A stretch of 36,587 nt of DNA from Candidatus Sabulitectum sp. (lineage in GTDB: Bacteria; Fermentibacterota; Fermentibacteria; Fermentibacterales; JCC-6), in NCBI GenBank assembly GCA_029940175.1, contig JAOZRM010000002.1, positions 1 to 36,587 on the forward strand, read 5' to 3'. A program made the position numbers and the translations under genes. Position 1 is the stretch's first letter, and each line of letters starts with the position of its first letter. Shown here piece by piece: positions 1 through 36,587 of the stretch. Under the pieces are notes generated by a model. The model did no database searches. It worked only from the letters and a program-made list of their open reading frames with translations, and had not been told where the DNA came from.

Positions 1-1
1 T

Positions 2-73
2 ATCGTGTATTCTATTGACGAAGAAAAATGTATCATCTACGTGCATCGAGCAAGAACTCACTATGGGGATTAA
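2..73 (+). CDS. Partial CDS: last 23 codons of a RelE/ParE-fold toxin-like protein (5' end outside the window)
   Basis: Frame +2 reads IVYSIDEEKCIIYVHRARTHYGD, then TAA at 71-73. The Y.ID....I.I..V.HR...Y pattern resembles the last strands of RelE/ParE-family toxins. The fragment is very short, so this is weak. Confidence 0.35.
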   Translation: MVYSIDEEKCIIYVHRARTHYGD

Positions 74-168
74 CAGTTCAAGGCATTGATGTCGCAAATA
101 GCATTACGATTATGCTTTTTCCTTCCTTCCTTTGCTTTGCAGTAAAACGAAGGCAAGAAAAGATTTTT

Positions 169-645
169 TTATACTCCACCCAGCATGAATTCTACCCACT
201 GCTCAAGAGTCAGGGCTTTTTTGTCAGCAGGTTCAGACCCGGCTGTTGCAAATATCTCATCACTGATCACTTCATCGAAGAGGTTGTTGGGATCCTCTCC
301 GTCAATAATTAACAGGCGTCTCTGGAATGCCAGCATTCTCCACTCCTGTGAAAAATATTTCCACCTGGTGCCACAGTTCTTGCAGTAGTAGACACCTTCC
401 AGCCAGTACTCTTTTTCAAAATCTTCAATTTCAGAAAAACAGTCAAGCTCCCGTGCAGAGGTCACAAGCTGATTCTGGATATTATCCATCCATCCTGGTC
501 CCTGTTTTTTACCAGCCCAGAAAACGAACTTCTTAAAACCGCAGGGGCAGCCATCCAGAGAGCAGTATTCGTCAAGCACCAGTTTCACTGCATTCTCTCT
601 GTTCTCTATATGCTCCTGCATTTTGTTGAGCTGCTCTTTGTTCAC
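169..645 (-). CDS. Hypothetical Cys-rich protein (158 aa), family not recognised
   Basis: Uninterrupted ORF 13 nt downstream of, and co-directional with, the beta-propeller gene. The Cys pattern CSLDGCPC ... CKNC (C-x4-C-x-C ... C-x2-C) suggests a zinc-binding knuckle. The C-terminal half is acidic. Confidence 0.55.
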   Translation of the reverse strand: MNKEQLNKMQEHIENRENAVKLVLDEYCSLDGCPCGFKKFVFWAGKKQGPGWMDNIQNQLVTSARELDCFSEIEDFEKEYWLEGVYYCKNCGTRWKYFSQEWRMLAFQRRLLIIDGEDPNNLFDEVISDEIFATAGSEPADKKALTLEQWVEFMLGGV

Positions 646-658
646 ACAAGCCTCCGGA

Positions 659-1789
659 TTAAATATTTATCACAGGCAATTCAATCATGTACACTTTCTG
701 AACACCGGATAATGGGTCGTTATTCCAGGCCAGACAGCCGTTTGGGGTTATGCTGAATTGCCAGTATCGGCCAGCCTGTGGGAATTCTGCAGAAGCAATA
801 TGAACTCCTGCACTATCAAAGATGTCGAAGACAGGTTTCTCTTCTGTTCCCCGCTGAACCCAGAGATTTCCTGATGAATCTATCCCAATGTTCTCAACAA
901 GCATGTAGAAGGGGTCGGGTGCAAATCCCTCTGGAAGAGCATTTGCACCCAGAGCTGCAAACTGCATTCTGGTGTATTCTGTCTCATCAAGTATTTCCTG
1001 CTCTGTTTTCTCAACTGGTGGAATAGAAAGAGAAGCAGAAAAAAGATCAGTGCCTTCAGTGTCCCAGCATAGAATTTCATAAGTTGAAGTGGATTTACGG
1101 CAGTAACAAATACGGTTGACACCATCAGAAGTCATAACGGTACTGCTCATTAAACCATCAAACGAAGCCGTTACAGCTTCAAGGTCAAGATCCATAAGGG
1201 TGTCTGAATAGAAAGTTAGCAACGGAGTTTCGTCTTCAACAGAGAACAAAGAGGGTTGTATTACTATCAGGGGTTCAGAATCAACCATGTCAAATTTCAA
1301 TTTCCAGGCTGCCATCCTGTTTTCAGTGAGAGGTGACAGTGATAATGGAGTAGTTAACCCCCATTCCGTCAGGTCATACAGGGATTCCCCTTGTTCTGAA
1401 AGAGCAACAACAGCTGTTTTACCCAAATCCAGAATCATGATCATTCCATCAGGCATCACTGACATTTCAAACGGTGATAAAAGCTCTCCCGGTCCACTTC
1501 CACTTCTGGACATGTTAGAGAGGTGAATCCCGTCAGATGAAAACTCTCTGATTAACCGGGCACTTTGATCAAGCACCAGTATGGTTCCCGATGGTGATAC
1601 TTCCGCGTCTGCAATTGCACCAAGCACATAGCACGAGTCGCCCATCTCGATACCTATACTGTCCACAACTGAAACGGTTAACCTTTCAGGAAAGGGTTCC
1701 TGCCAAACCCCAGGATCTCCACATCCCGAGGAAAACACAGCCATCAGGCATAAGGTTGATATCAGGATAGTGTATTTGCTTGATTTCAT
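659..1789 (-). CDS. 6-bladed beta-propeller (NHL-like) lipoprotein, paralog 1
   Basis: Track ORF is 659-1876. I prefer the ATG at 1789, giving MKSSKYTILISTLCLMAVFSSGC, a signal peptide ending in Cys (lipoprotein-like). Motifs VDSIGIEMGDS and SGSGPGEL are present, and it is clearly paralogous to 3680-4855 and 5625-6788. Confidence 0.8.
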   Translation of the reverse strand: MKSSKYTILISTLCLMAVFSSGCGDPGVWQEPFPERLTVSVVDSIGIEMGDSCYVLGAIADAEVSPSGTILVLDQSARLIREFSSDGIHLSNMSRSGSGPGELLSPFEMSVMPDGMIMILDLGKTAVVALSEQGESLYDLTEWGLTTPLSLSPLTENRMAAWKLKFDMVDSEPLIVIQPSLFSVEDETPLLTFYSDTLMDLDLEAVTASFDGLMSSTVMTSDGVNRICYCRKSTSTYEILCWDTEGTDLFSASLSIPPVEKTEQEILDETEYTRMQFAALGANALPEGFAPDPFYMLVENIGIDSSGNLWVQRGTEEKPVFDIFDSAGVHIASAEFPQAGRYWQFSITPNGCLAWNNDPLSGVQKVYMIELPVINI

Positions 1790-1815
1790 GTGTTCAAAAT
1801 CCCTTTCTGATAGAA

Positions 1816-2175
1816 TTAATCTTTTAGGAAGTAGTAGAGACCGAATCCACCTCTGGAAACAATAAAAATGCTCCACAACGCTACAACAATGTGATTGCCT
1901 AGGAATTCATGAGTGCTTGAAATTAAAATATTTGACATTAATATAACTGTGACAGAACCAGCAGCAGCATGAATTTTGTAGAGCAGTCCTATCTCTCTCT
2001 CATCAGGGTTGGATACCTTGTTGAACCAGATATGAAACACGGCAAGCGGGAGAATGGTAACTCCCAGTACGAACACATAGTCCCAGCTGGTGAAATAACC
2101 AAGCAGTGCAAGAAGTATTCCAGCAGCAAGATGAACTGCTGACCACCATAAATAATTACCTTTAATTTTACTCAT
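1816..2175 (-). CDS. Small multi-TM membrane protein, DUF2178-like (tandem paralog B)
   Basis: Lies inside track ORF 1816-2523. Only from the ATG at 2175 (MSKIKGNYLWWSAVHLAAGILLALLGY...) does it parallel the upstream paralog (MARIKIRGNYLWWAGANLLTGILLALLGW...). Both share a DEREI/DEREV loop and four hydrophobic segments. Confidence 0.7.
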   Translation of the reverse strand: MSKIKGNYLWWSAVHLAAGILLALLGYFTSWDYVFVLGVTILPLAVFHIWFNKVSNPDEREIGLLYKIHAAAGSVTVILMSNILISSTHEFLGNHIVVALWSIFIVSRGGFGLYYFLKD

Positions 2176-2198
2176 AAAGAATCCTGCCCTTCCATGTA

Positions 2199-2555
2199 TT
2201 ATCTGTCTTCCCGGAAGTACCGAAAACCGTACACGCCTCTTGACGCAAAGGCAACACTTAGAATCGGGTAAACGCCAAATGGTGCTCCAAATGCAGCCGA
2301 GACCCATGCCACTGTAAATATTACCAGACCTGATTTCGCAAAAATGGCGTTTATCATTTGGACTTCTCGTTCGTCTGATTTGGTGCCCTTTATGAACCAG
2401 AAATTGAAAACACCGAATGGTATCAATACTATTGCCATCACAAACACAGGTTTCATATCTGAAAGCAGCCATCCAAGAAGAGCGAGAAGAATTCCAGTTA
2501 AAAGATTTGCGCCTGCCCACCACAAGTAATTGCCTCTTATCTTAATCCTAGCCAT
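2199..2555 (-). CDS. Small multi-TM membrane protein, DUF2178-like (tandem paralog A)
   Basis: 118-aa ORF with 4 hydrophobic helices. It overlaps the upstream XRE gene by 8 nt. A short XRE regulator followed by a DUF2178-type membrane protein is a recurrent pairing (recalled, not searched). Confidence 0.75.
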   Translation of the reverse strand: MARIKIRGNYLWWAGANLLTGILLALLGWLLSDMKPVFVMAIVLIPFGVFNFWFIKGTKSDEREVQMINAIFAKSGLVIFTVAWVSAAFGAPFGVYPILSVAFASRGVYGFRYFREDR

Positions 2556-2763
2556 CCTTTTCTTCCTCCTTCAACTGAAATGCATCTTCCACCGCCACGC
2601 CGAAGTATTCTGCCATCTTGAGAGCTGTCTTAACAGATGGGTTGAACTTGCCTCTTTCGATGGAATTCACAGTTTGCCTGCTGATACCCACTTCATCAGC
2701 CAGTGTCTGCTGGGATATTTCCTTCTCGGCTCGTAGAACTCTGAGCCTGTTGCTTAATTTCAT
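2548..2763 (-). CDS. XRE-family helix-turn-helix transcriptional regulator (about 71 aa)
   Basis: MKLSNRLRVLRAEKEISQQTLADEVGISRQTVNSIERGKFNPSVKTALKMAEYFGV is a canonical Cro/C1-type HTH. The ATG at 2763 is preferred over the track start at 2823. Confidence 0.85.
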   Translation of the reverse strand: MKLSNRLRVLRAEKEISQQTLADEVGISRQTVNSIERGKFNPSVKTALKMAEYFGVAVEDAFQLKEEEKDG

Positions 2764-3015
2764 AAAACTCCTCTCGAAGTGAGCATGTATAAAACAAGAC
2801 ATAATGTCAAGTAATAGCGACAATCATTTTGTGTTCTGCTGAAATTTCTCATTTCAAGCTACTACAGCTGGTAAATAGGTGATGTATTTATTCTGGGGAA
2901 GACCGGGAAGCAAACTGATACAGCACTTCATTTGTCAAGTACTCCCTTGCGATACATTATTCCGAATGTAACTAAGATGAAGCAGAATAAGGTAATGAGT
3001 GATATTGATCTCTCA

Positions 3016-3047
3016 AATTTGTACAAATTCTGAAGATTAAGTATAGT
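3016..3047 (+). promoter_or_regulatory. Candidate sigma70-like promoter (TTGTAC-N17-TATAGT) overlapped by a perfect 14-bp palindrome AATTTGTACAAATT
   Basis: The palindrome at 3016-3029 is self-complementary. The -35-like TTGTAC lies at 3019-3024 and the -10-like TATAGT at 3042-3047, about 45 nt upstream of the ATG at 3093. Confidence 0.35.
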
Positions 3048-3092
3048 TTTTGTAGGAATTGATTGTTTCTATCACCAACCTGAAAGGAAATC

Positions 3093-3569
3093 ATGAAACT
3101 GGTAACTATTCTTGCTCTTACTGTATTTGTGTCAATGGCTTCAGCTGGAGCTGAGGTTCTTACAGAGATAACTGAGAAAATAACAGTTTCCTTTGATCAG
3201 GAAACCGGTACATTTGTTGATGGTGCGTATGACACGTTGCTTGAAGCCCATTCCATGATTGGCTCTGCCGACTTGACTGGCGAACATGAGCTCGCTGCAC
3301 TTAAAGCAATGAACAGCATGGTTACTTACAATCTCGCTTGCCTTGTAGCCCTTCAGGGAAACAGCGAAGATGCACTTGTGTGGCTTGAGGAATCCATTTC
3401 TTCCGGTTATGGTGATCCAGAGTGGATGGCTCAGGATGAAGATCTTTCCAGTTTAAGAGAAGATCCCAAATTCGCTGAGCTTGTAGCTGCTGCCGAAGAG
3501 AACCATGTGGAAACCAGCCACGATTGCGGCAACTGTGAGAGTAGCGGAAACTGCGCTGACGAAGTGTAA
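3093..3569 (+). CDS. Secreted TPR-like (TPR end-of-group type) protein with a Cys-rich acidic tail
   Basis: Signal peptide MKLVTILALTVFVSMASAGA. YNLACLVALQGNSEDALVWLEESISSGY...DEDLSSLREDPKFAELV matches the terminal TPR motif pattern. The C-terminus is HDCGNCESSGNCADEV. An RBS-like GAAAGGAAA lies upstream. Confidence 0.65.
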   Translation: MKLVTILALTVFVSMASAGAEVLTEITEKITVSFDQETGTFVDGAYDTLLEAHSMIGSADLTGEHELAALKAMNSMVTYNLACLVALQGNSEDALVWLEESISSGYGDPEWMAQDEDLSSLREDPKFAELVAAAEENHVETSHDCGNCESSGNCADEV

Positions 3570-3596
3570 ACAGTTTTGCTGAATCAGTAGTAAATA

Positions 3597-3641
3597 CCCC
3601 CGGATTTCTGAGTAATTATATTGCTCACTGGGGGTTTTTTA
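3597..3641 (+). terminator. Putative intrinsic terminator
   Basis: CCCCC (3597-3601) pairs with GGGGG (3630-3634), with an inner TGAG/CTCA pairing, followed by TTTTTT (3635-3640). The loop is long, hence moderate confidence. Confidence 0.5.
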
Positions 3642-3679
3642 TTTCTGAATATTTCACAATCCTTGGGCGGGAGATTCTC

Positions 3680-4855
3680 TTGAACAATATTACTCTTCAG
3701 CTGAAGATCGAGAAAGCTGTGAATCCATTACTCTGTGCTGTTCCTTTGCTCTGGCTGCTTGGTGCTTCCTGCCAGGGAGAGGGTATCCACCCTGAAAGTA
3801 ATTCATCTGAATTCAACGGTGATAACGCAGATCTGTGCACACTTACCGTAGTAGACTCCATCGGTGTAGAGCTGGGCGACTCAAACTATGTGTTTGGGGC
3901 ACTGAGCGAAGTGGACATAGGCCCTAATGGTGACATTTTCGCAGTGGACTGGATGAAGTGCAGCATTTTCAGATACTCGCCAGATGGTGATTTCATACAG
4001 CGGATTGGCAGACCAGGTAATGGCCCTGGAGAGATGATTCAACCGGGTCATCTTGCAATAATGAATGATGGTTCGATAAGTATTGATGACGGTGAACAGG
4101 GCTGGATCAGATATGACTCTACCGGGGAGTGTACTAGCTCAGGGAATATTTTGCAGCCCTCTCCAATGCAGATAATGGCTCTGGATTCCGCCAGAGTACT
4201 GGGAATGCTCAGTGGGCTTAGTCTTGAAGATAATTACTGGGTAACAGAAAAACGAATATGCACATGGAATGCAGATATGCCGGACTCAGTACAAACAGAG
4301 TATTTCGGCAAAGAGTATCTGCTTGATGCAGTTGATATTGTGCAATTCAGGCAGGATATTGTCAGAGTCGACTTTTTCCCCATGTTGTTTACAGCCGGTG
4401 ACGGATTTGTATGCATTGCTCCGGAGCCTCGTGCAGAACCAGTACTTCTTCTTTTTCATGAAGATGGTTCAGTGATGGATACACTTGTGCTTCCTTACCC
4501 GGAAGTACTTAGAACGGAAGAAGAACTTCAGGCACGGAAACAGTTCATAGAGGATTTTTTCTATTACACGTCCCGGTATACCCATCAGGTTGAGTGGGAG
4601 CCGTACCCAAATCACCCTTTGATAGTAGATCTTGGCGTTGACAGTTTGAACCGGATCTGGGTGCAGCGGGGGTTTGAGCAGGATCCTACCTTTGATCTTT
4701 ATGATGTATCGGGAGAACATCTGATAACTGCAGTTCTTCCAGGCAGAGATGATACCGATCACTGGGAATTCAACATTACCAGAAGAGGGATTCTGGCTGT
4801 TCCAGAGGACCCGGAGAGCTACTATTCGGTGTACATGATCAGTGCTGATTTTTGA
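3680..4855 (+). CDS. 6-bladed beta-propeller (NHL-like) lipoprotein, paralog 2
   Basis: TTG start preceded by GGGAG. Signal-like LLCAVPLLWLLGASC. Motifs VVDSIGVELGDSNYVFGA and GRPGNGPGEM are present. The C-terminus is nearly identical to paralog 3. Confidence 0.8.
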   Translation: MNNITLQLKIEKAVNPLLCAVPLLWLLGASCQGEGIHPESNSSEFNGDNADLCTLTVVDSIGVELGDSNYVFGALSEVDIGPNGDIFAVDWMKCSIFRYSPDGDFIQRIGRPGNGPGEMIQPGHLAIMNDGSISIDDGEQGWIRYDSTGECTSSGNILQPSPMQIMALDSARVLGMLSGLSLEDNYWVTEKRICTWNADMPDSVQTEYFGKEYLLDAVDIVQFRQDIVRVDFFPMLFTAGDGFVCIAPEPRAEPVLLLFHEDGSVMDTLVLPYPEVLRTEEELQARKQFIEDFFYYTSRYTHQVEWEPYPNHPLIVDLGVDSLNRIWVQRGFEQDPTFDLYDVSGEHLITAVLPGRDDTDHWEFNITRRGILAVPEDPESYYSVYMISADF

Positions 4856-4933
4856 GTTCAAACCCATACATCGTAAACCTAGTGCAATACAATGGATATG
4901 CAGTGCTGTGTGAAAATGGTTCTCTTATTAAAG

Positions 4934-4971
4934 TTGCATAAAAGATCTTCTGGTAGTACATTTAGAAGTAC
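4934..4971 (+). promoter_or_regulatory. Candidate promoter of the TA operon (TTGCAT-N17-TACATT) with two GTAC cores 12 bp apart (possible antitoxin operator)
   Basis: TTGCAT lies at 4934-4939 and TACATT at 4957-4962. GTAC occurs at 4956-4959 and 4968-4971, overlapping and following the -10. The RBS AGGAGG follows at about 4975. Confidence 0.4.
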
Positions 4972-4988
4972 GATAGGAGGTACATCGT

Positions 4989-5264
4989 TTGAGAATTCCA
5001 CAGATTATTCCAATTACAGATTTAAGACAGGATGCAGCATCCGTATTACAGCAGGTTCGAGAATCTGATGAGCCGCTTGTAATAACTCAACGGGGTAGAC
5101 CGGCGGCTGTACTGCTTAGCATTGAAGCATACGAGAAGTCAGACAGGGATCGACAGCTGCTGCTGCTTCTTGCACAAGGAGACAAAGAAATATTGACAAG
5201 TGAAGGTTACAGCCTTGACAGCGTCATGAAAGAAGCAGACCAGATACTCAATGGCAAGCAGTGA
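4989..5264 (+). CDS. Type II antitoxin, Phd/YefM family
   Basis: TTG start 7 nt after AGGAGG. IPITDLRQDAASVLQQVRESDEPLVITQRGRPAAVLLSIEAYE is the classic Phd/YefM N-terminal domain. There is a 4-nt overlap with the toxin gene. Confidence 0.85.
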   Translation: MRIPQIIPITDLRQDAASVLQQVRESDEPLVITQRGRPAAVLLSIEAYEKSDRDRQLLLLLAQGDKEILTSEGYSLDSVMKEADQILNGKQ

Positions 5265-5554
5265 GAATCAGGTTTACCCCATCGGCAAGAACTCAATTCC
5301 TTGCAGGTGTATCGTATATAAGAAAAGATAATCCAAAGACTGCCATGGATTTCAGAATAAAAGCTGAAAAGGATCTTGCTCGGTTAACGGATTTCCCGAA
5401 ATCCGGAAGGATCATTCCAGAGTTTCCATATCTACCTCATCGAGAGCTTCTTGTTAAACCATATAGGTTTTTCTACCGGGAGGTGGACAAGACAATCTGG
5501 ATTGTTGCAGTCTGGCATTGTGCTCAGCTACCACATAGACCTCTTGGAATTTAA
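5261..5554 (+). CDS. Type II toxin, ParE/RelE family
   Basis: GTG start overlaps the antitoxin stop (GTGA). A..DL..L..FP.SGR..PEF......RELLVKPYRFFYREVDKTIWIVAVWH is a ParE-type pattern. The protein is 97 aa. Confidence 0.85.
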   Translation: MRIRFTPSARTQFLAGVSYIRKDNPKTAMDFRIKAEKDLARLTDFPKSGRIIPEFPYLPHRELLVKPYRFFYREVDKTIWIVAVWHCAQLPHRPLGI

Positions 5555-5624
5555 AACAGCTGAAGCTGACATCATATCAGATTGCTGATTATGAGGAATC
5601 TCGCAAGAAAACGGAGGACTTCAA

Positions 5625-6788
5625 ATGTATGGATTTACAGATAGCCTGGAGCTCAGGAAAGATTTTGTCTGCATGTTGGCAGTGCTCTCTTTGTTCGGCC
5701 TTTCCTGCGGTGGAGAAAACAATCAGCCGGAAAGCAGTTCATCTGAACTGAACGATGATTATGCAGATGTGTGTACACTTACTGTAGTTGACTCCATTGG
5801 AGTAGAGCTTGGGGATTCCAACTATGTGTTTGGTGCAATAAGGGAAGTCGATATTGGTTCCGATGGAGACATCTATGTTCTGGACTGGATAAAATGCGCG
5901 ATCTTCCGTTATTCCTCAGACGGTGACTTTGTACAGCGAATTGGTGGCCAGGGCAGCGGGCCTGGAGAGATGAGTCAGCCGGGATTCTTTGAGGTGCTGG
6001 ATGACGGCTCAATATGCGTGGTTGATGCGAATGGCTGGCTGAGATACGACAGTGCCGGGGAATCTGTCTCAACTCAGCCTGATGAAGGCAGGCAGATACG
6101 CTATATGAACTCTGCTGATTCGAATTTCATCATCGGGGCCGGGGTTGAAGTCGAATGGCTGGATGATCAGATGCAGATTACAAAAAGGATTTGTCGTTTT
6201 GACCCACAGCAGCCCGACTCTGTTATAGTGGAATACCTTCAGATGCAATACCATCTTGAAACCGCAGAGATGAATGAATTCATGCGGGCAGTTGTAAGAG
6301 TCGACCTTTTTCCTGTGCTGTTCGCAGCAGGTGACGGATTTGTCTGCATTGTTCCCGATCCGGTTGAAGAATCCGAGATCCTTATTTTCCATGAAGACGG
6401 CTCCGCAGCGAATACTCTAATACTTCCCTACCAGGCTGTTCAAAAAACTGAAGAGGAGATTGTGGAGGAAAAGCGGTTCATTGAGGCGTTCTTCCACCGC
6501 TTTACTGGATACACTAATCGCGTTGACTGGATCCCGTTACCCAACCACCCCATGATCACGAATCTTGGTGTTGACAGCCTGAACCGTATCTGGGTACAGA
6601 GGGGATTTGAGCAGGATCCGACCTTTGATCTTTATGATGTATCAGGGGAACTTCTGACGACTGCAGTTCTTCCAGGCAGAGATGATACTGCTCACTGGAA
6701 ATTCAATATTTCCAGAGGAGGTATTCTGGCTGTTCCAGAAGACCCGGAGAGTTACTATTCGGTGTATCTGATCGGCTTCAGCCAGTAA
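5625..6788 (+). CDS. 6-bladed beta-propeller (NHL-like) lipoprotein, paralog 3
   Basis: ATG preceded by GGAGG. Signal-like MLAVLSLFGLSC. Motifs VVDSIGVELGDSNYVFGA and GGQGSGPGEM are present. The 3' 203 nt are about 89 percent identical to paralog 2 by hand alignment. Confidence 0.8.
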   Translation: MYGFTDSLELRKDFVCMLAVLSLFGLSCGGENNQPESSSSELNDDYADVCTLTVVDSIGVELGDSNYVFGAIREVDIGSDGDIYVLDWIKCAIFRYSSDGDFVQRIGGQGSGPGEMSQPGFFEVLDDGSICVVDANGWLRYDSAGESVSTQPDEGRQIRYMNSADSNFIIGAGVEVEWLDDQMQITKRICRFDPQQPDSVIVEYLQMQYHLETAEMNEFMRAVVRVDLFPVLFAAGDGFVCIVPDPVEESEILIFHEDGSAANTLILPYQAVQKTEEEIVEEKRFIEAFFHRFTGYTNRVDWIPLPNHPMITNLGVDSLNRIWVQRGFEQDPTFDLYDVSGELLTTAVLPGRDDTAHWKFNISRGGILAVPEDPESYYSVYLIGFSQ

Positions 6789-6816
6789 GACAAATCAGCT
6801 ATTCGTTTAGAAGGCG

Positions 6817-6863
6817 AGTGAAGCAAAATGCTTCAAAATAGGAAAAGTGAAGCAAAACGCTTG
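6817..6863. repeat. Imperfect 18-nt direct repeat (AGTGAAGCAAAATGCTTC / AGTGAAGCAAAACGCTTG) in the intergenic region
   Basis: The copies lie at 6817-6834 and 6846-6863, with 16 of 18 positions identical and starts 29 nt apart. They sit between beta-propeller paralog 3 and the DUF1016 gene. Confidence 0.5.
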
Positions 6864-7098
6864 ACATCGCAGATGACTTTGCAAATTTCTCAAGTTTTTC
6901 TTACACCACTATCACCGACTCTACTGATCGCGGAGCGACTTGATTTCTTTTTCATTCTGTTTATTATGAGAGCTTCAGGGTTTCCGTCATTAGTTCAATA
7001 TACTGACAGGTGAAAATTATTATATCGGATAGGCAGAAACAGGCCAGCAAAAATTCAGATTTTGACCTTGCAACCTGGCTCGTTATCAAGGAGAGTTG

Positions 7099-8223
7099 AT
7101 GGCAGAAGAACATCCCAGAACGGATTTCAATGCGCTTGTATCCACTATTCGACAGGTGCATAAGCATCTTGCCGCAAGAGCAAGCAGAGCGGTTAATATC
7201 AGCCTGACTCTTCGCAACTGGCTGATTGGTGCATACATTGCTGAATTTGAACTGAATGGTGAAGATCGAGCTGCTTATGGAGAGGGTTTGCTGGTAAAGC
7301 TAGCTGCAACATTAAAGGAAAAGAAGGTCAGTTCTTGTGGAAAACGTCAGCTGTATAACTATCTCCACTTCTATCAAACATATCCTGAGATTGTGCGATT
7401 ACTGCCCGCACAATTAGGGGAAGTACCCACTTCCGGTATGATTTTGCCGGGTGAGAAAGTGCGGTCACTGCCCGCACTTTCTGAAATCGATCCTGATTCA
7501 CTGCTTAACCGCTTGTCTTATACTCATATTGAGCAGTTGCTTGCAATTGAGGATGCCCTCAAACGTACTTTCTACGAGATTGAGTGTATGCGTGGCAACT
7601 GGTCAGTCCGAGAGTTGAATCGTCAGATTGGCAGCCTGTACTATGAACGATCTGGTTTGTCTATGAACAAGAAAAAACTGGCTGAAATGAATCAAACTGG
7701 ATCAGAGCAAGCGCCAACTGCATTGGTAATCCGTGATCCTTACATATTCGAGTTTCTTGGGATCAAATCCAAGGAAGTAATGAGTGAATCTGATCTTGAG
7801 GATGCCCTTCTTGACAAATTGCAGGACTTCCTGCTGGAGCTTGGACATGGCTTTTGTTTTGAAGCCAGGCAAAAACGAATTCTTATCGGTGATACGTACG
7901 GATTTGTTGATCTGGTTTTCTATCACAGAATATTGAAGTGCCATGTGTTGATTGATCTTAAAGTTGAGAGGTTTTCCCACGAGAATATAGGACAGCTTAA
8001 CACATATGTAAGCTGGTACCGAAAGAACATGATGCAGGAAGAAGACAACAATCCTATAGGTATTCTTCTATGCGCAAAGAAAGATAATGCACTGATAGAG
8101 TATGCCCTTGCAGGTATGGACAACAACCTGTTTGTCTCAAGGTATCAGCTGGAGTTACCAAGCAAAGAGGAAATGAAGAGATTTCTTGAGGAAACCATAA
8201 GCAACTCAGAAGGAAATGAATGA
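7099..8223 (+). CDS. PD-(D/E)xK nuclease-domain protein, DUF1016 / YhcG family
   Basis: The N-terminal helical region (RNWLIGAYIAEFE) plus the C-terminal core GFCFEARQKRILIGDTYGFVDLVFYHRILKCHVLIDLKVERFSHENIGQLNTY (D...D-L-x...ID-L-K) is typical of YhcG-like proteins. The ATG at 7099 lies 6 nt after AAGGAG; the track TTG is at 7096. Confidence 0.85.
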   Translation: MAEEHPRTDFNALVSTIRQVHKHLAARASRAVNISLTLRNWLIGAYIAEFELNGEDRAAYGEGLLVKLAATLKEKKVSSCGKRQLYNYLHFYQTYPEIVRLLPAQLGEVPTSGMILPGEKVRSLPALSEIDPDSLLNRLSYTHIEQLLAIEDALKRTFYEIECMRGNWSVRELNRQIGSLYYERSGLSMNKKKLAEMNQTGSEQAPTALVIRDPYIFEFLGIKSKEVMSESDLEDALLDKLQDFLLELGHGFCFEARQKRILIGDTYGFVDLVFYHRILKCHVLIDLKVERFSHENIGQLNTYVSWYRKNMMQEEDNNPIGILLCAKKDNALIEYALAGMDNNLFVSRYQLELPSKEEMKRFLEETISNSEGNE

Positions 8224-8318
8224 TATGAGTACAGATGTGAGGAACGAAGTCAAAGAAACCCTTGAGATCAACTAATTTGGCCTGTCATTGCGGAAAGCAT
8301 AAAGTTGAGAATAGTAGA

Positions 8319-8358
8319 GGGGCGCCTGCAATAAAGCAGACGCCCTTGTTCTTCTGTT
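8319..8358. terminator. Hairpin between convergent genes (possible bidirectional terminator)
   Basis: GGGGCGCCTGC (8319-8329), loop AATAAA, then GCAGACGCCC (8336-8345), with one mismatch. It is followed on the plus strand by the T-rich TTGTTCTTCTGTTCTTTT. It sits between the DUF1016 stop and the stop of the 1221-aa gene. Confidence 0.5.
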
Positions 8359-8361
8359 CTT

Positions 8362-11300
8362 TTAGAGTACCCGGAACCGTTCTGTTCCAACCTCTCTTAT
8401 GTCTTTGCGGTACTGCTGGCTGTGGGTCAGTGGTGGTTGTATCGAGGAAGCTTTCGCACCAAGATTGATGGGCACAAGAGTTCCTCTGCCGTCCCAGTTC
8501 CTCTCTTCACCGGTGTTCCAGTAGAAACGGACCATGTCACCCAGTTTTTCACGGATCAGTTCATCCGTAGAGTCACTAAGATTGAGGTCGAATTCTTCTG
8601 CCAGCGATTCAAGAATTTCTATTCCGGTTTTTCCGGAAGCAGGAGGAACTGCCCCGTTGAAGCAGATAACATTGCCTTCGTAGTTGCATCTGGTTCCTGG
8701 GGTTTCAAGGAAGGTTGAACCGGGAAGTGTGACATCTGAGGCCATTGTGGTTTCAGTATCGGTCCAGTCCATGGCTGCAATAAAATCACAGTTCTGGAAC
8801 CAGGAACCTGTTCTGCTGAAGTCCAGTGGATTTTCTCCTATGATGAAAGCAGCTTTAAGCTTACCTTCTTCAAGAATGCTCCTGAGTTCTTCACTGGTCT
8901 TTGCTCCGGGAAGAGCATTCTCACCAATGGGAACCCGTCCTGCTGTGAATGCCGGGTCTGCACCCATCACCTCAAGACCTGCGCTGTTGGCTATAAGCCT
9001 TGGCAGTAGAATGTCGGTCTGTTTCTTTGCATCCCTTAACATCAGTGTAAGGTTGGCGAAGATCTCAATATCTTCATGAGCTGCATCCTGTGGCCTGTCA
9101 GGGCTGTGAACAATCACGACTCTGCCGGCATTCATGATGAGTTCAGCTGCCTTGAGAATATCTTCACTTTCCACACCGGCTTTAGCTGCATCGATGTCGA
9201 CTGAAGAGATTCTGGCGTCCAGGAAGATGTCTCTGCCCTCAATGTTGTCAGGGGAGATCACACCCCTGTTCATCAGTTCGTGCATCACTCCATTCCAGAA
9301 GTAGGATGCTCTGCCGCGCATGGGGTCAACCGCAAGGGTTGCCAGATGCTGATCAGAGTTTGCAAGGGTGGAGTTGGCAACTATGAGCTTTGCTCCATCC
9401 TTTACCTTCTGAATGACATCCACGGCAAGAATAAGATGATCAGCTTCAAGAGCTGTGTTGTTGCAGATGATCAAATCTGCATCCTTGAGACAATCCTTGT
9501 CTGAGGTTGATGCTGTGAAACCGAAGGATTTGTCCAGAACGCCGGACCGTCCGCCTCCACTTATGATTGCAAGTGAACCGATGTTGTTGGTGCCGATTCC
9601 GTTTCTTGCAATTTCTGACGCAATGAAGAATTCTTCATTTGTAAGCTCTGGAGAAACGAATACTGCAACTTTTTCAGCGCCGTATTCTTTAACTGCTTCT
9701 TTCATCTGCTTGACTATTGCTTCATTGGCAATCTGCAGCTGAACAGCTTTGTAGGAACTGCCCTCACGGATCACTGGATTCTTCATTCTGCTCTGTTTGA
9801 TGAAAAGTTCGTTGCCGAATCTTCCATAGCGACAGAGGTAATCTCCGGGTTTTCCGCTTGACTTTATGAAGTAGCGTTGATCACCAAAGTTTCTTACAAC
9901 TATTTCACAACCGATGGAACAGAAACCGCAGTGTGTACTGATATCCTCAGTTTCCAGGCAGGCTCTACCGTTAAAAGGGTATTTCATGGTAAGAGCTCCT
10001 GTGGGACATGCATCCACACAGTTACCGCAGCTGATGCAGCTTGTTTCCACAAGCGGATCATTCATAGCAGGGCGCATCTCGGTTTTGAAACCTCTTCCCA
10101 CAAGCCCTAGAGCAGGTATGGGAAGAACTCTTTCACATGTTCTGACGCATCTAGCGCAGAGAACGCACTTGTTGGGGTCGTATACTATGTAGGGATGTCT
10201 TTCATCCACCTTGTGCTTACGTACATGACCCTTGAACTCTTCCATGTCTACGCCGTATTCCTCGCCGTAAAGCCTCAGATCGCAGTCATCAAAACGGACG
10301 CATCCGCATGAGAGACATCTGTCTGTCTCATGCTCGTTGTCCTCGGGGTCAAATCCTGTAGCAACTTCCTGAAAGCTGTTCCGTCTTTCATCAACTTCAA
10401 TTGCGTGAAGTTCATGTCTGGTGGATTCGTTCACATCGCCAAGCTCGGTCTTTCCCGGCTTGGCCCAGAATTCCTTGCGAACCACAAATGGCTCCGGTGT
10501 GATCTTTGTCTGTTCAAGCCAGGCAGTTATTGATTTGGCCGCCCTCTGGCCGTCTCTGATTGCATCGATTGCAACTGTTGGTCCGTCGTCTGCAGCATCT
10601 CCGCCGGCGAAGATTCCCTGGACATTGGTTTCCATAGTTCTTGTGTTTACCACATAGGTGTTCCACCTGGTAAGTTCAACTTCACCGGTTTCTATTTTTG
10701 TGAGGCCATCAAGAACAGTATTCTGACCAATAGCAGAGATCACAAGATTACAGGGAAGCTCAAATTCAGAGCCTTCCTGAGGAACAGGTCGGCGTCTGCC
10801 TGAAGCATCCGGCTCTCCCAGTTTCATTCTCTGGCACTTGAGTGCTTTCAGTTTGCCGTTTTCCTGTACAATGCCAACTGGAGCGGCAAGTTCCATTAGC
10901 TCGATGCCCTCTTCAAGAAGATCCACTATCTCCATCTTGTCTGCAGGCATCTGTGCTCTGGTTCTTCTGTAAAGAACGATGACTTTGTCTGCGTTGAGAC
11001 GCCATGCAGTTCTGGCAGCATCCATGGCAGTATTACCGCCTCCTACAACAACGATGGTTCCAGTGAGGGGCTCCGGGTTATCGACCTTCTCGGGCAGGAA
11101 GTCAGCACCGGTAACAACACCTTCGGTGTCAAATTCACCTTCAACACGCATTGCCTTGCCAGTCCAGGCTCCTGCTGCAAGGAAGAGTGCATCATGCTTA
11201 TTCTTCAGTTCATTCAGTGTTACATCGGTGCCTACTCTGACGTTGCAGTGAATTTCAGTGCCCACCTTTTTGATGTACTCTACTTCCTGGTCCATCACGT

Positions 11301-12027
11301 CATCAGGAAGTCTGTACTCCGGAATGCCGTATCTGAGCATTCCACCAGTTCGTTCCTTTGCCTCGTAGATAACCGGCTTGATGCCCTGCTTTCCCAGGAA
11401 CCAGGCTGCAGTAAGACCTGCAGGACCTGAACCGACTATTCCAACTGATCTTCCCGTAGGAGGAAGGCACTCTGGCTCAGTTGCATAAGCGTTTTCAGCA
11501 TCTGAGAGGTAACGCTTTATGTTGTTTATAGCCACAGGAGTGTCTACATCCATCCTTCGACATACATCCTCGCACTTTCGGACACAAACTCGTGCACAAA
11601 CAGCAGGGAGGGGATTTTTCTCACGGATCAGGTCGATTGCCAGCTGTAGTTCTCCCATTGCTGAGAGGGCAATGTATCCCTGGGCATCCACATTTGCAGG
11701 ACATCCTTCCAGGCATGGAGATATACAATCTGCGTAGTGGTTGGAAAGAAGCAGTTCGAGAGCCGTTTTTCTGGAATCAAGAATTCTGTCGTTCCTTGTC
11801 TGAACTTCCATGCCGGGAGCGATCACTGTGGCACAGGAAGGAACAAGGTTGCCTCTGCCTTTAACTTCCACAACACACACGAAGCATGAGCCGTAAGGCT
11901 TCAGTTCCGGGGAGTGGCAGAGAGTGGGTATATCGTCTAGATTGTTTTCCTGAACCACTTCCAGGATGGTTCTTCCCGGTGCGGCTTCTATTTCCTGTCC
12001 GTTGATCTTAAGTTTTATCATGTCCAT
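8362..12027 (-). CDS. Large fusion subunit of a NuoEF-associated (Stn/Bfu-like) flavin/FeS oxidoreductase: 2Fe-2S ferredoxin, GltD/NfnB-like NAD(P)H-FAD module, NuoG-type 4Fe-4S domains and a degenerate molybdopterin-oxidoreductase-like domain
   Basis: The N-terminus IKLKINGQEIEAAPGRTILE...CHSPELKPYGSCFVCVVEV is a 2Fe-2S domain. HYADCISPCLEGCPA...LPAVCARVCVRKCEDVCRR plus GIVGSGPAGLTAAWFL...GGMLRYGIPEYRLP and VVVGGGNTAMDAART form the GltD-like module. CVLCARCVRTC and CISCGNCVDACPTGA are 4Fe-4S motifs. HCGFCSIGCEI...LCRYGRF is the MopB-type 4Fe-4S motif. Where Fdh enzymes carry the (Sec/Cys)-His pair after IGTNN..., this protein reads IGSLAIISGGG. Confidence 0.8.
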   Translation of the reverse strand: MDMIKLKINGQEIEAAPGRTILEVVQENNLDDIPTLCHSPELKPYGSCFVCVVEVKGRGNLVPSCATVIAPGMEVQTRNDRILDSRKTALELLLSNHYADCISPCLEGCPANVDAQGYIALSAMGELQLAIDLIREKNPLPAVCARVCVRKCEDVCRRMDVDTPVAINNIKRYLSDAENAYATEPECLPPTGRSVGIVGSGPAGLTAAWFLGKQGIKPVIYEAKERTGGMLRYGIPEYRLPDDVMDQEVEYIKKVGTEIHCNVRVGTDVTLNELKNKHDALFLAAGAWTGKAMRVEGEFDTEGVVTGADFLPEKVDNPEPLTGTIVVVGGGNTAMDAARTAWRLNADKVIVLYRRTRAQMPADKMEIVDLLEEGIELMELAAPVGIVQENGKLKALKCQRMKLGEPDASGRRRPVPQEGSEFELPCNLVISAIGQNTVLDGLTKIETGEVELTRWNTYVVNTRTMETNVQGIFAGGDAADDGPTVAIDAIRDGQRAAKSITAWLEQTKITPEPFVVRKEFWAKPGKTELGDVNESTRHELHAIEVDERRNSFQEVATGFDPEDNEHETDRCLSCGCVRFDDCDLRLYGEEYGVDMEEFKGHVRKHKVDERHPYIVYDPNKCVLCARCVRTCERVLPIPALGLVGRGFKTEMRPAMNDPLVETSCISCGNCVDACPTGALTMKYPFNGRACLETEDISTHCGFCSIGCEIVVRNFGDQRYFIKSSGKPGDYLCRYGRFGNELFIKQSRMKNPVIREGSSYKAVQLQIANEAIVKQMKEAVKEYGAEKVAVFVSPELTNEEFFIASEIARNGIGTNNIGSLAIISGGGRSGVLDKSFGFTASTSDKDCLKDADLIICNNTALEADHLILAVDVIQKVKDGAKLIVANSTLANSDQHLATLAVDPMRGRASYFWNGVMHELMNRGVISPDNIEGRDIFLDARISSVDIDAAKAGVESEDILKAAELIMNAGRVVIVHSPDRPQDAAHEDIEIFANLTLMLRDAKKQTDILLPRLIANSAGLEVMGADPAFTAGRVPIGENALPGAKTSEELRSILEEGKLKAAFIIGENPLDFSRTGSWFQNCDFIAAMDWTDTETTMASDVTLPGSTFLETPGTRCNYEGNVICFNGAVPPASGKTGIEILESLAEEFDLNLSDSTDELIREKLGDMVRFYWNTGEERNWDGRGTLVPINLGAKASSIQPPLTHSQQYRKDIREVGTERFRVL

Positions 12028-12034
12028 TGCTGCC

Positions 12035-13816
12035 CTACCGTTTCACTACTGCACCGAAGTTGCAGCTTGTTATGCACTTGCCACACTTGACGCATTTTTC
12101 CTGGTCAATGACGTGAACTTCCTTGACTTTGCCTGCTATGGCATCAACAGGGCATGCTCTTGCACAGAGGGTGCAACCAACACACTTCTCCGGAATAATT
12201 ACGAAGTCTACAAGGGCTTCACATTCCCCAGCGGGGCATTTCTTGTCTTCGATGTGTGCCTTGTATTCATCAAGGTAGTAGCGAATGGTTGTCTGCACCG
12301 GGTTTGGAGCCGTCTGACCCAACCCGCACAAACTTGCTTCCTTGATCTGAATTGAGAGTTTCTCCAGTTTAGGAATATCTTCGGAAACTCCCTCGCCACG
12401 GGTAATACGGTCAAGTATTTCCAGCATTCTCAGGGTTCCGATCCGGCAGAAAGTACACTTTCCGCAGGATTCGCTCTGGGTGAAGTCCAGGAAGAATCTG
12501 GCGATTCCAACCATGCAGGTTCCCTGATCCATCACCACCATACCGCCTGAGCCCATGATTGCCCCTGTGGTGGGGATAGACTCGAAGTCCACTGGTGTAT
12601 GCTTCAGACTTGCCGGAATACATCCACCGGATGGACCACCCATCTGGACAGCTTTAAACTCGCCGCCTTCTTTGATTCCACCGCCAATATTGAATACCAG
12701 CTGCTCAATTGTTGTTCCCATTGGAACCTCAGCCAGGCCACCCTTGGCAACCTTGCCTGCAAGAGCAAATACTTTTGTACCAGGGCTTTTTGGGGTACCT
12801 ATTGAAGAATAGGCTTTTGCCCCATTGGCTATTATCCAGGGGACATTTGCAAATGTTTCAACATTGTTGTTGTTTGTGGGTTTCTGCCACAATCCTTTTT
12901 CAGCAGGGAATGGTGGACGGATCCTGGGCATACCTCTTTCGCCTTCAATAGAGGCAAAAAGAGCGGTTTCCTCGCCACACACAAAAGCGCCTGCACCTTG
13001 CTTGATCTTCATGTTAAATGTAAAACCGGAACCGAAGATGTTTTCTCCAAGATAGCCCTTTTTCTTGGCTGCCGTAATGGCTTTTTCCAGCCTGGCGATG
13101 GCAAGCGGGTACTCCGCACGGCAATAGATGTATCCGAAACTGGCACCTATAGCCTTACCGCATATAATCATGCCCTCGATAACCGCATGAGGATCACCTT
13201 CAAGCACAGAACGATCCATGAATGCCCCTGGATCACCCTCATCCGCGTTACAAACCACATACTTGGTATCGCCCTTGTTTGCTGCGGCAAAAGACCATTT
13301 CAGGCCGGTTGGGAAACCTGCTCCACCTCTTCCGCGAAGCCCGGAGTCTTTCATGGTTTGAATGATCTCCTCGGGTGTAATTTCTGTCAGGGCTTTCTTC
13401 AGCCCCTGATAGCCACCGATCTCTTCATAATCTTCAATGGATTCAGGGTTGATGATGCCGCAGTTTCTAAGTACGATCCTTTCCTGCAGATCAAGGAATG
13501 TTGCTTCTGAACCGGAGGTGGAACCGTCGGAAGCTACCGAGAAGATAATTCTTTCGTCGTCTACCTTTTTACCGCTTAGAACGTGTTCATTGAATATTTC
13601 TTCTGCTAATTCTGAGGAAACATCTCCGTAAATGGTTCTTCCTGATTCATCCTGGATCTCTACCAGAGGTTCCCGGAAACACATTCCGATACATCCCGTG
13701 ATGTCGAGTTCGCAGATCTCCGAGTGTGCTTCAGATAACTCTTTAAGCTTGTCATACACAGGCTGGGCACCGGCGGAAAGACCACAGGTTCCCATGCCGA
13801 CAATTATTTTCTTCAT
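12035..13816 (-). CDS. NuoF/HydB-like NADH-binding FMN/FeS subunit with an N-terminal thioredoxin-like 2Fe-2S domain and a C-terminal 2x[4Fe-4S] ferredoxin domain
   Basis: GLRGRGGAGFPTGLKW is the FMN/NADH motif and SESCGKCTFCRIGT the N3-type cluster. The C-terminus carries CVGCTLCARACP and CVKCGKCITSCN. The start is set at the ATG at 13816 (MKKIIVGMGTCGLSAG) behind AAGGAG. The track ORF extends to 13945 and would overlap the upstream gene. Confidence 0.9.
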   Translation of the reverse strand: MKKIIVGMGTCGLSAGAQPVYDKLKELSEAHSEICELDITGCIGMCFREPLVEIQDESGRTIYGDVSSELAEEIFNEHVLSGKKVDDERIIFSVASDGSTSGSEATFLDLQERIVLRNCGIINPESIEDYEEIGGYQGLKKALTEITPEEIIQTMKDSGLRGRGGAGFPTGLKWSFAAANKGDTKYVVCNADEGDPGAFMDRSVLEGDPHAVIEGMIICGKAIGASFGYIYCRAEYPLAIARLEKAITAAKKKGYLGENIFGSGFTFNMKIKQGAGAFVCGEETALFASIEGERGMPRIRPPFPAEKGLWQKPTNNNNVETFANVPWIIANGAKAYSSIGTPKSPGTKVFALAGKVAKGGLAEVPMGTTIEQLVFNIGGGIKEGGEFKAVQMGGPSGGCIPASLKHTPVDFESIPTTGAIMGSGGMVVMDQGTCMVGIARFFLDFTQSESCGKCTFCRIGTLRMLEILDRITRGEGVSEDIPKLEKLSIQIKEASLCGLGQTAPNPVQTTIRYYLDEYKAHIEDKKCPAGECEALVDFVIIPEKCVGCTLCARACPVDAIAGKVKEVHVIDQEKCVKCGKCITSCNFGAVVKR

Positions 13817-13838
13817 CTGTTTTCTCCTTGCGATGTCA

Positions 13839-14345
13839 TCATGAAGCACCAACAGCACTTTCGGCAATTTTCTTTCCTTTTCTGCGGTACTCTTTAAGTA
13901 TTTTTCGCAGCGATGCAGGAGTAAGTCGGCCATGTGTGTCGTCATTGACCATTATCACCGGAGCCAGTGAACAGCAGCCAATACAGGCAACAGTGAGGAA
14001 TGTGAAGAGACCATCTTCAGACGTGTCCCCGACTTCGACTTCAAGCTCGTCTTCGATCGTATCAATGATAGCTTTGGCACCGGAGACATGGCACGCAGTA
14101 CCGGCACATGCTCTTACCACAAACTTTCCCATTGGTTGAAGTCTGAACTGACTGTAGAAAGTGATGACACCGAAGATGTCGGACTCAGGGATAGCGGTAA
14201 CTCCGGAGATGTAGGTAATGGCTCGTCTGGGTATGTACCCGAAATGCTCCTGGGCAGATTGCAGCAGGGGAATTAGTTCCCCGGGTGCTCCATCGTATTT
14301 CCAGAGCCTGTAGTTGAAACTTTCCTTTTTGGCAGCCGTTTTCAT
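13839..14345 (-). CDS. NuoE/HydC-like thioredoxin-like [2Fe-2S] subunit
   Basis: LIPLLQSAQEHFGYIP...FGVITFYSQF...ACAGTACHVSG...VACIGCCSLAPV is the NuoE-type Cys pattern. I chose the ATG at 14345 (GAAGGGAG upstream); in-frame ATGs at 14357 and 14393 are alternatives. Confidence 0.85.
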   Translation of the reverse strand: MKTAAKKESFNYRLWKYDGAPGELIPLLQSAQEHFGYIPRRAITYISGVTAIPESDIFGVITFYSQFRLQPMGKFVVRACAGTACHVSGAKAIIDTIEDELEVEVGDTSEDGLFTFLTVACIGCCSLAPVIMVNDDTHGRLTPASLRKILKEYRRKGKKIAESAVGAS

Positions 14346-14438
14346 CACTCCCTTCATAATCACCACTGGAACCCCGGGAGGAGATTTCTCCATCCGGGGC
14401 CAGTGGGAATATCAGAAATATTTTATGTTGCTATATCG

Positions 14439-15425
14439 TTAGTCGTCTAAAAGCTTTATTACTTTTGCCTCTCTCACACGGAGAACACCATCGATCTGGC
14501 TCAGCTTCTCGATAATTCTGGGAGTCTTGCCCACAGCGCCATGGCCTGTGATCATTCCCACAAGTTTGGTTCCATTTTCGATAACGTCGCAAACCACAAC
14601 TTCATCAATGAAGAAAACAGTAGTGAAAATCTGCTGGATTGAATCGGGATCAATGTCTACGATGATATAGCTCACGGAGCCTGGTTGTCTTCGTGCTCCG
14701 GCCTGTGCCTCCTGCTTAACAGCTTTTTGATACGTGTCGATGAACTGATCAACATCCCTGTCAAGTTTTGGTCTTTCCACCTGTGACATTGAAAGAACAT
14801 TAATTCCGTCTATTGCTTTTACCGAATCAAATACTTCTTCTATTCCAGCTGCTGATTCCGCCTGAGCCAGAAGAACAACATCAAAGTCGCCCCTGACGGC
14901 GTCGCATGACTGAATACCCGGCATGGAGTAGAGTTTGTCGAAGATCTCCATGCTGTTCTCTGAATCGGTAATTTTGATTGTGAGATAAGCGCTGACGGAT
15001 TCACGCATTCCGTCATCAACCTGCTCGGCACTGGAATCTGTTGCGGTTTTACCCGGTGTCAATTCTTCAAGAGCACTGACCAGCTCAGGTATTTCAAAAG
15101 GTTTATTCAAGAAGCCGGTATTGTACTCGGCCAGGGCGGTCATCATGAGTCGCTCATCACCAAAACCGGTGATCACAAGTACTGGAAGGTCGGGATACTG
15201 ATTCTTTATTACCTTCAGAATCTTCAGTCCATCAATGTCCGGCATGAAGATGTCTGTTATCAGGTAATCGTAAGCGAGTCCTTTGTTTTTGGACTGGTTA
15301 AGTTCGTGGATTGCTGATATTCCATCGGGACATGCCACCACGGAATAATCCTCCTGGGTGAGACCGAAGGTAAGATTCCTGCGAATCTCAGCCTCGTCAT
15401 CTATTATGAGTACTCGACCCTTCAA
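14439..15425 (-). CDS. Response regulator: receiver (REC) domain followed by two AsnC/Lrp-type (RAM) ligand-binding-like domains, with no DNA-binding domain seen
   Basis: REC domain: VLIIDDE...YLITDIFMPDIDG...PVLVITGF...FLNKP. The C-terminal half has two repeats of the AsnC_trans_reg-like pattern: AYLTIKI...MPGIQSCDAVRGDFDVVLLAQAES...AIDGINVLSMSQV and SYIIVDI...IDEVVVCDVIENGTKLVGMI...QIDGVLRVREAKVIKL. Confidence 0.75.
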   Translation of the reverse strand: MKGRVLIIDDEAEIRRNLTFGLTQEDYSVVACPDGISAIHELNQSKNKGLAYDYLITDIFMPDIDGLKILKVIKNQYPDLPVLVITGFGDERLMMTALAEYNTGFLNKPFEIPELVSALEELTPGKTATDSSAEQVDDGMRESVSAYLTIKITDSENSMEIFDKLYSMPGIQSCDAVRGDFDVVLLAQAESAAGIEEVFDSVKAIDGINVLSMSQVERPKLDRDVDQFIDTYQKAVKQEAQAGARRQPGSVSYIIVDIDPDSIQQIFTTVFFIDEVVVCDVIENGTKLVGMITGHGAVGKTPRIIEKLSQIDGVLRVREAKVIKLLDD

Positions 15426-15510
15426 TGGTTTCCTCCTCTGTTGTTAATAAAAGATACGGATGTGTGAACGCTATGCCCCGTACTTCCCAAAGTCAAGAAC
15501 TTAATGTGTA

Positions 15511-16974
15511 TCAACGTACCTCTGCTCTACACAATTCAAGGCCATCTTCAAGATCCGTCCATCTTCCAGACGAAAGGTAGAGGTTCATTGCCCTTGCTGC
15601 TCGCCTGCCGTGACCCATTGCAAGAATCACAGTGGCTGCTCCAAGCACGATATCCCCACCTGCAAAAACTCCGGGAACCGAGGTTTGGCCGGTAACCTCA
15701 TTTACTATTACACCACCCCAGTTTGTTACATCAAGGTCAGGATATGAACTGGGTACCAGAGGGTTGGGGCTGTTGCCTATGGCAACGATCAGAATGTCGG
15801 TTTCCATGATATATTCCGAACCCTCAATTGGAATAGGTCGTCTTCTGCCGGATGCATCAGGCTTTCCCAGCTCCATTTTTATCAGTTCAGCACCAGTAAT
15901 CCATCCTTTGTCATTCCCCACCAGCCGTACGGGATTGTTCAGAAGATGAAATTCAACTCCTTCTTCCCTGGCATGATGGATTTCCTCAAGTCTGGCCGGC
16001 ATCTGTTCCTCAGCCCTTCTGTAGACTATCAGTGATCGTTCTGCGCCCATTCGCAGCGCTGTTCTGGCACAGTCCATTGCTACATTCCCGCCACCTACTG
16101 TTATTACCGTTCTACCTTTGACTATAGGTGTATCAGACTGGGGAAATGTATATGCCTTCATAAGGTTTGCTCTTGTGAGGTATTCATTTGCAGAAAGAAC
16201 TCCTAAAAGATTCTCACCATCAACCCTCATGAATCTCGGCAGTCCGGCACCGGTTCCAATAAAGACTGCATCGTTCTCTTCTACAATCTTTTCTACTGGA
16301 GACGTTTTACCAACGATGAAGTTGTATCTGAACTTGACTCCCAGTTTTTCCAGATAATCAACTTCTGTCTGAACAATGGCTTTTGGAAGTCTGAATTCAG
16401 GTATTCCATAAAGAAGAACTCCACCAGCCTTGTGAAAAGCCTCGTAAACTGTAACATCATGACCGTATTTGATCAGATCTCCCGCAACAGTCAAACCAGC
16501 AGGACCTCCGCCCACGATTGCTACTTTTTTTCCGGTTTTTCTAACCTCAGGCGGTGTGGCGTAAACTCCCTGTTCCCGCTCCCAATCAGCAAGGAACATC
16601 TCCAGTTTGCCTATCATCACTGCTTTAGTCGGATCTTTTTTTGCTTTTCCAATAACGCAGACTGCCTGGCATTGTTCCTCCTGGGGGCAGACTCGACCGC
16701 AGACAGCGGGAAGCAGGTTTCTCTGTTTCAGAACATGTACACCGGTGGAGAAATCTCCCTGCTCAATAGCCTTAATAAAGCCCGGGATATCTATTCCAAC
16801 AGGACACCCTTCGATGCAGAATGGAGTTTTGCACTGAAGACATCTTTGCGCCTCGATCATGGCCATTTCAGGAGTGTAGCCCAGAGGAACTTCTTTCACA
16901 TTGTGAATTCTTTCCTTTGGATCCTGTTCCGGCATAACAGTTGGTGGAATTTTCAGTCTTTCTGCCGGTTTCAT
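15511..16974 (-). CDS. nfnB: NfnB / GltD-like (glutamate synthase small-subunit family) NADPH-FAD-2x[4Fe-4S] oxidoreductase subunit
   Basis: EAQRCLQCKTPFCIEGCPVGIDIP...LPAVCGRVCPQEEQCQAVC, VAIVGGGPAGLTVAGDL...GGVLLYGIPEFRLP and TVGGGNVAMDCARTA are all present. The ATG at 16974 forms an ATGA overlap with the nfnA-like stop; the track start at 17013 is rejected. Confidence 0.85.
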   Translation of the reverse strand: MKPAERLKIPPTVMPEQDPKERIHNVKEVPLGYTPEMAMIEAQRCLQCKTPFCIEGCPVGIDIPGFIKAIEQGDFSTGVHVLKQRNLLPAVCGRVCPQEEQCQAVCVIGKAKKDPTKAVMIGKLEMFLADWEREQGVYATPPEVRKTGKKVAIVGGGPAGLTVAGDLIKYGHDVTVYEAFHKAGGVLLYGIPEFRLPKAIVQTEVDYLEKLGVKFRYNFIVGKTSPVEKIVEENDAVFIGTGAGLPRFMRVDGENLLGVLSANEYLTRANLMKAYTFPQSDTPIVKGRTVITVGGGNVAMDCARTALRMGAERSLIVYRRAEEQMPARLEEIHHAREEGVEFHLLNNPVRLVGNDKGWITGAELIKMELGKPDASGRRRPIPIEGSEYIMETDILIVAIGNSPNPLVPSSYPDLDVTNWGGVIVNEVTGQTSVPGVFAGGDIVLGAATVILAMGHGRRAARAMNLYLSSGRWTDLEDGLELCRAEVR

Positions 16975-17840
16975 TTTGCCCCCTTTTGCTTCAATGATGC
17001 TTCCAGCCTGCAACCGGTTTCCTCCGAGTAGTGTTCAAGAGCTACTCTTTCGTAACTTTTGTAAGTGTTGAGACGTGCCATCATCTCGTCAAAATCTACC
17101 TCATGACCGTCAAACTCCGGGCCGTCCACGCAGGCGAATTTTATTTTACCACCTACTGTTACCCTGCAGCCGCCGCACATACCGGTTCCATCCACCATTA
17201 TGGGATTCAAACTGACTATGGTAGGAATTCCAAGTTTCTTTGTAAGAATACAGACGAATTTCATCATTATGGGAGGTCCCATACAAATGCACTGGTCGAA
17301 CTTCCCGCCATTCTCCACCAGTTTACTTATGGCGTCTGTTACAAGTCCCTTATTTCCTTTGGAACCATCATCTGTGGTAATTATGAGGTCGTCGCTCACA
17401 TCACGCATTCTATCCTCTAGGATCAGCAGGTTTTCCGACCTTGCTCCAAGAACGGAGGTTACTCTGTTACCGATCTCTTTCATGGCTTTTGCAACAGGGT
17501 AGAGCGGGGCAGTGCCTATGCCGCCCCCAACGCAGAGTACATGGCCAACCTTTTCTATGTGAGTTGGTTCCCCCAGAGGCCCGGCTATGTCTGGAATTGA
17601 GTCTCCAACTTCCATCTGAGCCAACTGAAGAGTTGTCTTTCCCACCGATTGAATAATTAGAGTAATGCTGCCTTCGTCACGATCCACATCCGCCAGGGTA
17701 ATCGGTATCCTCTCTCCCTCTTCACTTATGCGCATCAGGACAAACTGCCCGGGCTTTCGGTAGGCTGCCACATCCGGAGCGTACAACCTGTACAGAGTAA
17801 TGTCAGGGCCGAGAGTTTCTTTGTAGAGGATTACGTGCAT
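16971..17840 (-). CDS. nfnA: NfnA / SudB-like FAD-[2Fe-2S] ferredoxin-NADP reductase-type subunit (PyrK-like fold)
   Basis: RKPGQFVLMRI...ERIPITLADVD (FAD-binding barrel), CVGGGIGTAPLYPVAKA (NAD-binding) and the C-terminal MVDGTGMCGGCRV...ACVDGPEF (2Fe-2S). GGAGGG lies upstream of the ATG. Confidence 0.85.
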   Translation of the reverse strand: MHVILYKETLGPDITLYRLYAPDVAAYRKPGQFVLMRISEEGERIPITLADVDRDEGSITLIIQSVGKTTLQLAQMEVGDSIPDIAGPLGEPTHIEKVGHVLCVGGGIGTAPLYPVAKAMKEIGNRVTSVLGARSENLLILEDRMRDVSDDLIITTDDGSKGNKGLVTDAISKLVENGGKFDQCICMGPPIMMKFVCILTKKLGIPTIVSLNPIMVDGTGMCGGCRVTVGGKIKFACVDGPEFDGHEVDFDEMMARLNTYKSYERVALEHYSEETGCRLEASLKQKGAK

Positions 17841-17931
17841 TGATTGCCCTCCGATAGTAAGAATATGGATGTTGTCCGAAACAAAATACCATTCTCAAAA
17901 TGCAGTATGTGCATGGAGAACAGCACGCTCC

Positions 17932-17960
17932 ACAATATTCACCAATCCTTTGTCAGTCAA
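17932..17960 (-). promoter_or_regulatory. Candidate promoter of the nfnA-led cluster (TTGACT-N17-TATTGT on the minus strand)
   Basis: Plus-strand AGTCAA at 17955-17960 and ACAATA at 17932-17937 are separated by exactly 17 nt, about 90 nt upstream of the ATG at 17840. Confidence 0.3.
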
Positions 17961-18165
17961 GAGGTATTACATCATAGCGTCACATGCCGGAATTATCAGG
18001 CATTTGGACTTAATGTATTACATTGATCACAATCAGATAAACCTGTGGAAACAATAATATCATATATATACGCCTTGCAAACAGTAGCAGTACAAGGGTT
18101 TTCATGACGACATCTCTTCTGTATTATTTGTGCGTTGATAAGAAAGGAAGGGGGGATCTTTCGTC

Positions 18166-18393
18166 ATGAAGATTCTTTTTCTTGTACACGATTGCATCAC
18201 AGTTCCTCTTGGTGTCAGCTATCTGGCAGCCCTGGCAAGAGAAAAGGGACATCGCGTGAAGGCTCTCTCGCTTACCGGGAGGGGCATTGAACAGGAAATA
18301 TGTGAATATCAGCCAGATATCATTGCGTTTGGTTCTACTACCGGATTTCACAGACATTACTTGAAACTTGTGAAACCTATCCGGGCGCTCTGA
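18166..18393 (+). pseudogene. Probable remnant of a B12-binding-domain radical SAM gene (N-terminal 75 codons only)
   Basis: MKILFLVHDCITVPLGVSYLAALAREKGHRVKAL...YQPDIIAFGSTTG resembles the Rossmann-like B12-binding N-terminus of class B radical SAM enzymes. A stop follows after 75 aa. I could read no continuation in any frame before the convergent TrmB gene. Confidence 0.4.
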
Positions 18394-18512
18394 TGTTTCA
18401 GGAGTACTGTAATTTGATTCTAACCAGATAACAGTGACTATGGACCCTAGGAATGTTCTGCACCATGTTTTTATCAGTAATGGTGAATTGGATTAGGGAT
18501 TTTGTGTTCGTA

Positions 18513-19391
18513 TTACTTCTCTTTGGGTTCACTGCTAGATTCGGAGATAATCATTTCATACATGCTATTGTGCGGTATGCTGAAGATATGCTTGTTAGTC
18601 AGAGCATCAGTCTTTTCCCTAAGTTCCTCAATCGTCACTTCGCTATTCAGCATGTTTATAATGAATGCAAGCACTGTATCCGCGGATCTTCCGTGCTGGA
18701 ACGTAGTAGCCAGATAGGGATTGTTCACCCAAATGGCGTTGATCACTCTCTCCTCAAAAGAGAAGAAGGCTGTAACCATTTCCCTGCCGTCCACAGCTAT
18801 TGTCAGCAAGCTCACAGGCCATTGCTTGCGTTCCTTCCTTCGTTTCCAGTGTACTACATCGCAACCCGGGATTTCCAGATCGACATAGGTGTTCACAAGA
18901 ACATCCACACCACGCTTTGTTGCTTCAGAAAGGTAAGCTGAGAGGAGAAGCAGTGGAAACCTGTCTGCATTTACCGAAATATTCGCTTGAGCCTTTTCTA
19001 TCAGCATTATTGCTCTTTCAAGGACCTGTTCTGTGCTCTCCATATTGAATATGGCGGGAGCGGATTGATTCTCAGAGAAATCTAACTTCCCGAAAACCTC
19101 CCTTGTCTTATCTACAATAGCTGCTGCTTTTCTGGAATATTGTTTAAGGCATTCTTCAATTGGGGTGGGAACATAAATATTTGTTGTTTTGTCAATACTG
19201 GACATCACGAGACCCTTCAGGGACATGGAACTCAGCGTGTTGTAAATGTTCGGTACCGACCGTCCGAGGATTTTCGCCACTCCGTAACCGGAAAGGGGGG
19301 ACTGCTGCAGTAGAAGAATGTAAATTCTGGCTTCCAGGTCAGAAAGCCCCATTTTCGTAAGTGTATCAATTTCATTCTTGTGTTCTTTCAA
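18513..19391 (-). CDS. TrmB-family transcriptional regulator
   Basis: LTKMGLSDLEARIYILLLQQSPLSGYGVAKILGRSVPNIYNTLSSMSLKGLV is a TrmB-type winged HTH. It is followed by a C-terminal domain of about 200 aa. Confidence 0.75.
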   Translation of the reverse strand: MKEHKNEIDTLTKMGLSDLEARIYILLLQQSPLSGYGVAKILGRSVPNIYNTLSSMSLKGLVMSSIDKTTNIYVPTPIEECLKQYSRKAAAIVDKTREVFGKLDFSENQSAPAIFNMESTEQVLERAIMLIEKAQANISVNADRFPLLLLSAYLSEATKRGVDVLVNTYVDLEIPGCDVVHWKRRKERKQWPVSLLTIAVDGREMVTAFFSFEERVINAIWVNNPYLATTFQHGRSADTVLAFIINMLNSEVTIEELREKTDALTNKHIFSIPHNSMYEMIISESSSEPKEK

Positions 19392-19644
19392 AAGTTCTCC
19401 AGACTTTCCATGCAGGAAAGAGTAATATTATCAACACGGGTTTAAAATGCTACAGATTCACTGAACTCACCGATTACTCATTGAATTCCTGTTGTCGGAC
19501 TATTTGTACAATAAAACTCAGTAAAAGAGTCAAGGATAATTGGTGGAAACCGACCTGTCCAATTGGAATTCATTCGGCTGCAGCATTCTATTTCAACTCT
19601 GCAGGGAGTAACCGCTCCTGTTTTCTGGTGCAGACAGAAAGAAT

Positions 19645-19673
19645 TTGACAACAGTTATGAAAAATAGTACATT
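19645..19673 (+). promoter_or_regulatory. Candidate promoter of the marR-CMD operon (TTGACA-N17-TACATT)
   Basis: TTGACA lies at 19645-19650 and TACATT at 19668-19673, about 45 nt upstream of the ATG at 19717. The same -10 hexamer appears in the TA-operon candidate. Confidence 0.45.
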
Positions 19674-19716
19674 AAGTGAACAGTAGACGGAGCGAACTAA
19701 TGGATATGGAGATACT

Positions 19717-20187
19717 ATGAAGAACGAAAAGCAGATAGACCGGATAGAAGAATTGCTGTCAATGATTCCAACAAGAATGTGCAGAAACATGAGCAACAGG
19801 TTTGCAAATGTTATTCTTAAGGATCTAGCTGAAGGTTTGGCGAAGCATCACTTCATGATAATGAAAATGCTGAAAGATAACGACAGGCAATATGTTACGG
19901 AAATCGTAGATAGTCTTGGAATTACAAAATCTCAGATGACAGCTTCGGTAAATAAGTTGCTTGATCTTGAGTATGTCGAAAGAATCACAGACCCAGGTGA
20001 CAGAAGAAAAATATACATTGCTCTTACGGAAGATGGCCATCAGATCACAGACAGAATTTCTAAAAGAATGAAGGATGTTTTCCACCAGGACATAAAGGTA
20101 CTCAATCAGGATGAGCTGAATAAACTTGAAGACGGTCTTAAGATTTTAAACAAAATTTGCCTGCTAAGTAGAATGGGTAATGAATAA
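19717..20187 (+). CDS. MarR-family transcriptional regulator
   Basis: FMIMKMLKDNDRQYVTEIVDSLGITKSQMTASVNKLLDLEYVERITDPGDRRKIYIALTEDG is a canonical MarR wHTH with the DPxDRR wing. Confidence 0.85.
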   Translation: MKNEKQIDRIEELLSMIPTRMCRNMSNRFANVILKDLAEGLAKHHFMIMKMLKDNDRQYVTEIVDSLGITKSQMTASVNKLLDLEYVERITDPGDRRKIYIALTEDGHQITDRISKRMKDVFHQDIKVLNQDELNKLEDGLKILNKICLLSRMGNE

Positions 20188-20804
20188 TGAACAGAAAATT
20201 CGATAAGAGAATACACGATATCAAAACACAGAACGAAGACATAAGAAAGCTGCTGACTCACAAAGATGCTTTTGTGGAGACAATAGTAAATCCTGTTATA
20301 AGCAAGGCATTCAGTGAAAGCATAAGTCTCGCAGTAACTCAGGTGAACGGCTGCAAGCTTTGCAGTTATACACACGCAAAGAATGCCCTGAAAGCCGGGA
20401 TGAGTGAAGAGGAGGTTGAGTACCTGCTGTCCGGCGATTTCGACAACGCTCCCAAGGAGCAACTTGAAGCTCTGCTTTTCGCCCAGCATTACGCGGATAC
20501 AAAGGGCAGTCCTGACTCGGATGCAGCCGGGAAGTTGCGGGACACCTACGGTGAAGAGGCAGCAAAAGACATCATGTCTCACTTACTCATAATCATGCTG
20601 GCCAATCTGCATGGTAACACACTGGAAGCTTTCAAGCTTCGCCTGAGAGGAAAGGGAATTAATGGAAGCAGTTTCTGGCAGGAACTAGCAGTGCTGGTAA
20701 ATTTTTTCAAGATCGCACCTGTGATTCTTCCTGGAATACTGCTTTACAAGATAAGGAGAAATGAGAGAAGCTACCCTGCTGAGCTTGAACTTAAGGAAGC
20801 CTGA
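20187..20804 (+). CDS. Carboxymuconolactone decarboxylase / AhpD-like family protein with a hydrophobic C-terminal tail
   Basis: VTQVNGCKLCSYTHAKNAL is an AhpD-like CxxC...H motif. The start overlaps the marR stop (TAATG). The C-terminus FWQELAVLVNFFKIAPVILPGILLY looks like a TM anchor. Confidence 0.75.
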   Translation: MNRKFDKRIHDIKTQNEDIRKLLTHKDAFVETIVNPVISKAFSESISLAVTQVNGCKLCSYTHAKNALKAGMSEEEVEYLLSGDFDNAPKEQLEALLFAQHYADTKGSPDSDAAGKLRDTYGEEAAKDIMSHLLIIMLANLHGNTLEAFKLRLRGKGINGSSFWQELAVLVNFFKIAPVILPGILLYKIRRNERSYPAELELKEA

Positions 20805-20875
20805 AAGAACCATTTTATCCAGCAGGCTTTTCAACGATGGCAAATTTGATATAGTAGAAGTGGAAGGAGTTGCTT

Positions 20876-22267
20876 ATGAAAGTACTGCTGTTTCTTTTAC
20901 TCCCTTTCATATCCCTGGCCAATGTTGATATGGTTATGGGCGATACCGCTGAAAACGAACTGATTATCTCCTGGTCGCTTGAAGACACTGTTTTTGCAGG
21001 AAAGTACGTCGGGGGAGAATTCACACAGGTTGTTGTGAAGCCCGGCCTGAATACTGGAATTGTCACCATTGCAAAAGATTCTGAAGATGGAAAGCATGTT
21101 CTCTTTCTCCCGTACGGCTATACATTTGAACCTTTGTATGTTGAGATGTATTCCTACTCTTATGATGATCTTGCCTGTGAATCAGTGACCTCTGTTCTAA
21201 TGCAGACAAACGATACTTTCCGTTTCTTGAAGTCAGCAGATGACAGATGGGATGCTGTCCTTGCTCACAGTTATGTTCTCTGTACAGGGAGCTGGAGTGC
21301 ATTACTCTGTGTTTCCCAAATAAGCTGGGGAGTCTGGACAGGAGGCAGCCTTTTCGAGCTAAATGAAGCAACCTGGGAAAAGTTATACTCATATTCAGAT
21401 CTCAGATCCGGAGATGATGCAGGTTTGACTGCCGGCCCAGTTGTTTGCCCGGGGGGTTACCCACTGTTTGCTGTATCCTTCGGTCTTTTCAGTTCCAGCA
21501 GCGAGTGGGTTGAGCATAACTACCTTATGTTTGATCCTGATTCAGCCGATCTATTGCACTCTTCCATATTGGAGGGCTGGGATCCTGATATTGCAGGAGT
21601 GTTGGGTTTGGGCAGTTCTTCAGATACGGATGCTGTTCTTATTTATTCAGACGATTCAGGGAACGTGAACTGGTCCACGTTTGGCGCATTCTCACCGGTG
21701 CCTGAATCCACAGATATTTTGCCCTGGGATTTTCCCGAGTCTGGTGACCCGCTGGTTTTCACTTCCACATACGAACTTCCCGGGATGCTCATGGTCTGGT
21801 ATAAAGATGGAGAGATAAGATGCCGCCACTGGAACGGTGAATGGAACAACTACGATTATTTCGTTGCAAGTTCCTCTTATCCAACGGATACTGGGGAAAT
21901 AGCAGTTTGTTCCAATACAGATGGCTACTGGATAGCGTGGTTGCCGGGAACAGCCTCAGAGCCTGAGGTTGTCTTTATTAGTTTTGATGAAGTTACCGGA
22001 GTTGAGAGTAATGAATCTCAGCCCTTTGAAACCTCTATTCGGATAAATCCTGTAACCAATCCAGTTACTGGAATCTTGTGTGTTGAAGTCTCAGGTATTT
22101 CTTCAGGCATAGCTGTAGTTACTGACCTTTCCGGTCGGACTGTTTTTGAAAGTGAAATTCTGGGAGAGGGAATTCATTCTCTTGGGGGATTGCCTGTTTC
22201 CGGGATGTATTTAGTAAGGTTACATCATTCCACAGGAATTGTATCCTGCAGGGTGGTGTCTTTTTGA
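20876..22267 (+). CDS. Secreted protein with a T9SS (Por) type-A C-terminal sorting domain; the body is not recognised
   Basis: ATG at 20876 lies 6 nt after GGAAGGAG. Signal peptide MKVLLFLLLPFISLANV. The C-terminal 70-80 aa (...ILCVEVSGISSGIAVVTDLSGRTVFESEI...GMYLVRLHHSTGIVSCRVVSF) fit the T9SS CTD pattern. Confidence 0.65.
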   Translation: MKVLLFLLLPFISLANVDMVMGDTAENELIISWSLEDTVFAGKYVGGEFTQVVVKPGLNTGIVTIAKDSEDGKHVLFLPYGYTFEPLYVEMYSYSYDDLACESVTSVLMQTNDTFRFLKSADDRWDAVLAHSYVLCTGSWSALLCVSQISWGVWTGGSLFELNEATWEKLYSYSDLRSGDDAGLTAGPVVCPGGYPLFAVSFGLFSSSSEWVEHNYLMFDPDSADLLHSSILEGWDPDIAGVLGLGSSSDTDAVLIYSDDSGNVNWSTFGAFSPVPESTDILPWDFPESGDPLVFTSTYELPGMLMVWYKDGEIRCRHWNGEWNNYDYFVASSSYPTDTGEIAVCSNTDGYWIAWLPGTASEPEVVFISFDEVTGVESNESQPFETSIRINPVTNPVTGILCVEVSGISSGIAVVTDLSGRTVFESEILGEGIHSLGGLPVSGMYLVRLHHSTGIVSCRVVSF

Positions 22268-22295
22268 AAATTGTAAGCGGAGGTACGGTTTGAAA

Positions 22296-22625
22296 ATGAT
22301 TTCCATCTGCGGGCTGGATTGTTCAGAGTGCCCTGCAAGAGTGGCTCATCTGAACAACGATGATACACTTCGGAAAAAGACTGCTGCGGATTGGTCTGGA
22401 ATGTATGGAGCGGACATTAAACCGGAACAAGTTAACTGCACAGGTTGTACTGCTCCGGGAATCAAATTTCCTCACTGTGAGAACGGCTGCACCATGAGAA
22501 AATGTGCCATGGAGAAGAAGATTGATCACTGCGGTCAATGCTCTGATTACCCATGTGAGCAGTTAGCAGGCTTTTTCGCCCATGTCCCCGAAGCAAAGGT
22601 AAATCTGGAAGTATTACGCAGTTAG
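22296..22625 (+). CDS. DUF3795-like Cys-rich protein
   Basis: ATG at 22296 follows GCGGAGG. MISICGLDCSECPA...CTGC...HCENGCTMRKCA...HCGQCSDYPCEQL is the typical DUF3795 Cys pattern. The track start at 22239 would overlap the upstream gene. Confidence 0.7.
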   Translation: MISICGLDCSECPARVAHLNNDDTLRKKTAADWSGMYGADIKPEQVNCTGCTAPGIKFPHCENGCTMRKCAMEKKIDHCGQCSDYPCEQLAGFFAHVPEAKVNLEVLRS

Positions 22626-22633
22626 AAGGTTCT

Positions 22634-22654
22634 TTTGTCAATCTTCTTGACAAA
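22634..22654. repeat. Perfect 8-bp inverted repeat TTTGTCAA-N5-TTGACAAA
   Basis: Located at 22634-22641 and 22647-22654, between the DUF3795 stop (22625) and the ATG at 22681. The right arm contains TTGACA. It may be an operator or a weak terminator hairpin; there is no clear T-run. Confidence 0.5.
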
Positions 22655-22680
22655 TGACAATATGATAGAATAATTCAGAC

Positions 22681-24828
22681 ATGAATTTACTAATACTTTT
22701 TGTTGCTCTCTGCGGTTTGAGCGTTGAGAGGGTTGAAGTTGCTCCTGAGATTGACGGAGTGATCAATGATGTATGCTGGCAGTCGGTAGAACCTGTTGGA
22801 GGCGAGTTTATCGGCTTTCGCCCCAGGGCCGATGTGCCACTGTCTCAGCTTACAGATGTCAGACTTTCCTATGATGATGAATTTCTGTACATCTGTGCTT
22901 TTATGCACGACTCTGATCCATCAACAATATGTCACCAGCTTGGTGCCCGTGACGAGGATCAGCCTGTTGATAAATTCTATATCTACATAGATACATTTAA
23001 CGATGACTCCAACTGTTTTGTTTTTACCGTTACAGTTGATGGTGTTCAGCTTGACTCCCGAAGAACCAACGTTAATGGCGAGGACAGAAACTGGGATGCA
23101 GTCTGGAGTTCTGCGGTTTCAATGTGTGATTCCGGCTGGACGGTGGAGGTAGCCCTGCCATTCTCGGTTCTCAGGTATTCTCCCCAGGAGGAACAGGTAT
23201 GGGGCATAAACTTCGGACGCACCATCTCTTCCACCAACGAAGCCGGATACATGTTTCGTATGAAAGAGCAGGGTGGAACTGATGTGTCATGTTTTGGGTA
23301 TCTGACTGGTCTTCGTGATCTGCCCACTGGTCATAGAATAGAAATCCGCCCTTTTGTTGCAGGCCGTTTACAGTTCGGTGGAGGTGACGGGCTTTTCAGC
23401 GATCCATGGGGCAGTGCAGGAATTGATCTTAAGATACCTCTTAATATGCAGTCCGTTATGGATGTGACGGTTTATCCTGATTTCGGTCAGGTGGAATCCG
23501 ATGCGGACCAGGGCAACATCTCTCACTGGGCACCATGGCTCCGGGAGAAGAGACCTTTCTTTATGGAAGGCACCGAGATCTTTGATATGCCGTTTAACAT
23601 GTTCTACTCCAGAAGAATTGGGTCGGTAGCCTGGAATGGAGATCTCATCCCGATTCTGGGTGGAGTAAAGATCACCGGTACATCCGGCAAGCTCAAATAC
23701 GGTGCCCTCGAGGTTGTTACCGGCAGAGTATGGGAAGACGACAGTACTCTTGTTGAGCGCGCCACTTCCTACAGCATCGGATCATTGCTTGAAGAGTTCA
23801 GCCCGGGTAACTGGATTAAAGTCTCCGCGACCAGCGTGGATGTTCCAGATCAAGAGGGGGAACAGTATTCATACGGTCGTTCCGGTTCTTTCAGCGGGAT
23901 GATCACTATCCATGAGCACTTTGAGGTAAAGGGCAAACTGGGACTCACATGGAACAGGTTCCAGGAAGAGTCAGATAATGCTGCAATGCGTGTGGATGCC
24001 GGGTACTTCAGAGAACATTTTGATATGAATTTCCGTTTTGAGAAAAAGGGTGAGGATTTCAACCCTTCATATATGGGGTATGTCCAGGGAAACGGAGAAA
24101 CTTCCTTCTCTATGTACTCAAATGTATCACATGACTTTAAATCAGGAGCCATGGATGCTCTCTGGTTTGGAATCAATCCATGGTACAGTACAGATGCTTC
24201 CAGCAGAAATTCCGGTAGCGGAGCAAATATCTGGTTCGGCGGTGCAACCATCAGCAGATATGACCTTAATTTCTGGGCTGACTATAACGATCGATGGTTT
24301 GACCGGTACGAGGGGCCTGAAGGAAGATGGTATGACGCGGGCTTTTCCGGTGGTTTTTCCTCATCTACTGACTACAGAAAACCTGTTGCCGGATGGATAA
24401 GTGCTAATCGCAGCAGTTATCTCGACTCCTGGATGAGAAGATTTTCTCTCGGGCTCATGTTGAAACCCAGTTCTCTTCTTTCTATTAATCTGGAACCTTC
24501 TATGCGAATACAGGAACCGGCCACCAGATACAACTGGAACGAGGAACAGTGGGAGAAAACATCTTCAGACTGGAAATCCCTCAGTATCTCAGCTACCTAC
24601 ATGATCACGCCACTTATGCGAGTCAGGCTCAACGGACAGATATCCAGATTTGACAGAACCTGGGATACAGAATCTTCCTCTTATTCAAGTGATAATATCT
24701 GGGCAAATCTGCTCTACAGCTGGGAGTACCGTGCAGGCAGCTGGTTCCATTTCCTGATTGGCGAAGTCAGTGAGGATGAAGAGGATCCTGAATTTACTGC
24801 TTACGCAAAATTGACCCGCTTCTTTTAA
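22681..24828 (+). CDS. CBM9-like (DOMON-like) domain plus DUF5916-type outer-membrane beta-barrel protein
   Basis: The N-terminus APEIDGVINDVCWQSVEPVGG.F...P......TDVRLSYDDEFLYICAFMHD is the family-9 carbohydrate-binding-like pattern. The remaining 500 aa or so are rich in alternating aromatic/Gly strands and end in ...AKLTRFF (terminal Phe). Confidence 0.65.
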   Translation: MNLLILFVALCGLSVERVEVAPEIDGVINDVCWQSVEPVGGEFIGFRPRADVPLSQLTDVRLSYDDEFLYICAFMHDSDPSTICHQLGARDEDQPVDKFYIYIDTFNDDSNCFVFTVTVDGVQLDSRRTNVNGEDRNWDAVWSSAVSMCDSGWTVEVALPFSVLRYSPQEEQVWGINFGRTISSTNEAGYMFRMKEQGGTDVSCFGYLTGLRDLPTGHRIEIRPFVAGRLQFGGGDGLFSDPWGSAGIDLKIPLNMQSVMDVTVYPDFGQVESDADQGNISHWAPWLREKRPFFMEGTEIFDMPFNMFYSRRIGSVAWNGDLIPILGGVKITGTSGKLKYGALEVVTGRVWEDDSTLVERATSYSIGSLLEEFSPGNWIKVSATSVDVPDQEGEQYSYGRSGSFSGMITIHEHFEVKGKLGLTWNRFQEESDNAAMRVDAGYFREHFDMNFRFEKKGEDFNPSYMGYVQGNGETSFSMYSNVSHDFKSGAMDALWFGINPWYSTDASSRNSGSGANIWFGGATISRYDLNFWADYNDRWFDRYEGPEGRWYDAGFSGGFSSSTDYRKPVAGWISANRSSYLDSWMRRFSLGLMLKPSSLLSINLEPSMRIQEPATRYNWNEEQWEKTSSDWKSLSISATYMITPLMRVRLNGQISRFDRTWDTESSSYSSDNIWANLLYSWEYRAGSWFHFLIGEVSEDEEDPEFTAYAKLTRFF

Positions 24829-24933
24829 CAGATTCTCCGAATTTCCCACTATGTCATAAGTTATGCTTGCTGGAAGCCCGCATCAACTGTATTGTAGTTG
24901 CCGGGTTAACTAATTACAGGAGGAGGATGGGAT

Positions 24934-25431
24934 ATGAACCCTGATAAGCTGGATGGCAAGATGCTGCTGGAGCAGGCAGAGCAGACTGGGATAATTTTTC
25001 GCACAAAGGATTCATGGAGAAGGTTACAGATATTCGCAGGTATTCTTAGTTGCATAATGATCATCACCATCCCTCTGGGAATCTGGATCATCATTCGCGC
25101 CAGAAAAGCCAGAGTGGGACTTACTCCCGAGGGGTTTGCCTTTACCTACCTTACGACAGTTGCATACAGATGGAGTGACATTGAATCATTTACCGCATCA
25201 GGTATGAGTGGTTCTATGTATGGTGGCGGTCTTGTTGGAATGGCCACTGCAGCCGCAGTGGAGAACAAAACAAAGGGGTTGAAGGGTCCATTGTACTTCA
25301 AGGTAAAAGGGAAACGTAACAGGCAAATGATTCCTGCCCATACAATTGAGAATTCTTTGGGAATGGCCATAGAAATGGAACGGTTGTCCGGTATTTCCTT
25401 TCTCTCTGCTGAAATGAAGAATCAGGGCTGA
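24934..25431 (+). CDS. Hypothetical membrane protein (one TM hairpin plus a small soluble domain)
   Basis: Strong RBS AGGAGGAGG upstream. Hydrophobic segment IFAGILSCIMIITIPLGIWIIII. No family recognised. Confidence 0.5.
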   Translation: MNPDKLDGKMLLEQAEQTGIIFRTKDSWRRLQIFAGILSCIMIITIPLGIWIIIRARKARVGLTPEGFAFTYLTTVAYRWSDIESFTASGMSGSMYGGGLVGMATAAAVENKTKGLKGPLYFKVKGKRNRQMIPAHTIENSLGMAIEMERLSGISFLSAEMKNQG

Positions 25432-25482
25432 TCCTCTCTGCAGTTCCCGGTAGAAATTGATTGAGATCAAAGGGGGCAGGAC

Positions 25483-28455
25483 TCAATTCCTCAGCATTGC
25501 CCCTTTACCAGTTCTTCCATCAACCATTACCTTTATTGGTTCATCCACAGAAACATGTCTGGTAAATTCTGTTTCTGAGGTGGCTTCGAGAGAATTCAAC
25601 CATTCCCAGTTGATCATTGAACCTGAGCGGTTGTGAGGTACTGTGAAGTAGACCACTCCCAGCGAAGTCATGTTCTGGAAGAAATGCGAACCCTGAGAAG
25701 GATCGATGTTCATGTTCTTCTGGCTTGCTTCTACAATAACTTTTGCTCCGCAGATCTGGCTCCAGGTTACCGGTATACCCAGCCAGGAATCTGACGATCC
25801 CCATCTGCCCGGACCGATGAGAATGAAGGGTTTTTCTGCTTCGAAAAGAATTTTGTTTATTGCTTCCACTTCCTTTACAATATCCTTTGTTTTTGAAGCG
25901 GTGAAGCTATCCGGTTTAATGTAAACAACGTCCCGTATGCTCTGGATAGTTCCGTTTCCCAGTGCTGTATCTGTTTTGCAAAGAAGTTTCTCGTTGTCAA
26001 AAGTTTCCGGATCAATATCAACAAGGTCATTGTTAACCACCATTGGTCTGATCTGCAGCAGACTGAAATGTGCAGGAAGTGCTCTTTTTACACCGAGAGT
26101 TACTGCAAACTCGATCTCCACCGGGCAACCCATGGATTTTTCCCCCATTTTAAGCAGATAGTCGCTTATTGGAGCCAGGGGGAAAACATCGTTCTTCAGT
26201 ACATGCGCAAAACTGACCACCCTGGGTCCCTGTCTGGTTATACCATCCATGACCCTGTCATTAGGTGCATCATAAGTTGAAGCAAGATATTCAAGAGTGC
26301 CATCTTTTTCAGAGGTGTTAAGATCATGTGAGGTAATGTACTGATCTTCATCAAGTTTCGATCCCCAGTTATTATTGTCCATCTGTACTGCAAAGAATTG
26401 CTTCTGTGAATTGTCCATCATAGCTTTTACAGTTCCAAATTGCGGAAGTACTCTGGGGTACTTAGGAGTGAATCGCAAAGACATGCCACCGTCCACTATT
26501 GCCTTACCAAGCCCCAGAGCAACGTTAACAACACCATCCTCTGGTTTTGCAGAACCTGCAGGATAGAAGTCGTAAGATCTGCCCACACCGGAGAAATGAG
26601 GATAAAACAGATCTCCATGCTGGCGCCCAACCACCTGCTGAAGAAGCACTGCCATTTTTTCCTCTTCTACTCTGTGATTGGTTGCTCTTATATAGGATTT
26701 TGCTGATTGCATGAATGTTGATGCGTACACAAACTTTATTGCGCTTGAAAGCTGTTTGAATCTTACAGTGAGATCTCTTGAATTATTGGGAAGCATCTTC
26801 GTTGCATAGATGCCTGCAAATGGCTGGTACATGGCATCTTCCAGCAAGCTGGATGATCTTATTGCAAGGGGAGTTGTTACTGACCTGGCGTAATCTCTGA
26901 TGTCACCGAGGATAGTAGCTGGAAGGGATGCATTCTGGAAAGCTCTTTGTATTCTATTGTCATCTTCGCATTCAATAGCAAATTGATGGAGCTTGTTAAT
27001 TTTCATGAATTCATCGAAGAACTCTGTGGTAATGATCACTGTGTTGGGAACAGAAACTGATACTTTCTTAAATGCGCCTTCCTTAAGATTAGCCACGAGA
27101 ACTCTGTCTATGAAAGCAAGACCCCTTCCCTTGCCTCCCATAGAACCATTACCCAGGCGGCTGAACATCAGGTCTTCATCGTGGAAAGATCTGCTGTAAG
27201 GAACAACATAACCACGCCTCTGGTCTGCCTTCCATGTTTTGAAAGCTTCCAGTAGTGCATGCTTGACCTCTTCTGCCGAGCAGTTGTTCAGCTTGCACTC
27301 GTCTATGTCCTCGGCAAGTTCCAGTTCGGTTTGAATCTTGAGCCATCTCGAGATCCTGCCTTTCTGCCAGTTTGTGTATATGGCTTCTGCAGGAAGCTTA
27401 TCCAGTGCGATTCCAAGTTCCCTGATATTTGATACTTTTCTTATTACTTTGCCGTTTTGATCTTTGAACAGGATATCTCCAAAATCCAGAAAATTCACAA
27501 GAACATCGCTGAATTCTGACATAAGTGTTTCAGAATTTTTGCTGATGTAGCCAACATTCATTGTTCTTGCGATGTCTTCACCGTCATGCTCGCTGGTCTG
27601 GAGAACAATTGGAATGCTGGGATTCTTTTCCCGGATCTTTTCTATGAGGTTCACGCCGGCTTTTTTGTCATGAGTACCCAGGTGGTGGAATCTCATGTCT
27701 GTAATTACTCCCACAAGAGAACTGCTGAATTGCTCCAGAGCATATTCTGCTTCTTCCATGTTCACAGCAAGAAGCAGTTTTGTTCTTGCTTTGCCCTTCT
27801 GCTTCCTCATGGTCTGGGATTTCATTCTCTCTAAAACCTCGCGGGATCTCAAATGGATCTCCTGGATTCCCAGGTGCAGGTATTTGGAGTAAAAGAGTAC
27901 ATCGTCCTCAACCAGTAGAACACAGGGTGCATTCAGCACTCCACAATCGTGTGGAGCATTGTGGGCATCCTCAGTCAGTTGAATGATTCCCTGAATGATC
28001 TCTCCTGTACCCATCCAATTGAAAAGTCCATAGGGTATCATGTCCGGGCTACTACTGCTTACCTTTCTAAGTTCTTCTCGGTTATGGGTGAGAACAGTGA
28101 CATTCAGTCCCGGTTGAATTGCATGAGCTTTCTCTGTAAAGTCATGGAATGAGATATTTTCGCCGGTGGACATACATATGACCAATTCAAAGTGGGTGTT
28201 TTCTTTATCGCTAAGCATATTGAGGGCAGTTGTTGCGTCTGAGACCTGAGTGATTACCGGGGCTTTGCCGAAGTCACCTGCAGAATGGGCAGCTCCCAGA
28301 ATATCTTCCAGCATTCCGTCTTCTTCAACGGTGTAGTAATCATAAAGACTGCAGAGAAGCATCACATTCTGTACTCTGAACTTATTCAGGTCTTTTAGAA
28401 GGAAATCAGTTCTCCGGAGTTGAAGCTGTCCACTAAGTTGATCTGGAGAGAACAT
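25483..28455 (-). CDS. Response-regulator-fused PEP/pyruvate-binding (PPDK_N ATP-grasp) domain protein, 990 aa
   Basis: There is a degenerate receiver-like domain, then a canonical REC (VLLVEDD ... VGVITDMRF ... IVLQTS ... GYISK). The PPDK_N motifs follow: GNGSMGGKGRGLAFI, LAIRSSSLLEDA..QPFAGIYAT and VEIEFAV...LLQIRPM. The C-terminal module carries ILIGPGRWGSSDSWLGIPV and DPSQGSHFFQNM. No GG.TSH swivel motif was seen. Confidence 0.8.
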   Translation of the reverse strand: MFSPDQLSGQLQLRRTDFLLKDLNKFRVQNVMLLCSLYDYYTVEEDGMLEDILGAAHSAGDFGKAPVITQVSDATTALNMLSDKENTHFELVICMSTGENISFHDFTEKAHAIQPGLNVTVLTHNREELRKVSSSSPDMIPYGLFNWMGTGEIIQGIIQLTEDAHNAPHDCGVLNAPCVLLVEDDVLFYSKYLHLGIQEIHLRSREVLERMKSQTMRKQKGKARTKLLLAVNMEEAEYALEQFSSSLVGVITDMRFHHLGTHDKKAGVNLIEKIREKNPSIPIVLQTSEHDGEDIARTMNVGYISKNSETLMSEFSDVLVNFLDFGDILFKDQNGKVIRKVSNIRELGIALDKLPAEAIYTNWQKGRISRWLKIQTELELAEDIDECKLNNCSAEEVKHALLEAFKTWKADQRRGYVVPYSRSFHDEDLMFSRLGNGSMGGKGRGLAFIDRVLVANLKEGAFKKVSVSVPNTVIITTEFFDEFMKINKLHQFAIECEDDNRIQRAFQNASLPATILGDIRDYARSVTTPLAIRSSSLLEDAMYQPFAGIYATKMLPNNSRDLTVRFKQLSSAIKFVYASTFMQSAKSYIRATNHRVEEEKMAVLLQQVVGRQHGDLFYPHFSGVGRSYDFYPAGSAKPEDGVVNVALGLGKAIVDGGMSLRFTPKYPRVLPQFGTVKAMMDNSQKQFFAVQMDNNNWGSKLDEDQYITSHDLNTSEKDGTLEYLASTYDAPNDRVMDGITRQGPRVVSFAHVLKNDVFPLAPISDYLLKMGEKSMGCPVEIEFAVTLGVKRALPAHFSLLQIRPMVVNNDLVDIDPETFDNEKLLCKTDTALGNGTIQSIRDVVYIKPDSFTASKTKDIVKEVEAINKILFEAEKPFILIGPGRWGSSDSWLGIPVTWSQICGAKVIVEASQKNMNIDPSQGSHFFQNMTSLGVVYFTVPHNRSGSMINWEWLNSLEATSETEFTRHVSVDEPIKVMVDGRTGKGAMLRN

Positions 28456-28677
28456 ATTTTACTACCACCTCCGGTTAGTTCTTTAATCAATAAAGGCAAT
28501 AAGTACTATTTAGAATTCTGAACAAGAAGCAATTATGAACATCATGTCAGCCAATAGTCAAGTTGAGGATTTCCCTATTGACAGGGGTAAGGGTGTGGCA
28601 GTAGTCTACTCCATCCGAGTGATCGTTTTCTCGGGATTTTTTGTTTGTTTACCAAATTCTTGAAAAGGAGAGTGAGA

Positions 28678-30030
28678 ATGCTTGAGGAACTCTACCAGAA
28701 AGTAATCCAGAGGGATCCTGCCCAGCCTGAATTTCACCAGGCAGTCCAGGAGGTTCTTGAATCTCTTGAAGTGGTACTTGAAAAGCACCCTGAGTACAGA
28801 AGTGCAAGAATCCCGGAAAGAATTGTGGAGCCGGAGCGTGTTATCATGTTCCGTGTACCATGGGTAAAAGATAACGGCGAAATTCAGGTCAATCGCGGAT
28901 TCCGCATTGAAATGAACAGTGCTATCGGACCCTACAAGGGCGGTCTTCGTTTCCACCCTTCCGTTAACCTTGGAATCCTCAAGTTCCTGGCTTTCGAGCA
29001 GGTATTCAAGAATGCTCTCACCACTATCCCTATGGGTGGCGGTAAAGGTGGATCTGACTTTGATCCCAAGGGCAAATCAGATCTTGAAGTTATGCGTTTC
29101 TGCCAGAGCTTCATGAGTGAACTTTTCCGTCATATCGGGCCAAACACAGATATTCCTGCAGGTGATATTGGTGTTGGTGGAAGAGAAATCGGTTTCATGT
29201 TCGGTCAGTACAAAAAGCTTCGTAACGAGTGGACTGGCGTTCTTACAGGCAAGGGTCGCGAGTACGGTGGAAGCCGTATCAGACCCGAGGCTACAGGTTA
29301 TGGCGCTGTATACTTTGGTGAGGAAATGCTTAAGACCAGAGGCGACAGTTACAAAGACAAGATCTGTCTTGTGTCCGGTTCCGGTAATGTTGCCCAGTAT
29401 GCTACCCAGAAGCTTACAGAGCTCGGTGGAAAAGTTGTTACACTTTCCGATTCCAGCGGCTGTATCTATGACGAAGAGGGCATCGACGCTGAGAAGCTTG
29501 CATATGTTATGGATCTCAAGAATGCTCGTAGAGGTCGCATAAGCGAATATGCCGAGAAGTATCCAGGTGCAGTTTACACTGCTGTAGACGGTTCTCTCGA
29601 TTACAATCCTCTCTGGGCCTACAAGGCCGACTGTGCATTCCCAAGTGCCACTCAGAACGAGATCAGCGCAAAGGATGCTCAGACAATGGTTAACAACGGT
29701 GTTTTCCTTGTTTCTGAAGGTGCCAACATGCCCACAGTTCCTGAGGGTGTTAACATCTTTATCGACAACAAAGTTCTTTACGGACCAGGCAAAGCTGCCA
29801 ATGCTGGTGGCGTAGCCACATCAGGTCTTGAGATGGCTCAGAATGCCATATTCTCAAGCTGGAGCCGTGAGGAAGTTGATACAAAGCTTCACAACATCAT
29901 GATCAGTATTCACAGGCAGGCATTTGAAGCTGCTGAATACTATGGCGATCCAGGGAACTATGTTCTTGGTGCCAATGCAGCCGGTTTCCGTAAGGTTGCC
30001 GATGCAATGCTCGCTCAGGGCGTTGTGTAG
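28678..30030 (+). CDS. gdhA: NADP-type glutamate dehydrogenase (GdhA-like, 450 aa)
   Basis: ATG at 28678 follows AAAGGAG. EPERVIMFRVPWVKDNGEIQVNRGFRIEMNSAIGPYKGGLRFHPSVNLGILKFLAFEQVFKNALTTIPMGGGKGGSDFDPKGKSD is the hallmark GdhA sequence. The track TTG at 28645 is rejected. Confidence 0.9.
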   Translation: MLEELYQKVIQRDPAQPEFHQAVQEVLESLEVVLEKHPEYRSARIPERIVEPERVIMFRVPWVKDNGEIQVNRGFRIEMNSAIGPYKGGLRFHPSVNLGILKFLAFEQVFKNALTTIPMGGGKGGSDFDPKGKSDLEVMRFCQSFMSELFRHIGPNTDIPAGDIGVGGREIGFMFGQYKKLRNEWTGVLTGKGREYGGSRIRPEATGYGAVYFGEEMLKTRGDSYKDKICLVSGSGNVAQYATQKLTELGGKVVTLSDSSGCIYDEEGIDAEKLAYVMDLKNARRGRISEYAEKYPGAVYTAVDGSLDYNPLWAYKADCAFPSATQNEISAKDAQTMVNNGVFLVSEGANMPTVPEGVNIFIDNKVLYGPGKAANAGGVATSGLEMAQNAIFSSWSREEVDTKLHNIMISIHRQAFEAAEYYGDPGNYVLGANAAGFRKVADAMLAQGVV

Positions 30031-30047
30031 TCACTTAGTTATACAGA

Positions 30048-30083
30048 GGAATCCCCTGCACATTAGTGCGGGGGATTCTTTTT
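30048..30083 (+). terminator. Intrinsic terminator after gdhA
   Basis: GGAATCCCCTGCAC, loop ATTA, then GTGCGGGGGATTC followed by TTTTT. The stem is about 13 bp with one G-U pair. Confidence 0.75.
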
Positions 30084-30107
30084 AGCAGCATTTGAGAAGA
30101 ATGCCTG

Positions 30108-32453
30108 TTAATCGGTTAAGAAAGCTACAGCCTCGTCAGAATCTCCGTTCAAAATAATAGAAAGAGAAGAATCAGCTTTTATTTCTGAAACTCTAATAAC
30201 TTTTAAGATGTTTTCAAAACTTTCAGTTCCCGTCACCATATCGGTGAGAAGATTTCTATAATTGAAATAGATTTCCTCTTTGAATACTACATCCTCGTCG
30301 TCCGGATAGAGTGGAAGATACCTGATGTCTGCTTCAACTAGATCCTGGAAGAAATGGGTTCCAAACGAAAGATCCGGCACCTGTCCCTTCTTCATCCTTG
30401 CAACTTCTATCAGCATCGCTGTGTTGTTGATGTCGCTGTAACCAACATGCACACCAAGTTTAATGTCACCCTTGCTTCCCCATCTTCCTGGTCCAATGAG
30501 AACAAATTTCTTAGCAGGCAGTATTTTGTTCAGTTTGCCGATTATCTGACCGATCTCCAGCAATTTCTCCCGGCTTTCAACGTTGTCATACTGGTCGCCA
30601 TCCACGTAAACCAGATATTCAATTCCGTGGCAGGCACCTGACATGATGTACCTGTTTGCCGTGAAGAGAATTGAATCTTTTTCGATACCTGAAGGGATTG
30701 TGGTGTCAACATTTCCTTTTCCCACGCTTTGAGGTCTGCATTGAAGAAGGTAGGGTGTGTGAATATCCGGTCCGTAAGCGAACTCAATATCCACGGGCAG
30801 ACCTATCTCGTCTTCAAGAATGTTTAATACGGTTTTGAAGAAAAGAGGAACGGGACTTTTTTCCAGAAGATTGTGGAAGGTTATTATGGTATCTTTTTTC
30901 TGAATGTTCAGCATTGAACCTGGTGAGAGCTGAACGTTTCCTTCTTCATAAAGAGAAACAAGATACGGAAGGCAGGGTATTTTTGCACCGTATTCCTTGA
31001 TCATTTTTTCGGTACCAACTGTCTCAAGACATCCTTTTTCAAGATTCACTACGTCCATGTTCTTTTGAGCGTATCTAATTAGTTCATCGGTGGTGACATT
31101 AATGCGGAGTTTGGGCTGACCCGGGCTCATCAGTACAGGGAAATCCTGCCCGGTTCTGTCAACGGCTCTTGTACCAAGTCCGGCTACAAGTCTGACTATG
31201 CCGTCTTCCGACTTGATCCTTGGTGACCAGCGATAGTCGTTTCTGCTGAATGCAACTCCGGCAAATGGCGGGAAGTAGTACTTTCCGATTCTTGTGCCCA
31301 CAACCTCCTGGATTAGAATCCCCATCTCTTCGTTGAAGTCAAGTAATCCTCTTTCCCGCCTGTACTCAATCGGATCAGGGCCGAATATGCTTGCATAGAT
31401 TTCCACTACAGCATCTACAAGAGCCTCAAGCCTCTGCTGTCGAGTACCCTGATTTGCCACGAAGAGACTTTTGTATTTCCCTGCAAAAGCAGCGCCTGTG
31501 CTGTCTTCCAGAAGACTTGAAGACCGGACAACGAGTGGTGTTGTACCGAAGTAATCCAGAGCATGCTCCAGACCGGTCAAGACACTGTAAGGCATTATTG
31601 AGTGCTTGAACACCTGCTCAAGAAGATGGTATTCCTGGCGAATCTCATCCTGACGGGCGTATTTAATAGCCATCATTTCCTCGAGGGCGTTGTGACTTAT
31701 GAATTCAAGAACAGAATCGGATGAGATGAACCATGTTTTGGGAACCTTCAGGTTTCTGAGAACAGAATAGGATTTCTTGTAGGTGTTGAGAATTTTTTCT
31801 GCTCTGAAAAGACCAGCTGCCTTGCCACCCACCTTACCGTTACCATTGTATGGGCCAATGGTATGTTTAATAACATAAGAAAAGTCATCGATGCTGACGT
31901 GTTTTCTTATTGTGCTTATGAAATTCAAATCATCAGTAAAAAGTCGTCTTGTAAGGCCTACAATGATATTCTCCCGGTCACGGGCTTCCATCTTTTTACT
32001 TCGTTTAGGCAGCATCTCGTATTTTTCCAGAGTTTCTCTGAGAATGCCCAGAGGAACATCTCTTCTGCCTGCAGCCACAGAAAGAAAGCGAATTTTTTCG
32101 TGGCGGAGCCACCGGTGAAGTGCCATGGTTATCTCATCCGGTGAAAGAACTTCCTCTGCCACTCGAAACACTTGAGTGGTAATATCCTCCAGAACCTTGT
32201 GGTCCATTCTGGGAGCCGGTTGATTCTCACCGTACAGATCTCCTGTTTCCACTGCATCCACCTGTTTGGGAAGCAGTTCCTCCATGATCTTTGAGATTTT
32301 CTCGACTTTTCTCCTGAAGAGGTAATTCAGCATTTTTCTGCTCAGGCGCCCAAGCAGTTCAGGGTCTGTTTCACTTAGAAGTCTGAGTATTATCTTCCAT
32401 TCCGGTTTATCTGTGCCGGTTGTAGCCGTACTATTGCTGATCAGTGGTGACAT
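30108..32453 (-). CDS. PEP/pyruvate-binding (PPDK_N ATP-grasp) domain protein, 781 aa, paralogous in architecture to 25483-28455
   Basis: An unassigned helical N-terminus of about 200 aa comes first. Then GNGKVGGKAAGLFRA, LVVRSSSLLEDSTGAAFAGKYKS and VDIEFAYG...YLLQCRPQ. The C-terminal module carries VLIGPGRWGSKGDIKLGVHV and DLSFGTHFFQDL. No GG.TSH swivel motif was seen. Confidence 0.8.
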   Translation of the reverse strand: MSPLISNSTATTGTDKPEWKIILRLLSETDPELLGRLSRKMLNYLFRRKVEKISKIMEELLPKQVDAVETGDLYGENQPAPRMDHKVLEDITTQVFRVAEEVLSPDEITMALHRWLRHEKIRFLSVAAGRRDVPLGILRETLEKYEMLPKRSKKMEARDRENIIVGLTRRLFTDDLNFISTIRKHVSIDDFSYVIKHTIGPYNGNGKVGGKAAGLFRAEKILNTYKKSYSVLRNLKVPKTWFISSDSVLEFISHNALEEMMAIKYARQDEIRQEYHLLEQVFKHSIMPYSVLTGLEHALDYFGTTPLVVRSSSLLEDSTGAAFAGKYKSLFVANQGTRQQRLEALVDAVVEIYASIFGPDPIEYRRERGLLDFNEEMGILIQEVVGTRIGKYYFPPFAGVAFSRNDYRWSPRIKSEDGIVRLVAGLGTRAVDRTGQDFPVLMSPGQPKLRINVTTDELIRYAQKNMDVVNLEKGCLETVGTEKMIKEYGAKIPCLPYLVSLYEEGNVQLSPGSMLNIQKKDTIITFHNLLEKSPVPLFFKTVLNILEDEIGLPVDIEFAYGPDIHTPYLLQCRPQSVGKGNVDTTIPSGIEKDSILFTANRYIMSGACHGIEYLVYVDGDQYDNVESREKLLEIGQIIGKLNKILPAKKFVLIGPGRWGSKGDIKLGVHVGYSDINNTAMLIEVARMKKGQVPDLSFGTHFFQDLVEADIRYLPLYPDDEDVVFKEEIYFNYRNLLTDMVTGTESFENILKVIRVSEIKADSSLSIILNGDSDEAVAFLTD

Positions 32454-32524
32454 ACAAGATACCTTTCTTTGGATGTACCCTATTGATTTACTTATACAGG
32501 ATTGATTCTACTTGTCAGAAGAGC

Positions 32525-32560
32525 AAAAAAAAAGGACCGGGGTGACTAGCACCCCGATCC
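32525..32560 (-). terminator. Intrinsic terminator after the second GDH gene
   Basis: The minus strand reads GGATCGGGGTG, loop CTAGT, then CACCCCGGTCC followed by TTTTTTTTT. Confidence 0.8.
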
Positions 32561-32577
32561 ATTATTTGGTATCAGTA

Positions 32578-33861
32578 CTACACGAGTCCGCGAAGTCGGG
32601 CGGCGTTAGCAACTCTGTCGATAGCAATCATGTAGGCTGCATCACGCATGTAGACTGACTGACTCTCGGCCAGATCAGCTACTGCATGGAATGCAGTTGT
32701 CATCTTTGTATCCAGCTTGGAGAGAACTTCGTCCTTCTCCCAGTAGTAATTCATGTTGTTCTGAACCTGCTCGAAGTAGGAGCATGTAACTCCTCCTGCG
32801 TTGCATAGGAAATCTGGAATATTGAAAATTCCTCTTTCGCTGAGAACAGCATCGGCTTCAGGAGTAGTGGGGCCGTTTGCTCCTTCTGCAATAACCTTGA
32901 CTCTTGAGTGGATTTTGCCAACTGTATCAGCGTTTATCTGGTTCTCAAGGGCTCCAGGAAGAAGAACATCAGCTTCAGTTTCAATCCAGGCATCTCCAGA
33001 AAGCTGCTCGTAACCTGCTGCAATTGCCTTTACTGCATTAAGAGTTCCGAATCTGTCTGTTATGCTCAGGACGAATTCAAGATCAATGCCATCCATCTTG
33101 CGGTAGGTGTAAGCCCTCATATCCTTCTGATCCCAGCAGGAAATACAGACAACTTTACCGCCATACTGAATAAAGAGATCGGCTGCGTACTGTGTAACAT
33201 TGCCGAATCCCTGACATGCCATTGCAGCACCCTTTATGTCTATTCCGAGACGCTTCAGAGCTTCTCTGACTGTATAGATAGCACCGTAACCTGTTGCTTC
33301 AGTTCTTCCAAGTGAGCCCCCGCTGCCAACAGGCTTGCCGGTGATAACACCTGGGAACTTTCCTCCCATTAAAGTCTCGTACTCATCCATCATCCAGAGC
33401 ATGTGCTGAGGTGTTGTCATTACATCCGGAGCTGGAACATCCTGCACAGGGCCGATATTCTTCCAGACGTTGCGGATCCAGCCACGGCAAATCTGTTCCT
33501 GCTCACGCATGGAAAGTTCATGAGGATCACAGATGACGCCTCCCTTTCCACCACCGAGAGGAATATCTACAACTGCAGTTTTCCATGTCATCCATGTAGC
33601 GAGAGCCTTGACTGTACTGATGGTTTCGTCAGGGTGAAATCTGATTCCGCCCTTGCATGGACCGCGAACATCACTGTGCTGTACTCTGAAACCACGGAAG
33701 ACCTGAACAGTACCATCATCCATGTGAACGGGAATAGTGAAATGATATTCTCTCATGGGTTCACGGAGAAATGCTCTTGCACCTGCGTCGAGATCGAGTG
33801 TTTCAGCTACCTGATCGAACTGATCCTGAGCCATCTTGAATGCATCGAAACCTTTGGACAT
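32578..33861 (-). CDS. Glu/Leu/Phe/Val dehydrogenase family, short hexameric-type glutamate dehydrogenase (427 aa)
   Basis: ATG at 33861 follows GGTAGGAGG. FRGFRVQHSDVRGPCKGGIRFHPDETISTVKALATWMTWKTAVVDIPLGGGKGGVICDP and GFGNVTQYAA are present. The track start at 33936 is rejected. Confidence 0.9.
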   Translation of the reverse strand: MSKGFDAFKMAQDQFDQVAETLDLDAGARAFLREPMREYHFTIPVHMDDGTVQVFRGFRVQHSDVRGPCKGGIRFHPDETISTVKALATWMTWKTAVVDIPLGGGKGGVICDPHELSMREQEQICRGWIRNVWKNIGPVQDVPAPDVMTTPQHMLWMMDEYETLMGGKFPGVITGKPVGSGGSLGRTEATGYGAIYTVREALKRLGIDIKGAAMACQGFGNVTQYAADLFIQYGGKVVCISCWDQKDMRAYTYRKMDGIDLEFVLSITDRFGTLNAVKAIAAGYEQLSGDAWIETEADVLLPGALENQINADTVGKIHSRVKVIAEGANGPTTPEADAVLSERGIFNIPDFLCNAGGVTCSYFEQVQNNMNYYWEKDEVLSKLDTKMTTAFHAVADLAESQSVYMRDAAYMIAIDRVANAARLRGLV

Positions 33862-34204
33862 TTCTGACCTCCTACCGGCGGGGTGCCGATAAAAAATAAG
33901 AAGACAATGCTTCTTAGGTATTAATATAGCCGGCACAGTTGAGCCGGTTGCCGGTAATATATGACAGTTAATAATTCATACCAACTCATTGAATTGAAAG
34001 CGCCCCTGTACGTCTTTAGTGTACGTACTGCAGTATATCAGGCATTGGATATTGCAGCGTATATCACCACCCACTCAATGATGAAGAGATGCTGTTCTTC
34101 TTGAAGTCAAAGAATAACTATCTCTGATTGTGTGGTCTGATTCTATGTTGCCAGTTAGAAAGAATCTCTTTGTTTTTCAATCAATTCTGTACCAGAATAG
34201 TATC

Positions 34205-34256
34205 TTGACTGCACGAAAGAAATGTAGTACACTTGTGATTGTGCAAACTATCACTA
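34205..34256 (+). promoter_or_regulatory. Candidate rex-mrp promoter (TTGACT-N17-TACACT) with a Rex-operator-like imperfect palindrome just downstream
   Basis: TTGACT lies at 34205-34210 and TACACT at 34228-34233. TTGTGCAAACTATCACTA at 34239-34256 matches 11 of the 14 specified positions of TTGTGAA-N4-TTCACAA. An extra TTGTGA lies at 34233-34238. Confidence 0.35.
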
Positions 34257-34280
34257 TCCGTCATTATCTATCACTGTTGA

Positions 34281-34934
34281 ATGGAGATTTCATTGATTGC
34301 AATTAAGGTTTCAGAGAAATCCATCAGGAGATTGAGTCATTACGCCCGATGTCTCAGGCTTGCCAGAATCAGGGGCGAAGTAATAATGACTTCCCAGCAA
34401 CTTGCGACAAATTGCGGAATTTCTTCAGCTGCCGTACGCAGAGATCTGTCTATTTACGGGGAATTCGGCAAGCAGGGATCAGGTTACAAGGTTGATGATC
34501 TTCTGATCAATATTGAGGAAATCCTTGGTACTACTGATCCACCACCTGTGATCATTGTTGGAGCTGGCAGCATCGGATGTGCTTTATTGATTTCCGGTCT
34601 TGCCGGAACCGGCGGTTATACCTACGATTCCATTTACGACAATGATCCTGCAAAAATAGGTAAGCAGTGCGGGAATAAGCAGGTAAGATCCATTGACGAG
34701 ATATCTGAGGTCATAAGGAAGCACAAGGAGATCATTGCTGTGATCGCTGTTTCCGGTGGAGCTGGCCAGGATGCTCTGCAGATGCTTGTTGAAGCTGGCT
34801 GCAAGGCTGTTCTCAGTTTTACACTTGAGCCCTTGAATGCTCCGGAGGATGTTGAAGTACGATATATAGAAGTTTCTACAGAACTGGATGTTCTCACACA
34901 TTCAATGAGAAGAAAGGAGCGTGCTGACCAATGA
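34281..34934 (+). CDS. rex: Redox-sensing transcriptional repressor Rex
   Basis: KSIRRLSHYARCLRL...MTSQQLATNCGISSAAVRRDLSIYGEFGKQGSGYKVDDL is the Rex wHTH. VIIVGAGSIGCALL is the Rossmann NADH-binding motif. Confidence 0.85.
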   Translation: MEISLIAIKVSEKSIRRLSHYARCLRLARIRGEVIMTSQQLATNCGISSAAVRRDLSIYGEFGKQGSGYKVDDLLINIEEILGTTDPPPVIIVGAGSIGCALLISGLAGTGGYTYDSIYDNDPAKIGKQCGNKQVRSIDEISEVIRKHKEIIAVIAVSGGAGQDALQMLVEAGCKAVLSFTLEPLNAPEDVEVRYIEVSTELDVLTHSMRRKERADQ

Positions 34935-35428
34935 GTAGAACACCAGCTGTGATATCAACTTCGATTGTCTTGCTGGGAATCTGGTTCAGCTTAACACTTA
35001 GCACAGATATTCAAGAAATAACCCTGGGAGTGGTTGTGAGCCTTATTGTGGCCATTGCAACACATGGAGCACTTACCGGAAACCTTTTCACTCTCCTTAA
35101 TCCCAGGAAAGGTCTGGCGGCAATCAACTATGTTTTTTACTTCCTGGGTCAGATGGTGAAAGCCAATATTGATGTATTTCTGAGAATTTTCAGACCTGTC
35201 ATCCCGATCAAGCCCGGTATCGTCAAGGCCAGGTTGACTATTAAGAGTGAGCGGGCTAAAGCAATAGTGGCGAATTCCATAACCCTGACCCCGGGTACCA
35301 TCACAATTGACATCATTGGAGACGAAATTTTCGTACACTGGGTTTTCCTGCCCAGTGGGGACGTACATGCTGAAACTCAAGCTATGGTGGACAGTTTCGC
35401 AGGAAGATTGGAGAAGATCTTTGAGTAG
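34931..35428 (+). CDS. mrpE: Mrp/Mnh antiporter-type subunit E (MbhA-like)
   Basis: ATGA overlap with the rex stop. Two N-terminal TM helices. VANSITLTPGTITIDI..DEIFVHW is the MrpE signature. Confidence 0.8.
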   Translation: MSRTPAVISTSIVLLGIWFSLTLSTDIQEITLGVVVSLIVAIATHGALTGNLFTLLNPRKGLAAINYVFYFLGQMVKANIDVFLRIFRPVIPIKPGIVKARLTIKSERAKAIVANSITLTPGTITIDIIGDEIFVHWVFLPSGDVHAETQAMVDSFAGRLEKIFE

Positions 35429-35684
35429 CACATTCCTGATTATTCTCTTTGTGCTGATCGGTGGCGGACTCTTCCTTTCCTTTCTACGCCTGATTTTGGG
35501 CGGGAAAGCTACAGACAGGGCTGTAGCACTGGATACTACCACTTTGATCACAACAGGTTTTCTTGTTCTTGTGGCGTTTCTTCAAGGAAGGTCTATGCTG
35601 CTTGACGTAGCTCTTGTTTATTCTGTTCTCTCTTTCCTTGGTGTTCTGGCAATTGCCAGGTATCTGGACGGGGGGTTGAGATGA
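35421..35684 (+). CDS. mrpF: Mrp/Mnh subunit F (MbhB-like)
   Basis: Three TM helices: RLILGGKATDRAVALDTTTLI...LLDVALVYSVLSFLGVLAIARYL. The TTG at 35421 is the likely start (GTG at 35451 is an alternative). The part of the track ORF upstream of 35421 overlaps mrpE and is rejected. Confidence 0.7.
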   Translation: MSSTFLIILFVLIGGGLFLSFLRLILGGKATDRAVALDTTTLITTGFLVLVAFLQGRSMLLDVALVYSVLSFLGVLAIARYLDGGLR

Positions 35685-36016
35685 GTTTCATGGATATACT
35701 TGCTCACGTATTTACCGGCCTGGGTGCTCTGGTTCTTTTTGCCAGCGGTCTTGGTGTATTCCGGATGCCTGATGTTTTTAATAAGATGCATGCAGGAACC
35801 AAGGCTACCACCCTGGGGTCTGTACTTTTTCTGATAGGTCTTGGGCTTTTTGAACCATCCTGGATGCCCAAATTGCTTCTGATTGTTCTTTTCATAATTC
35901 TTACAAACCCTGTATCAAGCCATGCACTTGCCCGTGCTGCATACAATGAGCCATCGGAGAAACCTGATAATCTTCTCATTGATGATCTTGAAGAGAGCAA
36001 AGGAGGTGCCCAGTGA
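35681..36016 (+). CDS. mrpG: Mrp/Mnh subunit G (MbhC-like)
   Basis: ATGA overlap with mrpF. GVFRMPDVFNKMHAGTKATTLGSVLFLIG is the MnhG signature. Confidence 0.8.
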   Translation: MSFMDILAHVFTGLGALVLFASGLGVFRMPDVFNKMHAGTKATTLGSVLFLIGLGLFEPSWMPKLLLIVLFIILTNPVSSHALARAAYNEPSEKPDNLLIDDLEESKGGAQ

Positions 36017-36264
36017 ATATGACCCTTCTTGCTGCGGCTTCCATTGGAACAGGTGTAATGATGCTTGTGGCTGCAGTGGCTGCTCTTGTGGTGAGGAAGC
36101 TGATCTCCGCAATAATCATTGTGGGTTTTGTGAGTCTTTCTGCCTCTGTTCTTTTCCTGCTTATGGATGCTCCAGATGTTGCGATAACTGAAGCAAGCAT
36201 CGGAGCAGCAATTTCAACAGTGATCTTCCTCTGGGGCAGAGGAAAGATTGGAGGGGAAGAATGA
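36013..36264 (+). CDS. Small DUF4040 / MbhD-like membrane subunit (MrpB N-terminal-domain-like)
   Basis: GTG start 6 nt after AGGAGG, overlapping the mrpG stop. LFLLMDAPDVAITEASIGAAISTVIF matches the APDVA.TEA.VG motif. Confidence 0.65.
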   Translation: MNMTLLAAASIGTGVMMLVAAVAALVVRKLISAIIIVGFVSLSASVLFLLMDAPDVAITEASIGAAISTVIFLWGRGKIGGEE

Positions 36265-36587
36265 TACGCACCTTTGTGGGGCTTATAATTGTTCTAGCCC
36301 TTTCTGCCATCGTGATATCATCGGTTTCTGATTATTCAGTCCCTTCAGAGCTCATTGGAGCAGGTTTGAATTACACAGTACAGGGTGTGGATGATACCGG
36401 TTCAGCGAATCTTGTTACAGCTGTGGTTGTTGCGTATCGCGGACTGGATACTCTGGGCGAAGTAGTGGTTCTGTTCAGCGCATCTACAGCGGTTGTGCTT
36501 ATTCTGACTCTTATTCCCATAGGAGCCAATCCAACGCCTCCAAGTTCAATTGTTGCATTTACCGCAGGAATTCTGCCTGGTGCAATA
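36261..36587 (+). CDS. MnhB/MrpB-like subunit, partial (runs off the window end)
   Basis: My own translation from the ATG at 36261 (ATGA overlap with the upstream stop) is open to the window end. ANLVTAVVVAYRGLDTLGEVVVLF is the MnhB signature. This ORF is absent from the track because no stop is reached. Confidence 0.75.
   Translation, partial: MIRTFVGLIIVLALSAIVISSVSDYSVPSELIGAGLNYTVQGVDDTGSANLVTAVVVAYRGLDTLGEVVVLFSASTAVVLILTLIPIGANPTPPSSIVAFTAGILPGAI

Follow-up and report, generated by a model that had tools for sequence, protein, structure and literature searches.

What do two large proteins do beside glutamate dehydrogenase (GDH) genes, when they carry the ATP-grasp domain of dikinases and none of the domains that usually follow it? 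The question is raised by a 36,587-nucleotide stretch of Candidatus Sabulitectum sp. DNA, here called the window, in which two open reading frames (ORFs) of 990 and 781 amino acids each adjoin a GDH gene. The genes and intergenic features are as follows.

25483-28455, minus strand: ORF of the 990-aa, REC-fused dikinase-like protein (990-type), partner of the gdhA-type GDH
28456-28677, no strand: divergent intergenic region between the 990 gene and gdhA, 222 bp
28678-30030, plus strand: gdhA, NADP-type (family I) GDH; NCBIfam PRK09414 739 bits against a cut-off of 536, Pfam ELFV_dehydrog and ELFV_dehydrog_N
30108-32453, minus strand: ORF of the 781-aa dikinase-like protein (781-type), partner of the second GDH
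32534-32560, minus strand: terminator-like hairpin between the second GDH gene and the 781 gene; 11-bp stem with 8 GC pairs, then a T run, a consensus match only
32578-33861, minus strand: second GDH (gdh2, archaeal/Thermococcus-like hexameric type), with a Pfam match; likely start at Met26 of the listed ORF 32578-33936

The layout agrees with the first-pass annotation of this DNA. The 990 gene is transcribed divergently from gdhA across 222 bp, assuming that gdhA starts at ATG 28678; the 781 gene is convergent with gdhA, 77 bp apart, and lies beside gdh2, which is found 124 bp upstream on the same strand. A sigma-70-like site for the 990 gene is located at 28561-28532 with 10/12 matches, in an intergenic region where the number of such sites is not above that of shuffled sequences. 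The hairpin between gdh2 and the 781 gene counts against the explanation of a paired system. Nothing sets the two dehydrogenase sequences apart from ordinary GDHs: neither has an added domain that would mark it as a target. The product of gdh2 scores 497.6 bits with NCBIfam GdhA_Arch, under the cut-off of 750, and its best PDB match is the GDH 1euz (E 7e-132), aligned over the full length; this comparison reveals no special domain, only an ordinary GDH. As had been noted at first reading, no histidine kinase was found, here among the window ORFs scanned (all but several small ones).

Each of the two large proteins contains a PPDK_N ATP-grasp domain (Pfam PF01326).

26026-27144, minus strand: PPDK_N ATP-grasp of the 990 protein, aa 438-810; Pfam 138.6 bits, E 4e-40; K442, R533, E780/E782, Q801, R803
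30708-31835, minus strand: PPDK_N ATP-grasp of the 781 protein, aa 207-582; Pfam 169.8 bits, E 1e-49; K211, R310, E557, Q571, R573

The motifs first read by eye are all present (GGKGRG/GGKAAG, RSSSLLED, FAGIY/FAGKY and IEFA...LLQ.RP). Those matching the nucleotide site of PpsA and PPDK (GGK, RSS..ED, E.EF and Q.RP) are invariant in both families, the motif residues being unchanged in 43 homologs of the 990-type and 45 of the 781-type. A Foldseek search with the 781 ATP-grasp retrieved RPH (5hv1-3, E 2e-12), HpeI (9goj, E 1.5e-10), PpsA (2ols) and PPDK (1kbl), and the 990 and 781 proteins are homologous to each other over the ATP-grasp and the C-terminal module (29% identity over 529 aa, E 1e-47). 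Each is, by these motifs, a predicted ATP-using enzyme of the PEP-synthase/PPDK/rifampin-phosphotransferase ATP-grasp class.

Judged from sequence, they are nevertheless not PEP synthases, since their NCBIfam scores fall far under the cut-offs and the swivel domain and TIM barrel are absent. The PEP-synthase and RPH equivalogs give about 20-53 bits against cut-offs of 598-1350: the best PEP synthase/PPDK scores are 46-49 bits (cut-offs 598-883), and RPH NF041857 yields 23.1 and 31.2 bits (cut-off 999), in the ATP-grasp part only. The PEP-utilizers and PEP-utilizers_C Pfam domains are missing from both window proteins, which end about 190-210 aa past the ATP-grasp. No downstream ORF could supply a TIM barrel, the 990 ORF ending 52 bp from the next ORF and the 781 ORF 77 bp from gdhA. 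The phospho-His motif GG.[TS]SH occurs in 0 of 240 + 149 relatives, so that the reported lack of a swivel motif extends well beyond the window. The first-pass annotation had suggested a modifier or regulator rather than a PEP synthase; the second half of that statement stands, and that either protein modifies or regulates GDH is something we infer. A canonical PpsA with a swivel domain was also sought in the fetched loci and the window as an internal comparison, and none was found.

Like PpsA and PPDK, the two proteins keep the PPDK_N motifs (GGK, RSS..ED, E.EF/W and Q.RP) and have a His-containing domain right after Q.RP; unlike them, they lack the swivel domain and the PEP-utilizers_C TIM barrel, possess an extra N-terminal REC-REC-linker or helical domain, and are encoded by GDH-linked genes. 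RPH and the phenol-type dikinases (phenylphosphate synthase, HpeHI), the closest structural matches to the ATP-grasp, set a precedent for PPDK_N enzymes without a TIM barrel and with substrates other than pyruvate. These enzymes retain the canonical swivel His domain, and that of RPH matched a PpsA swivel query, whereas the proteins described here have another module, with no detectable relation to the swivel domain.

This module takes the position in the chain where the swivel and substrate domains usually stand. It was delimited in both proteins from an alignment of the two paralogs.

25486-26058, minus strand: shared C-terminal module of the 990 protein, aa 800-990; GPGRWGS at 881-887, invariant His924 (nt 25684-25686)
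30111-30746, minus strand: shared C-terminal module of the 781 protein, aa 570-781; GPGRWGS at 654-660, invariant His700 (nt 30354-30356)

Its roughly 190 aa hold a Gly-rich GxGRWGS loop, a Glu that never varies and, opening a helix, an equally invariant His within S-x-G-[ST]-H-F-F; in the alignment, GxGRWG, the Glu, S.G.HFF and a Tyr are invariant across the modules of both paralogs. The motifs [IV]LIGPGRWGS and G[ST]HFFQ, by which a common, unassigned module had been recognised, are present in both window proteins and occur together in 233/240 and 134/149 relatives. Moreover, the module is found in 2554 cluster representatives at 50% identity, downstream of PPDK_N in the full-length ones. 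It remains unassigned: neither Pfam, nor PDB sequences in a profile search, nor PDB folds in Foldseek gave a match. The AF2 model of the 781 module alone has a pLDDT of 89.5, and its best Foldseek hit in the PDB has an E of 0.14 with a TM below 0.25. The module is thus confidently modelled, strongly conserved and, as far as the PDB goes, without structural relatives. When the whole protein is modelled with AF2, the stretch that holds the Gly-rich loop and the His falls below a pLDDT of 50, so its placement relative to the ATP site is not given by that model.

The idea of a diverged PEP-utilizer swivel domain was prompted by the like position in the chain, the order of strand, Gly-rich loop and strand, the His at a helix start, and the resemblance of G[ST]H to TSH. 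It was set aside, homology being unsupported rather than disproved: PF00391 (PEP-utilizers) was not matched even at E up to 10 with 35 members scanned singly, comparison by hhalign with 6 canonical swivel domains, drawn from PDB matches, returned a probability of 0.6%, and the PDB profile and Foldseek searches were negative as well. An alignment to the canonical mobile domain, which had been named beforehand as the result that would speak against the early reading, was therefore not obtained. The module may be a new phospho-carrier or catalytic fold grafted on a dikinase ATP-grasp.

Upstream of the ATP-grasp the two proteins differ.

28006-28383, minus strand: degenerate receiver-like domain of the 990 protein, about aa 25-150; Met at the acceptor Asp position, sequence ELVICMS
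27526-27930, minus strand: receiver domain (REC) of the 990 protein, about aa 176-310; E183 D184 / D253 / T287 S288 / K306
27166-27525, minus strand: linker of the 990 protein, about aa 311-430; DUF5752-like in some homologs
31854-32453, minus strand: all-helical N-terminal domain of the 781 protein, aa 1-200; helices 17-195 in the full-length AF2 model

A degenerate receiver followed by a canonical one had been proposed for the 990 protein, and the residues bear this out. The first is degenerate because Met replaces the acceptor Asp; PDB response regulators are hit by a profile built from 12 homologs, at positions 42-135 of that profile (E 9e-6). In the second, E183/D184, D253, T287/S288 and K306 either do not vary among 43 homologs or are at least 90% conserved (the alignment being numbered one lower than the window protein), and on these residues it looks functional. 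PF00072 matches 10/12 homologs (best E 1.5e-13), and the window protein scores 19.5-22.7 bits, under the cut-off of 30.2. For the linker, PF19027 matches 3/12 homologs (best E 5.4e-7) and the long representative P0360, and gives no match in the window protein. The helical domain of the 781 protein has no Pfam match and no family match.

The linkage to GDH was then assessed across genomes; a locus is called fully flanked where 3 kb or more of sequence lies on either side of the gene. The 781-type has more than 7600 homologs, in genomes that span many phyla and include Thermoplasmata archaea; the 990-type has more than 1600 full-length homologs of about 985-1000 aa, among them those of Bacteroides. 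A gdh2-like GDH lies within 3 kb of the 781-type gene in 35/40 fully flanked loci, in almost every case upstream of it and on the same strand; 52 of the 58 781-type loci with a GDH within 3 kb have the gdh2-type in that position, and gdh2 comes first in the cluster in 58/66 evaluable loci. For the REC-fused 990-type, GDH is within 3 kb in 21/37 fully flanked loci, and 29/41 hits are of the gdhA-type, directly upstream on the same strand. Three Bacteroides chromosomes carry the 990-type gene between two GDH genes. Dikinase-like paralogs apart, unrelated families recur in at most 37/80 loci of the 781-type set and 12/80 of the 990-type set. The linkage is real and far above chance, as the suggested tie to glutamate metabolism had implied and as the neighbourhood check set beforehand now shows, with GDH enriched and not absent. 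Loci with no GDH nearby make up about 40% of the 990-type and 12% of the 781-type; a 781-type locus from Ozemobacteraceae that lacks one shows that the linkage has exceptions.

The pairing is type-specific, 990 going with gdhA-type GDH and 781 with gdh2-type (archaeal-type) GDH, and a protein target therefore fits better than a shared small molecule. The window follows the same rule: 222 bp separate gdhA from the 990 gene and 124 bp separate gdh2 from the 781 gene, so that the window holds two pairs of a widespread GDH-linked system. That two dikinase-like proteins bracket gdhA, as first described, is correct as to position; as a unit it dissolves, in the light of the comparative data, into two type-specific pairs that happen to be neighbours in this window.

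Relatives add further components. The two paralogs are neighbours in 43/77 loci, natural fusions of them form proteins of 1500-1650 aa, and a REC-less 990-like paralog often lies between gdh2 and the 781-type gene. A Pol-beta nucleotidyltransferase domain is carried by 781-type relatives in 55/68 loci, and a metallophosphoesterase is a neighbour in 29/60. The window itself, when searched, holds no metallophosphoesterase, no nucleotidyltransferase extension and no extra N-terminal domain of the kind known from relatives. No GDH domain is fused to the dikinase-like proteins in the long representatives P0328, P0360 and P0345, and no histidine kinase recurs as a neighbour. REC, nucleotidyltransferase and metallophosphoesterase are accessories typical of covalent-modification cycles.

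Together these observations point to a previously undescribed ATP-dependent system serving GDH, recurrent in many bacterial phyla and some archaea; our search of the published literature found no description of a GDH-linked dikinase-like protein family. We tentatively regard the two proteins as modules of an uncharacterised, GDH-dedicated system that would exert ATP-dependent covalent control over the cognate GDH through a phospho-His of the module, a reading to which we assign a probability of roughly 0.45. The ATP-grasp would move phosphate (or pyrophosphate) from ATP onto the module His, and the module would hand it to the neighbouring GDH, or otherwise drive an ATP-dependent change, so switching GDH activity. 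In the 990 protein, phosphorylation of Asp253 by an unlinked histidine kinase could gate the transfer, and in relatives the fused nucleotidyltransferase and the neighbouring metallophosphoesterase might provide a second modifying activity and the reverse reaction. The His relay is proposed by analogy; covalent control is inferred from genomic context and from functional analogy to modifying regulators.

Such regulators include AceK (isocitrate dehydrogenase kinase/phosphatase), GlnE/GlnD (the adenylyl- and uridylyl-transferases of the glutamine synthetase (GS) system) and PDRP (the PPDK regulatory protein). The likeness is of function only: a single enzyme where carbon and nitrogen metabolism branch has a large protein of its own, which acts on it or is encoded beside it. 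We found no relation in sequence or fold, and the action on GDH is here a putative one. With GlnE/GlnD the system further shares the Pol-beta nucleotidyltransferase domain fused to many 781-type relatives and the frequent phosphoesterase neighbour, but the window proteins have neither. As in response regulators with an enzymatic output, the 990-type places a receiver (acidic pocket, acceptor Asp, Thr/Ser, Lys) upstream of an enzyme domain; it differs in having a degenerate REC first and no linked cognate kinase. A REC output of the PPDK_N type has, to our knowledge, not been described, and a literature search found none.

In its boldest form, to which we would give somewhat less than even odds, the proposal is of a new and ancient class of GDH-dedicated, ATP-dependent modifiers or activators, with a hitherto unseen phospho-His carrier fold and in some lineages a nucleotidyltransferase and phosphoesterase, switching GDH by nitrogen status in many anaerobic bacterial phyla, Bacteroides and Thermoplasmata. 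Baggio and Morrison are said to have found in 1996 that GdhA of B. thetaiotaomicron is inactive in E. coli unless about 3 kb of DNA beside gdhA is given in trans, and reversible inactivation of Bacteroides GdhA in vivo has reportedly been observed too.

A regulator and a metabolic partner would account equally well for the gene adjacency. In the second case the proteins could be metabolic dikinases or phosphotransferases whose substrate is a small molecule of the glutamate/2-oxoglutarate node, with the module as substrate or phospho-carrier domain and GDH as a pathway neighbour: they might activate 2-oxoglutarate with ATP, by analogy with the conversion of pyruvate to PEP, and so pull reductive amination at low ammonia, or phosphorylate glutamate or a derivative. 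Small molecules are the substrates of all the characterised PPDK_N enzymes among the structural neighbours (PpsA, PPDK, RPH, HpeI), pathway enzymes typically share operons with a dehydrogenase in this way, and both paralogs keep their catalytic motifs intact. In Bacteroides, moreover, ammonia is assimilated by GDH, and several genomes with these loci are annotated to lineages that live as anaerobic amino-acid fermenters. However, there is no TIM barrel or other recognisable small-molecule domain, type-specific pairing would be unneeded if both paralogs acted on one metabolite, the accessories are more typical of regulatory cycles, and the Bacteroides result, in which GDH activity in extracts reportedly depended on the DNA beside the gene, would suggest that the protein itself is affected. 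We consider a small-molecule role the less likely reading, though one with an appreciable chance.

Less probable still are non-covalent sensors or scaffolds that bind ATP (perhaps also 2-oxoglutarate or glutamate) and join the GDH hexamer as allosteric subunits or assembly factors, with no phosphate transfer and a structural or ligand-binding His. GDHs do take regulatory partner subunits, as in Thermus GdhA/GdhB with an APRT homolog; the proteins are large and multi-domain, with a helical N-terminal domain in the AF2 model, and the fused or adjacent paralogs suggest a hetero-complex. Against this, the nucleotide-site and catalytic motifs of the dikinase ATP-grasp are invariant across hundreds of diverged sequences, and the module's Gly-rich loop, Glu and His are equally unchanged, which is the pattern expected of an active enzyme. 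Finally, ordinary, mis-split or diverged PEP synthases, PPDKs or rifampin-phosphotransferase-type enzymes with incidental GDH adjacency, suggested by an ATP-grasp clearly of that class and by public annotations of relatives ('phosphoenolpyruvate synthase', 'pyruvate, water dikinase', 'PEP/pyruvate-binding domain-containing protein'), are very improbable, being already contradicted by the equivalog scores, the absent swivel domain, TIM barrel and GG.TSH motif, and the GDH adjacency kept across many phyla.

GDH stands at the junction of carbon and nitrogen metabolism. If true, a conserved, dedicated, ATP-dependent GDH partner system would constitute a new layer of nitrogen control, of a standing like that of the GS adenylylation cascade or AceK, and thousands of entries labelled 'PEP synthase' or 'PEP/pyruvate-binding protein' would need re-annotation. 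Such a system would also bear on the physiology of gut Bacteroides, where a dedicated modifier would explain both the old report of a trans-acting gene required for GdhA activity and the reported reversible inactivation of GdhA in vivo.

The four genes considered here, two encoding large PPDK_N ATP-grasp proteins (hereafter 990 and 781, after their lengths) and two encoding GDH, are arranged as follows.

25483-28455 (-): 990 ORF, 990 aa
28678-30030: gdhA, NADP-type GDH, 739 bits with PRK09414 (cut-off 536)
30108-32453 (-): 781 ORF, 781 aa
32534-32560 (-): terminator-like hairpin between gdh2 and the 781 gene, 11-bp stem with 8 GC pairs, T run
32578-33861: gdh2, the second GDH, Thermococcus-like hexameric, best PDB match 1euz (E 7e-132, full length)

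The ORF positions, intergenic distances and gene orientations in the first-pass annotation are correct, and every motif it quoted for the two proteins was found in the sequences. It had described gdhA as one gene bracketed by two copies; comparative loci show instead that the window contains two adjoining type-specific pairs, 990 with gdhA and gdh2 with 781. Because the hairpin between them is strong, gdh2 and 781 may not be strictly co-transcribed in the window, although most genomes have them clustered on the same strand.

Pfam assigns each protein a single significant domain, PPDK_N (990, aa 438-810, E 4e-40; 781, aa 207-582, E 1e-49), and detects in neither the PEP-utilizers swivel domain nor the PEP-utilizers_C TIM barrel, in line with the first reading. 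Only the ATP-grasp part matches NCBIfam models (PEP synthase, rifampin phosphotransferase, PigC/RedH), with 20-53 bits against cut-offs of 598-1350; scores so far below the equivalog cut-offs, together with the absent swivel domain and TIM barrel, uphold the earlier view that these are not PEP synthases. 990 and 781 belong to the same PPDK_N ATP-grasp superfamily as PEP synthase and PPDK but lack two of the three features that define those enzymes, and they differ from RPH in having no swivel domain.

Homology between the two proteins begins where the ATP-grasp starts and extends through the C-terminal module, with 29% identity across 529 aa (E 1e-47). In the AlphaFold2 model of full-length 781 (pLDDT 78.3), the ATP-grasp matches rifampin phosphotransferase (5hv1-3, E 2e-12), HpeI (9goj), PpsA (2ols) and PPDK (1kbl). 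The motifs GGK, RSS..ED, E.EF and Q.RP are invariant across both families and correspond, in the E. coli PpsA sequence and also in PPDK, to motifs lining the nucleotide site. They supply K211, R310, E557, Q571 and R573 in the 781-type, and K442, R533, E780/E782, Q801 and R803 in the 990-type (residue numbers count the initial Met, which is missing from alignments A2, A3 and A5 as well as from the full-length model, so that numbering there is one lower). This conservation at the sequence level suggests that both paralogs are active ATP-using enzymes.

The C-terminal module common to 990 and 781 had been left without an assigned family, and Pfam, profile, hhalign and Foldseek comparisons likewise find no relative. 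A profile of the module retrieved 2554 proteins among 1.84 billion cluster representatives (788 at E <1e-30), and wherever the listed representatives are full length, they are PPDK_N proteins with the module at their C-terminus. Both signature motifs are present in 233/240 close and 134/149 distant relatives, and GG.TSH occurs in none of either set. Across alignment A1, which comprises 35 diverse modules from both families, GxGRWG, a Gly, a strand-end Glu, S-x-G-x-H-F-F and a Tyr are invariant. The AlphaFold2 model of the module alone (pLDDT 89.5, pTM 0.88) puts His700 of 781, or His924 of 990, in the opening turn of a helix, and the Gly-rich loop after a strand. The stretch that spans the Gly-rich loop and the His has pLDDT <50 in the full-length 781 model, so that its placement relative to the ATP site is not readable.

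The module was also compared with the swivel domain, because, like the swivel domain of PpsA, it comes directly after Q.RP and its elements follow a similar order. Sequence, profile and fold comparisons give no support to a diverged swivel domain: PF00391 matched none of the 35 modules with E values allowed up to 10; the module profile matched no dikinase among PDB sequences; hhalign against six canonical swivel domains gave a probability of 0.6%; and Foldseek of the modelled module returned no match (best E 0.14, TM <0.25).

A scan that used the module alignment as query and covered a single genome from each species yielded 594 confirmed loci. The best 80 of these were examined; all are 781-type and span very many phyla, with taxa including Aminicenantes, Ignavibacteria, Acidobacteriota, Calditrichia, Gemmatimonadota, Myxococcota, Bacillota, Planctomycetota and Thermoplasmata archaea. 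For the 990-type, metagenomes were scanned with a 990-type alignment (80 loci). Where a locus is flanked by 3 kb or more to either side, a GDH gene lies within 3 kb in 35/40 of the 781-type (best 80 of 594) and in 21/37 of the 990-type (80 metagenome loci). We estimate chance adjacency at well under 1%, given that GDH genes number from one to a few in each genome, and, as an internal control, unrelated families, dikinase-like paralogs aside, reach at most 37/80 (781-type; best 80 of 594) and 12/80 (990-type) loci. A lack of GDH enrichment, set in advance as the outcome that would speak against the proposed link, is thus decisively contradicted.

Cluster layouts were read by tblastn with the four window proteins. 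Among the 77 anchored loci from the best 80 of 594, 33 carry a gdh2-type GDH, then a short 990-like paralog (~570 aa, REC-less), then the 781-type; 21 have gdh2 followed by 781, and four have a full-length REC-990 between them, while eight are without GDH and 11 reach a contig end. Of the 41 GDH hits at 990-type loci, 29 are a gdhA-type gene lying directly upstream on the same strand and 5 are divergent, as in the window. Three Bacteroides chromosomes carry a REC-PPDK_N gene between two GDH genes, one of which is an immediate divergent or convergent neighbour, and the layout closest to the window is that of locus L089, with gdh2, 990, 781 and gdhA in a row. Moreover, 990-like and 781-like paralogs are fused in some lineages (1500-1650-aa proteins P0241-P0243), which indicates a functional link between the two types. 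GDH linkage does not hold for the 781-type homolog P0052 (Ozemobacteraceae, L003-L005): no GDH lies within 8 kb of its gene, which shares a 4-bp overlap with the SBF-like transporter gene upstream of it.

The degenerate receiver followed by a canonical REC, described earlier for 990, is borne out by profile matching and residue conservation. With a profile of 12 homologs, the first N-terminal domain matches solved response regulators (E 9e-6), and it is considered degenerate because Met stands at the acceptor position (ELVICMS). The second retains E183/D184, D253, T287/S288 and K306, which are invariant or at least 90% conserved across 43 homologs down to 35% identity. PF00072 matches 10/12 homologs (best E 1.5e-13), with the window 990 itself below the Pfam cut-off, and DUF5752 matches the linker ahead of the ATP-grasp in 3/12. 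The window ORFs that were scanned yielded no histidine kinase, in agreement with the first reading.

In the relatives, a Pol-beta-type nucleotidyltransferase domain (PF01909, 30.8 bits) continues the 781-type ORF in 55/68 evaluable loci, and a calcineurin-like metallophosphoesterase (PF00149) lies just downstream in 29/60 (both among the best 80 of 594); the latter may catalyse the reverse step in a modification cycle. A search of the window found neither a metallophosphoesterase nor, in 781, a nucleotidyltransferase domain or extra N-terminal domain.

Many 781-type relatives are ~900-1070 aa long with the extra C-terminal nucleotidyltransferase FGSTKNATAGPGSDIDLLVH, as at L047:7853-11068 (+) and in L008, L010, L016, L051, L071 and L073, and some have an additional ~150-aa N-terminal domain with the motif ERAKELNCLY and no Pfam match. 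The metallophosphoesterase, ~285 aa and mostly convergent with the 781-type gene, is found at L047:11068-11925 (-) and in 36 other genome loci. L047:12874-15979 (-) resembles a split 990-type, with a 481-aa REC-like plus linker protein, then a divergent 556-aa protein that Pfam PPDK_N misses and whose C-terminal end is module-like (VPGRLGS ... GTHFLTN).

Elsewhere in the window, 14439-15425 (-) encodes an unusual pairing of a canonical receiver (86 bits) with an AsnC/Lrp-type ligand-binding domain. This protein, the sole other REC protein among the scanned ORFs, could be an amino-acid-responsive regulator. It adjoins a GltD/NfnB-like gene (Fer4_20 + Pyr_redox_2) that pairs with an NfnA-like gene (DHODB_Fe-S_bind + NAD_binding_1) at 15511-17840 (-); the pair probably encodes either an NADPH-ferredoxin oxidoreductase or a glutamate synthase of the small-subunit type. 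A GltD-like ORF is near the GDH cluster in 7/80 genome loci (best 80 of 594). The three genes at 8362-14393 (-) encode NuoE-like, NuoF-like and large Fe-S proteins, the last (1221 aa) fusing 2Fe-2S, GltD-like flavoprotein, 4Fe-4S and molybdopterin-oxidoreductase domains, and look like an electron-bifurcating formate dehydrogenase or hydrogenase-type complex. Directly upstream of gdh2 on the opposite strand, 34281-36016 (+) encodes a Rex-like redox repressor (Put_DNA-bind_N + CoA_binding), then Mrp/Mnh Na+/H+ antiporter subunits E and G.

The architecture, its conservation, a module without any known relative and the linkage to GDH are established here. Our leading, still tentative reading (probability about 0.45) is a reversible covalent switch of GDH via a phospho-His module, the 990 copy being under two-component control. 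A dikinase-class ATP-grasp, followed in the customary place by a module with an invariant helix-start His beside a Gly-rich loop, suggests that phosphate could be relayed via this His. The acceptor may be the GDH protein itself, as suggested by the association of one paralog type with each GDH class and by the REC, nucleotidyltransferase and phosphoesterase accessories; the switch would then be comparable to AceK or GlnE. A less probable account is a dikinase that acts on a small molecule at the 2-oxoglutarate/glutamate node, and a non-covalent ATP-sensing regulatory subunit is more doubtful still. An ordinary PEP synthase placed there incidentally is highly improbable, being contradicted by the Pfam content, the NCBIfam scores and the GDH-linkage counts.

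Baggio & Morrison reportedly observed in 1996 that GdhA from B. thetaiotaomicron showed no activity in E. coli in the absence of a ~3-kb segment adjoining gdhA, provided in trans. The Bacteroides REC-PPDK_N gene is ~3 kb long and adjoins a GDH gene.

The literature we searched contains no description of the 990/781 family or of its GDH link. The family joins a new C-terminal module to a dikinase-type ATP-grasp and appears dedicated to GDH; if it does switch GDH covalently, it would represent a new system regulating a central enzyme.
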